Below, piece by piece: positions 1 to 64,000 of a stretch of 64,000 nucleotides of DNA; position 1 is the stretch's first letter, and the number at the start of each line of letters is the position of its first letter. The notes below the pieces were generated by a model that saw only the letters and a program-made list of their open reading frames with translations, did no database searches and was not told the origin of the DNA. The translations under genes were made by a program, and so were the position numbers. Origin of the DNA: an uncultured Phycisphaerae bacterium (GTDB taxonomy: Bacteria; Planctomycetota; Phycisphaerae; UBA1845; PWPN01); contig CALLOB010000049.1 of NCBI GenBank assembly GCA_938005315.1, positions 5,978 through 69,977 on the forward strand, in the 5' to 3' direction.

Positions 1-361
1 CCAGAAGGCCGCGAAGGTGATGAACCGCGGCAGCTTCGGGGGCCAGGGCTGCGGCGGCCTCGACCGAGGCCTGAGCCCGGCTCAGTTCGCCTTCCTCCAG
101 CTGAATGCGGGCCATCAGCAGGTGGGCATCCAGGCATGCGGCATCCAGCGCCAGGGCTTCGGCGCACTGTTCGGAGGCGGCCTGAAGCTGCCGGGCCTCG
201 AAGCTGCGCTGGGCGAGTTGAAGCTTGATCCGGGCCCGGACCTCCCGCCAGCGCTGCTCGCCCTCTTCGCGCGCGGTCTTGTGTTTTTCGCCGGCGGCGC
301 AGCCCGTCAGGAGCAACGCGGCCGGCAGCAGCCACAGGCCGATTCCCGCGACGCGCCTCAC
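1..361 (-). CDS. TPR-like lipoprotein, N-terminal part only (runs off window start); possible secretin pilotin (PilF/PilW-type)
   Basis: Not in the ORF track because there is no stop in the window. GTG at 361-359 overlaps the secretin stop (GTGA). Hand translation gives MRRVAGIGLWLLPAALLLTGCAAGEKHK..., a signal peptide with lipobox LTGC. Helical A/L/E/Q-rich TPR-like repeats follow, and the frame stays open to position 2. Confidence 0.55.
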   Translation of the reverse strand, partial: MRRVAGIGLWLLPAALLLTGCAAGEKHKTAREEGEQRWREVRARIKLQLAQRSFEARQLQAASEQCAEALALDAACLDAHLLMARIQLEEGELSRAQASVEAAAALAPEAAAVHHLRGLL

Positions 362-2271
362 GGCATCTCCTCCTCCGGCGCGGTCGCCGGCGGACGGCCC
401 GGTCCGGCGCCCTGCAGCCGTCGCACGATGAAGTCGCGTACGATGCCGCCCTCGTCCTCCGAGAGACTCTCGGCCGTCAGTTCCTCCTTGAGCTGCAGGG
501 CCGGCAGGTAGCCGGGCTTGAGATGCAGCGCCATGCGCGCATCCCACAGGGCCTTGTCCAGGCGCCCGGCGCGGCGGTGCTCGAGGGCCCACTCGTAGTG
601 GGCCACGGCCAGTCGCTCGCGGCCCTGGGGCATGAGTCCGCGGCGCAGACCGGCGCGTACCGCCTCGATTTCCGCGGCCTGCTCGGCGCCCAACTGCGCG
701 TAGGTTTCGTCGTCCTTGACGATGTGGACGGTCAGCAGAATGATGACTTCCTCGCGGCCGGTCTGGTCGGTGGTGGTGCCGAAAAGGGTTCCGGCGCCGG
801 GAAGGCTGCCGAGATAGGGCACCTGGCTGCGATTGGTCTGGGTGGCGTCGCGGAACAGTCCGCCGATGAGGATGGTGTGGCCGTCGCGGATCACGATGCT
901 GGTGGTCACCTCGGTGGTCCGCTTGAACGGCAGGTTGGACTCGTTCAGCCCGCCGCTGCTGTCCTCCGGGTGGATCTCCATGCGGATGTGGCCGTCGTTG
1001 CCGATGAAGGGCGTGAACCGCAGCTGGGTTCCGGTCTCCAGGAACTCGACGGTCTGCGTGGCCACCGTCTCGGTGACCGTGGTGGTCAGATAGCCGTCGC
1101 GCCGGCCGACGATCACCTCGCCCTGCTGACGGTTGAGGGCCAGCACCTTGGGGTTGGCCACCACGGTGGTGTCGGTGATCTGCTCCAGGGCCCGGATGAA
1201 CACCGCGACCTTGTCCTTGATCACGCCGAAGGTGAACCCGCCGTTGGGCACGAGGTTGTTGAAGTCCGTGCGCCAGGTCATGTTGGTATTGACCATCTCC
1301 GGCCGCGGCAGCAGGCCGGTGTTCAGCTCGGTGATGCCCGGCGAGACGGAGTTCAGCGTCTGGAAGTTGACGCCCGAGAGCATGTTGAAGTCGATGCCCA
1401 GCGAGTTGGCCTCGTTGAGCTGGGCCCGCAGGATCGTGGCCTCCACGAGCACCTGCCGGGGTCTGGTGTCCAGCTCGCGGATCAGCCGCTCCACCTCGCG
1501 CAGGCGGCTGGGGGTGTCGGAAACGACGATGACATCCGGACCGGTCAGGTTCATGGTCCTGGCGGTGTCGGTGCCCGAGGAGGACGAGGATGTTCCGCCG
1601 GTGGACAGCGGCACGGAGACGATCCGCCCCTCCTCGCTCAGGGCCGACTTGATCACCGGCTCGAGGTCGCGGGTGGATACGTAGTTCAGGTGAAAGACCC
1701 GCGTTTCCTGGGTCTCGCGACGGGCCGAAGTCCGGGCGGCGGCCTGTTCGGCCAGGGTCTGGACGTAGATGAAGCGTCCTTCCTCGACATAGGTGCAGCC
1801 GTTGGGCATGAGCACCGCGGCCAGGGCCTCCTCGAAGGAGACGTCAAAGAGGTCGGCGGTCACCGTGCCGGCGACGTTGGGGCTGGCGACGATGTTCCGG
1901 CGGCTCTGGACCGACAGCATGCGCAGCACGTCGCCCAGCGGCACGTCGGTGACGTGCATCTCCACGCGCAGGTCGGGACCGACGGCCACCGACCCGCGCG
2001 GCGGCGATCCGGGGGGCGGCGCGGGCTCGTCGGAATCCGGCGGCATGGGGGCCTCGTCGGACCGGGCCGACGACTCGGGCCCGGGTGCGGGGTTGCGGGC
2101 TTCGATCATTCTGCGCAGGGCGGACAGCAGCTTGTCGCTCGCGCCCGCCGATCCGCCCGCGGCCGGCTCCTGCACGGTCGCTTCGGGCGTCTGGGCGGCT
2201 CCGTCCCGGCCCAGTCCCGCGGCCAGCAGGGCCAGCAGCAAGGCCATCAGGTTGAACTTCAGTCCGCGCAT
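358..2271 (-). CDS. Secretin (GspD/PilQ family outer-membrane channel) with C-terminal TPR-like tail
   Basis: 637 aa with signal peptide MRGLKFNLMALLLALLAAGLG. STN/N-domain-like region (VTDVPLGDVLRMLS...NIVASPNVAGTVTADL). Secretin core VVANPKVLALNRQQGEVIVG...TSIVIRDGHTILIGGLF...VPYLGSLPGAGTLFG...EVIILLTVHIV. The last ~70 aa are TPR-like (AVAHYEWALEHRRAGRLDKALWDARMALHLKPGY). Confidence 0.88.
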   Translation of the reverse strand: MRGLKFNLMALLLALLAAGLGRDGAAQTPEATVQEPAAGGSAGASDKLLSALRRMIEARNPAPGPESSARSDEAPMPPDSDEPAPPPGSPPRGSVAVGPDLRVEMHVTDVPLGDVLRMLSVQSRRNIVASPNVAGTVTADLFDVSFEEALAAVLMPNGCTYVEEGRFIYVQTLAEQAAARTSARRETQETRVFHLNYVSTRDLEPVIKSALSEEGRIVSVPLSTGGTSSSSSGTDTARTMNLTGPDVIVVSDTPSRLREVERLIRELDTRPRQVLVEATILRAQLNEANSLGIDFNMLSGVNFQTLNSVSPGITELNTGLLPRPEMVNTNMTWRTDFNNLVPNGGFTFGVIKDKVAVFIRALEQITDTTVVANPKVLALNRQQGEVIVGRRDGYLTTTVTETVATQTVEFLETGTQLRFTPFIGNDGHIRMEIHPEDSSGGLNESNLPFKRTTEVTTSIVIRDGHTILIGGLFRDATQTNRSQVPYLGSLPGAGTLFGTTTDQTGREEVIILLTVHIVKDDETYAQLGAEQAAEIEAVRAGLRRGLMPQGRERLAVAHYEWALEHRRAGRLDKALWDARMALHLKPGYLPALQLKEELTAESLSEDEGGIVRDFIVRRLQGAGPGRPPATAPEEEMP

Positions 2272-2279
2272 CCCTGCGT

Positions 2280-2633
2280 CTACCTCACGGCGGGTCGGTC
2301 CGTTCGCTCGACCGGCCTGCGCCCCGGCGGCGTCGCCGTCCTGGAACCCGCGGCCGGCTCGGCCGGCTTGCGGCCCGACTCGACCACCTCCACCCTGATC
2401 GTGCCCTGGCGGAGCAGGTCCAGGACCGCCGCCAGCGACTGATCGATGCGGTCCAGCCGGGCGATCATTTCGTTGCGTTGCAGACCGGAGTCCGGAATCT
2501 GAGCCACCGCCGACTGCAGCAGAGTCGGCTGCAGGACGTTGTCGGCCACCAGTCCGATCATCACGCCGACGACCAGACCGCCCAGGATCGCCCGGCCCCG
2601 CGGCCGCTGCAGCGGAGGTTGCGATACGGACAT
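2280..2633 (-). CDS. Bitopic membrane protein of unknown function, first gene of the secretin operon
   Basis: Internal ATG at 2633 is preceded by GGGAGGAATCC. MSVSQPPLQRPRGRAILGGLVVGVMIGLVADNVL gives one TM helix, followed by a coiled-coil-like segment. The stop lies 8 nt upstream of the secretin ATG. The longer 212-aa ORF upstream part looks like Arg/Pro-rich noise. Confidence 0.45.
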   Translation of the reverse strand: MSVSQPPLQRPRGRAILGGLVVGVMIGLVADNVLQPTLLQSAVAQIPDSGLQRNEMIARLDRIDQSLAAVLDLLRQGTIRVEVVESGRKPAEPAAGSRTATPPGRRPVERTDRPAVR

Positions 2634-2935
2634 GGATTCCTCCCTACGGCCCGTGTTATCGGCGGTCAGAGGGGCTCTCACGACTGATTTATCCGGCAAA
2701 ATCGGAAGTGGACCTCCGGGCGCCGCAACCGGTGTTCGGCGAAGGCTTTCCACCGTTCCGCAAGCCCGCCGGCCGCGGGTTATCGGGCGTACATCCGTGT
2801 GTCCGGGCCGTCCGGGTCGGCCCGAAGCCGCATTCGCGGGGGAAGTCGGCCGATGATGGAGAACAGGCGCCGCCGCTGTGCGGGGTGGGTCGATGAACCC
2901 GCCGGAGCCGCGCCGCATCGCCCGAGACAGGCCGG

Positions 2936-3454
2936 ATGAACGCCAGTCGCCGGAGATTCCCGATCCGCCCGCCGCCGTGGCGGCTTGCCCTCACGCTGAT
3001 CGAGATGCTCGTGGTGCTGGTGATCATGGCCGTGCTGGCGGCGGTGGCGGTGCCGCGGTTCGGTTCGGCCGACGCCCGGCATCGTGTCGATGTCGCGGCC
3101 CGGCGGGTGGTCGCCGACCTCGAGCTGGCCCGCCAGCGGGCCCGGGCGGCCTCCGGGTATCGCTCCGTGGTTTTCGATCCGGCGGGGGCCCTCTACCGCT
3201 TGCCCGGCGTGCCCCATCCGGATCGACCGGGTTCGTCGGACGACTATACCGTGGAGCTGGGGCGCGCTCCCTATGGGGCGTCCATCATCGCCGTGGACTT
3301 CGGCGGAGACGCCACCATCGTCTTTGACGGATTCGGCACTCCCGACAGCGGCGGGGGGGTGACGATCCGCGTGGGCGGCTATACCAGGACGGTGACCGTC
3401 GATCCGCAGACGGGCAACGCCACCGTTCCGCCGGAGCCCACGGCGGTCAACTGA
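2936..3454 (+). CDS. Minor pseudopilin, GspH/FimT-like
   Basis: 172 aa. Class-III (prepilin) signal: RLA|LTLIEMLVVLVIMAVLAAVAVP with Glu at +5. Then RVDVAARRVVADLELARQRARAASGYRSVVFD, which is typical of GspH/FimT. Confidence 0.75.
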   Translation: MNASRRRFPIRPPPWRLALTLIEMLVVLVIMAVLAAVAVPRFGSADARHRVDVAARRVVADLELARQRARAASGYRSVVFDPAGALYRLPGVPHPDRPGSSDDYTVELGRAPYGASIIAVDFGGDATIVFDGFGTPDSGGGVTIRVGGYTRTVTVDPQTGNATVPPEPTAVN

Positions 3455-3463
3455 GTACCCGGG

Positions 3464-5254
3464 ATGAGCGTGGATCATCGGACATTACGGATGCGGCGGC
3501 ACGAGGCCCGCGCGGGCGGTTTGACCCCGATCGACGCGGGCGGGCGGTATGCGCCGCGCGGCTCGACCGGACGGCTCCGGTCCGGGCGGTGGAAATGGGC
3601 CGCCCCGGCCTGCCGGCGGGCGTTCACGCTTGTCGAGCTGATGGTCGGCATGGCGGTGATGAGCGTGCTGCTGGTCGGGCTGGCCTCGGCGGTGGTTATC
3701 GCGTCGCGATCGCTGCCCGGCCCGCAAAGCCGGCTGGAACGGACGGTCCGGGCCGCCGCCGCCCTGGACGGCCTGCTGGAGGACCTGAGGCTGGCGACGT
3801 GGTTCCTCGATCACACCGACACCGCCACCACGTTCGCGGTGCCGGATCGCAACGGCGACGGCCGGCCCGAGTGGATCCGTTATGCCTGGTCGGGGACCCC
3901 CGGGGACCCCCTGACCCGGCAGATCAGCGGCGGGGCGGTCGCCACCGTCCTGACCGACGTGCGGCAGTTCTCGCTGGCCCTGCTGCTGCGGACGACGCAG
4001 GAGACCTTTCCCGGCGCCGCGACGGAATCCCCGACGCTCCAGTTGCTGGCCGGTTACCCCGTGGTGCCCACCGATCCGCTGAACGATCCGGAGAAGTGGA
4101 CCATCGATCACCTGCGACATGTCAGCCAGTACGTCGAGCCGACTCTGCCGCCCGGGGCCGTGGCCTGGCGTCCGGCCCGCGTTCGATTCCTGGCCGGCAA
4201 CAAGCCGCCCGACACCGAGACGTTGCGGGTCGAGCTGCGCGAACCCGGCGTCGGCATTCGCCCTTCGACGGTGACACTGGCGGGCGTTTCGATCCCGGAA
4301 AACACCTTGCGCGGCCTGGGAAGCTGGTTCACGGTCGATTTCAACGACGTGGCCAGGCGGTCGCCGGAAGCCGGGGTCTGCATCTGCTTTCGGGGGTTGA
4401 CCGGCAGCGGCTCGCCGGCCGCAGAGCTGCGCTACGACGACCAGGCCCGGGACCGCAACGGATCCATGACCTTTTCCAACAACGGCGGCTCGAGCTGGGC
4501 CTTCGAGCCGGACTATGTTCTTCAGCACGAGGTCCGCGGCTACTGGTGGCTGCAGGGACCGCCGATCGCCGCCTCGCGACGCGCGGCCGCGTCGGTCATC
4601 GCCGCGGTGAGTACCGGGGACGCGCCTTCCGGTCGTGCCTCCGCCTCCGCCGCGGCGGCACTGCTGAACGGGCCGGAGCTGCTCAGCGGCATCTGGGAGG
4701 CGGATTTCAGCGTCCATCCATGCGAAGACCGGAACGGCAACGGCATTCCCGATTTCGGCGTGAGCAGCGGCATGATCAATCCCGCCTCGCTGGTCAACGG
4801 CGTCTGGCGGGTGGACAACGCCCTGCAGACGCTCCCCGCCAATGATTTCGCCGGGCTGACCATCGTGAAACTGCGTTTCCGCGCGACCTCCGGGGCGCTG
4901 AGCTTCCGCCTCCATGCCGACTGGGACGCCCTCAGCTGCGCGGTGATCGAGGCGTCGGTCGTGCCCGACGGCCAGGGCGGTCAGACGTTGAGGGTGTCCC
5001 ATCGTCCGGACTGGAGCACCGAGGAGCTGCTGACCGATGTGCGTTATCTGCCGCCTGATTTCGTGGAGCTGCGCCTGTTGATCGATCCCCAGCGCGATCT
5101 GGTCAACATTCGCGTCAACGAGATCGAACGCGGCACGTTCGGCTATGCCCGGATCGCCATGGCCACGGCCGACAAGTCCGCCGTGCTGTACCCGGAGGTG
5201 CCCGGGGCCGGCGAGGTCGACGATCTGTCCATCCGCGTGGCGGAGGTGCCTTGA
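3464..5254 (+). CDS. Large pseudopilin, GspJ/PilW-like N-terminus with ~400-aa C-terminal extension
   Basis: 596 aa. Prepilin motif RRA|FTLVELMVGMAVMSVLLVGLA (Glu +5). The GspJ-like part is ...FAVPDRNGDGRPEWIRYAWSG...LTRQISGG...VRQFSL. The extension has a second DRNGNGIPD loop and a beta-rich tail. The true start may be an internal Met, since the leader is unusually long. Confidence 0.65.
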   Translation: MSVDHRTLRMRRHEARAGGLTPIDAGGRYAPRGSTGRLRSGRWKWAAPACRRAFTLVELMVGMAVMSVLLVGLASAVVIASRSLPGPQSRLERTVRAAAALDGLLEDLRLATWFLDHTDTATTFAVPDRNGDGRPEWIRYAWSGTPGDPLTRQISGGAVATVLTDVRQFSLALLLRTTQETFPGAATESPTLQLLAGYPVVPTDPLNDPEKWTIDHLRHVSQYVEPTLPPGAVAWRPARVRFLAGNKPPDTETLRVELREPGVGIRPSTVTLAGVSIPENTLRGLGSWFTVDFNDVARRSPEAGVCICFRGLTGSGSPAAELRYDDQARDRNGSMTFSNNGGSSWAFEPDYVLQHEVRGYWWLQGPPIAASRRAAASVIAAVSTGDAPSGRASASAAAALLNGPELLSGIWEADFSVHPCEDRNGNGIPDFGVSSGMINPASLVNGVWRVDNALQTLPANDFAGLTIVKLRFRATSGALSFRLHADWDALSCAVIEASVVPDGQGGQTLRVSHRPDWSTEELLTDVRYLPPDFVELRLLIDPQRDLVNIRVNEIERGTFGYARIAMATADKSAVLYPEVPGAGEVDDLSIRVAEVP

Positions 5255-6105
5255 GTTCCGCGACCGTCCGACGTCCGCCCTCCCGGTGTCCGGCGCGTGG
5301 CCGCACGGCCGCAGGACGCCGGGCCCTGTCGATGGTCGAGGCGACCATCGCCTCGGTGATCGTCGGACTGCTCATGGTGGCCGCGGTCTCGGCCGCCGGT
5401 CGGGCGGCGCGGACCGGCTCCATTATCGCCGATCGGGTCGCCGGCGGGCTCCACGCCGCCGCGCTGATGACCGAAATCCTCCAGCAGGCCTATATCGACC
5501 CGGGAGCCGGCCCGGTATTCGGCCCTGAGGCCGACGAGAACCCGGCCACCCGCAGGGACTTCGACGACGTCGACGACTACCACGGCTGGAACGCCGGCCC
5601 CCCGCAGAACAAGGCCGGCGCGGTCCTGTCGGGCCTGGACGGCTGGGAGGAGTCGGTGGCCGTGGCCTGGTGCCAACCGGATAACCCCATGACCAACGCC
5701 GGCAGCGACCTGGGCGTCAAGCGGATCACCGTGACCGTCCGCCGCCGCGGGGCCGAAGTCGCCTCGCTGACGGCACTGAGGACGGCCGCTTTCAGCACGC
5801 TGAGCAATCCTCCGTCGTCGAGTTCGGACGGTAACAGTCCTCCTTCCGCAGCCTTCACCTGGCAGGTTGTCTCCGGCTCGGCCGATCTGAGCGTGTTCTT
5901 CGACGCCGGGGCCTCCGGCGATCCGGATCCCGTCGACAGCGGCACGCTGACCTTCCTCTGGGACTTCGGCGACGGCGCCGTTGCCGGGGGGCGCACCGTC
6001 ACGCACGCCTACGCCGTCGAGGGGGCCTACGTCGTGACGCTGACGGTCATCGACGGGCGGGGAGGTCTGGCCACGGTCAACCAGACCGTTGAGGTGCGAC
6101 GATGA
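5251..6105 (+). CDS. Pseudopilin (GspI/PilV-like) with Ser/Pro linker and C-terminal PKD domain
   Basis: TTG start overlaps the upstream stop (TTGA), with GGAGG 4 nt upstream. Prepilin motif RRA|LSMVEATIASVIVGLLMVAAV. Linker NPPSSSSDGNSPPSA. PKD signature FTWQ...LTFLWDFGDG...HAYAVEGAYVVTLTVIDGRGG. Confidence 0.75.
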   Translation: MSSATVRRPPSRCPARGRTAAGRRALSMVEATIASVIVGLLMVAAVSAAGRAARTGSIIADRVAGGLHAAALMTEILQQAYIDPGAGPVFGPEADENPATRRDFDDVDDYHGWNAGPPQNKAGAVLSGLDGWEESVAVAWCQPDNPMTNAGSDLGVKRITVTVRRRGAEVASLTALRTAAFSTLSNPPSSSSDGNSPPSAAFTWQVVSGSADLSVFFDAGASGDPDPVDSGTLTFLWDFGDGAVAGGRTVTHAYAVEGAYVVTLTVIDGRGGLATVNQTVEVRR

Positions 6106-7040
6106 GCGGGTGCCGCAGTCATGCCGCCGCCCGACCGGGCACTGCGTACGTCGCGGTCGTGGTCGTCGCGGCGATCGTTTCGGCCATCAGCCTGGCGGCG
6201 GTGTGGGCCGGGCGGGTCCGCCTGCGGACCGCCGAACAGGTCGCCCACGCCGCCGAGGCCCGTCTGCTGGCGTTTGCGGGTGCGGAAACCGCGGTGCAGA
6301 CCATCTCGACGGATCCCGGATGGCGAGCGAACGTTCCCCCGAATACGTATATGACCGAAAGGCAACTGGGCAACGGTCGCTTCACGTGGAAAATCGTGCC
6401 CGAACCCGAGTTCGCCGGCCAGATCAATCCGCCGGTGCGGGTTTACGGACGGGGCGTCAGGACCATGGCCGATCCACGCGAGGAAACGACGCGGATCATC
6501 AGCTTTCTGCTGAGGGCTCCGGTCGCGAATCCCGCCAACCTGCTGAGCAACCCCGGCTTCGAACGCGGCGTCTCCAAGTGGTCGGCCATGAACGGCTGCG
6601 AACTCGTCATCGAAACCAGCCCGGTTTACGCCGGGAGCCGCTGTCTGTGGGTGCATGGTCGATCCGGCGCCTCGGCCGGTCCGGCACAGTCCCTGCTGGG
6701 GCGGATCGATCGGGGCGCTTATGAAATGGAGGCCTGGATTCGTCCCACCTCATCCAACACCCGGGCGAAGTTCACGGTTTACGTCAAGGGGAGCCTTTCG
6801 ACCGGGCAATTCATCACCGACAGCACAGGCCAGGCCGTGACCACGGACAGATTCCGCCGTGTCACGATGAACGCGAATATCGACTGGTCGGGCTCGCTGG
6901 AGGAGGCCTGGGTCAGAGTCGACACCGCACCGGGGCAGCCGGTCGCAAGCTTTTATGTGGACGAAGTCGTGTTTCGCGAGAGGCCTTCGACGTCCATCGA
7001 GATCATTCCCGGTTCCTGGCGGCAGGAACTGCAGCCTTGA
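6102..7040 (+). CDS. GspK/PilX-like minor pseudopilin with C-terminal CBM4/9-type (galactose-binding-like) module
   Basis: ATGA overlap with the upstream gene. Hydrophobic N-terminus GTAYVAVVVVAAIVSAISLAAV has no Glu +5, as in GspK/PilX. PilX_N-like AEARLLAFAGAETAVQ. The C-terminal ~165 aa read NLLSNPGFERGVSKWSAMNGCELV...GSRCLWVHGR...YEMEAWIRP...FYVDEVVF, a CBM_4_9-like pattern. Confidence 0.7.
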   Translation: MSGCRSHAAARPGTAYVAVVVVAAIVSAISLAAVWAGRVRLRTAEQVAHAAEARLLAFAGAETAVQTISTDPGWRANVPPNTYMTERQLGNGRFTWKIVPEPEFAGQINPPVRVYGRGVRTMADPREETTRIISFLLRAPVANPANLLSNPGFERGVSKWSAMNGCELVIETSPVYAGSRCLWVHGRSGASAGPAQSLLGRIDRGAYEMEAWIRPTSSNTRAKFTVYVKGSLSTGQFITDSTGQAVTTDRFRRVTMNANIDWSGSLEEAWVRVDTAPGQPVASFYVDEVVFRERPSTSIEIIPGSWRQELQP

Positions 7041-7479
7041 ACCCGACAACGATTCGAGTCCGCTTTGATTTCGGATGTGGTCCACGCACCAGCCACGGCG
7101 ACCGCATGACCGGGTTTCCCGGGCCAGGCGAGACGACAATCCGTCACACACCTTTCGGTCCCATCATCCCTGAAAGCATGCTGGCCCACCCCGTGTTATC
7201 AGTTTGGATCTCCTGGTGTGTAACTCATGGAGAAAAATGAAGTTCCTGGACCTGCGAGCGGCCTTGGAAGACCCTTGTAATCAGGCTGCTGAGCGGTTTG
7301 AGCTTCAGGAGCCGAGGGCACGACGTCGATGACTACCTGAGACGTGTACAGCGGCGGCATCGTCTCCGGGTCGAGCCGGCAGACCGAGAGACCTCCGTCG
7401 AAATGCCCGGCTGTGGTTCGGCTGGCCTGATGGGATTCTCCGTCCGGGGCGGTCCGCCGACACTTGGGCGGCAAGGCGG

Positions 7480-7507
7480 TTGACAAGACGGACCTGCGGC
7501 TCTTAAT
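7480..7507 (+). promoter_or_regulatory. Candidate sigma70-type promoter
   Basis: TTGACA (7480-7485), 16-nt spacer, CTTAAT (7502-7507). It lies ~110 nt upstream of the small ORF at 7621. Confidence 0.35.
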
Positions 7508-7620
7508 CTGAAGAAGCCGTCATCTGACGCCGGTCGGCCGCGCGGCGCGGGCGGCTAGGGGTCAGATTCTGTGCCCGGTCCGGCCGGGCGAGTCAGTCAT
7601 CCCTGGCAAGGAGTGAGATC

Positions 7621-7764
7621 ATGAAGAAGGCAGGAATCGTTGCTCTGGCCGCGTTGGTCGCCATGTGCCAGTTCGGCTGCAGCGGCTGGGGTGTCGCCCA
7701 CGACGTGATCGCCCATGTCCTGGCGGTGGGCTGGACCGCCGACATGCTGAACCTGATCCCGTAA
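7621..7764 (+). CDS. Small (47 aa) secreted or lipoprotein-like peptide
   Basis: Below the ORF-track size cutoff. AAGGAG sits 7 nt upstream of the ATG. MKKAGIVALAALVAMCQFGCSGWGVAHDVIAHVLAVGWTADMLNLIP has a signal-peptide-like N-terminus and two Cys, but the lipobox is non-canonical. Confidence 0.45.
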   Translation: MKKAGIVALAALVAMCQFGCSGWGVAHDVIAHVLAVGWTADMLNLIP

Positions 7765-7792
7765 GGATCGGGGCAGCAAAAGCATACAACGG

Positions 7793-7854
7793 GCCGGCCG
7801 TCGTTCCGCGGACGGGTATGTCTCGTCCCGGTGGCGATGGCCGGCTCGTTTGTT
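7793..7854 (+). terminator. Candidate intrinsic terminator after the small ORF
   Basis: Long imperfect GC hairpin: outer stem GCCGGCCGTCG / CGATGGCCGGC, inner stem GGACG/CGTCC. It is followed by TCGTTTGTTG. Confidence 0.3.
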
Positions 7855-8030
7855 GATGGCGCATGAGGCGCTGAGACTGGACAAGGGCCCGCCCCGGTTC
7901 GTCGCCCGGGAACGTCATGGGTGATGCGGTTCGCCGGCGGGCTCAGAACCCGCCGTGTCCGCACTTCTGATTTTCCCGGTTCCGGCTGCTGATCTCCCGG
8001 TGCTTTTGCCGGATCATGCAATCGAGGAGG

Positions 8031-8858
8031 CTATTGCGCCTGCGGCGGAGGGAGCGGAACGGTATCGACCTGGAAATCGGGCAGGTCCGGCAGGCTCAGC
8101 GCACCGGCCGGCAGGCCGCGATTGATGCGGATACTGCCGGGCGGGAAGGACGCGGCGATCTCATAGCCTTCGGCCTTCTCGACGGTGCGCACGCTGATCG
8201 GCAGGTCGAGCCGGCGGTCGATCAGGAAGTGCACCGTGCCGTATTTCTCGGCCATCTGGCTTCCCGGCAGCGGTGTGCACTCGAGGTGGTCGGTCTCCGG
8301 CGGGTCGCCGGGTGTCGCGGGCAGCAGCCGGACGTGGAACTGGGCGAGGATTTCGGCCTTTTTCTGGCCGAAAGGAAGCGGAAAGGGCCCCTGGCCCAGC
8401 CGGAAGACCTCGACGGTTTCGCCGGGCCGCACGATCTGACGCCTGATGATGGTTTTGGTCGATTCGCGGGCCTCCGTGTACCACGCGCCGTCGAAGGCGT
8501 GCCACTCGCGCTTCTCGCGCACCGCGCCCTCCTGTTCGAAGCGGTCGAAGCGGATGAGGAACCGGGGGTTGGGCGTGTCCTGACGGAACAGCAGCGTGCC
8601 GGTGAACTTCTGGGTGTCCTCCAGCACCGGATCGGTCTTGATGAAGGTCAGGTCGGTCTCGATGTCGCGGATGTCGGCGCCGCGCCTCTCGAGCCGGTCC
8701 AGGATGCGCTCGACTTCCGGATCCACCGGTGCCGGCGCGGACTGGGTCATCGGCGAGGCCGGCCGGGAAGCGGGCGGCTCGGCCGGTGCGACGGCCTGCG
8801 ACCCGACGATCGTGATCAGGACCGCCAGGCTCAACACGCTCGGACAGGATCGATCCAT
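8031..8858 (-). CDS. Secreted protein, LolA-like (lipoprotein-carrier fold) family, function uncertain
   Basis: 275 aa with GAGGAG RBS and signal peptide MDRSCPSVLSLAVLITIVGSQAVA. The LolA-like pattern DLTFIKTDPVLEDTQKFTGTLLFRQDTPNPRFLIRF was recognised by eye only. Confidence 0.4.
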   Translation of the reverse strand: MDRSCPSVLSLAVLITIVGSQAVAPAEPPASRPASPMTQSAPAPVDPEVERILDRLERRGADIRDIETDLTFIKTDPVLEDTQKFTGTLLFRQDTPNPRFLIRFDRFEQEGAVREKREWHAFDGAWYTEARESTKTIIRRQIVRPGETVEVFRLGQGPFPLPFGQKKAEILAQFHVRLLPATPGDPPETDHLECTPLPGSQMAEKYGTVHFLIDRRLDLPISVRTVEKAEGYEIAASFPPGSIRINRGLPAGALSLPDLPDFQVDTVPLPPPQAQ

Positions 8859-9055
8859 GGGAACTCCTCAAGGCCGACCATTGGCATGAAGGCCGATCAT
8901 TGGCACGCCCCGCCTCGCGACCGCCGGCGGAGCCGCCTCGCGACCGCCGGCGGAGCGGGTGCGATTCTACGGGGTCTCCGCCGTGGCCGGCAAGTCCGGA
9001 CGTCGGCTCGTGAACTTTCGGGGCCGCAGATTCGACGTGGCGGCGCGCGGAGCCC

Positions 9056-9415
9056 GGGACGCGGCGGAGCGCGTTCCGGCGGAGGGCCCCGCTCTGTCGG
9101 GGCCGTACAAGACGGCGTGCGGTTGCGGACGCGACGGAGCGCGTCCCTCCGAGGCCGTGCGACATGATGTGCGGTTGCGGACGCGACGGAGCGCGTCCCT
9201 CCGGGGGCGCAAACCGGGACGCGACGGAGCGCGTTCCGGCGGAGGGCCCCGCTCTGTCGGGGCCGTGCAAGACGGCGTGCGGTTGCGGACGCGACGGAGC
9301 GCGTCCCTCCGGGGGCCGTGCAAGACGGCGTGCGATCGAGGACGCGACGGAGCGCGTCCCTCCGGGGCCGCGCGACATGATGTGCGGTTGCGGACGCGAC
9401 GGAGCGCGTCCCTCC
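9056..9415. repeat. Cluster of REP-like GC-rich palindromic elements (7 hairpin units plus 2 copies of a second palindrome)
   Basis: GGACGCGACGGAGCGCGTCCCTCC occurs at 9127, 9179, 9287, 9340 and 9392. The variant GGGACGCGRCGGAGCGCGTTCC occurs at 9056 and 9216. The second palindrome GGAGGGCCCCGCTCTGTCGGGGCC occurs at 9081 and 9241. Stems are GGACGCG/CGCGTCC and GGCCCC/GGGGCC. The cluster is entirely intergenic. Confidence 0.9.
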
Positions 9416-9451
9416 GGGGGCGGCTTGCCGGGACTGCGGGCCGCATTGATA

Positions 9452-10447
9452 ATGCCGTCCATGACCACGACGCAGACGGACCGCCTCAGAATCCTGGTCG
9501 CCGATCGGATGAGCGAATCGGCGATGGCCCGGCTCCGGGAGGCCGGCGACGTCGTGCTTCTCGAGAAAGCCGACGAGGAGACGCTGGCGCTGGAGGCGGC
9601 ACGGTCCGACGCCCTGGTGGTGCGCACCTACACGCAGGTCACGGAGCGGGTCATCCAGGCGGCCGCCGCGGGTGGCCGGCTGAGGGTCATCGGCCGCGGC
9701 GGCGTGGGGGTGGACAACATCGACGTGCGGGCCGCGGCCCGGGCGGGCATCGTGGTGGTCAACACCCCGGCGGCCTCGACCCACGCGGTGGCCGACCTGA
9801 CGGTCGGGCTGATCATCGCCCTGCAGCGGTCCATCACGACCTGCGATCGCCGGATCCGCGAGGGCGAGTTCGCCAGCCTCCGCGGCGGGGCCTCGGCGCC
9901 CTGCGAGCTGCAGTACCAGACGCTCGGCGTCATCGGCATGGGCCGCATCGGCCGGGCCGTCGGCGCCCGCATGCATCTGGGTTTCGGCACCCGCGTGATC
10001 TACCACGACATCCGCGAGATCGGGCTTCTGCCCTTCGCCGCCGAGCGACGGGAACGTGCCGAGGATGTGTACGCCGAGGCCGACGTGGTCACGCTGCACG
10101 TGCCGCTGACGCCTCTGACCCGGGGGATGATCAACGCCACCAGCCTGGCCGGTTTCAAGCCGGGGGCCTGGCTGGTCAACACGTCCCGCGGCGCGGTGGT
10201 GGAGGCCGCGGCCCTGGCCGAGGCGCTGCGGTCCGGTGCGCTGGCCGGAGCGGCGATCGACGTGTACGATCCCGAGCCGCCGCCGGCGGATCATCCGCTG
10301 TTTTCGGCGCCGAACACGATTCTCACGCCGCACATCGCCAGCCGTTCGCGGCAGGCCCTGGCGGCCATGAACGACGTGGTCGAGGATGTTCTGGCGGTAC
10401 TGGCGGGCCGCGAGCCGGCCTGGCCGGTGGATCCGGAGACGGCCTGA
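9452..10447 (+). CDS. D-isomer-specific 2-hydroxyacid dehydrogenase (phosphoglycerate dehydrogenase-like)
   Basis: An internal ATG is used because the track ORF start lies inside the repeat cluster. NAD motif GVIGMGRIGRAVG. VTLHVPLTPLTRGMI...LVNTSRGAVV...AAIDVYDPEP...TPHIAS. Confidence 0.8.
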   Translation: MPSMTTTQTDRLRILVADRMSESAMARLREAGDVVLLEKADEETLALEAARSDALVVRTYTQVTERVIQAAAAGGRLRVIGRGGVGVDNIDVRAAARAGIVVVNTPAASTHAVADLTVGLIIALQRSITTCDRRIREGEFASLRGGASAPCELQYQTLGVIGMGRIGRAVGARMHLGFGTRVIYHDIREIGLLPFAAERRERAEDVYAEADVVTLHVPLTPLTRGMINATSLAGFKPGAWLVNTSRGAVVEAAALAEALRSGALAGAAIDVYDPEPPPADHPLFSAPNTILTPHIASRSRQALAAMNDVVEDVLAVLAGREPAWPVDPETA

Positions 10448-10523
10448 CGTTCTGTCGAAGCGCGACGCCGGCGGCAAAGCGAGCCCGTCGGCGGCGCCCG
10501 ATGGTCCCGAGAGGATGCAACCC

Positions 10524-11468
10524 ATGGCGAAGTACCTGGTGACCGGCGGCGGCGGCTTCATCGGATCGCACATCGTGGAGCGGCTGGTGCGCGACGGCCG
10601 GGCGGTCCGCGTGCTGGACAACTTCTCGACCGGCCGGCGCGAGAACCTCGCGGGCCTGGAGGGGCGGATCGAGCTGATCGAGGGCGACATCCGCCGGCCG
10701 GAGGACTGCCGCCGGGCCTGCGAGGGCATCGAGGTCATTTTCCACGAGGCGGCCCTGCCTTCGGTGCCGACCTCGATCGAGCGTCCGGCCGAGACGCACG
10801 ACGCCAACGTCAACGGCACGTTCAACATGCTGATGGCGGCCCGCGACGCCGGCTGTCGGCGGCTCGTCTACGCGGCCAGCAGCAGTGCCTACGGCGACCA
10901 GCCCCAGTCGCCCAAGGTCGAGAGCATGCGGCCGGACCCGATGAGCCCGTACGCGCTGCAGAAGCTCACCGGCGAGTACTACTGCCGCGTGTTCTGGAGG
11001 TGCTGGGGCCTCGAGACGGTGGCTCTGCGCTACTTCAACGTCTTCGGCCCGCGGCAGAACCCGCGAAGCCAGTATGCGGCGGCGATTCCCGCGTTCGTCA
11101 GCGCGATTCTGCGGAACGAACCGCCCACGGTCTACGGTGACGGCGGGCAGACCCGCGATTTCACCTACATCGACAACGTGGTGGCCGCCAATCTGCTGGC
11201 CGCCGAGGCCCCCGAGGCCTGCGGGCAGGTGATCAACGCCGCCTGCGGGCAGTGCATCTCGATCAACGCCATCATCGAGCTGATCAATGCGATTCTGGGC
11301 CGCAACATCCGGCCGGTGTACGCCCCGCGCCGCCCCGGGGACGTCCGCGACTCGCTGGCCGATATCAATCTGGCCCGGCGGTTGCTGGGTTTCGAGCCGG
11401 TGGTGCTGTTCGAGGAGGGCCTGCGGCGGGCGATCGCCTGGTACCGCGACAACCTCGACAACCTCTAG
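10524..11468 (+). CDS. NAD-dependent nucleotide-sugar epimerase (extended SDR; WbpP/TviC-like)
   Basis: MAKYLVTGGGGFIGSHIVERL, LDNFSTGRRENL, SSSAYG, YALQK catalytic motif, RYFNVFGPRQ. Confidence 0.8.
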   Translation: MAKYLVTGGGGFIGSHIVERLVRDGRAVRVLDNFSTGRRENLAGLEGRIELIEGDIRRPEDCRRACEGIEVIFHEAALPSVPTSIERPAETHDANVNGTFNMLMAARDAGCRRLVYAASSSAYGDQPQSPKVESMRPDPMSPYALQKLTGEYYCRVFWRCWGLETVALRYFNVFGPRQNPRSQYAAAIPAFVSAILRNEPPTVYGDGGQTRDFTYIDNVVAANLLAAEAPEACGQVINAACGQCISINAIIELINAILGRNIRPVYAPRRPGDVRDSLADINLARRLLGFEPVVLFEEGLRRAIAWYRDNLDNL

Positions 11469-11532
11469 GTGGGCGCGGCTCCAGGCGGGCGGGGAAGGAG
11501 CGGGACGCGGTGCCGCCGGTCGCGCGCCGGAC

Positions 11533-12561
11533 TCAGCCGCGTCGCTCGATCACGCCCAGGCCGGGACGGTCGTTCAGCGTGATGCGGCCCTGCTGTCCGC
11601 CGATGCCCTCGAAGGGGTCGTCGGCCAGCAGCAGGTGGCCGTCGAGGTCGATGTAGTCCGCCAGCGGGGCGAGCTGGGCGGCCGCGGCGATGCCCACCGA
11701 GGTCTCGACCATGCAGCCCAGCATCACCTTCATTCCGGCCGAGCGGGCGGTGTGGATCATCTGCAGCGCCCGCCGGATGCCGCCGCACTTGCTGAGCTTG
11801 ATGTTGATGCCGTCGAAGTGCGGGGCGCAGGCCAGCACGTCGCGGTAGCCCACGCAGCTTTCGTCGGCGATCAGCGGCGTGATGCCCGCGCGTCGCACCT
11901 CGGCCAGGCCCTGGTAGTCGCCCGGCGCGGTGGGCTGCTCGACGAACTCCACGCCGTAGCGGACCATCAGCCGGCACATCTCCATCACGTTGGCGGAGGT
12001 CCACCCGCAGTTGGCATCGACGCGCAGCGGCTTGTCGGGAGCCCCGCGGCGGATGGCCTGGAGGACCTGTTCGTCCCGGGGCGTGCCGACCTTGATCTTC
12101 AGCAGCGGGTACTCGGCGGCCTCGGCCACTTTGCGCTCGATCACCTCGAGGTCGTCGATGCCGATGGTGAACGAGGTCAGGGGCGTGCGGGCGGGATCCA
12201 GGCCCAGCAGTTTCCATACCGGCACGCCCAGCAGCTTGCCGACCAGATCGTGCAGGGCCGCGTCGATGGCCGCGATGGCCGCCGACTCGGCCTCGAACCG
12301 CTCCCACAGGCGTTCCAGCACCGGCACGATGGCGAACGGGTCGGAGCCCAGCAGTCCGGCGGCGGCCTCGAAGACCTTTTCGCCGGACTCGAGGCTCTGT
12401 CCGTAGTAGCTGCTGGGCGCGGACTCGCCCCAGCCGACCACGCCGCGGTGTTCGATACTGGCCAGCAGGACCTGGCGTGAGGTGACGGTGTCGCGCTGGG
12501 TGCGGGCGATGTTGAACGGATGACGGAGGTGGACCTCGCGCCGCTGCCACGAAAGGTTCAT
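11533..12561 (-). CDS. Enolase-superfamily dipeptide epimerase (L-Ala-D/L-Glu epimerase-like)
   Basis: KxK motif LLKIKVG, metal ligands RVDANCGW / VEFVEQP / IADES, second catalytic Lys INIKLSKCGG. Confidence 0.75.
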   Translation of the reverse strand: MNLSWQRREVHLRHPFNIARTQRDTVTSRQVLLASIEHRGVVGWGESAPSSYYGQSLESGEKVFEAAAGLLGSDPFAIVPVLERLWERFEAESAAIAAIDAALHDLVGKLLGVPVWKLLGLDPARTPLTSFTIGIDDLEVIERKVAEAAEYPLLKIKVGTPRDEQVLQAIRRGAPDKPLRVDANCGWTSANVMEMCRLMVRYGVEFVEQPTAPGDYQGLAEVRRAGITPLIADESCVGYRDVLACAPHFDGINIKLSKCGGIRRALQMIHTARSAGMKVMLGCMVETSVGIAAAAQLAPLADYIDLDGHLLLADDPFEGIGGQQGRITLNDRPGLGVIERRG

Positions 12562-13133
12562 GACGGCCTCTCCGCTGCCTGGCGCCGCCGCTCATCCAGG
12601 GCGCGGCGGTAGATCTCATACGATGGCCGGTCGTAAAGCACGAACTCCACGCGCTGCAGCTGCGGATGATCGGCCAGGAAGGCGATGACCTCGTCGAGGG
12701 CGACGGCGCAGGCCTCGGCCATGGGATAGCCGTAGACGCCGCAACTGATCGCCGGGAAAGCGATCGACCGGCAGTCGTGCTCGACCGCCAGCCGCAGGGC
12801 CGTCCGGTAGCAGCCGGCCAGCAGCTCGGCCTCTCCGGAGCGGCCGTCGCGGTAGATGGGGCCGACGGCGTGGATCACGTGACGGGCGGGCAGGTTGTAT
12901 CCGCCGGTGATGCGCGCCGAGCCCGTGCGGCAGCCGCCGATCTTCCGGCACTCCTCGAGCAACCCCGGCCCGGCCGCGCGATGAATGGCGCCGTCCACGC
13001 CGCCGCCTCCCAGCAGCGAGGTGTTGGCCGCGTTGACGATGGCATCGGCCGCGACCTTGGTGATATCGCCCTGTGTGATGCGGATGCGGTCCAGTGGCCC
13101 GGCAGTCATGGGCGCGGAGTATAGCCGCACCAT
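12558..13133 (-). CDS. Macro-domain protein (O-acetyl-ADP-ribose deacetylase, YmdB-like)
   Basis: ITQGDITKVAADAIVNAANTSLLGGGGVDGAIHRAAGP...HVIHAVGP...SIAFPAISCGVYGYP. ATGA overlap with the epimerase gene. The start could instead be the Met at 13109. Confidence 0.8.
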   Translation of the reverse strand: MVRLYSAPMTAGPLDRIRITQGDITKVAADAIVNAANTSLLGGGGVDGAIHRAAGPGLLEECRKIGGCRTGSARITGGYNLPARHVIHAVGPIYRDGRSGEAELLAGCYRTALRLAVEHDCRSIAFPAISCGVYGYPMAEACAVALDEVIAFLADHPQLQRVEFVLYDRPSYEIYRRALDERRRQAAERPS

Positions 13134-13439
13134 CAGAGCGGGGCAAACGTCCGGGGAGGTTATCGGACGGGGGTCATGAAGCCGTGTGCAGGTGTCGTGG
13201 GCCTGACGGGCGGCGCGCCGATCACGGTGCGTGATCGCGCGATGTCGCAGGTTATCGGGCCTGCGGCCGCGCCCGAGGCGATCCGCCGTTGCCGACTCCG
13301 AGGCGCAGGTCGGGACCGGGTTTCAGGATCCGCCGCGGGTTCGCCTCGGGCGCAGCCGGTGCTTTGCACGCCGGTTGCGGGGAGGGTAATCTGCCACGGA
13401 CAGGGCCGCCGCCCGTTCCGCCGCCGGCTTGGGACGAAC

Positions 13440-15404
13440 ATGAACTACCAACCTTACCGGTCATCGGCTGATGAGCACCGGTCCGCGCCCGGTCCGGAGG
13501 AGATCCGTCCGGAGGACCGACCCCTGATCTTCGAGATCGCTTGGGAAGTCTGTGCCCAGACCGGCGGCATCTACACCGTGCTGCGCAGCAAGGCCCCGGC
13601 CACGGTCAAGCGCTGGGGCGACCAGTACTGCATGATCGGACCCTACCACGAGGCCGCCGCCCGGGTGGAGTTCGAGCCCATGCCGCTGACCCCCGCAGTC
13701 GAGGAGGCGGCCTCGGCGCTGCGGGCCGCGGGCGTGCAGGTGCACACCGGACGCTGGCTGATCACCGGCCGTCCGCAGGTGATGCTCATCGACGTGGGCA
13801 GCGTCGGCAGCTCGATTCCGCAGATGAAGTACTTCCTGTGGAAGGATCTGGCCATCGGCACGCCGGGCGGCGACGCGGAGATCGACCGGGTGGTGGCCTT
13901 CGGCTTTCTGACGGCCGATCTGCTGGCGGCGGTTCATCGGGCGCACCCGGCCCGGCCGGTTCTGGCCCATTTCCACGAGTGGCAGGCCGCCGTGGCTCTG
14001 CCGCTGCTCAAGCATCGCGGCGTTGCTATCCCGACGATCTTCACCACGCACGCCACGCTCGTCGGCCGGAGTCTCAGCGCCGCCAATGAGAATCTCTACG
14101 ACATCCTGCCGCAGGTGGACGCCGAGGCCGTCGCCTACCGGCACAGCATCGCTCACAAGTTCTTCATCGAGCGGCTGGCGGCGCAGAAGGCCGATGTGTT
14201 CACCACCGTTTCGGGCATCACCGCCCTGGAGGCCGAGCATTTCCTCGGGCGCAAGGCCGACGTGCTCCTGCCCAACGGATTGAACGTCGAGCGTTTCGCG
14301 GCGCCGTATCAGTTCCAGAACCTCCACCGCGAGAACAAGAACCTCATCCACGAGTTCGTGATGGGGCATTTCTTCCCCAGCTACACCTTCGACCTCGACC
14401 GCACCCTCTACGTCTTCACCGCCGGCCGCTACGAGTACCGCAACAAGGGCTTCGACCTGTTCATCGAGGCTCTCTACCGGCTCAACCAGCGGCTCAAGGC
14501 CGAACCGACGGACGTCACCGTGGTGGCGTTCATCATTGCCCCTGCTCCGTACCGGGCGCTGAACGTCGAGACGCTCAACCGCCAGGCGATGTTTCACGAA
14601 CTGCGCGAGACCTGCGAGGCCATCCAGCAGGACATGGGCGAGCGGCTCTTCCAGGTCGTCGCCCAGGGACGCCTGCCGGGGATCGACGACCTGCTCGACG
14701 AGTTCGCCCGCGTCCGCCTCAAGCGCATGATGCACGCCTGGCGGCAGGGTCCGCCGCCGACCATCGTGACGCACGACCTCTGGAACGACGGCGCCGATCC
14801 GGTGCTCTGCCACCTGCGGCACCGGGGGCTGCTGAATGCCGCCGGGGACCCGGTCAAGGTCGTCTTCCATCCCGAGTTCATCACCTCCACCAGCCCGGTG
14901 CTCGGGCTGGAGTACGACCAGTTCGTCCGCGGCTGCAATCTCGGCGTGTTCCCCTCCTACTACGAGCCCTGGGGCTACACCCCGATGGAGTGCGTGGTCC
15001 GGGGCATCCCCGCCGTGACCAGCGACCTCAGCGGCTTCGGGGCTTACGTCATGAGCCACTTCCCGGACCACAACAGCAACGGCATCTATGTCGCGCGTCG
15101 GCGGGGCGTGAGTTTCGAAGCCAGTTGCGCCGAGGTGACGGAATGGCTCTACCGGCTGACCCGCATGTCGCGCCGCGAGCGGATCGGGCTGCGCAACCGT
15201 GTCGAAAGCCACGCCGAGCACTTCGACTGGTCGAACATGACCCGTTACTACCGGGCCGCGCGGCGCTGGGCCCTGCAGAAGTACTACCCCGACCGGGAGA
15301 TCATCCCGCCCGACCTCCCGGAGAAACCTGGCGTCCGGCGGGAAACCGCCGTACCCCGTCACCGGAGGCATCGCCAGGTTTCCAGAAGGGAAAGCACGGG
15401 TTGA
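13440..15404 (+). CDS. Glycogen synthase, GT3 (eukaryote-type, Glycogen_syn family)
   Basis: ATG at 13440, in frame with the longer track ORF. FEIAWEVCAQTGGIYTVLRSKA...HFHEWQAAV...IFTTHATLVGR...FTAGRYEYRNKGFD...GVFPSYYEPWGYTPMEC...PAVTSDLSGFG. Confidence 0.85.
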   Translation: MNYQPYRSSADEHRSAPGPEEIRPEDRPLIFEIAWEVCAQTGGIYTVLRSKAPATVKRWGDQYCMIGPYHEAAARVEFEPMPLTPAVEEAASALRAAGVQVHTGRWLITGRPQVMLIDVGSVGSSIPQMKYFLWKDLAIGTPGGDAEIDRVVAFGFLTADLLAAVHRAHPARPVLAHFHEWQAAVALPLLKHRGVAIPTIFTTHATLVGRSLSAANENLYDILPQVDAEAVAYRHSIAHKFFIERLAAQKADVFTTVSGITALEAEHFLGRKADVLLPNGLNVERFAAPYQFQNLHRENKNLIHEFVMGHFFPSYTFDLDRTLYVFTAGRYEYRNKGFDLFIEALYRLNQRLKAEPTDVTVVAFIIAPAPYRALNVETLNRQAMFHELRETCEAIQQDMGERLFQVVAQGRLPGIDDLLDEFARVRLKRMMHAWRQGPPPTIVTHDLWNDGADPVLCHLRHRGLLNAAGDPVKVVFHPEFITSTSPVLGLEYDQFVRGCNLGVFPSYYEPWGYTPMECVVRGIPAVTSDLSGFGAYVMSHFPDHNSNGIYVARRRGVSFEASCAEVTEWLYRLTRMSRRERIGLRNRVESHAEHFDWSNMTRYYRAARRWALQKYYPDREIIPPDLPEKPGVRRETAVPRHRRHRQVSRRESTG

Positions 15405-15476
15405 TGGCGACGGCCGCGGCTCGCGCCCGGCGGCAAGGCTCCGTGGCGTCCGACGCATTTCGCGAGCCCCGCCGTC

Positions 15477-15869
15477 TCAGACCGGATCGCGCCAATTCAC
15501 CCGCGGGGCGTCTCCCCAGAGCAGTTCCAGGTCGTAGTAGCGTCGGCGCAGGGGATCGAACAGGTGCACGACCACGTCGACGTAGTCGGCCAGCAGCCAG
15601 GTGGCCGAATCGTATCCGCTGACGCCGTACGGCTGTTGTCCGACCTGCCGGCCGTAGTCCTCGATGTGGTCGGCAATGGCCCGCATCTGCCGGTCGGAGG
15701 TGGCGGTGGCGATCACGAAGAAGTCCGCCACCGACGACATCGTCCGCAGGTCCAGGATGACCACGTCCTCGGCGCGCATCTCCTCGGCCAGCCGGGCGAC
15801 GGCCCGGGCGAAATCCAGACCCGTGACCGTCGGTTCGGATGGCGGGAAAGGCGGGCGGGGAGGCTTCAT
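15477..15869 (-). CDS. rsfS: Ribosomal silencing factor RsfS
   Basis: 130 aa. DVVILDLR...DFFVIATATSDRQMRAIADHI...GYDSATWLLADYVDVVVHLF...YYDLELLW. Confidence 0.85.
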   Translation of the reverse strand: MKPPRPPFPPSEPTVTGLDFARAVARLAEEMRAEDVVILDLRTMSSVADFFVIATATSDRQMRAIADHIEDYGRQVGQQPYGVSGYDSATWLLADYVDVVVHLFDPLRRRYYDLELLWGDAPRVNWRDPV

Positions 15870-15932
15870 GCCGGAGAGTCTAAGGTCTGCACCGGGCGTT
15901 CACAACCCGCGGTCAAAAGGGCCGCCCGGGGA

Positions 15933-16538
15933 TTACAGCCCGGCCAGCAGTTCGCACAACTGGCGCCCCAGGGCCCCGCTGATCCTGGCCAGGGCCCAGA
16001 CGCTGGCGGCATTCTTGCCCAGCTCGACCTGCGAGAGCTGCGAGGTGGTCAGCTCGGAGCGTTCCGACAGCTGCCGGAGCGTCAGGCTCTGCTTGAGCCG
16101 CTCCTGCCGGATCCGCTGGCCGATGAGGCGGTTGAGCTCCTGCTCGTTGGTGTAGATCAGCCCCATGTCCCGGGCGATGCGCTCGACGGCTTCCAGAAGC
16201 TGCTCCTCCCGGAAGGGCTTGGTGATGTAGTCGCGGGCGCCAAGACGCATCGTCTCGGCGGCGGTCTGCACGTCGGGATAGGCGGTCATGACCAGGACGG
16301 CGACCCGCGGGTCGTCGCTCTTGATCTTCTCGACGACCTCCAGCCCGCCGAGGTCGGGCATCTTGATATCCACCAGGGCGATGTCGAACGCCGTCTTCTT
16401 GACCGACTGCACCGCCTGGCGCGGCTGCGTGAAGGACTGCACGTGGTAGCCGTGCTCCTGGAGGATCATGCCCACCGTCTTGCAGACCTGGGCGTCATCA
16501 TCGACCACCAGCACCTTGATATGGTGTCGCACGGCCAT
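15933..16538 (-). CDS. Response regulator: receiver domain fused to XRE-type (HTH_3) DNA-binding domain
   Basis: ATG at 16538 after GGAGGA. REC motifs VLVVDDD, IALVDIKMPD, VLVMTAY, ITKPF. C-terminus LTLRQLSERSELTTSQLSQVELGKNAASVWALARI. Confidence 0.75.
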   Translation of the reverse strand: MAVRHHIKVLVVDDDAQVCKTVGMILQEHGYHVQSFTQPRQAVQSVKKTAFDIALVDIKMPDLGGLEVVEKIKSDDPRVAVLVMTAYPDVQTAAETMRLGARDYITKPFREEQLLEAVERIARDMGLIYTNEQELNRLIGQRIRQERLKQSLTLRQLSERSELTTSQLSQVELGKNAASVWALARISGALGRQLCELLAGL

Positions 16539-16807
16539 GATCGTCCTCCGAGCCTTGTCACCTCCGGCCCACATGCGCTGCGCGCGGGGCCAAGCTCGCG
16601 TGGTCAGCCTTGGACGCTTCTGCCCGAACGCGCCACGGGGCGACGGGCTGGAGCGAGCCGCCGCGGTATTCAGTGGCAGCGGAAAGCCGGCCTCAGCTTA
16701 CAGTGCTATTTTATCGCTGTGCGGCAGAACGTGCTACAGTAACAATCTAACCCGCACAGGTCCGAAGCCCGGTTTTCGCCGACATCCGCACCGGCACGCC
16801 CGAACAC

Positions 16808-16850
16808 CAATTATTTCCTAATGTTATTATTATCAATAGTTTGGAAACAG
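16808..16850. other. AT-rich island in a 650-bp non-coding gap
   Basis: CCAATTATTTCCTAATGTTATTATTATCAATAGTTTGGAAACAG contrasts sharply with the surrounding GC-rich DNA. Confidence 0.9.
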
Positions 16851-16987
16851 CATGGCGATTGGTCGATCCTCGGCTGGGGTCGACGGGCGCTCAAGAATGG
16901 GGCATCTACCTACAGACAGCGATGCACCAGTGGACGCGCCGCGCGGGTCCTGCTCGCCGGCGGTCGGGGGAGTCTTCGTGGCGACGG

Positions 16988-17015
16988 TTACAGCTCAGCC
17001 CGAGCGATGTATAAT
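16988..17015 (+). promoter_or_regulatory. Candidate promoter with extended -10
   Basis: TTACAG (16988-16993), 16-nt spacer ending in TG, TATAAT (17010-17015). It lies ~175 nt upstream of the lipoprotein ORF at 17192. Confidence 0.35.
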
Positions 17016-17191
17016 GCCAACAGCAGGTGGCACGAGGCCGGGTCAGCGCAGACAGGCTGAAGACCGGTCGAAGACGCCTGAGCGCCCTGAACCGGGTTTT
17101 GTGGCCGAAAGTTGTGGTCCGCGACGGTCGGGCCCGCCGGCGGCCGGCCCGGAGCGCGTTGTTGGTGTGTGAGGGTACCGGAGCCCCGACC

Positions 17192-17419
17192 ATGAAACGG
17201 CAATTGCCAGCACGGATCGGACTTGCGGCCGCGGTTCTGGTCGGCCTGCACGGATGCGGCGTCAGCTTCGGGCCGTACCCGGTGCCCGCCCCGCTGGTGG
17301 AGATCACCGCTACGGTCACCACGACGGCCCCCAGCGGCACCGGCAGCACGACCGGCGGTTCATCCCTGACCGACCAGCAGCTGCAGGACCTGCTCAACCA
17401 GCTTTCCGGCGGCCAATGA
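17192..17419 (+). CDS. Small lipoprotein (75 aa), unknown function
   Basis: MKRQLPARIGLAAAVLVGLHGCGVSF has signal peptide plus lipobox LHGC. A Thr/Ser/Gly-rich region follows. The internal ATG of track ORF 17027..17419 is used. Confidence 0.5.
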   Translation: MKRQLPARIGLAAAVLVGLHGCGVSFGPYPVPAPLVEITATVTTTAPSGTGSTTGGSSLTDQQLQDLLNQLSGGQ

Positions 17420-17434
17420 GCAGCCTGCGGTGGT

Positions 17435-19849
17435 TCACTTGACCGCCACGGCCTCCAGCCCGCTGAGGTTTTCGACTTCGGCGGCGTAGCCTTCCGGCAT
17501 TCGCAACCGGTACTCGATCCGGTCGCGGGTCTTTTGCCAGGACAGTTCCACGACGCCGTGCACGGTGGGCACCCGGCCGGAGCAGTGTTCCAGCGGCAGG
17601 TCGGGCAGGCGGACGTGCACGCGCCGGCCGACCGGGTCGCAGGCGAAGACGCCCAGCACGTCGCGGATGAGCACATGGGCGGCGTGCGAGGCGAAGCCGT
17701 GGTTGCAGCTGGCGACGGTGTCGTTGTTTTCCCAGAGCGTGCCGGTGCGCTCGGCCATGTAGAGGTTGTAGCGCAGCAGGTCGTCCAGCATCTGCCGCAC
17801 GCGTCCCAGGCGCGAGAGGATCTCCAGCCGCAGCATGTTGCCGACGAGCTGGTTGGAGCGATGGATATCCGGCCATTCGAAGGCCGCCCGCCGCCGCGGC
17901 CCGAAGTGGTCGATCAGCAGCGTCAGCAGCCGTTCGTGGGTCTCGGGGGTCGCCACGCCGAAGTAGAACGCGTAATACTGGCAGGTCTCGGTGCGGTTGC
18001 CGGTGACGCGGAGCTCGCCGTCGACGCGCACCGCGTTATCGACGAAGAACTCGCCGTTGAACGACTGGCGGCGGACAACCTCGCGGATGCGGCCGGCCTC
18101 CTCCAGCCAGTCGCGCCGGTGGTACATGCGTCCGGCGGCCTCCAGCGCGCCGGCCCAGAGCATGTTGGTCGGGTAATTGACGTCCTGGACGAAGTCCTGG
18201 CACCTGGACCACTCGACAAAGACCCAGCTCTCGAGCTTCTCCAGCAGGCCGTCGGCGTTGCGGAACCTCCAGAAATAGTCGAACAGCTTTTCGACCCTGG
18301 GCCGCAGGCCGTCGATCATCGCGCGGTCGCCGCTGCGACGGCCGTATTCCTCGAGCTGGAGGACGAACCACATCGCCCAGTTGGGGATGAAGCTGTTGAC
18401 CCCGTGGTCGGCCGGATAGCACATCGGCAGCATGCCCTCGGGCAGGTTGGCGAACCGCTCCGGCAGAAGGTAGTTCTCCAGGAAGACCTTCTCGATGAGC
18501 GTATGCCCGTTGAGGTCGGCGGCCACTCGGGCGGTGAAGAAGCTGTCGCACAGCCAGCCGGCCCGTTCACGCGAGGGGCAGTCCATGAAGATATCCAGCG
18601 CGTTCTGGCGGAAGGTCTGCCGGGCGGCGGCGTAGAGGGTGTTCAGTCGCCCGTCCGAGCAGGTGAAGCTCGCGTGCCGGAGGTCGTCATTGGCATATTC
18701 GCGCAGGCAGACGTTCTCGACCTCGCAGGCGCCCTCCATCACCGTGAGCTCCAGGTACCGCAGGGAATACGGCTCGATGCTCTCCAGGTCGTACGTGCCG
18801 GGCGCCAGTTCGAAGCCCAGCACGTTGGAGCAGTCCATGCGCGTGCAGTCGACGACCCCGCGGTTGAGGATTTCGTCGAACCCGACCAGCAGCCGGCACG
18901 GCCCGGCGGCCCGGACCCGCAGACCGATGAAACCGGTCAGCTCGGTGCCGAAGTCCAGGACGTGGAAGGTCTTGTCCGCCAGCCGGAACCGGGCGTCGGC
19001 GCCGAGGGTCCGGTCTACCGGCTCCAGCCGGGCCGGGGCGTGCCGCAGGAGATCCGCCATCGGCAGGGCCTGAAACTCCTCGCGGGTGAATCCGCCGCGG
19101 GTGTGGTTCCATTTCATGGTCTCCAGCCAGCGCGTGGCGTCGGTTTCGTCGGCCGGAGCCAGCGTGCCGGAGGAGACATGGCGCACCGGTCGAATGACCG
19201 CATAGGCCGGATACGGTACGCGCCGCGGCAAAAGCCGGACCGGCTCCAGCACCGCGCAGGCCGCCGGTTCCGGGGCGGCGGCCGGGTCGAGCCGCCAGGC
19301 ATCCCAGCCGGGCCGGAGGCGATAGCTCTCGCTGAACGCCCGCTGGTGGCTGTAGCGCTCGACCTTCCGCACGCGGGTGTCCAGCACCGTGGCGACAAAG
19401 CCGCCCTCGACGCCGGTGGCGGCCAGCACGCGCCCGTCGGCGGCGACCTCGGCCTGCAGGAACGGCGGCTGATGGGGCACGTAGTAGGTGTTGACGTTGA
19501 ACGCCGAGACCTCCACGGCCACGACGCTCGGCCCGGGGGCCAGCAGGCCGGTGAGGTCCAGTTCGTCGACCCGGAACCATCCGTGCGGCCCCCGCGCCGG
19601 CCCGTGCCCGGCGAACCGTCCGTTGACGAACACCCGGTAGATCGAGCACCCGGTCAGGGTGAGGACGGTCCGCGAGCCGGCGGGGGCCTCGATCACCGCA
19701 CGGAAGCCGACCAGCAGGTTCATCTCTTTTTCCAGCCCCTCCGGCCAGACGGGGCGGGCGGCGCGGAATACAGGCGTTTCGTCTCCGGCCATGGCCGCGA
19801 TACCGCCGGCAAGTGCGAACCCGATCAGGCCCATGCTGAAGGGCGACAT
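17435..19849 (-). CDS. Glycoside hydrolase, alpha-L-rhamnosidase-like (GH78 six-hairpin)
   Basis: ATG at 19849 lies 6 nt after GGAGGA; the track start is a TTG two codons upstream. Signal peptide is present. FTCSDGRLNTLY...IFMDCPSRERAGWLCDSFF...ESWVFVEWS matches the GH78 catalytic-domain pattern. Confidence 0.7.
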   Translation of the reverse strand: MSPFSMGLIGFALAGGIAAMAGDETPVFRAARPVWPEGLEKEMNLLVGFRAVIEAPAGSRTVLTLTGCSIYRVFVNGRFAGHGPARGPHGWFRVDELDLTGLLAPGPSVVAVEVSAFNVNTYYVPHQPPFLQAEVAADGRVLAATGVEGGFVATVLDTRVRKVERYSHQRAFSESYRLRPGWDAWRLDPAAAPEPAACAVLEPVRLLPRRVPYPAYAVIRPVRHVSSGTLAPADETDATRWLETMKWNHTRGGFTREEFQALPMADLLRHAPARLEPVDRTLGADARFRLADKTFHVLDFGTELTGFIGLRVRAAGPCRLLVGFDEILNRGVVDCTRMDCSNVLGFELAPGTYDLESIEPYSLRYLELTVMEGACEVENVCLREYANDDLRHASFTCSDGRLNTLYAAARQTFRQNALDIFMDCPSRERAGWLCDSFFTARVAADLNGHTLIEKVFLENYLLPERFANLPEGMLPMCYPADHGVNSFIPNWAMWFVLQLEEYGRRSGDRAMIDGLRPRVEKLFDYFWRFRNADGLLEKLESWVFVEWSRCQDFVQDVNYPTNMLWAGALEAAGRMYHRRDWLEEAGRIREVVRRQSFNGEFFVDNAVRVDGELRVTGNRTETCQYYAFYFGVATPETHERLLTLLIDHFGPRRRAAFEWPDIHRSNQLVGNMLRLEILSRLGRVRQMLDDLLRYNLYMAERTGTLWENNDTVASCNHGFASHAAHVLIRDVLGVFACDPVGRRVHVRLPDLPLEHCSGRVPTVHGVVELSWQKTRDRIEYRLRMPEGYAAEVENLSGLEAVAVK

Positions 19850-20111
19850 GTGCAATCCTCCCCGGCCGACCGGACCGGTTCCCCGCCGGGCATGACTGGC
19901 GTGGATTCCCCAACGCCCGTCCGGCGCGGTGCGACCGGCACCGGCCCGGCGGCAGCGGCATGGTATCCGAACCCCCGGACCGGTCCAACGCGTGCGCCTT
20001 GACCGCCGCGTTGCCGGTTGGGTCTAATGCCCGGCCTGCAGACGCCCGCCGGGCGGGTCGCATGGACCGGTCCGGGCGGGCCGGCAACCGGCTGTTCACC
20101 GAGGAGTGATC

Positions 20112-21197
20112 ATGAAGGGGCTGAAGATCAACAACGGGGCGTGCGATCTGGATTTCCTGGCCTTAGGCGCGGTGGTGCACCGCCTGGATCCCGGGGTGAT
20201 CCCGTTCCGCAAGGCCCGATCGGTTGATATCCACGTGTCCGGCGGCGAGTACAACGTGGCCGCGAATCTCTCGGACTGCTTCGGACTGCGGACCGGCATC
20301 GCCACCGCCATGGTCAACTACGGCCTGGGCGAACTCGTGCAGGGGCGGATCCGCGAGACCGGCGTGCGGCCTTACTTCAAGTGGTTCGAACACGATGGCG
20401 TGCGCGGCCCGAACATCGCGACGGTCTACAGCGACCGCGGCTGCGGCGTCCGGGCGCCGGTGGTGTTCTACAACCGGGCCAACGAGGCCGGGGCGCTGCT
20501 CAAGCCCGGTGATTTCGACTGGGCGGCGATTTTCGCCCCCGGCGTGCGGTGGTTCCACTCCGGGGGCATCTTCGCGGCCCTGTCCGAGACCACCTCCGAC
20601 CTGATCGTCGAGGCCATGCAGGCCGCCCGCGCCGCCGGGGCGGTCAACTCCTTCGACCTGAACTATCGGGCCAAGCTGTGGGCCCCGATCGGCGGCGAGA
20701 AGCGGGCCCAGCAGACCCTTCGCCGGATCGTCGGCTGCGTGGACGCGCTGATCGGCAACGAGGAGGACCTGCAGAAGGGCCTGGGCATCGCCGGCCCGGA
20801 GGTGGCGGGGGAGAAGTCGGCGCTGGATCCCAGGACTTTCTTCGACATGATCGAGCGGGTGGTCCGGGAGTTCCCCAACATCCGCATGGTCGCGACCACC
20901 CTGCGCGAGGTTCACTCCGCCAATCGGCATGACTGGGCGGCGGTCCTCTGGCTGGACGGCGAGCGTTTCGTCAGCCCGACCTGCCGGCTGGACGTGCTGG
21001 ACCGCATCGGCGGGGGCGACGGTTTTGCCGCCGGCCTGATCTACGGCCTGCTGGCCGGCCGGGAGCCCGAGCAGGCCCTGCGCCTGGGCTGGGCCCACGG
21101 CGCCCTGCTGACCACTTTCCCGGGCGACGTCACCATGGCCCGGCTGCCGGAGGTCGAGGCCTTGGCGAAGGGCGGATCGGCCCGCGTGCAGCGTTGA
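20112..21197 (+). CDS. PfkB-family sugar kinase (2-keto-3-deoxygluconate kinase-like)
   Basis: ATG lies 5 nt after GAGGAG. GGEYNVAANL, FDLNYRAKLW, DRIGGGDGFAAGLIYGLL (PfkB C-terminal signature). Confidence 0.7.
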   Translation: MKGLKINNGACDLDFLALGAVVHRLDPGVIPFRKARSVDIHVSGGEYNVAANLSDCFGLRTGIATAMVNYGLGELVQGRIRETGVRPYFKWFEHDGVRGPNIATVYSDRGCGVRAPVVFYNRANEAGALLKPGDFDWAAIFAPGVRWFHSGGIFAALSETTSDLIVEAMQAARAAGAVNSFDLNYRAKLWAPIGGEKRAQQTLRRIVGCVDALIGNEEDLQKGLGIAGPEVAGEKSALDPRTFFDMIERVVREFPNIRMVATTLREVHSANRHDWAAVLWLDGERFVSPTCRLDVLDRIGGGDGFAAGLIYGLLAGREPEQALRLGWAHGALLTTFPGDVTMARLPEVEALAKGGSARVQR

Positions 21198-21216
21198 GCC
21201 GGCCGCAGGCCGGTCC

Positions 21217-22140
21217 TCAGAGCGAGCCGTGCTGCCGCGCCCAGGCGATGGCCTTCGGGATGCCGGCGGTCAGCGGGGTCTGGGGGTCGTAGCCCAGTAG
21301 CTGGCGGGCCTTGGAGATGTCGGCCACGTAGCGCATCACCTCGCCCGGCCGTGCGGGCTCGAAGGTCACCTTCGGCGTGCGTCCAAGCGCTAAGCCGATG
21401 ATGTTGACCGCATCGACCAGGGTGCTGCCCTGTCCGTAGGCGAGATTGATCGTCTGGTTGGCGATCCGGCCGGCCACCAGGGCATCCAGGCCCCTGCAGA
21501 TGCCGTCGATGCAGTCGTCGACGTAGGTGAAGTCGAAAACCTTCTCCCGGCCGTAGACCACGATGGGTTCGTCGCGGGAGATCTTGCGCATGAACAGCGG
21601 CAGGACCCGCTCCATCCGTTCGAGGTCGTTGTCGTAGCGTCCGTAAACGTTGCTGAAGCGGAAGACCAGGTAGGGCAGGTCGTAACACTGGGCAAACGAA
21701 TAGATGAACGCCTCTCCGGCGATCTTGCTGGCCGAGTAGGGGCTTTCGGCGACCACGAAGTCGGCTGCGGCCTCCTCGGTGACGTGGCGGTGAATATCGC
21801 CGTACACTTCGCGGGAACTCCCGAAGACGAAGGGGGTCCCGGTGCGCCGGGCGAACTCCAGAGCCGCGAAACACACGTTGACGTTCTCAAGGGCCCGGTG
21901 GGGCCACTCCACCAGTTCGAACACCTTGGCGTAGGCCGCCAGATGCACGATGACATCGAACGGACCGGGCGGAAAGTCCTCCACAGTCGCGCGGTTGAGG
22001 TCCAGATTCACGGTCCGGATGCGGTCGGTCCAGGTGTTCGGCCGGCGGTCGATGCCGACGACCTCGTCGCCGCGCTCCATCAGGGCAAGAGCCAGGTTGG
22101 TACCGATCTGACCGCTGGAGCCGGTGATGAGCACGCGCAT
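21217..22140 (-). CDS. NAD-dependent epimerase/dehydratase (SDR)
   Basis: MRVLITGSSGQIGTNL, YSASK catalytic motif, FRFSNVYGRY. Confidence 0.75.
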   Translation of the reverse strand: MRVLITGSSGQIGTNLALALMERGDEVVGIDRRPNTWTDRIRTVNLDLNRATVEDFPPGPFDVIVHLAAYAKVFELVEWPHRALENVNVCFAALEFARRTGTPFVFGSSREVYGDIHRHVTEEAAADFVVAESPYSASKIAGEAFIYSFAQCYDLPYLVFRFSNVYGRYDNDLERMERVLPLFMRKISRDEPIVVYGREKVFDFTYVDDCIDGICRGLDALVAGRIANQTINLAYGQGSTLVDAVNIIGLALGRTPKVTFEPARPGEVMRYVADISKARQLLGYDPQTPLTAGIPKAIAWARQHGSL

Positions 22141-22222
22141 GGTCGGTCGTCCTTGCCGAGCATGGATCCGGGCCCCCGCCGGACCGTCGATAGCGGGCCG
22201 CGCCGCCCACGCCGGGGGCGCG

Positions 22223-22256
22223 GGCCGGGGTCGGGTTTAGGCCGGGGTCGGGTTTC
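22223..22256. repeat. 17-bp tandem duplication
   Basis: GGCCGGGGTCGGGTTTA / GGCCGGGGTCGGGTTTC, intergenic, upstream of the epimerase gene. Confidence 0.9.
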
Positions 22257-22557
22257 GCACGCTCGCCGAGCATATCGGTCCACGCGAACAAGGTCCAGAA
22301 CCCCTGGCCGCATCGCCCCGAACGTCCTCTTTCAGAGGCGCCCCGGCAGTCGGGGCTGAGGTGTCGCCGCCGCCGGCGTCCGGCTTGCCGGAACCCGCAC
22401 GATCGCATCCGCGGCTCCGCCGCCCCCGCCCTAGTGTGCGCCTTGCCGGATCGGCCGAGCCCGCGGCCCGGGCCGGCGGCCCCGCAAGACCGAGGCTTCA
22501 GTCGGGACCGGTGGCCGGGGGCGTACTGGCGGTCTTTCCTGAGGGTTAGCCGACGGC

Positions 22558-22585
22558 TTGCTTCGGGCGGAGGTTCTGCTAAAAT
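22558..22585 (+). promoter_or_regulatory. Candidate sigma70-type promoter of rpmI-rplT
   Basis: TTGCTT (22558-22563), 16-nt spacer, TAAAAT (22580-22585), 45 nt upstream of the rpmI ATG. Confidence 0.4.
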
Positions 22586-22630
22586 GATTTGTTCTGGCTA
22601 TCCAAATGACCATAACACGGGATTTCCGCA

Positions 22631-22828
22631 ATGCCGAAACAGAAGACGCACAAGGGGCTGAAGAAGCGTGTCAAGGTCACCGGTCGGCGCAAGGTCAAGG
22701 TCAGCCGGTCCGCCTTCACCGGCCACCTGCTCAGCGGCCGGCCGGCGAAGCGCCGCCGCCGGCTGCGCCGGGGCCACACGCTGTCCGCGGCTGACCGCAG
22801 GCGGGTGCTGGAGGCCCTCAACGCCTGA
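22631..22828 (+). CDS. rpmI: 50S ribosomal protein L35
   Basis: MPKQKTHKGLKKRVKVTGRRKVKVSRSAFTGHLL. Confidence 0.9.
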   Translation: MPKQKTHKGLKKRVKVTGRRKVKVSRSAFTGHLLSGRPAKRRRRLRRGHTLSAADRRRVLEALNA

Positions 22829-22898
22829 CCGGCAACCGGTCGGGTCGATGGAGCCGGCCGCACCGCCGCAAGCCCGAAGGTGAGTTCAGGAGAGTCCA

Positions 22899-23246
22899 AT
22901 GCCACGCGCAACCAACGGATCGGCCGCCGCCCGCAAGCGACGCCGTCTGCGTCAGGCGGCCAAGGGATATTTCGGGGCACGCAGCAAGCAGCACCGCACG
23001 ATCAAGGTCGCCGTCCTGCGGGCCGGCCAGGCGGCATTCCGGGACCGGCGTCGCCGCAAGCGCGACTACCGGTCGCTGTGGATCACCCGGATCACTGCGG
23101 CCTGCCGCATGCGGGGGATCAGCTACGCACGATTCATTCACGGGCTGAAGCAGGCGGCCGTGGCCCTGGACCGCAAGATGCTGAGCGAGCTGGCGATCTG
23201 CGATCCGGCGGCCTTCGACAAACTGGTGGGCATGGCCCGCCAGTGA
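22899..23246 (+). CDS. rplT: 50S ribosomal protein L20
   Basis: MPRATNGSAAARKRRRLRQAAKGYFGARSK...DRRRRKRDYRSLWITRI. Confidence 0.9.
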   Translation: MPRATNGSAAARKRRRLRQAAKGYFGARSKQHRTIKVAVLRAGQAAFRDRRRRKRDYRSLWITRITAACRMRGISYARFIHGLKQAAVALDRKMLSELAICDPAAFDKLVGMARQ

Positions 23247-23265
23247 GCCTTCGCCGCGGCGTCGT

Positions 23266-24438
23266 TCACTCGCGCGGTCGCTTCGGGGCCGCGGCCAGTT
23301 CCAGATAGACCCGCTCGATCGCCTCGACCATCACGCCGGCGTCGAACCGCCGGAGGCAGAGTTGCCGTCCAGCCCGGCCCATGCGCTCGCGGAGCCCTGG
23401 GTTGGCGGCCAGCTCGAGGATCGCCCGGGCCAGGGCCTGCCGGTCGTTGAGCGGCACCAGCAAGCCCGTCTGCCCGGGTCGGACCACCTCGGGAGCGCCG
23501 TCGATCGCGAACGAAACCACCGGCTTGCCCATCAACAGAGCCTGCACCGCGGCCCGGGGCAGCCCTTCCCATTGCGAGGCATGGACGAGCAGGTCGATTC
23601 CGGCCAGCACCGTCGCCACCTCGCGGGGGGGGAGCAGGCCGGTGAGAACCACCCGGTCGCGCAAACCCAGCCTTTCAAGTTCATACTCGTAGTGGCGGCG
23701 TTGCGCCCCGTCGCCCACCCACACGAACCGAAGATCGGGGTTCTGCCGGGCCGCCCGGTCCATGGCCGGGATCAGCTGCTCGTAGCCCTTGTTGCGGAAC
23801 AGCCGGGCCACCGTTCCCACGGCCACGTGGCGGTCCTGAAGCCCCAGACGCGTCCGGATGGCCGCCCGGTCGCAGGTAGCCGGGTCGAACCAGTCGGTGC
23901 GCATGCCGGAGTAGACGGTGATGAAGCGGTCCGGCGGGGCGATGCGGGCTTGGACGGCCTGTGCGGCCATGGCGTCGGCGACGGTGAGGATCCGGTGGGT
24001 GTGACGGGCGGCAAGGCGTTCCAGCAGGCGGTAAGTCTGCCGGACAGGCCAGGCCTGCGTCCGGTTGAAGCTCATGCCGTGGATGGTATGCACGATCATC
24101 GGGACCTGAGCCCGTGCCGCGGCCAGCCGCCCCAGGATGCCGGCCTTGCTGCTGTGGGTGTGCACCACGTCGGGGCGCAGCTCGCCAAGCAAGGCGGCCA
24201 GCCGGCCGAGAGCCTTGAGGTCCCGCCACGGACGGATGCTGCGGCGCAGCTCATCGACCACCACGACATCGAACGCTGCGGACCGGACCTCTTCCAGCAG
24301 GCTGCCCTCCGGACCGGTCTCCGGCCCGGTGATCAGCGTGACCTCATGGCCCCGGGCCTGCAGGCCCTCGCAGGTGAGCACCGTGTTTTCCTGGGCTCCG
24401 CCGATGATCAGCCGGGTGATGAGGTGCGCGATTCTCAT
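23266..24438 (-). CDS. Glycosyltransferase, GT4 (Glycos_transf_1)
   Basis: MRIAHLITRLIIGGAQ..., HTHSSKAGILGR, C-terminal SQWEGLPRAAVQALLMGKPVV (EX7E-type motif). Confidence 0.75.
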   Translation of the reverse strand: MRIAHLITRLIIGGAQENTVLTCEGLQARGHEVTLITGPETGPEGSLLEEVRSAAFDVVVVDELRRSIRPWRDLKALGRLAALLGELRPDVVHTHSSKAGILGRLAAARAQVPMIVHTIHGMSFNRTQAWPVRQTYRLLERLAARHTHRILTVADAMAAQAVQARIAPPDRFITVYSGMRTDWFDPATCDRAAIRTRLGLQDRHVAVGTVARLFRNKGYEQLIPAMDRAARQNPDLRFVWVGDGAQRRHYEYELERLGLRDRVVLTGLLPPREVATVLAGIDLLVHASQWEGLPRAAVQALLMGKPVVSFAIDGAPEVVRPGQTGLLVPLNDRQALARAILELAANPGLRERMGRAGRQLCLRRFDAGVMVEAIERVYLELAAAPKRPRE

Positions 24439-25292
24439 GCGGGCACGTCCGGAAGGTCCGCCTCCGGGCCGGCGTCATCGGGCTCCGGGCCGCAGTCCTC
24501 GAACAGCTCCGGGTTCTCGACGGTCTCGGCGGCCAGGGCGGGCAGGTCGTAACGCACCCACTGCAGGCACAATCCGCGGGCCGGAACCGTCGGTCCGGCC
24601 TGGGACCGGTCCCGGCCGGCGATGATCGCCCCGACCCGTTCGGGCGGCCAGTGCCCCCGGCCGACCTCCAGCAGCGTACCGACCATGTTGCGCACCTGGT
24701 TGTAGAGAAAACCGGTCCCCTCGACGTCGATCCGGATCTCCTCGTAGCAGCGTTCCACACGGACCTGGAGGATCGTCCGCACGGTGTTTTCCCGCTCGCT
24801 GCCCCGGCTGGCGAAGGCCGAGCAGTCGTAGGTCCCGACCATGTGCCGCGCCGCGGCCCGCATGGCCTCGACGTCCAGAGGGTGCCAGACGTGGTAGACG
24901 TAGGGCTGGCGGTGGCGTTCGACCGGCCGGTTGGGGTGGTTGTAGATCGTGTAGCGGTAAAGCTTCGACACCGGGCTTCGACAGGCACTGAAAGCCAGGG
25001 GCACCTCGCGGGCATGGAACACCGACACGTCCTTCGGCAGCCGGCTGCCGATCGCCCGCCGCAGATTCTCGCAGGGAATGTCGCAGTCGGTGCGGAAGTT
25101 GGCCACCTGACCGACGGCATGCACCCCGGCGTCGGTCCGACCGGAGCCGGTCAGGCCGACCTGGTGGCGGACGACGCGCCGCACGGCCTGTTCGACCACT
25201 TCCTGGACGGTACGGACGTGGGCCTGGGTCTGCCAGCCGTGGAACTCGGTGCCGTCGTAGGCCAGCAGAAGACGGATGTTGCGTACGGGCAT
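24435..25292 (-). CDS. truA: tRNA pseudouridine(38-40) synthase TruA
   Basis: LLLAYDGTEFHGWQTQ...GSGRTDAGVHAVGQVANF...GFLYNQVRNMVG. ATGA overlap with the GT4 gene. Confidence 0.88.
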   Translation of the reverse strand: MPVRNIRLLLAYDGTEFHGWQTQAHVRTVQEVVEQAVRRVVRHQVGLTGSGRTDAGVHAVGQVANFRTDCDIPCENLRRAIGSRLPKDVSVFHAREVPLAFSACRSPVSKLYRYTIYNHPNRPVERHRQPYVYHVWHPLDVEAMRAAARHMVGTYDCSAFASRGSERENTVRTILQVRVERCYEEIRIDVEGTGFLYNQVRNMVGTLLEVGRGHWPPERVGAIIAGRDRSQAGPTVPARGLCLQWVRYDLPALAAETVENPELFEDCGPEPDDAGPEADLPDVPA

Positions 25293-25399
25293 GAGGGCAT
25301 TCTACGCCCGTGCGGCCGGGGGGTTCAACCGATGCATGGGCGCGGCGGCGGTGAGGCCCACAGGGCCATGTGGGAAGCGTGGAATGCTGATCCGGGGGT

Positions 25400-26224
25400 T
25401 CAGGCGACCAGTTCGTTCTCGAGCTTGCCCTCGAAACGCTGCCGGAGCCGGTTGATGACCTCCTTGTGGATCTGGCTGACGCGGGATTCCGAGAGATCCA
25501 GCACCACGCCGATCTCGGCCATGGTCAGCTCCTCGTAGTAGTACAGGATCAGCACGAGCCGTTCCTCGCGGCTGAGTCCCCTGGTGATGTACTCGATGAG
25601 CATGGACCTGGCCATCCGGGCCGAAGGGTCGGTCTGACGGGGGTCGCCGACGTCCCACGACCGCTCGCTGGAGCGCCCGCGGGAGTCCATCCCGTCGCGG
25701 GGGTCCATCGCGGAAAAGTGCACCTCGCGGCCGAGCTGGGAGATCCTGGCCAGCTGCTCATAGCGTTCCTGGGACACGTTCATGCGCCGGGCGAGCTCGT
25801 CGTGCATCGGCGGTCGCCCGAGTTCGGCATCCAGCGTCTCGCGCACGCTCATGCGGCGTTTCTCGAAGGTCCGCACGGTCCGCGACTGGGTGTCGAGACT
25901 GCGCAGCCAGTCCATCACCGCGCCGATGATCCGCTGCTGGCAGAAGGTCTCGAACTTGGCCTTGCGGCTGGGGTCGTAGCTCTCGACCGCCTCGATGAGG
26001 CCGTCGTAGCCGGCGCTGCAGATCTCGTCGTATCCGACCTGAGCAGGCAGCTTGCGCGACAGCCGGGCCGCCTGGATGTGAACCAGCGGGGCGTAGTTCT
26101 CCACCAGCCGGTTTCTGGAGGGAATGTCCTTGCGCGAAAGATACCTCTTCCACAATCGCCTGATCTGCAGGTCCTGCCTGTTCGCGTCCTGCCTGTTCGC
26201 GTCCTGCCTGTTCGCCGCCTTCAT
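25400..26224 (-). CDS. fliA: Sigma-28 type RNA polymerase sigma factor (FliA/WhiG family)
   Basis: GGGAGG RBS. Region 2 LVENYAPLVHIQAARL...GLIEAVESYDP...FETFCQQRIIGAVMDWLR. Region 4 LSREERLVLILYYYEELTMAEIGVVLDLSESRVSQIHK. Confidence 0.8.
   Translation of the reverse strand: MKAANRQDANRQDANRQDLQIRRLWKRYLSRKDIPSRNRLVENYAPLVHIQAARLSRKLPAQVGYDEICSAGYDGLIEAVESYDPSRKAKFETFCQQRIIGAVMDWLRSLDTQSRTVRTFEKRRMSVRETLDAELGRPPMHDELARRMNVSQERYEQLARISQLGREVHFSAMDPRDGMDSRGRSSERSWDVGDPRQTDPSARMARSMLIEYITRGLSREERLVLILYYYEELTMAEIGVVLDLSESRVSQIHKEVINRLRQRFEGKLENELVA
26171..26215. repeat. Perfect 15-bp x3 tandem repeat inside the fliA N-terminus
   Basis: GTCCTGCCTGTTCGC occurs three times on the + strand. It encodes ANRQD-ANRQD-ANRQD right after MKA. 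Confidence 0.95.
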
Positions 26225-26576
26225 GGCAAGCCTCCCGGAAGAGCCTCAGGGTGCGGCGCGCCGACATGGCGGCCCGCCCGGGGTCCCCGGCGGGGAGATC
26301 GGGACCGCGGGCCGTACGTGCCGACACGCGACGATTCGCGAAACCCTCTTCGAATGTCAGGTCGAAGTTATTCCGGCGAGGAAGTGAAACGCCTCCGTGC
26401 CGGCCTTCGCGCGACGATCTTCCTTGACGCCGCGGAGATCCGCAGAGGAGTGCCACAATCTCAGCACCGTAATCCGCTCTTCGGGCCGCAACACCCGAAC
26501 AGGAATGCCGGACTGCCATTCGCGGCTTCGCCCGCGCTGCGATCTCGTAAGTACATATAACCGAAAGGCCGGCAAA

Positions 26577-26612
26577 CGCAACCCGAAAAAGCGTGGCGTT
26601 GCGATTTTTTTT
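26577..26612 (+). terminator. Intrinsic-terminator-like hairpin plus T8 with no annotated upstream + strand gene
   Basis: Stem CGCAAC(CC)...(GG)CGTTGCG, followed by A and TTTTTTTT. This is the longest T run I noticed in the window. Confidence 0.45.
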
Positions 26613-26890
26613 GAGCCCTTCGAATCGCCCACGCCCGGCGCAGGAAGAAGGCGGGTTGATGCCCCATCCCCGGCCTGACGGCCAGAACGTCGTTCCGGCA
26701 ACGGCTCAACAGGCAGAGTTCGTTCACGGCCGCAATCCGCGCCCTGGCGAAAATCCGTCGCGACGCAGTGCGAGCATCCGGGAGCAGCGGAGTTTAGGGT
26801 TGTGCGGATGTCCGGAAGGCACCGCCCGCATCGGTGCCTGGGCGAACAGGTTTGCCGGAAACCGGGTGCCGCAGACCTCTTGGCCGCGGG

Positions 26891-28138
26891 TCAGGAGGAG
26901 GCCACAAGGATGAAGTTCAGGATCAGGGAGATGCCCAGGAGGGCGCTGAGAATGATGATCGCCAGCCAGAGCTTACCGGGCACCGGGGCCGGGCCGGCCT
27001 GCACCGGCACGGGTGCCGGCGGAGCCTCGGTCAGACCCCCGTCGGCCAGCTCCGCCAGCACGTTGGCGTTCAGCTGCTGGCGGGCCATCAAGGGAGGCTC
27101 GCCGCGGGCGACGGCTTCCAGGTCGGCCAACAGGTCCGACCAGCTGGGATAGCGATCCTCCCGCTTCTTGGCCATCATCCGCTCGATGACCTCGCCGACG
27201 CCGGCCGAGAGCGTCGGCACGATGTGATCCGGAGGCACCACGGGCTCCTTGAGGTGCTTGTTCATCACCGCCGAGGGGGTCGAACCCTCGAAGGGCACCT
27301 TGCCGGTCACCATGTGGTATAACGTGCAGCCCAGCGAGTACATGTCCGCACGGAAGTCGATGCGTTCCTCCCCACGGATCTGCTCGGGGCTGATGTAATA
27401 CGGCGTTCCGTAGGCCCGGCCGGCTTCGGCCCGCGCGGCCTTCATGTCCGAGGTCTCGCGGGCCAAGCCCATGTCCGCGAGCTTGGCCACGTTGTCCCGG
27501 GTGAGCATGATGTTCTTGGGCTTGACATCGCGGTGTACGAATCCCCGGGCCGAAGCATGCTCCAGCGCCCGGGCGACCTGGATGATGATCTTCAGGGCCT
27601 CTTTCTCGGAGTACAGTCGCCCGGCCGCCAGGTCGTCGTAGACCGTCTTGCCGTCGATGTACTCCATCACGAAGTAGTGGTAACCCCCGGCATTGCCGAT
27701 CTCGATGGCCTGGACGATGTTGTTGTGGTTCAGCTTGGCGGCCGCCCGGCCCTCCTTCTTGAAGCGCTCCACGAACTCCGGATCCTCGCTGAGCTTCTTG
27801 GGCAGCACCTTGATGGCCACCACCCGGTCGAGGCTCAGCTGGCGGGCCTTGAAGACCGTGGCCATGGCCCCGGCCCCGAGCTTGCCCAGGATCTGGTAGC
27901 CCGGGATCTGCTGGGCCTTCTTGGCGATGGAGTCCTCCATGTCGCCGCTGAGCCGCTGGAGCTGCGAGCGGGTGACATAGCCGGCCTTGATCATCACCTC
28001 GCTCAGGGGCAGCTTCTTGCCGGTGGCGGCGAGCTCCTTCTGCTCGTTGACGCAGGCGTTCAGTTCCTCCGGCGTCACCAGCTTCTGCTCGACGGCCAGG
28101 CGGCCGATCACGGATTCGCTGGGCAGGGCTTCGGACAT
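26891..28138 (-). CDS. Hanks-type Ser/Thr protein kinase with T2SSE_N/MshEN-like N-terminal domain and C-terminal TM anchor
   Basis: Kinase motifs GKLGAGAMATVFKA, VAIKVL, HRDVKPKNIML, LADMGLA, GTPYYISPEQ. N-terminus VIGRLAVEQKLVTPEELNACVNEQ...LSEVMIKAGYVTRSQLQRL. C-terminus LWLAIIILSALLGISLILNFILV. Confidence 0.85.
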   Translation of the reverse strand: MSEALPSESVIGRLAVEQKLVTPEELNACVNEQKELAATGKKLPLSEVMIKAGYVTRSQLQRLSGDMEDSIAKKAQQIPGYQILGKLGAGAMATVFKARQLSLDRVVAIKVLPKKLSEDPEFVERFKKEGRAAAKLNHNNIVQAIEIGNAGGYHYFVMEYIDGKTVYDDLAAGRLYSEKEALKIIIQVARALEHASARGFVHRDVKPKNIMLTRDNVAKLADMGLARETSDMKAARAEAGRAYGTPYYISPEQIRGEERIDFRADMYSLGCTLYHMVTGKVPFEGSTPSAVMNKHLKEPVVPPDHIVPTLSAGVGEVIERMMAKKREDRYPSWSDLLADLEAVARGEPPLMARQQLNANVLAELADGGLTEAPPAPVPVQAGPAPVPGKLWLAIIILSALLGISLILNFILVASS

Positions 28139-28295
28139 GCAAGGCCTCTCCGCGTGCCGCGGCGCCGGCGGCGGTCCGGGCGGGGGCCGCCGGCCGGAGC
28201 CGACGCGACGGTCTTTCTACTGTATCGGACGCCGCCGACCGGCGGCAAGCGCCTTTCGCGTCACCCGCTCCGCTCATGCGCGTCGCCGGCGACTC

Positions 28296-29501
28296 TCATC
28301 CCGCCTGTAGCAGCGATGCGATCCTGCCCAGGGCCTTCTGCAGGTCCGGCGGCGAGCCGGCCAGCAAGGTCCGGATCTCCTCGCACAGTTCCCGCTGTTC
28401 GGCGGTGAGCGGCCCGACCGCGTCGGTGGGCGATTCGAGCCCCAGGGCCCCGCGGATCCTCCGCCGCAGGTCCGGCAGCCCGGCGCCGGTCAGGGCGCTG
28501 ACCACCACCGGAGCCGCTTCCTCGGGGACCGGCGGGTTTTTCCAGCCCTCCGCACACCCCAGGTCGGACTTGTTGAGTACCCGCAGCCGCCGGCCCCCGG
28601 TCCCGCCGGGCGGGCCGGTCGAGGCCAGGGCCGTGAGGTCGGTCGGCGACGGTGGGGCCGAACCGTCGAGCACCTCGAGTATCAGGTCGGCGTGCTGCAC
28701 CTGGGCGGCGGCGCGACGGATAGCCTCGGCCTCCAGTGCGTCGCACGGTTCACGCAGGCCCGCCGTGTCCACCAGGACGCATGGAATGCCGTCGAGACTG
28801 CCGGCGTGTTCGGTCCAGTCACGGGTGGTGCCCGGCTGGTCGCTCACGATGGCTCTGCCGGCGTCGGCCAGGGCGTTGGCCAACGTGGACTTGCCGGCGT
28901 TCGGAGGGCCGATCAGCACCACGCGGGCGCCGCAGAGCATCAGACGGGCGGCCGGCGCAGCCCGACACAGCCGTTCCATCACCTCCGCGGCGCCGGCGGC
29001 GTCGCCTGAGCCGATGCGGTGCGACGTTTCGACCAGTGCAGCGGTCAGGGCCTTCCCCGCGTGCAGCATCCACAGGGCGGCCGTCGGCGTGCGGGCCGCC
29101 GGCAGCAGGTCGAGGACCGCCTCGGCCACGGCCGAATCGGTCGCGTCCCGCCACGGTCGAAGCGATGCCGGCTCGACGATCTCCGCGCCGGCGGCGGACA
29201 GCAATCGCAGTGCCCGCTGCACGATTCGCGGCCCGCCATGCAGACTCAGATCGACCACTCGACGGCCGCGGACGTCGGCGTGGGTTGCCACGATGACTTC
29301 ATCGACGACCTCGTCGCCGTCCACCAGCCGGCACAGCCGCAGCTCCGAAGGGGCCGTGCCGTCCAGGTCCAGCGGCCGCCGGGTACGCAGGTGGGGGGCC
29401 AGCAGTCGGTGGGCGCCCGCGCCGACCACCCTGATCACGGCCACGCCACCGGCGGCGGGGGGTGTCAGGCAAGCCGCGCGCACCGGTTCAATCGTGGGCA
29501 T
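28296..29501 (-). CDS. MnmE/TrmE-like GTPase, divergent (no C-terminal CxGK)
   Basis: N-terminal GGVAVIRVVGAG and DLSLHGGP. G domain GPPNAGKSTLANAL, GTTRD, DTAGLRE, NKSD. The protein ends ...RIASLLQAG. ATG at 29501; the track gives a GTG one codon upstream. It overlaps the coaX 3' end. Confidence 0.65.
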   Translation of the reverse strand: MPTIEPVRAACLTPPAAGGVAVIRVVGAGAHRLLAPHLRTRRPLDLDGTAPSELRLCRLVDGDEVVDEVIVATHADVRGRRVVDLSLHGGPRIVQRALRLLSAAGAEIVEPASLRPWRDATDSAVAEAVLDLLPAARTPTAALWMLHAGKALTAALVETSHRIGSGDAAGAAEVMERLCRAAPAARLMLCGARVVLIGPPNAGKSTLANALADAGRAIVSDQPGTTRDWTEHAGSLDGIPCVLVDTAGLREPCDALEAEAIRRAAAQVQHADLILEVLDGSAPPSPTDLTALASTGPPGGTGGRRLRVLNKSDLGCAEGWKNPPVPEEAAPVVVSALTGAGLPDLRRRIRGALGLESPTDAVGPLTAEQRELCEEIRTLLAGSPPDLQKALGRIASLLQAG

Positions 29502-30282
29502 CACCGCAGACCGCCCGGCGATACGCCAGCCACAGGCCGTCGAAGAGCAGATCCGGAACCACGTGGTCTACGAAATCGCACGCCCGGGCGACCGCCGGTC
29601 CGTCGCCGCCGGTGACCACCAGCGGCGGCCACTTGCCGACTTCGGTGGCGTAACGCTCCACGATCTCGCGTAGAGCCCCGCACATCATCGCGAAGACGCC
29701 CCCGCGGATCGCGGCGGCGGTGTCCTTGCCCAGCGTGGCCGTTGTGTGACCGACGTCCACGAGCGGTAACTGCGCGGTGTGTTCGTGCAGGGCCCGGGCG
29801 GCCATGGCCATGCCCGGGAAGATGGTGCCGCCCAGAAGCACGCCGTTATCGGAGATCAGGTCGATGGTCACCGCCGTGCCGAAGTCCGCGGCGACGCAGG
29901 CCCCGCCGACGATCTCGAACGCCCCGGCCGCCACGCACAGCCGGTCCGCGCCGACCTTCGCTGGCTCGAGCACGTCGGCGTCGATCGGCGGGGCCAGGTC
30001 CTCCCCGACGACCCGCACGGGCGCGATTCCCGACGCCCGGCACCAGGCCTTGAAATCGGCCAGTGCCGACGGGTTCACGCTGCAGACCGCCAACGACCGA
30101 CCCCGGCCGGCCGGAAGGGCATTCCACGCCCGCGAGACGGCGGCGTTGAAACCGGCCTCGTCCGCGACCGCGAAATGCAGCGATTCGCCCCGTTCGGTCG
30201 CCGAGCGGACGGTCACCGCCCGGCGGGTGTTGCCGATGCCGACCAGCACTGCCCCATGCCCTGGGAGCGAAACCGGGCTCAT
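29488..30282 (-). CDS. coaX: Type III pantothenate kinase
   Basis: LVGIGNTR, AADFGTAVTIDLISDNGVLLGGTIFPG, LGKDTAAAIRGG. Confidence 0.8.
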   Translation of the reverse strand: MSPVSLPGHGAVLVGIGNTRRAVTVRSATERGESLHFAVADEAGFNAAVSRAWNALPAGRGRSLAVCSVNPSALADFKAWCRASGIAPVRVVGEDLAPPIDADVLEPAKVGADRLCVAAGAFEIVGGACVAADFGTAVTIDLISDNGVLLGGTIFPGMAMAARALHEHTAQLPLVDVGHTTATLGKDTAAAIRGGVFAMMCGALREIVERYATEVGKWPPLVVTGGDGPAVARACDFVDHVVPDLLFDGLWLAYRRAVCGDAHD

Positions 30283-31445
30283 GACGGTTCCTCCGCCACG
30301 GCCGCCGGGCCGTCGGCACCGCTTTCCCAGCGTCCGTCCATGGTGGGATCGGCATCAGGATCGCTCGCCGGTTTCGGGCATGCTCTCAGATGCGGCGGCA
30401 GGGCGAAGGGATCCTCGACCGGCCGGCGTTTCGCGTTTTCCTCTGTCTCCCGGCGTGCCCGGGCGATCATATCCCAGAGCCGCTCGGCCAGTTCGCCCAG
30501 GCCGGACCCGGTGACGCCGCTGACGGCGAAAACTTCGCGGTCGAGGTCCACGCGCAGGTCGTCCACGGCCTGAAGGTTGTCGGCCAGATCGATCTTATTG
30601 GCCACCACGATCTCGGGCTTCTCCGCGAGCATGGCGGAGTACTGCCGCAGCTCGCCGCGGATGATCCGATAGGCCTCGGCCGGGGCGGGCTGGCCGGGCA
30701 GGGGGTGTACGTCGATGAGATGCACGATGACCCGGGTACGCTCGATGTGCCGCAGGAACGCGTCCCCCAGGCCGACGCCCTGGTGGGCGCCCTCGATGAG
30801 CCCGGGGATGTCGGCCATCACGAAGCGCCGGTAACCGCTGAGCTCGACGATGCCCAGCTGCGGCTCGGTGGTGGTGAACGGGTAATCGGCGATCTTGGGC
30901 TGGGCCCGGCTGAGCCGCGACAGAAGCGTGCTCTTGCCGGCGTTGGGCAGACCGACCAGCCCGACGTCGGCGATCAGCTTGAGCTCCAGACGAAGCCAGC
31001 GCTCCTCGGGAGGTTCTCCAGGCTGCGAGAAGCGCGGCGCCTGTCGTCGCGAGTTGACGAAGTGGGCGTTGCCCTTGCCGCCTCGACCGCCCCGGGCGAT
31101 CAGCACCCGTTCACCGGGCGTGTCGAGGTCCTTGATCAGGAGGCCCGTGTCGCGGTCATAGACCAGTGTGCCGGGGGCCACGGGCACGTACACGTCCCGT
31201 CCGCCGCGGCCGGTGCGGTTCTGGCCCGAGCCGGGCTGGCCGTTGCCGGCGATCCAGTGATGCCGACCGGTGAGATCGAGCAGTGTGGTCAGGGAAGGCT
31301 CGGCCACGAGGTAGACATCGCCGCCCCGCCCGCCGTCTCCGCCGTCCGGGCCGCCCTTGGGCAGGAACTTTTCTCGCCGGAAGCTCACGCACCCGTGGCC
31401 GCCGCGACCGCCCCGGACATAGATTTCCGCGTGATCGATGAACAT
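30279..31445 (-). CDS. obg: GTPase Obg/CgtA
   Basis: MFIDHAEIYVRGGRGGHGCVSFRREKF...GGPDGGDGGRGGDV, ADVGLVGLPNAGKSTLL, ADIPGLIEGAHQG. Confidence 0.9.
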   Translation of the reverse strand: MFIDHAEIYVRGGRGGHGCVSFRREKFLPKGGPDGGDGGRGGDVYLVAEPSLTTLLDLTGRHHWIAGNGQPGSGQNRTGRGGRDVYVPVAPGTLVYDRDTGLLIKDLDTPGERVLIARGGRGGKGNAHFVNSRRQAPRFSQPGEPPEERWLRLELKLIADVGLVGLPNAGKSTLLSRLSRAQPKIADYPFTTTEPQLGIVELSGYRRFVMADIPGLIEGAHQGVGLGDAFLRHIERTRVIVHLIDVHPLPGQPAPAEAYRIIRGELRQYSAMLAEKPEIVVANKIDLADNLQAVDDLRVDLDREVFAVSGVTGSGLGELAERLWDMIARARRETEENAKRRPVEDPFALPPHLRACPKPASDPDADPTMDGRWESGADGPAAVAEEPS

Positions 31446-31539
31446 TGGAGCCGCCGCCCCGGCCGGACGAAAACACCCGCAGCGGACCGGCAGGCGGTCC
31501 GCCGCCGGCTTCCGGGCGGCTTCGGCCGTGCCTGGGGGA

Positions 31540-31785
31540 TCAGTTGGCGGCGGGCTGGATCTCCACCCGCCGGCCCTTGAATACGACGATGCCGTCCACC
31601 ATCGCGAACAGCGTGTCGTCCCGGCCCCGGCCGACGAACCGGCCCGGCTTGAAGACCGTTCCGCGCTGCCGGACGATGACGGAGCCGGTCCTGGCCGTCT
31701 GGCCGCCGTAAAGCTTCACGCCCAAGTACTTCGGATTGCTGTCCCGACCGTTACGTGACGAGCCCTGTCCTTTTTTGTGAGCCAT
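31540..31785 (-). CDS. rpmA: 50S ribosomal protein L27
   Basis: [29 protein letters not shown]...IVRQRGT. Confidence 0.9.
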
Positions 31786-31845
31786 TGCCCTGAACTCCCC
31801 GGTCGGCGCCGCAGCATGACGGACCCGCCTCCGCGCCGAACCGCA

Positions 31846-32520
31846 TCACCTCATGATCCATTCCTGCCTGTCGGTCACGCGCTCCGGCACGCTGCGGCTC
31901 CGCAGCGATTCGCTGCCCGGGAACCGGTACGGAATCGCCAGGGTCTTGCGCAACACGAAGTGCCGGGGGTTGGCTTCGCTGTCGGGGGCGCTGGGGTTGA
32001 ACGCCGGATTGCGCCACCGCGCGGTCTCGCCGGACAGCCCGGCGACATAAACCGTGAACGCCTTGGCCGCCGGGTCGAAATCCGGCCAGATCGCCACGCT
32101 GTACCGCCGCCGATCCTCACCGCGAAGCAGCCGTCCCACGACCCGCTCCGGGGCGACCAGCAGCGGGTTGCCGACCCGCGCGAACGCCGCCCGGAACGCC
32201 TCCGGGCTCACCCCGACATCGCTGCGGACCACCTTCAACGTGTCGGTGACGATGTCGAAGCGAGGATAGAACTCCACCTCCGCATCGGTCGGATTCTCGA
32301 CCGAGTACACCATATACCAGTACAGCACCGGTTCGCTGTGCCCCGGAACGACCACCGACAGGCGCTGGGGATCCTGAAACCGGAACTTCAGTTCCCAAGA
32401 TACCGGTGCGACCGCCGGCTTCGGGGCATCCTCGACCATCGGCGGCACTGGGGAGGCGGCGAAGGCCCCCACAGGGGAGGCCGTGAAACACAAGGTCATT
32501 CCGATCAATATTTTGCGCAT
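31846..32520 (-). CDS. Secreted hypothetical protein
   Basis: Internal ATG at 32520 gives signal peptide MRKILIGMTLCFTASPVGAFA. Composition is coding-like (LYWYMVYSVENPTDAEVEFYPRFDIV). No family recognised. Confidence 0.5.
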   Translation of the reverse strand: MRKILIGMTLCFTASPVGAFAASPVPPMVEDAPKPAVAPVSWELKFRFQDPQRLSVVVPGHSEPVLYWYMVYSVENPTDAEVEFYPRFDIVTDTLKVVRSDVGVSPEAFRAAFARVGNPLLVAPERVVGRLLRGEDRRRYSVAIWPDFDPAAKAFTVYVAGLSGETARWRNPAFNPSAPDSEANPRHFVLRKTLAIPYRFPGSESLRSRSVPERVTDRQEWIMR

Positions 32521-32911
32521 GCTTGAACCGCCGCAGAACCCCGAGCCGGTCCTCCCCCGTCCCGCGCAGAGGCCCTCGCAGGCCGTGCAGGCGAACGGTC
32601 GAATCTTCACATTGTAGAAAACCGCCCGGGTGCGTCAAGGCGGGCCGTTTCCAGGCCTTTCCAGGCCGTGCGCGGCCGCTCACGGATCCAGCCCGGAACG
32701 CCGGTCCGCCTGCAGGATCGCTCGGCCAAGACGGGCATCGCTGCGGATGCAGGCAGGACCCGACCCCGGGTCCGGGACGGTCAGACGGGCCTGATTGCCG
32801 GCCCGGGGGTGTGCGACCGGTGAACCGGGCGGGAAGGTATGGGCCGGAGCTCGGACGACCTGGTGCGTCGGCTGTTTTGCAGAGGGGTATAAGTGGTTAT
32901 CATTCCGGTGG

Positions 32912-33490
32912 ATGCAGCGGGACATCGATCGCATCCTGATCCCCAGTCGCCAGATCGCCGAGCGCGTGGGCGAACTGGCGGCCGAACTGGCCGACAAGTA
33001 TGCCCCGGCCGGTGCGGAGCGTTCCTGCGAGTTGACCATTGTGGCGATCCTCTCAGGTTCGCTGATTTTCCTGGCCGATCTGATCCGTCGCCTGCCGATG
33101 CGGATGCGGATCGCCTTGGTGACCGTGTCCAGCTATCCTGCGGCCAGTACCAAGTCGCGCGGCGCCCGGCTCCTCGAGCAGATCACAGTCGATGTGGCCG
33201 GGCGGGACGTGTTGATCGTGGACGATATCCTGGATACCGGCGGGACGCTGCGGGCCGTGCGGGCGGAACTGGCCCGGCGGCAGCCGCGCTCGATCCGCAC
33301 TTGTGTGCTGCTGCGCAAGCCCGGCAAGGCCCCGCCGGACGTTCCGGCGGACTTCGTGGGTTTCGACATCGACAATTACTTCGTGGTGGGCTACGGCCTG
33401 GACTTCGACGGTCTTTACCGTAATCTTCCGGACATCGCGGTGCTTCGTCCGGAGCTCTACACCTCCGGGCCCGGCGGCGACCGGGCGTGA
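32912..33490 (+). CDS. hpt: Hypoxanthine phosphoribosyltransferase
   Basis: PRPP motif VLIVDDILDTGGTL, LLRKP, FVVGYGLDF. Confidence 0.85.
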   Translation: MQRDIDRILIPSRQIAERVGELAAELADKYAPAGAERSCELTIVAILSGSLIFLADLIRRLPMRMRIALVTVSSYPAASTKSRGARLLEQITVDVAGRDVLIVDDILDTGGTLRAVRAELARRQPRSIRTCVLLRKPGKAPPDVPADFVGFDIDNYFVVGYGLDFDGLYRNLPDIAVLRPELYTSGPGGDRA

Positions 33491-33515
33491 ATGATCAAGG
33501 TTTTCCGGCCAGGCG

Positions 33516-34148
33516 ATGGTCACAGGCGCGCCGATGCAAGAGCGACTGCGTGACGGCAGGGTCGGAGCTGCTGCCGGCGGATTGGCCCTCACCCAAGCGG
33601 GCGGGCACCCGGCCGACGCCCGCGCCTTCGACCGGGCCGATCTGCTGCCGGCCCACCTGCTGGACGGCGACGAGATCGTGATTCTGGCGATCAAGCCGTC
33701 GCTGTGGTTCGTGGTGTTCGTATCCGCCCGCTGGGTCACGGCCATGGTCATGGTGATGGTGCTGGCCGAGTGGCTCAGTGCCGGGATTCCACCCCTGCGT
33801 CCCGAGCTGGTCATCCGCGGGGCGGCGGCCCTTGCGGGGGCCCGGCTGGGTCTGGGGATGCTGCAGTGGGTCTCGCACCTGTACGTGTTGACCAACCGGC
33901 GGGTCCTGCGGCTGCGCGGGATCTTCAACGTCGATCTTTTCGAGTGTCAGCTGACCCGCATCCAGCACACCTATGTCACGCTCGCCTGGTACGAGCGGCT
34001 GGTCGGGGCGGGGACGATCTGGTTTTCGACCGCCGGCGCGCCGGGGACCCAGGCCGCCTGGCGGCATGTGGCCCATCCGCTGGAGATTCACGAGCAGGTG
34101 CGGTCGGCGGTCAACAGGTCTCAGCGGCCGGGGTCCAGCAGCGTCTGA
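33516..34148 (+). CDS. Membrane protein with bacterial PH (bPH_2/YdbS-like) domain
   Basis: Two TM helices (LWFVVFVSARWVTAMVMVMVLAEWL) are followed by YVLTNRRVLRLRGIFNVDLFECQLTRIQ. Confidence 0.6.
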   Translation: MVTGAPMQERLRDGRVGAAAGGLALTQAGGHPADARAFDRADLLPAHLLDGDEIVILAIKPSLWFVVFVSARWVTAMVMVMVLAEWLSAGIPPLRPELVIRGAAALAGARLGLGMLQWVSHLYVLTNRRVLRLRGIFNVDLFECQLTRIQHTYVTLAWYERLVGAGTIWFSTAGAPGTQAAWRHVAHPLEIHEQVRSAVNRSQRPGSSSV

Positions 34149-34183
34149 AGCGCCGGCGTGCGGCCCGTCGAGAAGGAGCGACC

Positions 34184-35203
34184 ATGGTCATCATCGATTC
34201 CTACCCGCTGGCGGTGTTCATGTGCGTGATCACGATGTTGTGCTGGGGTTCCTGGGCCAACATGCAAAAGCTGGCCAGCAAGGAGTGGAGGTTCCAGCTG
34301 TTCTACTGGGATTATGCGATCGGCGTGCTGCTGCTGACGGTCGTGCTGGCCTTGACCATGGGCAGCATGGGCGCAGGCGGCAGGAGCTTCTTCGACGATC
34401 TCGGCCAGGCTCAGGGGCGGTTCATCCTCTCGGCGCTGATCGGCGGGGCGGTATTCAACGTGGCCAACATCCTGCTGGTGGCGGCCATCGACATCGCCGG
34501 CCTGGCGGTGGCCTTTCCGGTGGGCATCGGCATCGCCCTGGTGTGGGGGGTGATCACCACATACCTGACCCGGCCGGCGGGCAACCCGGTGCTGCTGTTT
34601 GTGGGCGTGGGCTTCGTGGCGGCGGCGATCCTGATCAACGCCGCGGCCTACCGGCGGCTGCCGTCGTCGGGCCAGCGGACCACGGGCAAGGGGCTGGCCA
34701 TTTCGGTCGCCGCGGGCGTGCTGATGGGATTCTTCTACCGGTTCGTGGCCGCATCCATCGTTGAGATCGGCCGCATCGCCGATCCCGCGGAGGCCGGCAA
34801 GCTCACGCCGTATACCGCGCTGGTGTTTTTCGCCCTGGGGCTGTTTCTGTCCAACTTCGTGCTGAACACCGCGGTGATGCTGCGGCCCTTCGTCGGCGAT
34901 CCCGTGCCGCCTCTGGATTACTTCCGCCGGGGCAACCCCCGCCTGCACCTGATCGGTATCGTCGGCGGAGTGATCTGGAGCATCGGCATGTCCTTCAGCA
35001 TCCTGGCCGGCGACAGCGCGGGTTACGCGATCTCCTACGGTCTGGGCCAGGGGGCGACGATGGTGGCGGCGCTGTGGGGCGTCTTCATCTGGCGCGAGTT
35101 CAGGGCGGCGCCGCAAGGCACGAACGGGCTGCTGGCGCTGATGTTCGCGTGCTTCGTCGGCGGGCTCGGTCTGATCGTCTACGCCAACGCGGGAGCCCAA
35201 TGA
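34184..35203 (+). CDS. DMT-superfamily sugar porter (GRP/RbsU/RhaT-like)
   Basis: GAAGGAG RBS and an internal ATG in frame with track ORF 33704..35203. There are ~10 predicted TM segments. It sits immediately upstream of ribokinase. Confidence 0.6.
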   Translation: MVIIDSYPLAVFMCVITMLCWGSWANMQKLASKEWRFQLFYWDYAIGVLLLTVVLALTMGSMGAGGRSFFDDLGQAQGRFILSALIGGAVFNVANILLVAAIDIAGLAVAFPVGIGIALVWGVITTYLTRPAGNPVLLFVGVGFVAAAILINAAAYRRLPSSGQRTTGKGLAISVAAGVLMGFFYRFVAASIVEIGRIADPAEAGKLTPYTALVFFALGLFLSNFVLNTAVMLRPFVGDPVPPLDYFRRGNPRLHLIGIVGGVIWSIGMSFSILAGDSAGYAISYGLGQGATMVAALWGVFIWREFRAAPQGTNGLLALMFACFVGGLGLIVYANAGAQ

Positions 35204-35213
35204 GGGGGGTTTC

Positions 35214-36137
<924 letters not shown>

Positions 36138-36258
36138 TGCCGGACCGGCCCGGAGCGGCCGACACGCGGTGTCCGTCCCGCTTTCCGAGCGGCAGGTCCC
36201 CACGATCACGTTCGCCGATCGGGCTTCCTTCCTTCCGTCCGGCCTTCCGGGCGCAGGG

Positions 36259-37305
36259 TCACTGCCCGTCGAACAACGAGCCCTGCCCGTCCTGCCCGGC
36301 GGGGGCGACCCAGGGAAGATTCAGGTGTTCGCAGGCCGCGCGGGTCGCGCAGCGGCCCTGGCGGGTGCGGACGATGAAGCCGATCTGCAGCAGGTAGGGC
36401 TCGACCACGTCCTCGAGCGTGTCGCGTTCCTGGCCCAGCGTGGCCGCCAGGGCCTCAATGCCCGCCGGCCCGCCGTTGAAGACCCGGATCAGGGCGGTCA
36501 GCAGCGTGCGGTCGAGTTCGTCCAGGCCCAGCCGGTCGATCTGGAGGATGTCGCAGGCCTGCACCACCACCTCCGGCGTGATCTGGCCGTCGGCCCGGAC
36601 CTGGGCATAGTCGCGTACGCGCTTGAGCAGCCGGTTGGCCACCCGCGGCGTGCCCCGGGCGCGGGAGGCGATGGCCGTGAGGGCCTCGTCCTCGGCCTGA
36701 ACCCGGAGTTTGGCCGCGGATCGCCGCAGGATCTCGGTCAGCTCCTGGACGGTGTAGAAGTCGAAGTGGAACTGGATGCCGAAGCGGTCGCGCATGGCCG
36801 CGGTCAGGAGCCCGCTGCGGGTCGTCGCTCCGATGAGGGTGAACGGCGGCAGGGCGATGTTGACCGTGCGGCCGCTGATGCCGCTGTCGATGGTGAAATC
36901 GACGCGGAAGTCCTCCATGGCCGCATAGAGGAACTCCTCGACGGTTCGGCTGAGCCGGTGGATTTCGTCGATGAACAGCACATCGCCGCGCTTCATCTCC
37001 GTCAGCCAGTGCATCAAGTCGCCCGGCTTGGTGACCGCCGGTCCGCTGGTCACGCGCAGGGTCGCGCCGAGCTCGTTGGCCACCACGTTGGCCAGCGTGG
37101 TCTTGCCCAGTCCCGGCGGCCCGGACATCAGCACGTGTTCCATGGGTTCGCCGCGCCGGCGGGCGGCCTCCAGGGCGATGGTGAGCTGCTCAATGACCTG
37201 CCGCTGGCCGACGACCTCGTCCAGCCGCCGGGGCCGCAGCGATTCATGGAGCCGGTCTTCCTCCTGTCCGACGGACCGGCCGGTGATCACCCGCTCGCGT
37301 GCCAT
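36259..37305 (-). CDS. ruvB: Holliday junction helicase RuvB
   Basis: LRPRRLDEVVGQ, GPPGLGKTTLA, LFIDEIHRL, GATTRSGLLT. Confidence 0.92.
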   Translation of the reverse strand: MARERVITGRSVGQEEDRLHESLRPRRLDEVVGQRQVIEQLTIALEAARRRGEPMEHVLMSGPPGLGKTTLANVVANELGATLRVTSGPAVTKPGDLMHWLTEMKRGDVLFIDEIHRLSRTVEEFLYAAMEDFRVDFTIDSGISGRTVNIALPPFTLIGATTRSGLLTAAMRDRFGIQFHFDFYTVQELTEILRRSAAKLRVQAEDEALTAIASRARGTPRVANRLLKRVRDYAQVRADGQITPEVVVQACDILQIDRLGLDELDRTLLTALIRVFNGGPAGIEALAATLGQERDTLEDVVEPYLLQIGFIVRTRQGRCATRAACEHLNLPWVAPAGQDGQGSLFDGQ

Positions 37306-37308
37306 CCA

Positions 37309-37944
37309 TCAACCCTCCAGCCCGCTGCGGATCCGGTAGGCCAGCCGCACCCACTCGTCGGCCCCGCGCCGCCCGGGGTGGCGGGCGACGGCCTGATCGA
37401 GCCATCGCTCGGCCTCGACGCGCTTCTCGCCGAGCGCGACCATGACCTGCAGGGCGTCGTCCAGTTCGGCCGGCCGCGGGCCTGCGGTTTCCTGAGTGTG
37501 CGGGCGGGCGGCCCCGATGGCGAAGACCTCCACCTTGCCTTTGAGCTCGGCGATGATCTGGTCGGCCATCCGCCGCCCGATGCCCGGCAGGGCGGCCAGC
37601 GCCCGGGCGTCGCCGGATTCGATGGCCGCGGCCACCTCGCAGGCCGGCTGAACCAGGGCCTTGAGGGCCTTGCGGGTGCCCATGTTCTTGACGGTGATGA
37701 ACAGTTCGAAGAAGGCCCGCTCCTCGGGCGTCAGAAAGCCGACCAGCCGCGGCGTCAGGTTGCCGCCGGTGGCGCTGCCCTCGAGGTAGTGCAGGGTGTA
37801 CAGCGTGACCTCGCGACCGCGCTGTTCCTCCAGGGCCTCGCGGGCCGAGCCGCAGACCATGATCTCATAGGCCAGCCCGTCGCGGTCCAGCACGGCCCGG
37901 GCTTCGCCGATCTCGGTCAGGTTTCCGGTGATGCGGACGATCAT
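37309..37944 (-). CDS. ruvA: Holliday junction DNA-binding protein RuvA
   Basis: MIVRITGNL..., LVGFLTPEERAFFELFITVKNMGTRKAL, LPGIGRRMADQII. Confidence 0.88.
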   Translation of the reverse strand: MIVRITGNLTEIGEARAVLDRDGLAYEIMVCGSAREALEEQRGREVTLYTLHYLEGSATGGNLTPRLVGFLTPEERAFFELFITVKNMGTRKALKALVQPACEVAAAIESGDARALAALPGIGRRMADQIIAELKGKVEVFAIGAARPHTQETAGPRPAELDDALQVMVALGEKRVEAERWLDQAVARHPGRRGADEWVRLAYRIRSGLEG

Positions 37945-37948
37945 GGCT

Positions 37949-38488
37949 TCACTCGAGCAGCAGGTCGTCGTTGACCATGGCCAGGCGGGCCGGCTGGCTG
38001 AGCACGGCGACGCCGCACAGGGCCATGGCCAGGGCGTCGGCCACGTCGGGCGGTTCGGGAACGGCGTTCATCGTCAGCACGGCCGCCACCGCCCGCTGCA
38101 TCTGCTCCTTGGAGGCCCGCCCGTTTCCGGTCAGGTGCCGCTTGACGGTGGTGGACGGCAGGTTGAGCACCTCGATGCCGTGGCGGGCGGCCTCCAGCAG
38201 GATCACGCCGCGGGCATGGGCCATGAGGATGGCGGTGCGCGGGCGCTGGTAGTGGGAGTAGACCTGCTCGACGGCCACGACGTCCACGTCGTTCTCGTTG
38301 AACAGCTCGTCGAGCCCCGCGGCCAGTTCCGCCAGCCGCAGGGCCAGCGTGCCGGTGGCCGACGGGCGCAGGACTCCGGCCTCCACCACCTCGATGCGGT
38401 CGGCGTCGCGATCGACGCGCAACACGCCGTAGCCGGTGGCCCGCAGCCCCGGGTCGATGCCGCAGATGATCTCGGTTCCCCGCGTCAA
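37949..38488 (-). CDS. ruvC: Holliday junction resolvase RuvC
   Basis: IICGIDPGLRATGYGVL, AVEQVY, DVADALAMALC. Confidence 0.88.
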   Translation of the reverse strand: MTRGTEIICGIDPGLRATGYGVLRVDRDADRIEVVEAGVLRPSATGTLALRLAELAAGLDELFNENDVDVVAVEQVYSHYQRPRTAILMAHARGVILLEAARHGIEVLNLPSTTVKRHLTGNGRASKEQMQRAVAAVLTMNAVPEPPDVADALAMALCGVAVLSQPARLAMVNDDLLLE

Positions 38489-38549
38489 TCCACGCCCTCC
38501 GCGTCTGCGGGTCGCCGCCGGACCGTTTCACCGGCTTCGACCGATGCGC

Positions 38550-40058
38550 TCAGCCCTCGCGGCGCCAGACGGTTCCCTCGGGGCGGTCCTCCAGTCGGAT
38601 GCCGTGTCCGGCCAGGCGGTCCCGGATCATGTCCGAGAGGGCGAACTGCCGGGTCTTGCGGGCCTCGGCCCGCACGGCGATCAGCAGCTCCATCAGCTCG
38701 CCGACCAGGGCGTCGACTGCGGCCGCGGGCCGGGCCGGCGGACGCTCGAACAATCCGAGAATCCCCCCCAGTTCGCGCAGCGTCTGGACCGCGGCGGAGG
38801 CCAGCCGCCGGACGCGCTGGTCGGAGGTCGTCTCGGCCCGCTGCTCGTCCATGAAGCGGTTGATCGTCGTGGCCAGCTCGAACAGCACGCCGATCGCGCC
38901 GCCGGTGTTGAAGTCGTCGTCCATCTGCTCGAAAAACCGGCGTTGATGGTTCGCACAGGCTTCGGCGAAGGCCTCGAAGCCCGCGGCGGCGGCCGGGCCG
39001 GCCTGCTCGAGCGTTTCGCCGCCGGCATACGGGTCGCGCCCCGAGATCCGGGCGGCGCGTTCGAACAGGCGGTAGAACGACTCGAGTCCCTTCTGCCTGG
39101 CGGCCATCTCCTCGTCGGAGAAATCGATCGGCCGGCGGTAGTGGGTGGCCAGCACGAAGAAGCGCAGCAGCTCGCCGGAGTACTTTTCCAGCAGCCGCGA
39201 GAGCACCAGCTGCTCCATCAGCCGGGCCATCTGGGGGTCGGACTTGCTGATTTTCTTGGTGTTGAACCTGGTCAGCCCGTTGTGCATCCAGTACTTCGCG
39301 AACGGTCGGCCGAAGCAGGTCTCCGACTGGGCGATCTCGTTCTCGTGGTGCGGGAAGATGAGGTCCATGCCCCCGCCGTGGATGTCGAAGCTCTCGCCGA
39401 GGTACCTGACGCTCATGGCCGTGCACTCGATGTGCCAGCCCGGTCGCCCCTTGCCCCAGGGCGAGTCGAACTGCACCTCCGGCGGCTCATCCGGCTTGGC
39501 GGCCTTCCAGAGGGCGAAGTCGCCGGCGTGGCGTTTCTCCTGGCCGGTCAGTTCCCGCAGCCCGGCCAGCTGGTCCTCGGCCCGGCGGTGAGAGAGCTTG
39601 CCGTAGTCCTCGTCGGCGGTGACGTCGAAATAGACGTCGCCCCCGGAGACGTAGGCCGCCCCGCGATCGATCAGCCGGCGGCAGATGTCGATGATCTCGG
39701 GGATGTGCTCGCTGGCCCGCGGCATGTGGTCGATGCCGGTGACGTTCAGGGCCTGCAGGGCCGCCAGGTAGCCTTCGGTGACCCGGCGGGCAAGCTCGTC
39801 CACCCGGCAGCCCTGGGCGGCGGCCTCCGCGATCAGCTTGTCGTCCACGTCGGTGATGTTGACCACCCAGGTGACCTGATACCCCTTGCGGCGCAGATAA
39901 CGCTTGAAGGCGTCGAAGATGATCGGCCCGACGGCATGCCCGATGTGGCTGGGCTTGTAGACCGTGGGGCCGCAGACGTACATGCCGACGCGTCCGGGCA
40001 CCAGCGGTTCAAAAGGCTCCTTCTGCTGCGTCAGGGAGTTGTAGATTCTCATCGCCAT
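38550..40058 (-). CDS. cysS: Cysteine--tRNA ligase
   Basis: MYVCGPTVYKPSHIGHA (HIGH), WGKGRPGWHIEC, KISKS (KMSKS-type). Confidence 0.92.
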   Translation of the reverse strand: MAMRIYNSLTQQKEPFEPLVPGRVGMYVCGPTVYKPSHIGHAVGPIIFDAFKRYLRRKGYQVTWVVNITDVDDKLIAEAAAQGCRVDELARRVTEGYLAALQALNVTGIDHMPRASEHIPEIIDICRRLIDRGAAYVSGGDVYFDVTADEDYGKLSHRRAEDQLAGLRELTGQEKRHAGDFALWKAAKPDEPPEVQFDSPWGKGRPGWHIECTAMSVRYLGESFDIHGGGMDLIFPHHENEIAQSETCFGRPFAKYWMHNGLTRFNTKKISKSDPQMARLMEQLVLSRLLEKYSGELLRFFVLATHYRRPIDFSDEEMAARQKGLESFYRLFERAARISGRDPYAGGETLEQAGPAAAAGFEAFAEACANHQRRFFEQMDDDFNTGGAIGVLFELATTINRFMDEQRAETTSDQRVRRLASAAVQTLRELGGILGLFERPPARPAAAVDALVGELMELLIAVRAEARKTRQFALSDMIRDRLAGHGIRLEDRPEGTVWRREG

Positions 40059-40089
40059 ACGTCTTGCATCCCTCTCCGTGCGGGCCGGA

Positions 40090-40593
40090 TCACGGCACCG
40101 GCTGCCCGCGCCCCAGGCTCACGATGGCCGTGCAGGCCACGGCCTGGCCGCGTCCCAGGGCGTCCACGCCCTCATGCGTCTTGGCTTTGATGCTCACACG
40201 GTCCGGGTCCGTCCCCAGCAGCCGGGCGACTTCGTCGCGGATCGCCGCCTTGTAGGGGCTCAGGCGCGGACGTTCGGCGTGGATGATCACGTCGGCGTTG
40301 ACCGGCGCGAAACCCAGGGCCCGCACCCGCTGCATGACCTGTTCGATCAGCCGTCCGCTGTCGATGCCCGCATAGGCCGGATCGCTGTCCGGAAACATCT
40401 CGCCGATGTCCGGGAGCCCCGCCGCCCCGGCCAGGGCGTCGATGAGGGCATGCAGCACCACGTCGCCGTCGCTGTGTCCGGCTGGCCCCTGGTCGAAGGG
40501 CACTTCGACATGCCCGAGCACCAGGGGCCGCCCCGGCACCATCCGGTGCAGGTCGGTCCCGATGCCCACGCGGTGAATGGCCTTTTCAGGCAT
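40090..40593 (-). CDS. ispF: 2-C-methyl-D-erythritol 2,4-cyclodiphosphate synthase
   Basis: Internal ATG at 40593. HRVGIGTDLHR, GHSDGDVVLHALIDAL, FPDSDP. Confidence 0.88.
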   Translation of the reverse strand: MPEKAIHRVGIGTDLHRMVPGRPLVLGHVEVPFDQGPAGHSDGDVVLHALIDALAGAAGLPDIGEMFPDSDPAYAGIDSGRLIEQVMQRVRALGFAPVNADVIIHAERPRLSPYKAAIRDEVARLLGTDPDRVSIKAKTHEGVDALGRGQAVACTAIVSLGRGQPVP

Positions 40594-40875
40594 ATCCCCG
40601 GCGACCGTTCCGCACAGCCATGCTCGTGCAGGCCATGGCATCACCGGCGCCGGCGTCTCAAGCGCGCCCGCCGCGCCGCGGACCCGGGCCGGCCCGCCGA
40701 TAGATTACGGCTCAAGCCGCGAGGATTCAAACACTTGCGCTTGCCGGAGCTGGCGGCGGGTCCGTGCCGGGTCAGGCGGCGATGAAGCGCCCCGGCGGGC
40801 CTGCAGGGTTCCTTTCGCGTCGTCGGCCGTATGGAGGGCCCCCGCGCCGTCGGGGCCGTATGCCGATGGTGCGGC

Positions 40876-40967
40876 GGACGCGACGGAGCGCGTCCCTCCG
40901 AACGGATTCGGACGCGACGGAGCGCGTCCCTCCGAACGGATTCGGACGCGACGGAGCGCGTCCCTCC
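40876..40967. repeat. REP-like palindromic elements, three tandem units (34-bp period)
   Basis: GGACGCGACGGAGCGCGTCCCTCC at 40876, 40910 and 40944, separated by GAACGGATTC. The core is the same as in the 9056-9415 cluster. Intergenic. Confidence 0.9.
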
Positions 40968-40992
40968 GGGTCGGAGGATGCGGCACGCCCGG

Positions 40993-42627
40993 TCAGCGCC
41001 GGACGCTGTCCTTGATGCGCTTGACGTGCCCGCGTCCCAGCCCTTTGACCTCGCAGCCCAGCTCGAAGTACCGGCGGATCTTCGCGTCGTCGAGGATGCC
41101 GAAGCAGTCCACCACCGCGCAGGGCCGGCCGGTCATCCGCACCACCTCGTCGGGATTCAACTTCAGGTAGGGTTCGTGCCGCACGGCCAGGATCACGGCG
41201 TCGGCGTCCTTGAGGGCGACGGCCAGGTCCTGCTCGATGCGGGCGTCCTTGAGCCCCTCCTGGTTGCGGAAGAACCGGGCCCAGCTCTGCCCGACGGCCG
41301 GGTAGGTGTCCTGGCTCTCCAGCTCCCACCAGTGGCGGACGTAGGGGTCGTGGATGCCGATCTCGGCGCCCATCTCGGCCAGCTTGCGGACCACCAGCTC
41401 GCTGCCGGAGTAGCGGGTGTCGCCGACGTCCTCGCGGTAGGCGGCCCCGAGCAGCACGCAGCGGCTGGCGGCCACGTACTTGCCCATGTTCCGCAGCGCG
41501 TCGCGCACCAGCTCGGCCACGTGCAGGGCGCGGGTGTCGTTGATGTTGATCGCCGCCTCGGTGATCTTGAAGAGCTCGTCCTCGAAGCCCATCAGGTGCT
41601 TGTAGGCCCACATGCCCAGCCCGCCGTCCTTGGGCAGGCAGTAACCGCCGATGCCCGGACCGGGGAAGATGATGTTGCTGTGCGTGGGGCGGACCTTGAT
41701 GGCGTTGACCACCTTGATGAGGTCCACGCCGTTGCGCTCGGCGAAGAGGCTCCACTCGTGAAGAAACGCCAGCATGGTCGCCCGGAAGCTGTTCTCGACG
41801 ATCTTGGTGGTCTCGCTCTCCAGCGGGCGGTCCATGACCGTCAGCGGGAACTTCTCGACGTTGAGCACCTCGGAGAGGAACTTCACCACCCGCTTGCGGC
41901 TGGCGTCGTTGACCCCGCTGCAGACCCGCCAGAAGTCGCGGATGCTGGAGACGTAGTTCCGGCCGGGCATGACCCGCTCGAAGCTGTGGGCCAGCAGCGG
42001 CTCGGAGCGGATGCCCCGCTTCTCGAAGGCCTTCTTGAGGATCGGGTAGGCGACGAACTCGGTGGTGCCCGGGGCGACGGTGGTCTCGATGAGCACCAGG
42101 CACTCCGGCGGAATCATGTCCCCGATCGTCGCGAGGCTCTTTTCAAGGGCGGCCATGTCCGCCGAGCCGGTCCGGAGATTGCCCAGCTCCTGTTTCACGT
42201 AGTCGCACTGCACGTCGACCACGACCACGTCGGCCAGCTTCAGGGCCTCGTGGGTGTAGGTGGCGATGAGCGTGCGGTTCTCCAGCACGCAGCGGGCGAT
42301 CATCGGATCGACCTCGGGGTCCTCGGCCTTGACCGGCGAGCGGCCGCGGTTGAGCAGCTCGATCTTCCAGTAGCTGCGGGTACTGGGCCGCTGATATCCG
42401 ATGACGAACTTGTTGTGCCGGCCGGTGACCTTGTCGCGGCTGTCGGCCACCACCGCGGCCATGACCGCGCCCACGAAGCCCACGCCCACGACGACCACGA
42501 TCTCCCGGCCCTGGGCCCGCTGGTCGTCTGTGATCTTCTTGAGCCGCTGGAATTCCGCGGGATACTGCTCCGGCGTGGGCAGGGGGAAAGATTCGCCTTC
42601 CGGGCTGATGCTGACCGATGCCGCCAT
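40993..42627 (-). CDS. Nucleotide-sugar dehydrogenase (UDP-glucose/GDP-mannose dehydrogenase family, TviB/WbpA-like)
   Basis: ATG at 42627 after GGAGGA. VVVGVGFVGAVMAAV Rossmann motif, GPGIGGYCLPKD catalytic Cys motif. At 544 aa it is longer than typical family members. Confidence 0.75.
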   Translation of the reverse strand: MAASVSISPEGESFPLPTPEQYPAEFQRLKKITDDQRAQGREIVVVVGVGFVGAVMAAVVADSRDKVTGRHNKFVIGYQRPSTRSYWKIELLNRGRSPVKAEDPEVDPMIARCVLENRTLIATYTHEALKLADVVVVDVQCDYVKQELGNLRTGSADMAALEKSLATIGDMIPPECLVLIETTVAPGTTEFVAYPILKKAFEKRGIRSEPLLAHSFERVMPGRNYVSSIRDFWRVCSGVNDASRKRVVKFLSEVLNVEKFPLTVMDRPLESETTKIVENSFRATMLAFLHEWSLFAERNGVDLIKVVNAIKVRPTHSNIIFPGPGIGGYCLPKDGGLGMWAYKHLMGFEDELFKITEAAININDTRALHVAELVRDALRNMGKYVAASRCVLLGAAYREDVGDTRYSGSELVVRKLAEMGAEIGIHDPYVRHWWELESQDTYPAVGQSWARFFRNQEGLKDARIEQDLAVALKDADAVILAVRHEPYLKLNPDEVVRMTGRPCAVVDCFGILDDAKIRRYFELGCEVKGLGRGHVKRIKDSVRR

Positions 42628-42973
42628 GACTTGTCCTCCGGATAAGAGTGAACCGCCATTGCCTGCGAGATTAGAGGGCCCGGCCCGGCGATGCAAGCCG
42701 TGGCGGTAGGGTATGCCGATCCGGCCCGACCGGCCCGCGGATTCACGCGGTCGCCCGGACGCGCCGTCGCCCGCATGCCCGCTCGCCGGGCCCGCGGGCA
42801 CCGGTGAGGGCTCGGCGGCCGGGGCGTGCTCGCCGAAGGGTCAGCCGGCGCCGGGCAAACGTGGCAGGGGAATGACTGCGACTCGGCCGGCCGCCGGCTC
42901 TGTCGCGGCGGCCAGCCTCGAAAGGGCTGCCCTCGGCCATGCGACGACGAACTCCGCGCGGCTGCTGTCCTTC

Positions 42974-44662
42974 TCACCTCGTCAGGCCGCGGGCCCGGTC
43001 ACGGATGGCCAGAAGGTCCTTCATGACGTTGTGCAGCGACTTGCGGTACGCGGCGGTGCCGAAGGCGTCGTGCAGCTGGCGGTAGAGCTCGAACAGCCGG
43101 TCATAGACCGCGTGGCGCCGCCGGTCGGGCCGGTAGACGGTTTTCTTCAGCCCGCACATCCTCGCCTGGGCGGCCTGGACCGAGTCGTAGCCGCCGGCGG
43201 CCCTGCCGGCGACGACGGCGCCGAAGATCGCCGCCCCCAGAGCGCAGGTCTGGGCCGAGCGGCTGATCCGCATCGGCCGGCCGGTGACGTCCGCGTAGAT
43301 CTGCATGACGAAGGGGTTCTTCTCGGCGATTCCGCCGCAGTTGATGACCTCGCGCACCTTCACGCCGTATTCCTCGAGCCGCTCCATGATCACCCGGGCG
43401 CCGAAGGCCGTGCCCTCGACCAGGGCGCGATACACCTCCGCGGGCGTGGTATGCAGCGTCTGGCCGACAAGCAGGCCGGTCAGGCGCGGATCGACCAGCA
43501 CCGTGCGGTTGCCGTTGTTCCAGTCCAGGGCCAGCAGGCCGGAGGCTCCCGGCGCGATCCGGGCCGCTGTGGCCGACAGCTCGGCGTGGGCCCGCTCGCC
43601 CCTGTCGAAGTAATTGACCCACCAGTTGAAGATATCGCCCACGGCCGACTGGCCGGCCTCCAGCCCGAAGAACCCCGGCACGATCGAGCCGTCCACGATC
43701 CCGCAAAGTCCGGGAATGTCGGGCAGCGGGCGGTTGTTGGGATGGATCATCATGTCGCACGAGCTGGTGCCCAGGATCTTGACCAGAGCCCCCGGTTTGA
43801 TGCCCGCGCCGACCGCGCCGAGGTGGGCGTCGATCGCCCCGACGGCCACGGGAATGCCCGGCGGCAGCCCCAGACGGCGGGCCCATACCGGACAGAGCTC
43901 GCCGGCCCTGGTGTCGGAGGTGTAGGCCTTCTGGAACGTGCCGTTGCGCCGCAACTCGCCCAGCCGGCGGTCGATGCGGGCCAGGAAGTCCGCCGCCGGC
44001 AGCGACCACTTCTCGTGATACATGGCCTTGTGGCCGGCCGCACAGACGTTGTGCTTCCATGTGGCCGGGTCGGCGTTGCCGGTGAGCACCGCCGGGATAT
44101 AGTCGGATTGCTCGACCCAGTAACGCGCCGCTTTCATCACCTTCGGCGCGACCCGGATGCAGCGCAGGGCCTTGGACCAGAACCACTCGCTGCTGTAGGT
44201 GCCGCCGCATTTGGCGAGGTACTCCGGGTGGACTTTCGCGGCCGCGGCGGTGATCTCGGCGGCCTCGGCGAAGGAGGTGTGGTCCTTCCACAGCCAGGCC
44301 TGGGCGTTCAGGTCGCGGCGGAAGGCCGGCAGATCGGCCAGGGCCCGCCCGGAGGCGTCCACCGGCAGCGGCGTGCTGGCGGTGGCGTCCACGCCGATGC
44401 CGATCACGTGCCCGGGAGAAAAACCGCGGACCTTCGCCGCCGAGCGCAGCGCCGCCTGCGTGCAGCGTGCGGCCGCCGCCAGCCAGTCCGCCGGCCGCTG
44501 GCGGGCGACGTTGGGATCGCGCGGGTCCAGCAGGATCCCGGCCTGGCCGCCGGTGTAGCCGGCCACGGCGGTGGCGATCTCCTCGCCGGTCCGGCAATCG
44601 ACGATCAGGGCCCGTGCCGAGTTGGTGCCGAAGTCGAGGCCCAGAGCGTAGGCGCCTGGCAT
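42974..44662 (-). CDS. araB: Ribulokinase (FGGY family)
   Basis: Internal ATG at 44662. YALGLDFGTNSARALIVD, GGTYSSEWFWSK, GLEAGQSAVGD, NCGGIAEKNP. Confidence 0.8.
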   Translation of the reverse strand: MPGAYALGLDFGTNSARALIVDCRTGEEIATAVAGYTGGQAGILLDPRDPNVARQRPADWLAAAARCTQAALRSAAKVRGFSPGHVIGIGVDATASTPLPVDASGRALADLPAFRRDLNAQAWLWKDHTSFAEAAEITAAAAKVHPEYLAKCGGTYSSEWFWSKALRCIRVAPKVMKAARYWVEQSDYIPAVLTGNADPATWKHNVCAAGHKAMYHEKWSLPAADFLARIDRRLGELRRNGTFQKAYTSDTRAGELCPVWARRLGLPPGIPVAVGAIDAHLGAVGAGIKPGALVKILGTSSCDMMIHPNNRPLPDIPGLCGIVDGSIVPGFFGLEAGQSAVGDIFNWWVNYFDRGERAHAELSATAARIAPGASGLLALDWNNGNRTVLVDPRLTGLLVGQTLHTTPAEVYRALVEGTAFGARVIMERLEEYGVKVREVINCGGIAEKNPFVMQIYADVTGRPMRISRSAQTCALGAAIFGAVVAGRAAGGYDSVQAAQARMCGLKKTVYRPDRRRHAVYDRLFELYRQLHDAFGTAAYRKSLHNVMKDLLAIRDRARGLTR

Positions 44663-44754
44663 GAGCTGCCTCCCGAATGAAAGGAACTCTGATTCACGGT
44701 CCGGCGGCCCGGCCATTCCGTGCCGCGCGGCCGGCGGCCTGCCGGGTCGTCCGT

Positions 44755-45910
44755 TCAGGCCGGTTCGGTGGTCGAGCCGAGATCCTTCCAGTGCACGACC
44801 CGTGGTTCATAAGCGTTCCTGGCCGGATCGACCATCGCCATGCGCCCCATGATGCACATCAGCGTGCTGACGCGGCCGGTCTCGGCGTTGGCGTTCGGCG
44901 TCCGCTTGCCGCCCGATCGGATGTTGGCGACGAAGTCCTGCAGCGACTCGGGCGTGCCCATGTCCCATTTCCTGTCGCTGGCCTCGCCGACGCACTGCTC
45001 CTTCTCGTCGCGCCCGTAGTACATCCCCTGGTTGAGGTCCACCGTGCCCTTCTCGCCGAAGACCGTCAGGATCTCGGCATTGTAACGCCCGGGCAGCAGC
45101 CACAGGTGGGTGTAGGAAAACAGCGTGCCGTCGGGGAACTTGAACACCGTGGCCGAGTGCGTTTCCGAGAAGGCGTTGGGGCCTTCGGGGCGGGGTTTCT
45201 GGCTGAAGCCCATCGAGACGCAGGTGATCGGGTGCTGCTCCTTCATCACCAAGGACATCACGTCGGTGTAGTGCGCGGCCTGCTCGATGAGCCGCCCGCC
45301 GGCGCGGCCGACTGGACGCGCCGCCGGGGTCGAGCGACCAGTGCCAGTCTCCCTGCATAAAGCTCACCCGCCGGAGGATGCCGTCGTGGATCGCCTTGAC
45401 GGCCGACGGATAGCCGACGTGATATCGCCGCTGCGTGCCGGTCTGGAAGATGCCCCTGGACCTGCGGGCCGCCCGGACCATGGCATCGACCTTCTCGACG
45501 GTGGTGTCCATCGGCTTCTCGCAGTAGACGTGAAAGCCCGCCTCGAGCACCGGCTCGGCCACCGCCGCGTGGCTGCACGGCTCGGTGGCGATGATGATGC
45601 CGTCGGGCCGGACCCTGTCCAGCATCTCGCGGAAGTCGGTGAAACCCTCGGGCCTGTCGCGTTGCGCGTCCTTCCGCCCGGCCTCGATCCGCTCGGGCTT
45701 CAGGTCGCAGATCGCCGCGTGCACCGCGTCCGGGCAGGTATCCAGCATGTGTTTCATCAGCCCGGCGGCCCGGCCGCCGTAGCCGATCCAGCCCATTCGG
45801 ACCCTGTCGTTGGCCGGATACCCGCGGGCGGAGCCGGCGGCCAGCGACAGCGCCGGAAGACCGGCGGCTGAACGGCGGAGGAACCCGCGACGTGACAACC
45901 TCGGCGCCAT
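44755..45910 (-). pseudogene. Gfo/Idh/MocA oxidoreductase with Tat signal, interrupted by a frameshift near 45301-45335
   Basis: N-terminal frame (ATG 45910, GGAAGGAGAG RBS): MAPRLSRRGFLRRSAAGLPALSLAAGSARG, MGWIGYGGRA, YCEKP, ...FMQGDWHWS. The C-terminal half GGRLIEQAAHYTDVMSLVM...HWKDLGSTTEPA is in another frame (track ORF 44755..45261). Both frames are open across 45301-45360. Confidence 0.6.
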
Positions 45911-46058
45911 GGCGACTCTCCTTCCCGGGCGATGGATTCCGCCCCGTGCCCCAGGCGGCGACCGGCCGGGCCGGATGATAACCCAAAGCCGCAATCCGCA
46001 AAACCCCGCCCGACCGCGCGCTTGACCGGGCGCTGATGCGCCCGCATGATCCCGCGCC

Positions 46059-48917
46059 ATGGATTCCAGGGAAGGCTCACGCGCCGGCGGTGGCGCCGGG
46101 AAAGGTCGCCGGGCAATCACGGCTCTGCTGTTGACCGTTCTGCCGATTGCGGCCATGGCCGGGGCCTGGCGGCTGGGCGGCGTGTCGGCCCTGGAGGACG
46201 ACCTGCTCTACTATCTCCCGGTCCGGGAATACATCGGTCGCTGCCTTGCGGCCGGGACGTTGCCGCTGTGGAACCCGCTGGTCGCCATGGGCACGCCCGT
46301 GGCCGCCGATCCTCAGGCCGGGCTGTGGTACCCGCCCACATGGCTGTTCGCGGTTCTGCCGTGGCATGCAGCCTATCCGCTCAACAGTGTGCTGCACTTC
46401 GTCCTGGCCGGAGCGGGAATGTATCGGTTTCTGCGGTCCTGCCGCCACGAACCCTCGGCGGCGTTGCTGGGGGCGGCGGCCTTCCAGATGGGCGGCTTCG
46501 TCGTCGCCCATCGGGCCCACCTGACCATCCACCAGGCCGCCGCCTGGCTCCCATGGATGCTCTACGCCTGGCAACGGTACGCCGACACCGCCCGGCCGTG
46601 CCATTTTCGCCTGGCGGTCGCCGCGCTGGGGCTGCAACTGCTCGTCCAGCACCTGCAGGTCACGGCGATCTCGCTGGTCCTGGTGACCGGCTACGTGCTT
46701 GTGGTGCTGGCGCCGCGCCGGCCGTCGCTGTGGTGGGAGTTCCCGTCGGCGGTCTGCCTGGGCACGGCCCTTGCCGCCGTACAGCTTGTCCCGGCGTGGC
46801 GATCCTTCTCCGCCAGCGGGCGGGCCCTGCCGGCCTATCACCTCTTCATCGAGAACGCCTGGCACCCGCTCTCGGCGGTGCTGCTGCTTTTCCCCATGTT
46901 GTTGGGAGCGCGCACGCCGCTGGAGGGCTGGACGCAGCCGTGGTGGGGGTTGTCGCACTTCTGCGAGCAGTCGGCCTACGCCTCGGTGGTTGTGCTGACG
47001 CTGGCGGTATCGTCCCTTGGCCTCTTGAGATGCCGGCCCGGCGGGACGGAAGGCGGGAGATGGCGGCTGAACCGGGACATCGCCTTCTGGTGGCTGGCCA
47101 TCCTCGGGGCGCTGATGGTGGCCCTGGGCGACGCGACGCCGGTCGGACGACTGCTGTTTCACGTCCCCGTGTACCGCAACTTCCGCGCCCCGGCACGCTG
47201 GATTCTGGTCTGGTCCGTGGCCGTGCCCGTGCTGGCGTCCGCCGCGGCCAGTGCGATGCTGAGCGCGGGCGGACCGCCCGAGAGCCTCTCCCGGCGCGTG
47301 CGGAGAGCGGCGACGTGCTGGATCCCCCTGGCGGCGACCGGGTGCCTGGCAGCGCTGGCGACGGCCCGCTGGCAGATCGACGAGCTCACGCGGCGCTACG
47401 GCGACCGTTACCACGCCGCGCAGGCCTTCCAGGGACTCCGTGACGCGGCGCGATGGGACAACCCGGCCGTGCTGTGGCCGGTGGCCCTGGTCGCGGTCTG
47501 CGCCTGGCTGCTTCGGCGGTGGGTCCGCAAGCCGGCGTCCGGGACGTGGGCGGCGGTGGTCGGCGCGGCCATCGTGGACCTGGCCGTGGTGGCCGGTCTG
47601 GTGGACATCGACCGGCACACCTATCGACGGGCCGACCTGCTCGAACCACCGCCGCTGGCCGGGGTGATCCGGGCCGCACAACTGCAACCCGGGCAGAGGC
47701 TGCTGGTCCCGCGCGAGCAGGCGGATTATGCCCGGCCGGTGGAGGTGCTCAGCCCCCAGACCAACCTGCGCTGGGACATCCCGGTTTTCAACGGCTACGG
47801 CCCAATCTGGCCGGTGGCCGGACGGCTGCTCTTCGGTTTCGCCCCGTGGGGCTCCAGCGAGGGGATGCTCGAACTGCTCCGCAATCGTCCGCTGATGCAG
47901 GCCATGGGTATCCGTTTCCTGGCGGCGCGGAGCCGGCAGGAACGGGATCTGATCGATGCGGCGCTGACGCCGCCGGTCGAGGATCCGCCCGTTTCCGCGC
48001 TCTTCGCGGCCGGGGACGCGCCGGCGGCGGTCGTCGCCGGCAGCGACCTGCTCTGGCCGGCGAAGCTCGACGGGCCGGGGCTCTATGAGTTGGATCTGGA
48101 AGTCGAACCGCTGCGCGGGGAGGCTGGCCGATGGTTCGTGCGTCTGGAGGATGAACAATGCCGGGGCCTGACCAGCACGCGCTGCTATGAGCCGGCCGAT
48201 CTTGCTCTGGGGCCCAGACGGTTGAGACCGGTTTTCCGGGTCGATGCGGATGCACGAAGCGCGATCGTCCGGGTCAAGGCCGAACGCGGCCGGCCGGTGA
48301 TCGTCCGACAGGCGACCCTCCGGCGAATCACGGACCCGGTGGTTCCTGCCGGACAGCACGCCTCGCGGAATACCGGCGGCTGGTTGCGCCATCCGGACAT
48401 CGACGGCGGCATCAGCCTGTGGGAATTGCCCGACCCGGCCCCTCTGGCTTATCTGGCTGCGGAGGTTGAACCTGTTGCAGGGCTGGGCCAGGCCGTAGCC
48501 GCCCTGGAGGCCTGGAGCCGAACAAAACCGCGTCCCCTGACCGCGGTGGTTGAGGGTTGGCCTGCGGATTGCCCGCCTATGCCCGTCCGGACGGGCGGTG
48601 TGCGGATCGATCGTGCCGCGGGGCACGAGATTGTGCTGACGGCAGACGCCCCCGACGGCGGCCTGCTGGTGCTCAATCAGACTTGGGATCCGGGCTGGTC
48701 CGCCTGGATTGACAACCGGCCCTGCCCCGTTTTGAGAGCGAATGCCGTCTGCCAGGCTGTCGTGGTACCCCCCGGCGGTCGAGAGGTCCGGTTCGCGTAT
48801 CGCCCGGGGGGTCTGGCCGTCGGCCTGGTGATTTCGGCGGGCGCCGCGGCGATCGTGGTCGCGGGGTTCACGGGGGTTCGGTGGGACGCTAAACTTTTGC
48901 GGCGGTTGGACGTATAA
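46059..48917 (+). CDS. YfhO-family polytopic membrane protein (putative glycosyltransferase)
   Basis: 952 aa with many TM helices in the N-terminal ~480 aa. LPLWNPLVAMGTPVAADPQAGLWYPPTWLF is YfhO-like. Confidence 0.6.
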   Translation: MDSREGSRAGGGAGKGRRAITALLLTVLPIAAMAGAWRLGGVSALEDDLLYYLPVREYIGRCLAAGTLPLWNPLVAMGTPVAADPQAGLWYPPTWLFAVLPWHAAYPLNSVLHFVLAGAGMYRFLRSCRHEPSAALLGAAAFQMGGFVVAHRAHLTIHQAAAWLPWMLYAWQRYADTARPCHFRLAVAALGLQLLVQHLQVTAISLVLVTGYVLVVLAPRRPSLWWEFPSAVCLGTALAAVQLVPAWRSFSASGRALPAYHLFIENAWHPLSAVLLLFPMLLGARTPLEGWTQPWWGLSHFCEQSAYASVVVLTLAVSSLGLLRCRPGGTEGGRWRLNRDIAFWWLAILGALMVALGDATPVGRLLFHVPVYRNFRAPARWILVWSVAVPVLASAAASAMLSAGGPPESLSRRVRRAATCWIPLAATGCLAALATARWQIDELTRRYGDRYHAAQAFQGLRDAARWDNPAVLWPVALVAVCAWLLRRWVRKPASGTWAAVVGAAIVDLAVVAGLVDIDRHTYRRADLLEPPPLAGVIRAAQLQPGQRLLVPREQADYARPVEVLSPQTNLRWDIPVFNGYGPIWPVAGRLLFGFAPWGSSEGMLELLRNRPLMQAMGIRFLAARSRQERDLIDAALTPPVEDPPVSALFAAGDAPAAVVAGSDLLWPAKLDGPGLYELDLEVEPLRGEAGRWFVRLEDEQCRGLTSTRCYEPADLALGPRRLRPVFRVDADARSAIVRVKAERGRPVIVRQATLRRITDPVVPAGQHASRNTGGWLRHPDIDGGISLWELPDPAPLAYLAAEVEPVAGLGQAVAALEAWSRTKPRPLTAVVEGWPADCPPMPVRTGGVRIDRAAGHEIVLTADAPDGGLLVLNQTWDPGWSAWIDNRPCPVLRANAVCQAVVVPPGGREVRFAYRPGGLAVGLVISAGAAAIVVAGFTGVRWDAKLLRRLDV

Positions 48918-49117
48918 CTGCCTGGTGCCCGGTGGTCGGCGGGACTCGAACGATTCGGACCCGGCCGGGGAGCTTGGAACTGACAGGTCGGGAGACCATC
49001 GGGCGTCTAACGTTTCAAGGGAGGCATCAGCCCGGACCCCGACGGGTCGCAGGCTGGACTGCGGTGCTCGTACGGGATGCCCGCCCGGAGCGGGCGCATC
49101 AACAGGAGGTCGATCCG

Positions 49118-50692
<1,575 letters not shown>

Positions 50693-50856
50693 CGCGCAGC
50701 GCGCGCGGGCTGATCGCTCATGCCTCGTGAGCTGGTGGCGTGCATGGCCCTGACGTGCCGCGCGCACAGAAGGAGCGAGGCTGCGGACGCGCAATGGCGC
50801 AATCGCGCCGCCGGCCATGGCTTCGACCGGCGGCTTCGGCGGGGGATGTCATCCTT

Positions 50857-50876
50857 CGCGGGGGATGCCCCCCGCG
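50857..50876. terminator. GC hairpin between convergent genes (possible bidirectional terminator)
   Basis: CGCGGGGG-ATGC-CCCCCGCG forms a perfect 8-bp stem. There is no U-tract on either strand. Confidence 0.3.
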
Positions 50877-50910
50877 GTTCGGCCCGATGCCGGGGGCCCG
50901 GGCAGGCCGT

Positions 50911-51135
50911 TCACGACGACCGCGGGCCTGCCGAGCGCGCGCGGCCGTGCAGGAACGCGTCGAGCCGCTCGAACATCCTGCTGCGCTCCTCGGGGCGGCT
51001 CTCCAGAAACTGCAGCAGGGCCGCGGCCACCACCTTTTCCTTCACATAGCCGGATTTCGCGCAATCCCGGTCGAAGGCAGCCACCAGCCTGGCCGGCAGG
51101 TAGTATGATCGTTTGGGTTTCTGGGCGTTCTGCAT
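50911..51135 (-). CDS. Small protein, possibly ribbon-helix-helix (CopG/Arc-like)
   Basis: 74 aa with AGGAGTGAGGC RBS. KRSYYLPARLVAAFDRDCAKSGYVKEKVVAAALLQFLE fits a strand-helix-helix pattern by eye. Confidence 0.45.
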   Translation of the reverse strand: MQNAQKPKRSYYLPARLVAAFDRDCAKSGYVKEKVVAAALLQFLESRPEERSRMFERLDAFLHGRARSAGPRSS

Positions 51136-51391
51136 GCCTCACTCCTGGCGCGCCGGCCGGCGGTCCGAGCCCGCCCGGCCGTGGGTGGGTCACGGCAACC
51201 GCCGCCGGGGCCGACGTCGCGGGTGACCGTGCTGGTTCGCGGACGGCTCCGGTTCGGCGACGGGCAGCCCTGATTGCAGGTCTCACGCGGCATTATGCTG
51301 CAAGCGGTCCGCGGTGTCCAACGGCCCGGATCGCGTTTCAGCCTGGTCCGCACGCCTCTACGCGGCGGCTTGCACGGGTTGTCGTCGGCGG

Positions 51392-51419
51392 TTGACTTGC
51401 AGGTTCCGCGGGCTATAAT
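51392..51419 (+). promoter_or_regulatory. Near-consensus sigma70-type promoter upstream of the LptD-like gene
   Basis: TTGACT (51392-51397), 16-nt spacer, TATAAT (51414-51419). Confidence 0.5.
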
Positions 51420-51549
51420 CGCCGCCGCTCTAAACACGCCGGCCATTGATGTTTGCGCGTCTCCACGCGCGGCGGGGCGCGCGGTCCGGACGGCATGCGA
51501 GCGCGTCGGCTTCGAGATCCTGAACCGCCCCAGTTGAGGTTGATGCCCG

Positions 51550-54477
51550 GTGCGATGTCTGCGCAGGCCGGTGGCTCGAGGTCTTCTGGCCGCGGCACTG
51601 TGGTGCCTGCCGGCGGCCGCGCAGGTGCCGTCCTTGGTGCCGCTGGATGACGTATCCGAGACCGAGCCGTTGGCCCCGGTCGGGGTCACGCTGGCCGCGC
51701 CGGAGTTCTTCGGCAACTACGCCCACGTCTGGAAGCTCGACACCGGCGAGCAGGTGATGCAGTACTACGGCGATTTCGCCGTGCACGTCGGCGAGCGGCG
51801 CCTCCGCAGCCGCGACGCGGTGGTCTGGATGCAGCGCTGCCTCTGGCAGGGGCAGAGCTATTACCACTTCGACGTGTTTCTCTCCCGCCAGGCCTGGATC
51901 CGCGACGGCGCCGGAACGGTGACCACCGGTCCGACGCTGTTCGTGACCTTCAACACCTCGCAGCCCCCGCAGATCGCCGCGGACGTGTTCACGGAGGTCC
52001 CTTCCGACCAGACCCCCCTGTACGCCGAGGCGGCAATCGTCCGGGCCCGACTGCTCGGCCGCGGTGCGGCGGCGACCGGACCGGCGGAGATGCAGGTGAT
52101 TGAGCCCGGTTCCGAGCCGCAGGTCCCACGGCCCCGGTCCCGGCCCATCGTCCGCGTGCGCTGGAAGGGCGACGTCGTCGTGGACCGCGAACGCGGCATC
52201 GCCACCCTGACCCGCGAGGTCTACCTCTCCCAGGGCCTGCTGGACAGCCGCGAGTTCCTCGAACTCCGCGCGGACGCGGCAGTGCTGTTCCTGGCGCCGC
52301 GGCAGGAGCAGGACTCCCAGGCCCGCCCGCCCGGCGAGCCGGGCAGTCCGGCCCTGGAACCCATCGCGACCGAGGAGTCCGCTGCTGGCGAGAGCATTCT
52401 GGCCGACCTGGGCGGCCCCGGTGCCGGGGCCGTGGCCGGGGTGTACATGCGCGGCGACGTGGTCATGAGCCGTGGCGAGCGGATGATCCGTTCGCCGGAG
52501 CTGTACTACGACTTCCAGAACAACCGGGCGCTGATCATGGACCCGGTCATGCGGGCGATGGTGCCGGACCGGAACCTGCCGATCTACGTCCGGGCCGTGC
52601 AGGCCCGGCAGCTCTCGGCCAGCGAGTACGTGGCCAGCAAGGCCCGCATCAGCACCAGTGAGTTCTTCACCCCGCACGTGCACCTGGGGGCCGAGACCGT
52701 CTACCTGACGGACTCCACCCCGCGTGACGCCTCCGGCCGGATCACCGGCGTCCAGGCCGGTACATACCGGGCCTATCACACCACGCTCAACGTCGAGGGC
52801 GTGCCGATCGCCTACTGGCCCTACAGCGCCGGCGACTTTCGCACCGGCGAGGCCGGTCTGCGCTCGCTGCGCGTCGGCTACAACGACGACTTCGGCGCTT
52901 CCGTCGAGTCCAAGTGGTACCTGTTCAACCTCCTGGGGCTGGAGAAGCCCCAGGGCGTTGATGCCCTGCTGCTGGCCGATTACTTCAGCAAGCGCGGGCC
53001 GGGCGTGGGCCTGGATGTGGACTACAAGCGCGAGAACTCCTACGGTATGTTCCGCAGCTACTACATCCACGACACCGGCGAGGACGACCTCGGCCCGTTT
53101 CGTGACGGCACGGTCGAAAATCCCGACCGCGGCCGGATCACCTGGCGGCACCGCCAGTTCCTGCCCGACGGCTGGGAGCTGACCCTCGAAGGCTCGTACA
53201 TCAGCGACGACCACTTCCTGGAGGAGTACTTCCGCAGGGAGTTCGAGACCGAGAAGGATCAGGAAACGCTGGTCTACCTCAAGAAGCAGCGCGACAACTG
53301 GGCCTTCACCGCCCTGGCCCAGTGGCGGATCATGGATTTCCTGACCCAGACCGAGCACCTGCCGGACCTGGGCTTCCACTGGATCGGCGAACCGCTGGGC
53401 GGCCTGGCCAGCCTCTACCACGAGTCCCGCGCGGGCTTCGTGCGCTATCAGCCCGACGAACGCCGCTGGTTCAGCACCTTCAGGCCCGGAGACAACGACG
53501 TCGAGAGCGATCTGACCGCCCGGGCCGACACCCGCAACGAGATCGACTTCCCTCTGCGGCTGGGCAACGTGAACATCGTTCCCTGGGCCATGGCCCGGGC
53601 CGGCTACTGGGACTCCAGCCCGCGCGACGGGTCGCTGGGCCGTCTCCTGGGGCAGGCCGGCGTGCGCGCCGGGTCGCAGTTCTGGCGGCTGTACGACTCG
53701 GCCGCCAGCGAGCTGCTGGACCTCAACGGCGTCCGCCACGTGATCCGCCCCGAGGCCACCGCCTGGATGGCCGCCTCCAACAAGGACAGCTTCGACCTGT
53801 ATCCCTTCGACGACGGCGTCGAGGACATCGACGACTTCCACGGGGCGTCGCTGGCCCTGCGTCAGCGCTGGCAGACCAAGCGCGGCGGTCCGGGCAACTG
53901 GCGGCTGGTCGACTGGATCCGGTTCGATCTGGAACTCAATCTCTTCAGCGGCGAACCCGATCTCGTCGACCCCATCGGACGGTTCTACGAGCATCGTCCC
54001 GAGAACAGCAACCCGCGCAGCCACGTCCGGGCCGACTTCATGTACCGCATCAGCGACACCATGGCCCTGTTGGCGGACATGAACTACGACCTGGAGGACG
54101 GCAGGCTCTCGCTGGCCAACGTCTCGTACGTGGTCGAGCACAGCCCCAGGTACTCCTACGCCCTCGGTCTGCGCCGCATCGAGCACACCGACTCCACCCT
54201 GGCCGGCTTCGGCAGCAACTGGCGGCTCAACGAGAAGCACACCCTGGCCCTGCGGGCCTATTACGACGTGGAACGCAGCGAGCTGGAGATGTTCGACGTC
54301 ACCATCGTGCGCAAGTTCCCCCGCTGGTACGCCGGGCTGACCTTCGAACTCGACGAGATCGAGGACAGCATCGGCGTCAGCCTCTCGGTCTGGCCGGAGG
54401 GAGCCCCCGGTCTGGCCCTGGGCAACCGGCGATACAGCGAGCTCAGCGAGACCACGGCCGTCCGTCCCGAAGACTGA
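51550..54477 (+). CDS. Large outer-membrane beta-barrel protein, LptD/OstA-like
   Basis: 975 aa with GTG start and signal peptide LLAAALWCLPAAAQ. OstA-like N-terminal region. The long C-terminal region has alternating aromatic/polar beta-strand pattern (YSYALGLRRIEH...WRLNEKHTLALRAYYD...WYAGLTFEL). Confidence 0.5.
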   Translation: MRCLRRPVARGLLAAALWCLPAAAQVPSLVPLDDVSETEPLAPVGVTLAAPEFFGNYAHVWKLDTGEQVMQYYGDFAVHVGERRLRSRDAVVWMQRCLWQGQSYYHFDVFLSRQAWIRDGAGTVTTGPTLFVTFNTSQPPQIAADVFTEVPSDQTPLYAEAAIVRARLLGRGAAATGPAEMQVIEPGSEPQVPRPRSRPIVRVRWKGDVVVDRERGIATLTREVYLSQGLLDSREFLELRADAAVLFLAPRQEQDSQARPPGEPGSPALEPIATEESAAGESILADLGGPGAGAVAGVYMRGDVVMSRGERMIRSPELYYDFQNNRALIMDPVMRAMVPDRNLPIYVRAVQARQLSASEYVASKARISTSEFFTPHVHLGAETVYLTDSTPRDASGRITGVQAGTYRAYHTTLNVEGVPIAYWPYSAGDFRTGEAGLRSLRVGYNDDFGASVESKWYLFNLLGLEKPQGVDALLLADYFSKRGPGVGLDVDYKRENSYGMFRSYYIHDTGEDDLGPFRDGTVENPDRGRITWRHRQFLPDGWELTLEGSYISDDHFLEEYFRREFETEKDQETLVYLKKQRDNWAFTALAQWRIMDFLTQTEHLPDLGFHWIGEPLGGLASLYHESRAGFVRYQPDERRWFSTFRPGDNDVESDLTARADTRNEIDFPLRLGNVNIVPWAMARAGYWDSSPRDGSLGRLLGQAGVRAGSQFWRLYDSAASELLDLNGVRHVIRPEATAWMAASNKDSFDLYPFDDGVEDIDDFHGASLALRQRWQTKRGGPGNWRLVDWIRFDLELNLFSGEPDLVDPIGRFYEHRPENSNPRSHVRADFMYRISDTMALLADMNYDLEDGRLSLANVSYVVEHSPRYSYALGLRRIEHTDSTLAGFGSNWRLNEKHTLALRAYYDVERSELEMFDVTIVRKFPRWYAGLTFELDEIEDSIGVSLSVWPEGAPGLALGNRRYSELSETTAVRPED

Positions 54478-54603
54478 GTCATGCAGGTCGGACGGGCCGG
54501 TCGCGACCGTCGCTTCGTGTCGGGATGATCATCGGCCCGCGGTCGGTGACGCCGGCGCCTGGGCCCTGAACGCCCGTTTCGGCGACGGGCCGCTCGGGGG
54601 CCT

Positions 54604-56067
54604 TCAGCCCGGCGGCTTCATGCAGGACAGGATCTCGGACACCGACACGATGGCGATGCTCGTGGCGCTGTCGGCCATGGCGTAGGGGATGATCAGCCGG
54701 TCGCCGTGCAGCAGCGCCCCGCAGGAATACACCACGTTGGGCACGTAGCCGTCGCGTTCCTCCTCCGTCGGCACGATCAGCGGGTCGTGCAGCTGGCCGA
54801 TCACCCGCGAGGGATCGTGCAGGTCCAGCAGCGAGACGCCGATGCTGTAGCGGCGCATCGGTCCGACTCCGTGGGTCAGGAGCAGCCAGCCTTCCGGCGT
54901 CTCGATGGGCGAGCCGCAGTTGCCGATCTGGAAGAATTCCCAGGGGAACCTGGGTTCCTGCAGCCGCACCGCGTTGTTCCAGAAGCGTACGCTGTGCGAA
55001 TGCATCAGGTACATGCTCTCGCCGTCCAGGCGCGACACCATCAGGTACCAGCCGCCGAGCCGGCGAGGAAAAAGCGCCAGGCCCTTGTTGCGGGCATAGA
55101 TGCCGCGCAGGGTCGTCATGCCGATGTACTCGAAGGCCCGCGTCTCCATGAGCTGGGGCATGATCCGTGTGCCGTCGTAGGCCGTGTAGGTGCCGTAGTA
55201 CCAGGTCGATCCGTCGTCCTCCGTGAAGCGCACCAGCCGCATGTCCTCGATGCCGGCCTTCTCGCTGTCGGACACAGGAAAAATCACCACTTCCGCCGGG
55301 TCCACGCCCGGCTCCAGCCACAGCAGGTAATTGGATCGCGCCAAGCGCAGGAGCACTTCGGCCGCCCGGTCGTGGGCCTCGGCCTCGGCTCCGGCCGGGC
55401 GGTCTTCCGCCGCCGCACGCTGCAGGTCCTGGTAGGTGAACTCCTCCGGCAGGCGGTCCAGGATGGCCTGGCCCTCGTCGCTGAAACCGCCGGTCTCGAT
55501 CAGCTTCAGGAAGAAAGTCTGCTTGTCGTAGGGATGGGTTCGCAGCGGCTTGAGCCCCCGTGTGAAGCGGCTGGGCGGATCGAAGCGAATGTCGCCGTCG
55601 GCGGCGATCACGCCGGTGCGGAACACGATCGACGACACATGACCCTCACCCGTGGCCCGCAGGCTCATGATGAACCGCACGGCCCCCGAAGGCAGCCCGC
55701 TCTGGTCCGGCGCCGGAACCATGGACGGATTGAACAGCGCTGCGGCCTCGATGGCGTACTCCATGGTGAAATGCGCCCCGATGAGCAGCTGCCGCGTCGG
55801 GCTGACCGGCGTGCCGTCCAGGAAGCTCTCCACCTCGGCGAAGTTGTGCCGCCAGCTGGTCTCGATGTCGCGGTGACGGTGGCCGAAATCACGCTTCAGA
55901 TCCGCCAGCGCCTGTTCCGCCTCCTTCTCCGGGAGGCTCATGATCCGGGCGATGATGGCCCGCGTCCGACGCTCATCGCCGGGCGTGAACAGCCGGGTGA
56001 TCACGCGGTGCCGGTTGGGCGCGAACGTCTGCCCCCAGCGTACGACTGTCGGTGTCCTCCGCGGCAT
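54604..56067 (-). CDS. GH130-family glycosidase/phosphorylase with N-terminal helical extension
   Basis: GSPIETPEGWLLLTHGVGPMRRYSIGVSLLDLHDPSRVIG...GYVPNVVYSCGALLHGDRLIIPYAMADS. Start chosen at the Met after GAGGTG; the track ORF upstream part is Arg/Pro-rich noise, and an alternative start lies at 56142. Confidence 0.7.
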   Translation of the reverse strand: MPRRTPTVVRWGQTFAPNRHRVITRLFTPGDERRTRAIIARIMSLPEKEAEQALADLKRDFGHRHRDIETSWRHNFAEVESFLDGTPVSPTRQLLIGAHFTMEYAIEAAALFNPSMVPAPDQSGLPSGAVRFIMSLRATGEGHVSSIVFRTGVIAADGDIRFDPPSRFTRGLKPLRTHPYDKQTFFLKLIETGGFSDEGQAILDRLPEEFTYQDLQRAAAEDRPAGAEAEAHDRAAEVLLRLARSNYLLWLEPGVDPAEVVIFPVSDSEKAGIEDMRLVRFTEDDGSTWYYGTYTAYDGTRIMPQLMETRAFEYIGMTTLRGIYARNKGLALFPRRLGGWYLMVSRLDGESMYLMHSHSVRFWNNAVRLQEPRFPWEFFQIGNCGSPIETPEGWLLLTHGVGPMRRYSIGVSLLDLHDPSRVIGQLHDPLIVPTEEERDGYVPNVVYSCGALLHGDRLIIPYAMADSATSIAIVSVSEILSCMKPPG

Positions 56068-56177
56068 GGATCCGCACCTCGCCGCAACATCCGGGCCCGG
56101 CGACCGGGCTTCTTCGACCGTCCGGACCGCGCCCTCTATCATCGGCCGGTCCGCGCCCCCGTCATCAAGGAGCCGGT

Positions 56178-56453
56178 ATGCGGTTACCGGAACCGGCCGT
56201 CTGTGCCGTCTTCGTGGTCCTCCTTCCGGCGTTCCTCTGCGGTTCTGCGACCGGGGACCGGGAACCCGCCTCTTCTGCAACAGCCTACGTCGGCGATCCG
56301 GCCGCCGTCCAGCAGATGCTCGACCAGACCCGCGCCGCCGGCGGAGGCCCCGCCCGGTGGCCCGCCGGCCGGTACCGGATCGACCGGCCCCTAGAGGTGC
56401 CCGCGGGCGTCTGCCTGGCCGGGGCGGGGGCCCGCTCGGCCGGTCTCTCATGA
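56178..56453 (+). pseudogene. Truncated N-terminal fragment (91 aa) of a pectate-lyase-fold (right-handed beta-helix) protein
   Basis: AAGGAG RBS and signal peptide MRLPEPAVCAVFVVLLPAFLCG. GDPAAVQQMLDQTRAAGGGPARWPAGRYRIDRPLEVPAGVCLAGAG matches the Pectate_lyase_3 N-terminal motif. A stop follows, and no continuation was found in any frame. Confidence 0.5.
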
Positions 56454-56538
56454 CCGCGCGTCGCTCATGAGAAGTGCGCGGGTCACGGACAGCCACGGAC
56501 GCAGGGCAACTCACGATCGCGCTTCGGGCACAAGGAGT

Positions 56539-56574
56539 GTGCCCCGCCGGAAGGGGTGACTTCCAGCGGGGCAC
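56539..56574. other. Strong 15-bp hairpin between convergent genes, with a competing upstream pairing partner
   Basis: GTGCCCCGCCGGAAG-GGGTGA-CTTCCAGCGGGGCAC has one mismatch. The left arm GTGCCC can alternatively pair with GGGCAC at 56526-56531. Confidence 0.6.
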
Positions 56575-56684
56575 TGGGAGGAGGATGGTGTTCCTGGCGC
56601 GCAGCCTGACGGCCCGCGCGATTGCATTTCGCAGCTTGACTCGAGCGTGGAGACGATCAGGACAGCAGGCCGCGTCAGGCCGCC

Positions 56685-56933
56685 TTATGAGCGGCTCAGC
56701 GCCTCCTGAAGGTCCGCCAGGGCGTCTTCCCTAGCCAGGAAAGGCCCGGCTACTTCCGGACGCACCAGGCTGACCGAAGAGCCTCCGCTCCGGGTGAACA
56801 CCTGCTCCGGCGAACGCAGCGGAAACCGGCCGTAACTGTGGTACCAGCCCGAGCAGCCCTCCGGGACGCCCGGCTCAGGCTCTTCGAAGTAGGCGATGCA
56901 CTCGTACAGCTTGTCCGGTGAGATCGAAACCAT
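56685..56933 (-). CDS. Small hypothetical protein (82 aa), weakly antitoxin-like C-terminus
   Basis: ATG lies 6 nt after GAGGA. MVSISPDKLYECIAYFEEPEPGVPEGCSGWYHSY...AREDALADLQEALSRS. No confident family. Confidence 0.4.
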   Translation of the reverse strand: MVSISPDKLYECIAYFEEPEPGVPEGCSGWYHSYGRFPLRSPEQVFTRSGGSSVSLVRPEVAGPFLAREDALADLQEALSRS

Positions 56934-57374
56934 GGTCATTCCTCGCTTCACGCGAACCGGCGGTACCAATTGAGCCCCATGCAGCCGGCCGGGAGGTCGG
57001 GCGCAACGTGCCCCTCTCGCCGTCGGCGTACTTGTGGACCCCTCTTGGCGCCGTGCGGCTCAGCCCGCGATCGCGAAGTGCAGGCGAGAGGCTGAACGCT
57101 CGGCTGGGAATGGTGTAGGGTTCCATTATTCACGCTCGATCCGGATCCCTGCCATGGCCGTACCGCGTGGCTGGCAAGGTCGCGGATCCTACCTCTTATC
57201 GTCTTATTACCCTGATCCGCCCCCGCAGGTTCAGGCCCAGCGGCTTGGCCGCGGGGGCTTGTGCATCGGCGGGGGTTCTGCCAGGTTCCCCCTTTGCCAA
57301 ACGCTAGTGTATTGTACGCCAGCGCCTATGGCATCGTCAAACGGGCCGCCATCGACCCAAAGCATAGCAGTCAT

Positions 57375-57500
57375 GCGCTAAGTGCTTTATGTCAAAACAT
57401 TTAAAATCGGTTAATCGCCGCCTTGGGCAAGGCGGAAGGCCGTCTTTTGTGATTAGAGGATTTGATGCATCAATGAATACATCATAAGGTCCAATAATAG
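57375..57500. other. AT-rich segment (low-GC islet core)
   Basis: CTTTATGTCAAAACATTTAAAATCGGTTAATCG...TTTGTGATTAGAGGATTTGATGCATCAATGAATACATCATAAGGTCCAATAATAG is strongly atypical for this window. Confidence 0.9.
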
Positions 57501-57549
57501 CGGCGACCGGTTGCCTGCTCACTACCGCCGGGGACGGCCCGCAGGCCGT

Positions 57550-58560
57550 TCAGCTCAGGCGGTGCAGCTCGGCCAGCCGGCCGGGGCTCTCGGGCTGGCC
57601 GGTTCGGGCGGAGAGGTACAACGTCTGCATGACCGCCAGCGTCGGCAGGTGGTGCCGCAGCGTGGAAAGGATTCGGGCGTTGCTCCGCAGGGCGCTGAGG
57701 AATTCCTCCACCTGCGGCAGCAGCAGCATCGTCGGCCGCTCGTAGCGGGCGGTTTCGGTCTGGCCGGATCGGTCGCGGACCACGACGGTCCGCTCATCGA
57801 CGTGGACGGTTCGCGCAAGGGCGTGCAGATCGACGTGCCAGGCGTTCGGGCCGGTCGTCCAGCAGCATGTGATGGCCGCGATGCCGCCGCCGGGAAAGTG
57901 CAGGACACAGGTCGCGGCGTCCTCGGTGTCATAGGGAAAGCGCGTGCCCGGACGCGACGCCCGCCCGGCCGCCGCGTAGACCGTGGCGGGCATGCCCATC
58001 ACCTGCAGGATGGTGTCGATCAGGGCGTAGCCGTGGTCCAGCAGCACGCCTCCACCGGCCCGCACCGAATCGCCGCGCCAGTCGAGGTCCTCCTGCAGGC
58101 AGGTCATGCTCGAACCGGTCGCCAGGAAGACGCGGTTGCCCGGCTGGAGGTCCAGGGCGTCCGGCTGCAGCGACGGCTCGATGCCCCAGGCCCGCGACAC
58201 CACGATCGGGCAGTCGGCCTGCTCGAAACGCTCCAGGATCTCGGCGGCTTCCTCCAGCCCGCGGGCCGGCGGGGTCAGCATCCAGACCGGTAGCCGCCGC
58301 TCGGCCGCCAGGGCGAGGTACTTGCCGCGCTGGAAGGGCGGCACGGCCACGAAAAGGGCGTCCAGCTGGGTGGAGACGATCAGCGAGCGGTAGTCGTCGA
58401 AGGCCGCCACGCCGGGGTGGCGGTCGGTGAACTGTTCCAGGGGCCTGGTGGCAGTATGGGCGACGGCGACCAGCTGGCACCAGTTGCTGCGCAGCAGGGC
58501 TTCGGCCAGCTGCAGCCCGCCGCGTCCCATGCCCATCAAGCCGACCCGCATCGTGGCCAT
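57550..58560 (-). CDS. Gfo/Idh/MocA-family oxidoreductase
   Basis: MRVGLMGMGRGG Rossmann start, AVAVPPFQ..., GGGVLLDHGYALIDTI. Confidence 0.7.
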   Translation of the reverse strand: MATMRVGLMGMGRGGLQLAEALLRSNWCQLVAVAHTATRPLEQFTDRHPGVAAFDDYRSLIVSTQLDALFVAVPPFQRGKYLALAAERRLPVWMLTPPARGLEEAAEILERFEQADCPIVVSRAWGIEPSLQPDALDLQPGNRVFLATGSSMTCLQEDLDWRGDSVRAGGGVLLDHGYALIDTILQVMGMPATVYAAAGRASRPGTRFPYDTEDAATCVLHFPGGGIAAITCCWTTGPNAWHVDLHALARTVHVDERTVVVRDRSGQTETARYERPTMLLLPQVEEFLSALRSNARILSTLRHHLPTLAVMQTLYLSARTGQPESPGRLAELHRLS

Positions 58561-58667
58561 GACCTCGGCAGTGCCCTCCGTGGTGGGCCCCGGCCAGTGT
58601 AGTCTCGGTTCGCGAAGAAGTCATGTCGGTGGCCGGTGCAACGCGTCGGGGTCCTGTGGCGGCCCGA

Positions 58668-60326
58668 TCACTCGAAGTCGATGGCGAAAAGGCTGGCCCG
58701 ATCGAGCCGGAAGCGCAGCATGATCGGCGTGCCGGGCTCGATTCCCAGGTCGGACTGGCCTTTCCAGGTGACCGGCGCCCGGAACAGGTCGCCGAACAGA
58801 TCGTCGGCCTCGGCGAACGAGCGTCCCGGGAGCGGTTGACCGTTGAGGTCCGCGACCTCGACGGCCAGGCGGCCGGCGCGGAGGATATCGGCGTTCACCA
58901 GCATCCGGCGACCCGGGGCCAGAAAGGCCACCGTGCTGAACTCGCCCAGCCCCTGGGCCTCCAGCGCGACCAGCCGGCCTCTGGGCCAGACCATGTAGCC
59001 GGTGGCGAACCGGAACTGCCCGCGCGGGTACTTATGCGGCACGTCGTAGCCGGTGTAGGGCAGCGCGAAGCTGCCGTCGGGGAGTTCGACCAGATTCGGC
59101 CGCGCGAACACGCATCCGCCGTCCCAGGTGCCGAACGGCGCCGTTCGGAAGACCTCCCTGTCCGGAAGGCAGCTCCAGACGAACCCGTCATGGCTGGAGG
59201 CCATCACAATCGTGGTGGAGTCGTCGCCCTGATGCCAGACCGATGGAAACATCACATGGGACCACGGAGCCCCGGGGATGGTGGTGCGGCCGTTGGTGTA
59301 CAGCACGTCGGAGGGGGCCATATCGGCTCCCGGCACCAGTATCGGCCGACTGACCGGAAAGCTCCGGAAATCCGGGCTTTCGGTGCGGCCGATCGATCTC
59401 CGCCCGACGTTGTAGAACGCCGCCCCGCCGGCGGGGGCGTTGACTGCCCGCGGTTCGATCATCCAGCAGCGGGTTTAGATGACGTAGCGCCGCAGCCGCA
59501 CGTCGTAATATGCCGTGATCTGCGTGTCGCTGTGCTCGACCGACAGCGGTTCAGCAAGGCGGTTCCAGCGGAAGCCGTCGGGTGAGGTGAGTCCGCGTAT
59601 GTGAAAGGCGGCGCCCACGTCCTCCCGCCAGGCCAGCGGCTCCCATCGGTCCGGAGCCCGCTGCCTGAACGCCTCGGAGTCCTCGCGGCTGAAGCTCTCC
59701 AGCGTGACCAGCTTGTAGCGTTCCTCGGCCGGGGCCGACGGATCGATGAACACCGTTCCCTCGCCGAAGTTGATGTGGGCCTGAGGGTCGCCGTCTACTT
59801 CGAACCGCACGTCGCGCCGCCTCCAGGCCCGGCCGTCGGCGGATTCGTGGTACACGAGGTGTCTGTCCCTGCCGATGGTCTCGAACCCCCAGGCCTTGTA
59901 CACGTCGGCGTCCTTCAGAAGCGTCGTGATGGCCACGCCTCCGGCCGTTCCCGGCGGAAGGTCGTCCCGCCGGAAGATCGGCCCTTCGCGGACCGCCGGT
60001 CGGGCGGCCAGGCGGATGCCGAACGGATGGTTCCCGCGCCTGAAGCGGGCTTCCGTGGGGCCCTGGTTGCCCGAGACCGACACGCCCTGGCCGTGTTCAT
60101 CGACCCAGGCGAACTCGCCGGGCCGGACGTACTGCCACGTGGTGAACACCAGCCGCTTTCCGCCGAGTTCGTATGGCTCCCCGAGGGGCTGTCGCCCGGT
60201 GTCGGCGTGACCCACGTTGGCCGGCCCCTCGGCCGCGAGACGACCGGCCGATCCGCCGGTCGCGCAGACCGCAGCCGCCAGCAGGCATGCGCCGATCCAT
60301 CGTTGCGTCATGACGGTCCACTCCAT
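58668..60326 (-). pseudogene. Beta-propeller glycosidase-like gene split by an in-frame TAA at 59475-59477
   Basis: The upstream part (track 59475..60419; signal peptide MTQRWIGACLLAAAVCA) and the downstream part (58668..59462) are in the same frame, reading ...RYVI*TRCWMIEPRAV.... SxDGxxW-type blade motifs are spread over both halves: SADGRAW, SPDGFRW, SPDFRSF, SHDGFVW. Confidence 0.55.
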
Positions 60327-60441
60327 GTCGGCGTTTCGGCGGCCCGCCGGTCGCCGTGCGGCATGCTTGCGGCGGGTCGGCGGCAGTGTAAGCTCGCGCC
60401 GCGCGAAGACCAATCTCATGGGACGGATCGCCGATGCCTGG

Positions 60442-62451
60442 TCAGCCCGGGGCGGTGATGTGCCAGGCCCGGATCAGTTCGGCCACGCTCCAGGCCTGGG
60501 CGATGCAGCCCCGCGGGGTATGCGGCGGGTCGCCGTCGAACATCTCGCTGATCTGGCCCAGGCCGGCGGTCTCCAGGTGCAGGATCAGCGGCTCGAGCAG
60601 TTCCCGCATCCGCCGGCGGGCCTCGCCGGTGAAGCCGTGCACCCGAAGGTAGGCCTCGACATAGGGGCCCATCAGCCACGCCCAGACCGTGCCCTGGTGG
60701 CAGGCCCGGTCGCGCTCGAACGGATTGCCCTCGCAGCGGCCCTGGTAGGACGGGTGGCCTGGGGCCAGCGTTCTCAGGCCGTAGGGCGTCAGCAGCGTGC
60801 GGGTGACGGCCTCCAGCACGCTGCGCTGCTGCTCGGTGCTGAGCGGCGAGTGTTCCAGGCTGACCGCCAGGATCTGGTTGGGCCGCATGGCCATGTCTTT
60901 CCAGCCGTCGCGATCCACGTCGTACAGGCAGCCGGCCTCGCCGTTCCAGAAGACCGAGAGAAACGCGCCCCGGACCTGCGAGGCCAGCTGCCGCAGGCGG
61001 GCGGCGCGCTCGTCGTCCCGGCCGTCGGCGCGGCGGGCCAGCAGGCACAGGCCGTGGTACCACAGGGCGTTGATCTCCACGGCCTTGCCGTGGCGCGGCG
61101 TGAACACCACATCGCCGGCCTTGGCGTCCATCCAGGTCACCTGGTTGTAGTGGTCGCCGCAGGCGACCAGTCCGTCGTCCTCCACGCGGATGTTGAAACG
61201 CGTGCCGCGCAGGAAAGCCTCGACGATGCGTTCGCACACCGGCTCGAACCGCTCCGCCCAGACGTCGGGGCGGTCGGCCGCCGTGCAGCAGGCATCCGCG
61301 GCATGGATGAACCACAGGGTGGCGTCCACGCTGTTGTAGTCGCGGCCCTCGCCGTAGTCGCTGAAGCGGTTGGGAATCAGGCCGTCCCGTTCGGCGGAGG
61401 CGAACACCTCCAGGATCTGCATGGCCTCGGCCGGGCGTCCGGTTTCCAGCAGGAGCCCGGGCAGGGCGATGAACGTGTCTCGCCCCCAGTCGCCGAACCA
61501 GTGATAGCCGGCCAGGATGGTGGGCAGTTCGGTCTGCCGGGGCGTCCGCCGCCGGACCACGAAGGCTCCGGCCGCCTCCCGCAGACGGCTTTCCACGCTG
61601 CGCGTCGAGACGGCCGGGGTGTCCGACAGCGGAGGTGGCGGCTCCGGCAGGTTGTCCATCGCCGCCCCGAACGCGGCCACCGCCCGCAGCGTGATGTCGA
61701 TCGAGCCGCGCCCCGATGCCCGGAACCAGCCGGGCACGAACAGGTCCTCCCGCGATTCCAGCCCCCGGGCCGCCTCCTCGCGGTACAGCAGGCCGTACCA
61801 CCAGTCGCTGTGGCCGTCGAACTGGGCGGAAGCTCCGCCGTCGTTGCGGACGGTGGTCAGCCACAGCCGCGGACCGTCGGCGTAGGCGTCCAGGGCGATC
61901 CAGCCGCCGATCTCCCTCATGCCGTAGGTGCCGGGAAACGCCCGGGTCAGCGAATGGTAGTCGCGTAGCGGGGTGAACGGGCCGACGTGGAGCATGACGT
62001 CCTCTTCCGGGTCGGCGCTGAGCTCATACCGCACCAGCACCTCGTCCCGCCCGTGCGGCAGCATCACCTGCTTGACCAGTCGCACGCCGTCGGCCTGGTA
62101 GACGAACCGGGCCCACGGCAGCGGCGCGCGGTTGCAGGTCGAGAAGGACTGCAGGTGGCGGAACCCCTGCGGGTCGAAGGCGTGCGGAAACTCGAACGCG
62201 CCGAACGCGTGGAAGCGGCCGCCGACGATGCCGCGCTCCAGCGTGGCCGAGAGCATCACCCAGCGTTCCAGCGGCGGACGGGCGGCGGCCACCAGCAGGC
62301 CGTGGTAGCGTCGGGTGGGCACGCCCAGCACCGTTCCGGAGGCGTATCCGCCCCGGCCGTTGGTCAGGAGCCACTCGCGGCGGATCTCCAGGTCCGGGTC
62401 CAGGGGCGGCCCGTCGGTCTGCTGCTGCATCTCGCCGGGGTCGGTCATCAT
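60442..62451 (-). CDS. Glycogen debranching enzyme (GDE N-terminal domain plus amylo-alpha-1,6-glucosidase six-hairpin)
   Basis: EWLLTNGRGGYASGTVLGVPTRRYHGLLV, ILAGYHWFGDWGRDTFIAL, DATLWFIHA, VTWMDA...PRHGKAVEINALWY. Confidence 0.78.
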   Translation of the reverse strand: MMTDPGEMQQQTDGPPLDPDLEIRREWLLTNGRGGYASGTVLGVPTRRYHGLLVAAARPPLERWVMLSATLERGIVGGRFHAFGAFEFPHAFDPQGFRHLQSFSTCNRAPLPWARFVYQADGVRLVKQVMLPHGRDEVLVRYELSADPEEDVMLHVGPFTPLRDYHSLTRAFPGTYGMREIGGWIALDAYADGPRLWLTTVRNDGGASAQFDGHSDWWYGLLYREEAARGLESREDLFVPGWFRASGRGSIDITLRAVAAFGAAMDNLPEPPPPLSDTPAVSTRSVESRLREAAGAFVVRRRTPRQTELPTILAGYHWFGDWGRDTFIALPGLLLETGRPAEAMQILEVFASAERDGLIPNRFSDYGEGRDYNSVDATLWFIHAADACCTAADRPDVWAERFEPVCERIVEAFLRGTRFNIRVEDDGLVACGDHYNQVTWMDAKAGDVVFTPRHGKAVEINALWYHGLCLLARRADGRDDERAARLRQLASQVRGAFLSVFWNGEAGCLYDVDRDGWKDMAMRPNQILAVSLEHSPLSTEQQRSVLEAVTRTLLTPYGLRTLAPGHPSYQGRCEGNPFERDRACHQGTVWAWLMGPYVEAYLRVHGFTGEARRRMRELLEPLILHLETAGLGQISEMFDGDPPHTPRGCIAQAWSVAELIRAWHITAPG

Positions 62452-62580
62452 AGCGCGTCCGGTTCCGCAGCGTCCGCGCCGGCTCGCGGCCCGGAACCTC
62501 CGCGGGCCGCTCGCCGGCCTGTCATCGATGCCCGCTTTCCCCCCGGTATCGTTTCGCGCCGCGAACGGCGCGATCGGCGG

Positions 62581-63876
62581 TCAACGTGCGTCCAGCGTGC
62601 GAAGGCTCTGCAGCCGCTCGCGCAGCCGCGAACCGATCCGCAGCCGCAGGTGGTCCAGCACGTTCATGAAGTTGATGTAGGAGTCGTACGGCGATTCGTA
62701 CGGGTTGAAATACCGGTGGACGACGCCGTCGCCGTAGTGCTTGGTGCACATGTAGTAGAAGTGGTCCGAGGTCTGCAGCAGCCGCCAGTCGTGCAGGATC
62801 TTCGGATCGCCGGCGGTCTTGACCTCGCGCTCCAGGCGGTACAGCTCGTGCAGGGCGTTGGACTGCATCGCGTTGCCCAGCCAGGCCGAGAGATCGCGTT
62901 CCGAGTCCGCCCAGCTGATCATGTGCGGCACGTCGTAAATCCCGCCCGGCGGACAGGACGCGGCCACTTCCGACGGCGTCTTGAAGTCGTTGTCCCGGCG
63001 GGCGAGGATCTCGTCGGGAAGGCTTTTGAGGAACTCGAAGATGCCGGTGTCGGCCCACTGGTGCTCGCCGAAGGTCTCGTAGTCCATGAACAGGTTGACC
63101 ACGGTGCCGCTGCCGTTGACCCGGGTGATCCAGTCGGCGTACTTCGCGGCGGTCAGCGGGTATTCCGGCCAGTCGCGGTTCGAGAATCGGAAAGCCACGT
63201 CGTCGGTCAGCCGGTAGTTCCGCAGCAGCAGCACGACCTTGCTCGACTCGTGGCAGCGGTAGGGCACGTTCGGCGTGCGCCCGCCCAGGGCCTGATCGAC
63301 CCCCTCGCAGAGGATCGCCTTGTAGCCCATCCGCTCCACGAAGTGGGCCATGTCGTTGTTGTAGATCAGCTCGGTGTTGCGGAACACCCGCGGTCGGACG
63401 TCGAACAGCCGCTCCATGCACTCCACGTGCTTGCGGACCTGCTCGACGAACTCGTCCCGCGAGTACAGGAAGCTCAGCGAGTGGTAATACGTCTCGGCCA
63501 GGAACTCCACGCAGCCGGTCTCGGCCAGCTGGCGGAACAGGTCCAGCACTTCCGGGGCGTGACGCTCGAACTGCTCGATGATCGAGCCGGTCAGGCTGTA
63601 AGCCACGCGGAAGCGGCCTTCGTGCTTCCGGATGAGGTCCAGAATGATCCGCGTGGCCGGCAGATAGCACTTGTGGGCCACCTTGCGGCAGATCTCGCCG
63701 TTGCGGTACTCGTCGAAGTAGCGGCTGTCGCGGTCGAAGATGCTGTAGCGGCGCAGACGGTGCGGCTGGTGCAGCTGGAAGTACAGGCATACCGTCGGCA
63801 CGGGTACCGCCCTCCGGACCGCCCGGCGCGGCGGAAACGCCAGGCCGCCACCGGACGGTGTGAACGCGCGGGCCAT
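62581..63876 (-). CDS. GH57-family alpha-glucan enzyme (alpha-amylase/glucanotransferase-like)
   Basis: CLYFQLHQPHRLRRY, KCYLPA, FLAETYYHS, FRNTELIYN, NLFMDYETFGEHQW. The true start may be the GTG at 63801 (giving MPTVCLYFQ...). Confidence 0.8.
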   Translation of the reverse strand: MARAFTPSGGGLAFPPRRAVRRAVPVPTVCLYFQLHQPHRLRRYSIFDRDSRYFDEYRNGEICRKVAHKCYLPATRIILDLIRKHEGRFRVAYSLTGSIIEQFERHAPEVLDLFRQLAETGCVEFLAETYYHSLSFLYSRDEFVEQVRKHVECMERLFDVRPRVFRNTELIYNNDMAHFVERMGYKAILCEGVDQALGGRTPNVPYRCHESSKVVLLLRNYRLTDDVAFRFSNRDWPEYPLTAAKYADWITRVNGSGTVVNLFMDYETFGEHQWADTGIFEFLKSLPDEILARRDNDFKTPSEVAASCPPGGIYDVPHMISWADSERDLSAWLGNAMQSNALHELYRLEREVKTAGDPKILHDWRLLQTSDHFYYMCTKHYGDGVVHRYFNPYESPYDSYINFMNVLDHLRLRIGSRLRERLQSLRTLDAR

Positions 63877-63952
63877 TATAGCGCGCCGCCATCGGCCTTC
63901 AACACCGCCGCCAGGCGGGCGGAGCGGGCTTCTTTCGCCCCGCAGGCCGCCG

Positions 63953-64000
63953 GGAGGGCCCCGCTCTGTCGGGGCCGCAAAACAGGGCGGACGCGACGGC
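63953..64000. repeat. REP-like composite element, truncated by the window end
   Basis: GGAGGGCCCCGCTCTGTCGGGGCC (63953-63976) is followed by GGACGCGACGGC (63989-64000). These are the same two palindromes as at 9081-9150. Confidence 0.85.

Follow-up and report, generated by a model that had tools for sequence, protein, structure and literature searches.

HIJK minor-pilin sets are shared by T2SS and T4P, and their quasi-helical tip complex primes assembly (PMC9934059). In the H-I-J-K core set (Gsp; FimU/PilV/PilW/PilX; PpdA/PpdB/YgdB/PpdC of E. coli), four contiguous prepilin-type genes encode a GspH-domain H subunit, two Glu5 subunits, one large and one small, and, last, a Glu5-less subunit that forms the bulkiest cap. 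Minor pilins can also be modular. In S. sanguinis, PilB contains a vWA module, and PilC contains Ig-like and ConA-like lectin modules; glycan binding by PilC is proven, and it forms a tip complex with the I-like PilA, which stabilises it (PMC8179133, PMC9934059). The tip-type subunits GspK and Thermus ComZ have a domain inside the pilin fold, an inserted alpha-domain and a beta-solenoid, respectively (PMC8179133). The original prediction for the locus described here had referred to a proposal of fibre-mediated polysaccharide capture in planctomycetes, and dextran-binding fibres are indeed documented: Planctopirus limnophila and Gemmata obscuriglobus have pili-like fibres of this kind, which arise from crateriform structures (PMC5394234; also PMC12673574). 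Pili have also been suggested for planctomycete attachment to chitin (PMC11279305).

The cassette's proteins fall under the known concept of modular minor pilins and form a planctomycetal family that has not been described before. Decorated minor pilins as a kind are not new, having already been published as 'modular pilins' (PMC8179133, PMC9934059).

Layout and reading frames of the cassette

Within the 64-kb window (the whole stretch of DNA analysed), H, J-like, I-like, and K-like prepilin-type genes are packed into positions 2936-7040, all on the + strand. A secretin gene, missed in the earlier note, adjoins the cassette and diverges from it. The features are:

358..2271, - strand: secretin of the PilQ/GspD type, 637 aa, with STN/N0, one Secretin_N, and the secretin domain
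2280..2633, - strand: small predicted membrane protein, 117 aa (public calls); the maximal ORF extends to 2918
2936..3454, + strand: H-type minor pilin, 172 aa, GspH/FimU-like (Pfam GspH), compact, without an extra module
3464..5254, + strand: J-like modular minor pilin, 596 aa; the alternative start at 3491 gives 587 aa
3989..4573, + strand: J insertion module, a beta-sandwich on a long beta-hairpin within the pilin fold, about residues 176-370
4682..5251, + strand: J C-terminal module, a second ConA/LamG-like beta-sandwich, residues 407-596
5251..6105, + strand: I-like modular minor pilin, 284 aa, with leader, small pilin module, Ser/Pro linker, and PKD domain
6102..7040, + strand: K-like modular minor pilin, 312 aa

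The translational coupling noticed earlier is present at each junction. The H stop codon TGA is followed after 9 nt by the ATG of J, J and I overlap in TTGA, and I and K overlap in ATGA. Public gene calls on identical metagenome contigs begin J 27 nt later, at M10, and I at M28. The latter start would remove the prepilin leader common to all I homologues. The TTGA overlap is the better call for the J/I junction because TTG 5251 is the sole in-frame start upstream of the I motif.

The start codons of J and I are thus ambiguous, and a G+C content of 69% gives many long spurious ORFs. Both points would suit mis-joined or decaying ORFs, in which pilin genes were fused to downstream CBM or PKD sequence by frameshift or assembly error. 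Such an artefact is very improbable. Identical architectures are found on independent metagenome contigs and in a relative with 62-74% identity, and they recur in dozens more genomes; the full-length K architecture alone is kept in about 110 of the best 150 cluster representatives. GC3 is of the coding type in all four cassette ORFs (0.79-0.87), and both full-length models (J and K) are confident. The same uninterrupted architectures in dozens of independent genomes exclude chance or mis-joining, and the orthologue survey effectively refutes the concern, raised at the outset, that orthologues would reveal mis-joined ORFs.

The secretin matches Pfam Secretin (128 bits) and Secretin_N (41 bits). 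It scores 210 bits on TIGR02515 PilQ (cut-off 284) and 201 bits on TIGR02517 GspD, both below their cut-offs. Identical metagenome contigs have, downstream of it and beyond the window's left edge, a gene for a TPR protein of 389 aa, and L088/L089 and L004 show the TPR neighbour. The small membrane protein gene precedes that of the secretin on the - strand, and genes of 117 aa and 115 aa occupy the equivalent position in L088/L089 and L004. Its product has no Pfam or NCBIfam match and is conserved in the closest relative only, since phmmer matched L004/L006 alone. No gene for an ATPase, platform protein, PilM/N/O, or major pilin lies within the 64-kb window, which confirms over its full length the earlier remark that a major pseudopilin, ATPase, and platform protein are missing there. 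The 57-kb contig of the closest relative likewise has no major pilin, ATPase, or platform gene. Because the machinery genes are missing from both, expression and assembly in this organism are an assumption.

The four subunits and their modules

The N-termini fit minor pilins of type IV filaments (class III signal peptide proteins), in that a prepilin cleavage/methylation motif, with Glu5 in all subunits but K, is followed by a hydrophobic alpha1. Ala replaces Gly at position -1 in all three Glu5 prepilins of this genome. As in the core set, the cassette has a GspH-domain H, one large and one small Glu5 subunit, and a bulky cap subunit that lacks Glu5. It differs from the core set in gene order (H-J-I-K rather than H-I-J-K) and has no I-, J-, or K-family HMM match above threshold.

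The H protein matches Pfam GspH (29.4 bits, cut-off 21) and TIGR02532 (22.1 bits, cut-off 16.3), with a predicted prepilin-peptidase site at RLA↓LTLIEMLVV. Its family aligns with E. coli GspH by hhalign at a probability of 96.5% (E=9e-10). Of the four pseudopilin labels first assigned, GspH therefore stands. The GspI and GspJ labels have no specific HMM match behind them, and the GspK label has sub-threshold matches and a protein without Glu5. The J-like and I-like labels are putative, assigned from size, position, and Glu5 alone. Pfam, NCBIfam, and PDB profile searches gave no J-specific match for the former and no GspI/PilV match for the latter, and hhalign does not discriminate. The I and J families share a G/A-F/L-S/T-L-V-E motif with Glu5.

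The J-like protein begins with a long Arg-rich leader followed by the site RRA↓FTLVELMV. It matches N_methyl (PF07963) with 29.9 bits (cut-off 21.2) and no other Pfam family. It is two to three times the size of GspJ/PilW, with one inserted and one appended sandwich. In an AlphaFold2 model built from a 31-sequence alignment (pLDDT 84.5, pTM 0.75), a long alpha1 helix leads into a pilin core of about residues 54-175 and 371-406, and an all-beta insertion domain is flanked by strands 166-188 and 355-384. The beta-rich extra sequence that had been described as a C-terminal extension is therefore real, but about half of it (residues ~176-370) is inserted inside the pilin fold. Similarly, the two DxNxD/NG loops exist and are both near-invariant, but they do not both belong to the extension: the DRNGDG loop (128-133) is in the pilin core, and the other (422-430) opens the C-terminal domain as the conserved DRNGNGIPDF loop.

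The modelled insertion module matches galectins and phage tail proteins by fold, and its profile weakly hits 9euf, a DUF4815 baseplate protein of phage phi812 (E=0.005). In P0006, P0007, and P0034, which share the J core (51% identity, residues 49-173), the insertion site is occupied by CBM_4_9, the CBM type found on K. A J tip-type subunit with a domain inside the pilin fold resembles GspK and ComZ. In contrast to those proteins, the insert is a ConA/galectin-like sandwich, or CBM_4_9 (P0006, P0007), and it sits in a J-type rather than a K-type subunit. The DNA-binding role of ComZ finds no support in the cassette. Most of the J C-terminal domain is modelled at pLDDT above 90. It has no Pfam family, and Foldseek relates it to tandem galectins, GH32/GH43 accessory sandwiches, sialidase lectin domains, and LamG-like phage proteins. 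The J sandwiches also match SGBP-B and phage receptor-binding-type tail proteins by fold. From the model, J is predicted to bear two ConA/galectin-like sandwiches, a likeness at the level of fold only.

The I-like protein has the prepilin site RRA↓LSMVEATI, and the RRGFSLVE motif is conserved in its family. N_methyl is weak in the window protein (10.7 bits); 33 of 53 family members match it. The pilin module contains an invariant FDDVDDYxGW motif and is followed by the linker STLSNPPSSSSDGNSPPS and a PKD domain (PKD_4 at residues 195-282, nt 5833-6096, E=7e-16; PKD E=6e-11), so the Ser/Pro linker and PKD domain read from the sequence originally are confirmed. This tethered domain is a difference from the I subunit of the core set, and PKD is matched in 11 of the 53 members of the I family alignment.

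The K-like protein opens with a hydrophobic helix that lacks Glu5. A minimal pilin sheet of four strands follows, then a jelly roll of CBM22-like type (about residues 141-295, nt 6522-6986), and the protein's C-terminal strand, PGSWRQE, is conserved. Its model has a long alpha1 helix and a pLDDT of 94.1. Compared with GspK, the core is minimal (~140 aa, no alpha-domain) and carries the C-terminal jelly roll instead. The family consensus, RRGxxYVAVL, lacks an acidic residue at position +5, as expected of the K-type subunit in an H-I-J-K set. Of 67 K family members, 26 match the N-terminal model of GspK, all below threshold (best E=1e-7; GspK score 16.7 bits, cut-off 130). ComGG matches one member, and Verru_Chthon cassette protein A matches three.

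The CBM4/9-like module originally noticed on the K-like subunit is upheld by Pfam, CBM22 profile, and fold. Pfam CBM_4_9 (PF02018) matches residues 145-257 with 31.6 bits (cut-off 25.9), the K family profile matches CBM22 4xup at E=1.5e-26, and Foldseek superposes the module on CBM22-1 4xuo with a TM of 0.82 and an rmsd of 2.7 A at 20% identity. The motifs NxxFExGxxxW ... GxxSLxVxxR ... FYVDDV are common to the K module and the CBM families, and R187, Q196, Y207, W212, W251, and W262 are conserved in the K family. By profile and fold, the module is like the family 22, 16, and 4/9 CBMs of xylanases and glucanases (4XUO/4XUP, 1DYO, 2ZEX). Unlike an enzyme CBM22, it is attached to a pilin. K thus carries a CBM22-like domain by both the sequence signature and the fold of CBM22/CBM_4_9, and carbohydrate binding is predicted. 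Proteases and phage fibres whose ligands are different also contain CBM_4_9-like and ConA-like sandwiches.

I and K fall under the modular-pilin definition of Raynaud et al. 2021, and J does so at the fold level. As in S. sanguinis, a pilin module is fused to a ligand-binding-type module that is not specific to pilus biology, and several modular pilins, including one with a lectin/ConA-type module, are predicted together in one tip complex. The cassette differs in that its system is diderm with a secretin and its core subunits J, I, and K are themselves modular. Its modules also differ: they are CBM22-like, PKD, and two uncharacterised sandwiches, one of them inserted, and they are known from sequences and models.

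Relatives and the type of machine

J-like relatives number 228 in GTDB species genomes, and nearly all belong to Planctomycetota. The proposed survey of the decorated architecture across this phylum found the H-J-I-K order conserved across 78 loci, with modules that vary. The J C-terminal module is present in 42 of the 78 (phmmer, with J split into J_N and J_C) and missing from 'short' J proteins of ~350 aa. The I subunit carries PKD in 11 of 71 loci and the K subunit a CBM in 26 of 68, in each case only where J is long (11/11 and 26/26). The claim that every tip subunit is decorated holds for this genome, whereas across the family J, I, and K are all decorated in only 11 of 78 loci. Across 67 K members, the module is CBM_4_9 (29), a Bactofilin-model beta-helix (7), Laminin_G_3 (4), or others, among them NHL/phytase-like and DUF4394 modules. 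The CBM-bearing cassettes found are mostly from uncultured Phycisphaerae, the class to which the window, too, probably belongs. This module swapping is consistent with a 'cargo' function.

Another four-gene prepilin-type cassette in the PVC superphylum encodes Verru_Chthon proteins A-D of Verrucomicrobia (TIGR02600, 02598, 02599, 02596). H matches protein D, J matches protein C, and the three K members match protein A, in each case at the N-terminus. Membership was rejected (H 33.1 against a cut-off of 70; J 26.6 against 256.5; K members E ~5e-4).

As with the core set, relatives' cassettes are linked to ATPase, platform, and secretin genes. In 40 of 78 loci, with flanks of up to 10 kb per side examined, one or more of the genes for a PilB-like ATPase, GspF/PilC, PilM, PilN, and PilO occur within 10 kb of the cassette. 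A major pilin is nearby in 46 of 78 and a secretin in 12 of 78, and several of the secretin-bearing loci also have a TPR protein. The relatives' ATPase scores 582 bits on PilB (cut-off 676), slightly above its GspE score, and its N-terminus is of the c-di-GMP-binding MshE type that is usual in ATPases for pilus extension. Homologues of PilC/GspF, PilM, PilN, PilO, and PilQ and a PilW/Tgl-like TPR protein are also present, all below equivalog cut-offs. No PilY1 homologue was found among the called genes adjoining the cassettes. This context supports assigning the cassette, by sequence, to a fibre-building type IV filament machine that appears to be widespread in Planctomycetota.

It is unlikely that the cassette instead forms the tip of a short, T2SS-like periplasmic pseudopilus, with modules that recognise or push secreted cargo (candidates are glycosylated exoproteins or CAZymes with matching domains) or dock the secretin rather than serving external capture. 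Such a reading gains from the GspH-like H subunit, from HIJK sets being common to T2SS and T4P, and from a secretin that scores near-equally on GspD and PilQ. The relatives' platform protein matches GspF best, their major pilins match GspG best (44-46 bits, below the cut-off of 88.85), and no second, PilT-like ATPase homologue was found in the fetched flanks of up to 10 kb per side at any locus. It is opposed by the relatives' PilW/Tgl-like TPR protein and their assembly proteins, which are of PilM_2, PilN, and PilO type, unlike the GspC/L/M that a T2SS requires; GspC/L/M were not found among the genes called in the relative cluster with the best annotation. The ATPase, with its slight preference for PilB over GspE and its MshE-type N-terminus, also argues against it, and lineage-specific swapping of lectin-type modules is more readily reconciled with ligands outside the cell than with a secretion step that is conserved. 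Since relatives link the cassette to PilB, PilC, PilM/N/O, and major pilin genes within 10 kb and no GspC/L/M were seen in that cluster, the earlier choice of a fibre over a classical T2SS piston is reasonable.

Possible roles of the tip modules

We consider it fairly probable that the H-J-I-K genes are a priming and tip cassette that, together with the secretin, serves a T4P-like filament with multivalent tip adhesion to polysaccharide or glycan. Prepilin peptidase would remove the long leaders of the four subunits. On the inner-membrane platform, these would then join via their N-terminal helices to form a quasi-helical complex, topped by the Glu5-less K. A PilB-like ATPase, presumably encoded elsewhere in the genome, would add major pilins beneath this complex, and the fibre would exit through the adjacent secretin with H-J-I-K at its tip. 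Since every core subunit except H is modular, four beta-sandwich modules would be displayed there: the ConA/galectin-like module inserted in J, the ConA/LamG-like module at its C-terminus, the PKD domain of I on its Ser/Pro tether, and the CBM22-like module of K. The ligand could be a substrate or a surface, and lineages may swap the module set to alter specificity. By analogy with known systems, we infer subunit processing, complex formation, tip display, and a carbohydrate ligand. The appended modules do prove to be of carbohydrate-binding types, as predicted originally (CBM22-like on K, ConA/galectin-like folds on J, PKD on I).

A true pilus tip whose modules do something other than capture nutrient polysaccharide is a less probable alternative. 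Its targets could be surfaces, the cell's own exopolysaccharide or holdfast, other cells (aggregation, algae, prey), or proteins, or the modules could be structural caps or spacers like the GspK alpha-domain. PKD and ConA-like sandwiches serve generically in adhesion or as spacers, the J modules are similar to the receptor-binding tail proteins of phages, and other lineages have the non-CBM K modules described above. In Fontivita pretiosa, c-di-GMP-linked regulators flank the cluster, which, like the MshE-type c-di-GMP motif of the relatives' ATPase, is typical of surface-attachment pili. The window also holds no functional linkage to extracellular CAZymes. Its carbohydrate genes (glycogen synthase, GH57, debranching enzyme, GH130, GH78-like, sugar kinases, epimerases) lie amid housekeeping genes and mostly belong to cytoplasmic glycogen metabolism, so the CAZyme-rich context once cited in favour of polysaccharide capture is weak support. 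Against this alternative, the module found most often on K belongs to a genuine CBM family; the nearest solved structures are CBM22 and CBM16, which bind xylan and glucan/mannan, and planctomycete fibres bind dextran (PMC5394234).

Multivalent tip adhesion to polysaccharide or glycan would make the cassette a plausible candidate for the molecular players of those dextran-binding fibres, which occur in the same phylum. The fibres are 12 nm wide and belong to Planctomycetia, whereas the CBM cassettes come mostly from uncultured Phycisphaerae. A bolder and rather improbable extension is a grappling hook, in which a multi-lectin tip would catch polymer and fibre dynamics would deliver it via a secretin-associated structure, possibly the crateriform structures, into an enlarged periplasm, with module swapping in J, I, and K tuning the substrate range. 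If true, this would explain in molecular terms how Planctomycetota take up macromolecules 'selfishly' by means of fibres, an answer that has long been sought. The cassette is a concrete, testable candidate for polysaccharide grabbing by planctomycete fibres.

Gene models and subunit identities

ORF calling finds the four plus-strand minor-pilin genes (the cassette; H, J, I, and K, labelled after GspH, GspJ, GspI, and GspK) where the original prediction had placed them.

Genes of the cassette and the adjoining secretin gene
358-2271, opposite strand to the cassette, secretin, 637 aa (128 bits for the Secretin domain; similar scores with the PilQ and GspD models)
2936-3454, plus strand, H (protein 1), ORF of 172 aa
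3464-5254, plus strand, J-like (protein 2), ORF of 596 aa
5251-6105, plus strand, I-like (protein 3), ORF of 284 aa
6102-7040, plus strand, K-like (protein 4), ORF of 312 aa

All four ORFs have the bias of real genes (GC3 0.79-0.87; window G+C about 69%), and the junctions have the predicted layout: TGA, 9 nt, and ATG between the first two, then TTGA and ATGA overlaps. On identical metagenome contigs, the public annotation begins J at Met10 and I at Met28. The Met28 start would delete the prepilin leader, which is found in all I homologues, and TTG 5251 is the sole in-frame I start upstream of the prepilin motif, so the TTGA overlap is the better model and is preferred over the public call. 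Rfam, tRNA, and sigma-70-like promoter scans gave no signal in or around the cassette.

The cassette proteins are class III prepilins. Domain searches find Pfam GspH above cut-off and a prepilin motif in H, only a prepilin motif in J, a PKD domain behind a Ser/Pro linker in I (E=7e-16), and CBM_4_9 above cut-off in K, whose N-terminus weakly matches GspK. The GspH, PKD, and CBM_4_9 content foreseen from the sequence is confirmed in outline. Predicted cleavage sites at 2987, 3620, and 5326 have Ala at -1 (RLA/LTLIE, RRA/FTLVE, and RRA/LSMVE), the usual Gly being absent. Ala occupies this position in all three Glu5 prepilins of the source genome and in J and I of the closest relative; Gly occupies it in the prepilins of more distant relatives. 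The cassette leaders, of about 18 to 52 aa, are unusually long and Arg-rich.

The predicted subunit labels hold to different degrees. Family alignments of the four proteins were compared by hhalign with E. coli GspG, GspH, GspI, GspJ, and GspK and with PpdA, PpdB, YgdB, and PpdC, and only the match of H to GspH was discriminating. H can be identified securely, from its Pfam GspH domain and an hhalign match of 96.5% to GspH of E. coli. K is probable and reasonably supported: its family lacks Glu5 (consensus RRGxxYVAVL), and 26 of 67 members match the GspK model at the N-terminus, with one member matching ComGG and three matching Verru_Chthon cassette protein A. Membership in the Verru_Chthon cassette was rejected on scores. 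I and J are assigned only by elimination, both having Glu5 and one being small, the other large. Neither family-specific HMMs nor PDB profiles nor hhalign comparisons tell I and J apart, and PDB profile searches with J and I returned only the N-terminal helices of major pilins and a marginal DUF4815 phage match. Because the hhalign scores of I and J are driven by the shared helix, membership in GspI or GspJ is not claimed. The order H-J-I-K differs from the H-I-J-K of the E. coli gsp operon; as E. coli ppdA-ppdB-ygdB-ppdC illustrates, the gene order of such sets varies.

Window neighbourhood and filament machinery of relatives

The original prediction overlooked the secretin gene adjoining the cassette. 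A small membrane protein gene precedes it, also opposite to the cassette, and metagenome copies of the locus encode a 389-aa TPR protein after it, just past the window edge. An ATPase, a platform protein, and a major pilin were correctly predicted to be absent from the window: a motif scan and phmmer searches with relatives' machinery proteins against every ORF of at least 60 aa found none in the 64 kb. These genes are presumably elsewhere in the source genome.

Downstream of K, about 1 kb (7041-8030) contains no convincing ORF and has lower G+C (0.647 for 6001-8000). Scans for tRNA, Rfam, and promoter-like sequences were negative in this stretch, and the sole ORF annotated in it on public contigs is 47-49 aa long. 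Further on, units of about 52 nt form an array of six to seven tandem copies (9047-9422, also 8910-8955; 74% matches) between an unannotated minus-strand gene of 275 aa (8031-8858) and a 2-hydroxyacid dehydrogenase gene. Each unit holds the short palindrome GACGCG-ACGGAG-CGCGTC, and a perfect 23-nt duplication lies just upstream. The array has no Rfam match and, since its units are similar throughout, is not CRISPR-like.

A pattern scan of one genome per GTDB species gave 228 relatives of J, of which the best 80 loci were fetched. Nearly all are from Planctomycetota, most labelled Phycisphaerae or Phycisphaerales and some Pirellulales, Isosphaeraceae, or Tepidisphaerales. Two are from cultured organisms: Fontivita pretiosa B-254, which has a complete cluster, and strain ZRK34, which has a long J and a LamG-bearing K (Laminin_G_3 E=2e-23). 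ORFs were called in all loci and queried both with the separate modules of the window proteins and with the filament machinery of one complete relative; survey counts cover 78 non-redundant loci, including the window. The order H, J-like, I-like, K-like is conserved in these loci, and all four genes are present in 60 of the 78. Mis-joined or otherwise artefactual ORFs are rejected, since orthologues show the same architectures, and the chance that the cassette is an annotation artefact is negligible.

At least one of a PilB-like ATPase, GspF/PilC, PilM, PilN, and PilO is encoded within 10 kb in 40/78 loci, and where the whole machinery cluster is visible, the cassette lies directly downstream of it. 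One or two major pilins are nearby in 46/78 loci and a secretin, as in the window, in 12, several of which also have a TPR protein. By sequence, the machinery proteins fall between NCBIfam families: the ATPase scores 582 bits with PilB and 569 with GspE, the platform protein scores highest with GspF, the major pilins match GspG best, but weakly, and the TPR protein resembles PilW and Tgl. PilM, PilN, and PilO are present in relatives, and no GspC, GspL, or GspM was seen among the called genes of the best-annotated cluster, which argues for a type IV pilus-like filament rather than a classical type II secretion system (T2SS). With PilM/N/O in its relatives, the cassette is not placed in the T2SS, and a classical T2SS ranks below the pilus. 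A secretion pseudopilus whose modules handle cargo is improbable. The flanks retrieved, up to 10 kb to either side of each locus, yielded no second (PilT-like) ATPase homologue.

At its N-terminus, the relatives' ATPase matches an MshE-type c-di-GMP-binding motif with 58 bits, above the cut-off of 38. The Fontivita pretiosa cluster is flanked by a PAS histidine kinase, an HD_5-type HD-domain response regulator, a CHASE3 hybrid kinase, and an HDOD response regulator; c-di-GMP-related coordinates in the surveyed loci are 2174-3961 in L012 and 44-1960 and 13836-20506 in L075. The ATPase motif and these regulators hint at c-di-GMP control.

Word-indexed searches were less productive. With full-length J as query, either the single sequence or a profile of 41 sequences, they gave only five to seven proteins, a yield attributed to the widely shared pilin N-terminus drawing in the candidates. 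When J, I, and K were trimmed and concatenated into one profile, 28 J homologues and no I or K homologues came up; K homologues were taken from an exhaustive search of cluster representatives.

Modules on J, I, and K

The AlphaFold2 model of K (81 homologues; pLDDT 94) has a 58-residue alpha1, a minimal four-strand sheet, a jelly roll at 161-293 with the CBM22/CBM_4_9 fold, and, at the C-terminus, a short conserved strand of sequence PGSWRQE (PVPGTWRRE in the family consensus). In Foldseek, the jelly roll superposes on the xylan-binding CBM22-1 of Paenibacillus Xyn10C (TM 0.82, rmsd 2.7 A), followed by the CBM22 of Clostridium thermocellum Xyn10B and CBM16, and the K family profile matches a CBM22 tandem at E=1.5e-26. 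The exhaustive search of 1.84 billion cluster representatives gave 1122 matches to K at E<=0.001. About 110 of the best 150 are 290-340 aa long with the same end-to-end architecture, so the pilin-plus-CBM K is a sizeable family.

J (31 homologues; pLDDT 84.5, pTM 0.75) is modelled with alpha1 at 56-109, a pilin sheet, a long hairpin (166-188 and 355-384) that carries an all-beta domain, and a second all-beta domain at 431-593. Three public proteins of about 320-500 aa (P0006, P0007, and P0034) have the J pilin core (51% identity over residues 49-173), then CBM_4_9 where the window's J has its first all-beta domain, then the closing pilin strands. The first J module is thus an insertion in the pilin fold, not part of the C-terminal extension originally described; the second is indeed C-terminal. 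The CBM_4_9 of the three proteins is about 35% identical to the CBM on the window's K. One type of CBM can ride on J or K, and the three proteins speak for movement of modules from one tip subunit to another.

Pfam has no family for either J module. Foldseek matches, multi-domain and of low overall TM, are consistently to ConA/galectin/LamG-type sandwiches: tandem galectins (single CRD TM 0.58), GH32/GH43 accessory sandwiches, sialidase lectin domains, Bacteroides SGBP-B, and phage central-fibre, baseplate, and minor tail proteins. A marginal profile match of J to the phi812 DUF4815 baseplate protein is in agreement. Two near-invariant DxNxDG loops, the first within the pilin core and the second where the C-terminal domain begins, are candidate calcium sites by motif.

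The PKD domain of I is an add-on to a pilin module with an invariant FDDVDDYxGW motif (residues 104-113, window 5560-5589). Near-invariant as well is the K motif at residues 303-309 (window 7008-7028), in the PVPGTWRRE strand after the CBM. These two motifs may be complex interfaces or a metal site.

Variants of the decorated subunits among the surveyed loci
J: 36 loci with a short form (about 350 aa, insertion alone); 42 with a long form that also has the C-terminal sandwich
I: PKD in 11/71; mostly bare
K: bare, 145-170 aa, 4; CBM-bearing, about 300 aa; 360-480 aa, mostly without Pfam match, 26; longer than 480 aa, 11

Of 67 K proteins, 29 have a Pfam match to CBM_4_9, seven have a beta-helix that matches the Bactofilin model, and four have Laminin_G_3, other domains being rare. 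The 360-480-aa class, whose C-terminal region lacks a Pfam match, is mostly from Planctomycetia and Tepidisphaerales, including Fontivita pretiosa. Decorations co-vary: PKD occurs on I only with a long J (11/11), as does the CBM on K (26/26). The claim that every tip subunit is decorated stands for the source genome and a recurrent minority (11 loci decorated on J, I, and K, including the window and its 62-74% identical relative), but the family as a whole varies. Its sequences show modular, swappable decoration of the predicted tip.

A putative glycan-binding tip

HIJK sets form a quasi-helical complex capped by K, prime assembly, and end at the filament tip (PMC9934059). By analogy, the cassette proteins would be processed as prepilins, form an HIJK-type complex, pass through the secretin, and be displayed at the fibre tip. 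Such a tip would show four beta-sandwich modules, of which one or more belong to a true CBM family, and the simplest interpretation is that it would bind polysaccharide or glycan multivalently. Against the presumed carbohydrate ligand, proteases and phage fibres can likewise contain CBM_4_9-like and ConA-like folds. The Ala at -1 of the three Glu5 prepilins and the position of the machinery genes outside the window also weigh against this reading. The c-di-GMP-type motif of the ATPase and the regulators of c-di-GMP type around the Fontivita cluster would also suit modules that serve attachment to surfaces, own exopolysaccharide, or other cells instead of nutrient capture, a rather unlikely but credible role.

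Genomic context adds little, because most carbohydrate genes of the window serve glycogen metabolism and sit amid housekeeping genes.

Carbohydrate-active genes in the window
13176-15404, glycogen synthase, eukaryote-type (PF05693, E=3e-221)
17435-19855, GH78-like rhamnosidase
54604-56574, GH130
60442-62451, glycogen debranching enzyme
62581-63876, GH57

Sugar kinases and epimerases are also among the carbohydrate genes. The listed genes are mostly for storage glycogen and are not an extracellular polysaccharide-utilisation locus, contrary to the CAZyme-rich context that had been claimed.

Planctomycetes are major polysaccharide degraders and take up whole macromolecules. In the best-studied type IVa pili, ligand binding belongs to the separate adhesin PilY1 or to accessory pilins, whereas here the core J, I, and K carry the modules. 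A parallel is the Streptococcus sanguinis tip, where the modular pilins PilB (vWA) and PilC (Ig and ConA-like lectin, glycan binding shown) are joined by the I-like PilA (PMC8179133; PMC9934059). The cassette may work like such a tip adhesin complex of modular pilins. In Planctopirus and Gemmata, pili-like fibres bind gold-labelled dextran (PMC5394234), the players behind these dextran-binding fibres are still unknown (PMC12673574), and attachment to chitin by way of pili has been proposed for planctomycetes (PMC11279305; PMC11131199). By analogy, a binding tip would fit this biology.

Modular pilins are widespread, with one planctomycete example among the common architectures (PMC8179133), so the kind of decorated pilin is not new. 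Literature searches found no paper describing the cassette and nothing relevant on crateriform structures together with secretins. What is new is an undescribed, phylum-wide cassette with modules on core J, I, and K themselves, along with the insertion site in J, the exchange of modules between J and K, and the co-variation of decorations.

If the modules bind nothing, the cassette is an unannotated lineage-specific minor-pilin family. For the planctomycete fibre-polysaccharide question, it offers domain-resolved candidates that recur in many lineages and whose variants have cultured carriers (Fontivita pretiosa B-254 and strain ZRK34). It turns an open question of planctomycete cell biology into concrete experiments. 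For pilus biology, it presents conserved core J, I, and K as carriers of swappable ligand-binding-type modules, including at the J insertion site.

Follow-up and report, generated by a model that had tools for sequence, protein, structure and literature searches.

The 64-kb stretch of planctomycete DNA analyzed here (the window) contains a gene that, read from its letters alone, seemed to join a GspK/PilX-like pseudopilin to a carbohydrate-binding module (CBM). The contacts that a type IV pilus or pseudopilus makes depend on the minor pilins at its tip. The locus raises the question of whether both parts belong to one protein, what kind of pilin carries the module, and what a filament would do with it. 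Sequence comparisons and a predicted structure support the product as a minor (pseudo)pilin in the GspK/PilX position with a predicted CBM4/9/22-type beta-sandwich in the same polypeptide. This predicted architecture, together with an operon of four putative minor pilins in the order H-J-I-K, defines a large and widespread family.

The gene and its family

The frame of the gene (Table 1) runs uninterrupted from an ATG at 6102 to the stop codon at 7038-7040, its start overlapping the stop codon of the preceding gene by 4 nt. The sequence-only reading had begun the CBM-like part at nucleotide 6531, which is codon 144 of this frame, and all of its coordinates and quoted peptide strings are present in the translation. 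A separate, mis-predicted ORF, which that reading had named as one of the outcomes that would undo the fusion, is ruled out by the single open frame, by the identical gene call in public assemblies (312/313-aa product), and by 108 further representatives (280-345 aa) that align with the protein over its full length. An RNA element or terminator does not explain the region either: an Rfam search of it returned 0 matches, and a promoter/terminator scan stayed at background level.

The family comprises about 110 clusters at 50% identity in the Planctomycetota. A scan of species-representative genomes yielded one close relative only, in a metagenome-assembled genome labeled uncultured Planctomycetales. 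Members in public databases are mostly annotated as hypothetical protein or lack a name, and one is named PilX by IMG.

Table 1. Predicted features of the minor-pilin locus (positions counted from the first nucleotide of the window)
Feature	Position	Strand	Evidence
Secretin, 637 aa, divergent from the minor-pilin operon	358..2271	(-)	Pfam Secretin E=2.8e-37, Secretin_N E=1.6e-10
Minor pilin 1, 172 aa, GspH/FimU type	2936..3454	(+)	Pfam GspH E=1.2e-6; NCBIfam GspH E=5.5e-12
Minor pilin 2, 596 aa, GspJ/PilW position	3464..5254	(+)	Pfam N_methyl E=3.5e-7
Minor pilin 3, 284 aa, GspI/PilV position	5251..6105	(+)	Pfam PKD_4 E=7.1e-16, weak N_methyl match
K-type (GspK/PilX-position) minor pilin with inserted CBM, 312 aa	6102..7040	(+)	
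Basic leader ending in Gly13, MSGCRSHAAARPG/T, predicted prepilin-peptidase site	6102..6140	(+)	Family statistics
Pilin module, alpha1 helix and four-stranded sheet	6141..6515	(+)	AlphaFold2 secondary structure; GspK-type N-terminal matches
Inserted CBM_4_9 / CBM22-like beta-sandwich, residues 144-295	6531..6986	(+)	Pfam, PDB profile search, Foldseek
Conserved C-terminal tail ending in IIPGSWRQELQP	6987..7037	(+)	Shared with bare relatives; family conservation

The pilin module

In an AlphaFold2 model of the whole protein built from the 109-sequence alignment (pLDDT 94.4, pTM 0.77), the pilin module consists of an alpha1 helix of 58 residues (13-70), the first half of which is hydrophobic, and a sheet with strands at residues 87-89/92-100, 112-121 and 128-138, where pLDDT is mostly above 90. 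The leader and the start of the helix read MSGCRSHAAARPG/TAYVAVVVV…, with Gly at position -1 and no Glu at +5. Across the family, residue -1 is Gly (74/89) or Ala (15/89), residue -2 is Arg (81/89), residue +3 is Tyr (100/100), Glu is never present at +5, and an acidic residue within +1 to +22 occurs in 1/102 members. Thus the family has two features of GspK, a prepilin-type leader with Gly or Ala at -1 (89/89) and a hydrophobic alpha1N without Glu5, and it has a third in being encoded by the last gene of its set, in the order H172-J596-I284-K in the window and in the corresponding order in all related loci with enough flanking sequence.

Profile comparisons point to the same subunit type. Of 45 N-domains, 32 match the NCBIfam model T2SS_GspK within its initial ~60 positions, with a best E of 3e-7, and an hhalign comparison with E. 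coli GspK reaches E=3.8e-4 across 94 columns, compared with about 0.3 for GspI and GspJ. The similarity is confined to the alpha1 segment: the protein matches only positions 3-61 of the GspK model (NF037980), whose cut-off is 130 bits; the whole protein reaches 16.7 bits and its N-domain by itself 18.8 bits. No Pfam match to the T2SSK alpha-domain was found, and the model contains, apart from alpha1 and one short helix (74-77), only beta-strands. Strict membership in GspK is rejected because the alpha-domain is missing and the scores fall well under the threshold.

Other pilin profiles contribute little. PilX_N (PF14341 / COG4726) does not match the protein; it is weakly matched by 3 of 45 N-domains (best 4.9e-4) and by one of the bare relatives described below (1.7e-3, 18.7 bits versus a threshold of 25.5). 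N_methyl (PF07963 / TIGR02532) has no match in the protein at E<=1, and the F-x-x-x-E core is absent. Searched against PDB sequences, a profile of the N-domain retrieved only a chance match to CD4 (E=0.78); solved pilin structures generally lack alpha1N. Of the initial description as a GspK/PilX-like pseudopilin, what stands is a K-position minor pilin, on the grounds of leader, N-domain matches and place in the operon; strict GspK membership falls, and a type II secretion system (T2SS) pseudopilus is not established.

Like the target gene, those for GspK (T2SS; ETEC GspI-J-K tip complex) and PilX (type IVa pilus, T4aP) stand last in a four-gene minor-pilin set, and their products likewise begin with a prepilin-like leader whose residue -1 is Gly, followed by a hydrophobic alpha1N without Glu5. 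In both GspK and the target the pilin fold accommodates an additional domain, but in GspK this is the alpha-domain (T2SSK), whereas the target has a beta-sandwich CBM directly ahead of its C-terminal tail. The target's pilin module is also much smaller than that of GspK or PilX (about 130 aa plus tail), its family has an invariant Tyr at +3 that GspK and PilX do not, and the gene order is H-J-I-K rather than H-I-J-K, the J and I assignments being made by size and position only.

The carbohydrate-binding module

Pfam recognizes CBM_4_9 (PF02018) at residues 145-257 of the protein (E=2.4e-7, 31.6 bits, above the curated gathering cut-off of 25.9 bits) and in 109 of 109 aligned family members (best E=1.7e-20). 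Among PDB sequences, the family profile finds the CBM22 tandem of Xyn10C (4xup, E=2.9e-25), a single CBM22-1 (3e-15), CBM16 (4e-13) and CtCBM22-2 (1dyo, 8e-13). A Foldseek search of the PDB with the predicted structure places CBM22-1 first (4xup/4xuo, E ~3e-11, TM 0.81, target-normalized), followed by CBM22-2, CBM16, CBM4-2 and CBM61 (1h6x TM 0.77; 2zey TM 0.75). The CBM4/9/22-type beta-sandwich that had been proposed from short motifs is therefore borne out by family profile, structure prediction and fold search, which are among the comparisons that had been suggested for checking it, and these rule out a chance resemblance of motifs. A pilin-like helix and sheet joined to a recognized non-pilus domain, CBM_4_9, make the protein a predicted modular pilin.

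The module has its fold and Pfam family in common with the CBM22/CBM16 modules of xylanases and mannanases (4xup, 1dyo, 2zew), as well as an N-terminal N-x-G-F-E-x-G…W and a C-terminal F-x-x-D-D, but it is only about 20% identical to them and sits in a pilin, not an enzyme. Its nearest non-pilin relatives occur in carbohydrate-active contexts, namely GH10, GH8, pectate-lyase-like, SLH and BACON proteins; of these, the CBMs in the GH10, GH8 and pectate-lyase-like enzymes are closest, with E values between about 1e-40 and 1e-34.

The residues essential to xylan binding in CtCBM22-2 (Arg25, Trp53, Tyr103, Tyr136 and Glu138) correspond in a HMMER alignment to Met163, Ser191, a variable loop, Arg272 and Asp274 of the target, and none of these positions is conserved across the family. 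The canonical CBM22 cleft is therefore probably not retained. The polar and aromatic residues of the module that the family does conserve are Arg187, Gln196, Tyr207, Trp212, Trp251 (Phe in the target) and Trp262; to judge from the alignment, these could form an alternative binding site.

An insertion site for exchangeable modules

The CBM had been taken for a C-terminal fusion, but it is flanked by the pilin beta-sheet on one side and by a conserved C-terminal tail on the other (family consensus VPGTWRRE; a short strand at residues 307-309 is predicted in the target). In bare relatives of 160-162 aa (L037, L047), the pilin domain is joined straight to the tail (GTWRxE); in variants of ~430 aa, a different module of ~270 aa occupies the same insertion site and the same tail ends the protein; and the N-module and tail are common to bare, CBM, ~430-aa and ~580-aa variants. 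Since the tail is shared by the bare relatives and by variants with other inserts, the CBM is an insertion and a simple C-terminal fusion is ruled out; the alignments indicate that the tail is part of the pilin module, not of the CBM.

Mean pairwise identity across the family is 29-35% in both modules, and their similar rates of divergence imply that the two evolve as one unit. GC3 is ~0.79 in both the pilin and the CBM parts (neighboring genes, 0.86). A one-off shuffling event or a recent transfer of the CBM is thus unsupported, given the equal divergence of the modules and their uniform GC3. From the presence of other modules at the same insertion site, we infer that the family may work as a plug-in tip adaptor with exchangeable modules.

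The operon and associated machinery

All three genes upstream of the target encode Glu5 prepilin motifs, and the order H-J-I-K, in which J and I are assigned by size and position only, recurs in every related locus with enough flanking sequence, the target gene always being last. Minor pilin 1 (…RLA/LTLIEMLVV, Glu at +5) represents the GspH-type gene that comes first in each of these loci. Minor pilin 2, conserved as the second gene, has a canonical prepilin motif (RRA/FTLVELMVG) and about 400 aa of extra sequence, and it has no Pfam or PDB sequence match apart from N_methyl. Minor pilin 3 (RRA/LSMVEATIA, Glu at +5), conserved as the third gene, ends in a PKD domain (residues 195-282, nt 5833-6096) that is matched in only a subset of the loci, for example L014.

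The divergently transcribed secretin scores 210 bits as PilQ and 201 bits as GspD by NCBIfam, both under the cut-off, and a homologous secretin adjoins the operon in 8 of the 11 CBM-type metagenome loci with enough upstream sequence. Complete related operons have the order E-F-PilM-PilN-O-P-G-H-J-I-K. The 64-kb window contains no genes for an ATPase, a platform protein or a major pilin, and the CBM-bearing H-J-I-K genes probably serve as an accessory tip set for a core machine encoded elsewhere. The window also encodes a GH130 enzyme, an alpha-L-rhamnosidase, sugar kinases and a sugar transporter.

Possible functions of the tip module

The explanation that we consider fairly probable, on the basis of sequence and the predicted fold, is that the protein is the cap-type fourth minor pilin of a type IV filament machine, with the CBM as a glycan-binding surface at the tip. 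Prepilin peptidase would cleave the leaders of the minor pilins, and the four (H, J, I and K) would assemble into a priming complex whose final place would be the filament tip; the tip location of the HIJK complex, with K as its cap, is established knowledge (summarized in PMC9934059). K would sit uppermost because, without its Glu5, no subunit could be added above it, and the CBM, being inserted at the distal end of K, would consequently be displayed at the very tip of the filament. We infer this tip position and the orientation of the CBM from the sequence and the model. There the module would bind a glycan chain, whether of a polysaccharide substrate, a surface or a matrix, and would confer a carbohydrate-specific adhesive or capture function on the filament. 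In a large planctomycete family, the putative cap subunit would thus itself bear a predicted CBM, in a loop that also takes other modules.

The protein could instead be a true GspK of a T2SS, in which the CBM would cap a short periplasmic pseudopilus and contact cargo (glycosylated proteins, glycan-loaded CAZymes) or bind nascent exopolysaccharide pushed piston-like through the secretin, as in a speculative proposal of a pseudopilin piston for slime secretion via PilQ/GspD (PMC12475490). We regard this as rather unlikely. Among family models, T2SS_GspK fits the N-terminus best, the product of the first operon gene matches GspH, the adjacent secretin scores nearly as high for GspD as for PilQ, minor pilin 2 has a weak match to HpsB (hormogonium polysaccharide secretion pseudopilin), and the GspE, GspF and GspG models recognize the ATPase, the platform protein and the major pilin encoded in related operons; but these same proteins score equally as PilB, PilC, PilM and PilA (T2SS = T4aP), and PilM- and PilN-like genes occur in those operons too. 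Neither GspC nor GspL was detected, nor a GspK alpha-domain, no polysaccharide synthase or export genes were found adjacent to the operon, and a tip module of ~150 aa, together with the PKD domain and the 400-aa extension that the other subunits carry, would be bulky for a periplasmic piston.

Even with the protein at the tip, the CBM fold might bind no sugar, serving as a structural or protein-binding cap that docks to the secretin, the large J subunit or a non-pilin adhesin, or that stabilizes the tip as the GspK alpha-domain does. The CBM22 ligand residues are unconserved in the family, bare forms occur, and an unrelated module of ~270 aa can occupy the same site, as if bulk alone were needed there. 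That all 109 members exceed the curated Pfam threshold, that the closest relatives of the module belong to the polysaccharide-active enzymes mentioned above, and that the conserved polar and aromatic residues could make an alternative site nevertheless make a non-binding cap quite unlikely. It has a precedent in the CBM16-like domains of some alginate lyases, for which carbohydrate binding is undemonstrated and a role in folding is possible (PMC5651945). Highly improbable, finally, is a protein that is no filament subunit at all but a bitopic inner-membrane protein with an uncleaved N-terminal helix, holding the CBM in the periplasm, for instance to sense imported oligosaccharides or to retain them. 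The N_methyl / TIGR02532 motif is undetected, the N-terminal similarity to GspK is weak, and processing of the leader is a prediction; against this, the gene invariably comes last, behind three canonical Glu5 prepilin genes at each locus and behind G-H-J-I where the E-F-M-N-O-P-G operon is complete, Gly or Ala is strictly maintained at -1, and the predicted fold has the pilin arrangement of a long helix on a four-stranded sheet, while a missing Glu5 is the hallmark expected of a K/X subunit.

A bolder version of the glycan-binding tip, which we consider very doubtful, is a retractile "fishing line": a CBM-tipped type IV pilus would catch polysaccharide and reel it to or through the dedicated secretin into an enlarged periplasm, with a tip set made up of the CBM on K, the PKD domain on I and the large domain on J, and with the interchangeable modules at the insertion site tuning the substrate range. 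Dextran-binding, pili-like fibers and an apparent uptake of whole polysaccharides have been reported for Planctomycetes (PMC5394234). If true, the fishing line would supply the missing molecular basis for both observations, and secretin, H, J, I(PKD) and K(CBM) are in any case a candidate gene set for them. Should the module bind a defined glycan, it would offer a simple handle on pilus-mediated polysaccharide capture in environmentally important polymer degraders.

Comparison with other modular pilins

The sequence-only reading knew of no description of a CBM on a subunit expected to cap a pseudopilus, but modular pilins with lectin or CBM modules have been published (PMC8179133, PMC9934059, PMC11623550), and a pilin motif combined with a CenC-like CBM has already been counted in a census. 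Its Dataset S1 (PMC8179133) includes 7 proteins with the architecture "IPR012902 - IPR003305 (Carbohydrate-binding, CenC-like)", which, like the target, combine a pilin N-terminus with a CBM_4_9-type domain. These are listed, not characterized, and they carry the canonical N-methylation motif, which the target family lacks. Because IPR012902/N_methyl is undetected in it, the published InterPro census would miss the target family, and since motif-based censuses of modular pilins pass over families without the N-methylation signature, the diversity of tip adaptors is apparently underestimated. A pilin with a sugar-binding module is thus already known elsewhere; the target family is a Glu5-less K-type carrier with an inserted CBM.

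PilC and PilB of Streptococcus sanguinis, with a ConA-like lectin module and a vWA module, respectively, are modular type IV pilins like the target, and the module of PilC is a proven lectin (PMC9934059, PMC8179133). They have canonical class III signal peptides, the IPR012902 motif and C-terminal modules joined by linkers, whereas the target carrier is a K-type subunit without Glu5, its module has the CBM_4_9 fold and is inserted before a conserved pilin tail, and its host, unlike theirs, is a diderm bacterium of the Planctomycetota. PilX1 and PilX2 of Saccharibacteria (TM7x) are minor pilins with lectin-like C-terminal domains for which glycan-mediated binding has been proposed (PMC11623550, bioRxiv), and the model of PilX1 was aligned to the cellopentaose-binding CBM_E1 (5KLE) (PMC11623550). 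They share with the target a PilX-type minor pilin bearing an extra domain that resembles carbohydrate-binding proteins, and binding is predicted in both systems; unlike the target, they belong to monoderm episymbionts, are unrelated to the operon of H-J-I-K plus secretin, and have L-type lectin-like and PLL-type propeller folds.

The K-type minor pilin and its inserted domain

The segment 6531-7040, which a sequence-only reading had flagged as a carbohydrate-binding-module (CBM)-like part of a pseudopilin, is the final 170 codons of a single 312-aa ORF, the translation of which contains all of the peptide strings quoted in that reading. Its ATG shares 4 nt with the upstream gene's stop codon, and its third-position GC (0.79) indicates that the frame is coding. 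Public assemblies contain the identical protein and two orthologs (~74% identical) called as single genes with conserved neighbors; thus, a separate mis-predicted ORF for the CBM part, which the sequence-only reading had named as a possible error, is excluded. Third-position GC is 0.79 in the pilin and CBM parts alike, lower than in the three upstream pilin genes (0.86-0.87) and in most genes of the window (0.84-0.93).

The C-terminal domain is predicted to be a CBM-type beta-sandwich, as proposed earlier from CBM4/9/22-type motifs. Residues 145-257 match PF02018 (CBM_4_9) in Pfam (E = 2.4e-7; 31.6 bits, above the curated cut-off of 25.9), and a profile of three close orthologs matches CBM22-1 of Paenibacillus Xyn10C in the PDB (E = 7e-8). 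An exhaustive HMMER search over 1.84 billion representatives gave 1717 matches at E <= 1e-3; ~110 of the best 150 of these align along their whole length and have 280-345 aa. In the family alignment of the window protein and 108 full-length homologs (25-34% identity), PF02018 is matched by 109/109 members (best E = 1.7e-20), and the alignment profile finds in the PDB a CBM22 tandem (E = 2.9e-25), a single CBM22-1 (3e-15), CBM16 (4e-13) and CtCBM22-2 (8e-13). The AlphaFold2 model built with this alignment (pLDDT 94.4, pTM 0.77; pLDDT 44 from three sequences alone) is placed by Foldseek closest to CBM22-1 in the PDB (E ~3e-11, TM 0.81 on target), followed by CBM22-2, CBM16, CBM4-2 and CBM61. Outside pilins, this CBM is most closely related, among the representatives searched, to modules found in GH10, GH8, pectate-lyase-like, SLH-anchored and BACON-containing proteins.

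Comparison of K-type sequences shows an insertion of the CBM between the pilin module and a conserved tail, at a modular site, rather than the terminal fusion first described. In K forms of ~160 aa (related loci L037 and L047) the pilin module leads directly into the tail (…GTWRQEV); forms of ~300 aa have the CBM between the two; forms of ~430 aa have an unrelated insert of ~270 aa and then the same tail; and CBM_4_9 is present as well in forms of ~580 aa (P0133, P0134, P0146 and P0155 of the representative search). Their collinearity is seen on alignment. The tail (residues 296-312 in the target, family consensus VPGTWRRE) is conserved and predicted to form a short strand, and the pilin module and CBM diverge at similar rates. 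GspK likewise has an extra domain inserted within the pilin fold (PMC8179133).

The ~430-aa forms end in GTWRWE, have their insert where other forms have the CBM, and all belong to complete E-F-PilM-PilN-…-G-H-J-I-K operons. This insert, which is Gly/Thr/Asn-rich and may be a beta-helix, includes the conserved sequence NFNP(P/S/T)G(T/A)PY; its one Pfam match, to bactofilin, is weak.

In the model, the N-terminal part has the topology of a pilin: residues 13-70 form a 58-residue helix, and four strands come after it (87-138). The family leader signature is R-R-[G/A]|[S/G/T/A]-x-Y-[V/L/I]-x-V-L, with Gly (74/89) or Ala (15/89) at -1, Tyr at +3 (100/100) and Glu at +5 in none; only 1/102 members has an acidic residue within +1 to +22. 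The lack of Glu5 is the characteristic mark of GspK and PilX (PMC9934059). Among 45 isolated N-domains, 32 match NCBIfam T2SS_GspK over the first ~60 positions (best E = 3.1e-7), with weak matches to Verru_Chthon cassette protein A (7/45) and PilX_N (3/45, plus one bare relative). By hhalign, the N-domain profile matches E. coli K-12 GspK (E = 3.8e-4 over 94 columns) better than GspJ (0.36) or GspI (0.26), and IMG names one family member "Tfp pilus assembly protein PilX". None of the N-domain scores reaches a family threshold (T2SS_GspK, PilX_N and others), and neither the GspK alpha-domain nor the N_methyl motif is detected in the target (Pfam, NCBIfam); the protein is therefore not a GspK/PilX member by their models. 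The GspK/PilX-like identity proposed earlier is thus upheld by leader, lack of Glu5, N-terminal matches, topology and gene position, but not by formal membership: the target occupies the position of GspK/PilX and would work like them, and is very probably a minor pilin of the K type into which a module with the CBM fold is inserted.

Operon and machinery

A metagenome scan identified 49 related loci. The order of the minor-pilin genes by position (H, J, I, K) is the same in every locus with enough flank (tblastn), and a secretin occupies the equivalent position in 8/11 CBM-type loci with enough upstream sequence. K relatives without a CBM stand last in complete operons, which run from an ATPase through platform protein, PilM-like, PilN, two further genes and major pilin to H-J-I-K; the machinery of these operons scores alike as GspE/PilB, GspF/PilC and GspG/PilA, so that T2SS and T4aP are not distinguished. 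No ATPase, platform or major-pilin gene lies within the 64-kb window, which suggests that the CBM-type genes form an accessory set for the tip, with their own secretin. Taxon-labelled relatives come only from MAGs named Planctomycetales and Phycisphaerales.

Features of the window and of related loci (window positions unless a locus is named)
Feature	Coordinates	Strand	Remarks
Secretin	358-2271	-	divergent from minor-pilin genes
Minor pilin 1	2936-3454	+	GspH-like, Glu5
Minor pilin 2	3464-5254	+	596 aa, canonical prepilin motif, Glu5
Minor pilin 3	5251-6105	+	284 aa, Glu5, C-terminal PKD domain
Target K-type minor pilin	6102-7040	+	fourth gene of set
Alpha-L-rhamnosidase-like protein	17435-19855	-	
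Sugar permease with PfkB kinase	33704-36137	+	
FGGY kinase	42974-44716	-	
GH130 mannooligosaccharide-phosphorylase-like protein	54604-56574	-	
~430-aa K-type minor pilins	L038:10001-11317, L040:3894-5216, L045:2237-3544, L054:9959-11245, and others		

Its PKD domain makes minor pilin 3 the second modular pilin of the predicted tip complex. This protein (GspI/PilV position, RRA|LSMVE) has its PKD part at ~5833-6096 (PKD_4, E = 7e-16), matched in some related loci only (e.g. L014), and its start differs among public gene calls (257, 280 or 284 aa). In minor pilin 2, ~400 aa have no Pfam match and no PDB sequence match; its relatives in operons with a ~430-aa K form are only ~370 aa, with matches ending near residue 345, and locus L012 has two tandem copies.

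Possible function of the inserted domain

HIJK sets prime assembly and stay at the tip, with K as cap (PMC9934059). The CBM would accordingly be displayed at the filament tip, where it may bind glycan, a complete mechanism that is favored with moderate confidence. By alignment of the family profile with PDB sequences, the equivalents of what we take to be the CBM22 contact residues are Met163, Ser191, a variable loop, Arg272 and Asp274; these are not conserved across the family, so recognition of a ligand in the CBM22 manner is unlikely. Arg187, Gln196, Tyr207, Trp212, Trp251 (Phe in the target) and Trp262 are conserved and are candidate site residues. The inserted domain may have a non-carbohydrate role, and CBM16-like domains without shown carbohydrate binding exist (PMC5651945); a role as a piston for exporting polysaccharide (PMC12475490) is a minor rival. 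For the preferred glycan-binding tip, a putative link to the dextran-binding fibres of Planctomycetes (PMC5394234) is attractive. The sugar genes of the window fit a polysaccharide-degrading lifestyle; none is linked to the pilin operon.

Relation to known modular pilins

IPR003305 is named "Carbohydrate-binding, CenC-like" and corresponds to PF02018. A census of modular pilins (>1,200 proteins, 264 architectures) includes carbohydrate-binding modules and lists "IPR012902 - IPR003305" seven times (PMC8179133), the tip-complex pilin PilC of S. sanguinis is a proven lectin (PMC9934059), and lectin-like domains are present in PilX1 and PilX2 of Saccharibacteria (PMC11623550). Because of these precedents the concept of a pilin with a carbohydrate-binding module is already known, and the initial impression of an undescribed architecture was mistaken. 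What is new is the K-type carrier without Glu5, which a motif-based census would miss; a CBM_4_9 module inserted, not appended; a module-swapping site; a dedicated operon linked to a secretin; and a broad Planctomycetota family, mostly labelled hypothetical.

Other features of the region

Downstream of the target, a ~1-kb gene-poor stretch (7041-8030, GC 0.63) contains a 47-aa ORF (MKKAGIVALAALVAMCQFGCSGWGV…, 7621-7764, + strand) with a signal-peptide or lipoprotein-like N-terminus, 82-91% conserved in the close relatives L003-L007 and absent from more distant related loci; ~380-415 nt around it have 79-84% DNA identity in L003 and L005. The ORF might encode a small lipoprotein of the cell envelope; to assign it a pilotin-like role would be purely speculative. 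Farther on, upstream of a 2-hydroxyacid dehydrogenase gene, an intergenic array (9098-9422) of about six tandem ~52-bp GC-rich units (74% matches), each with a short palindrome (GACGCG…CGCGTC), gives rise to long spurious ORFs on both strands and looks like a REP-type element.
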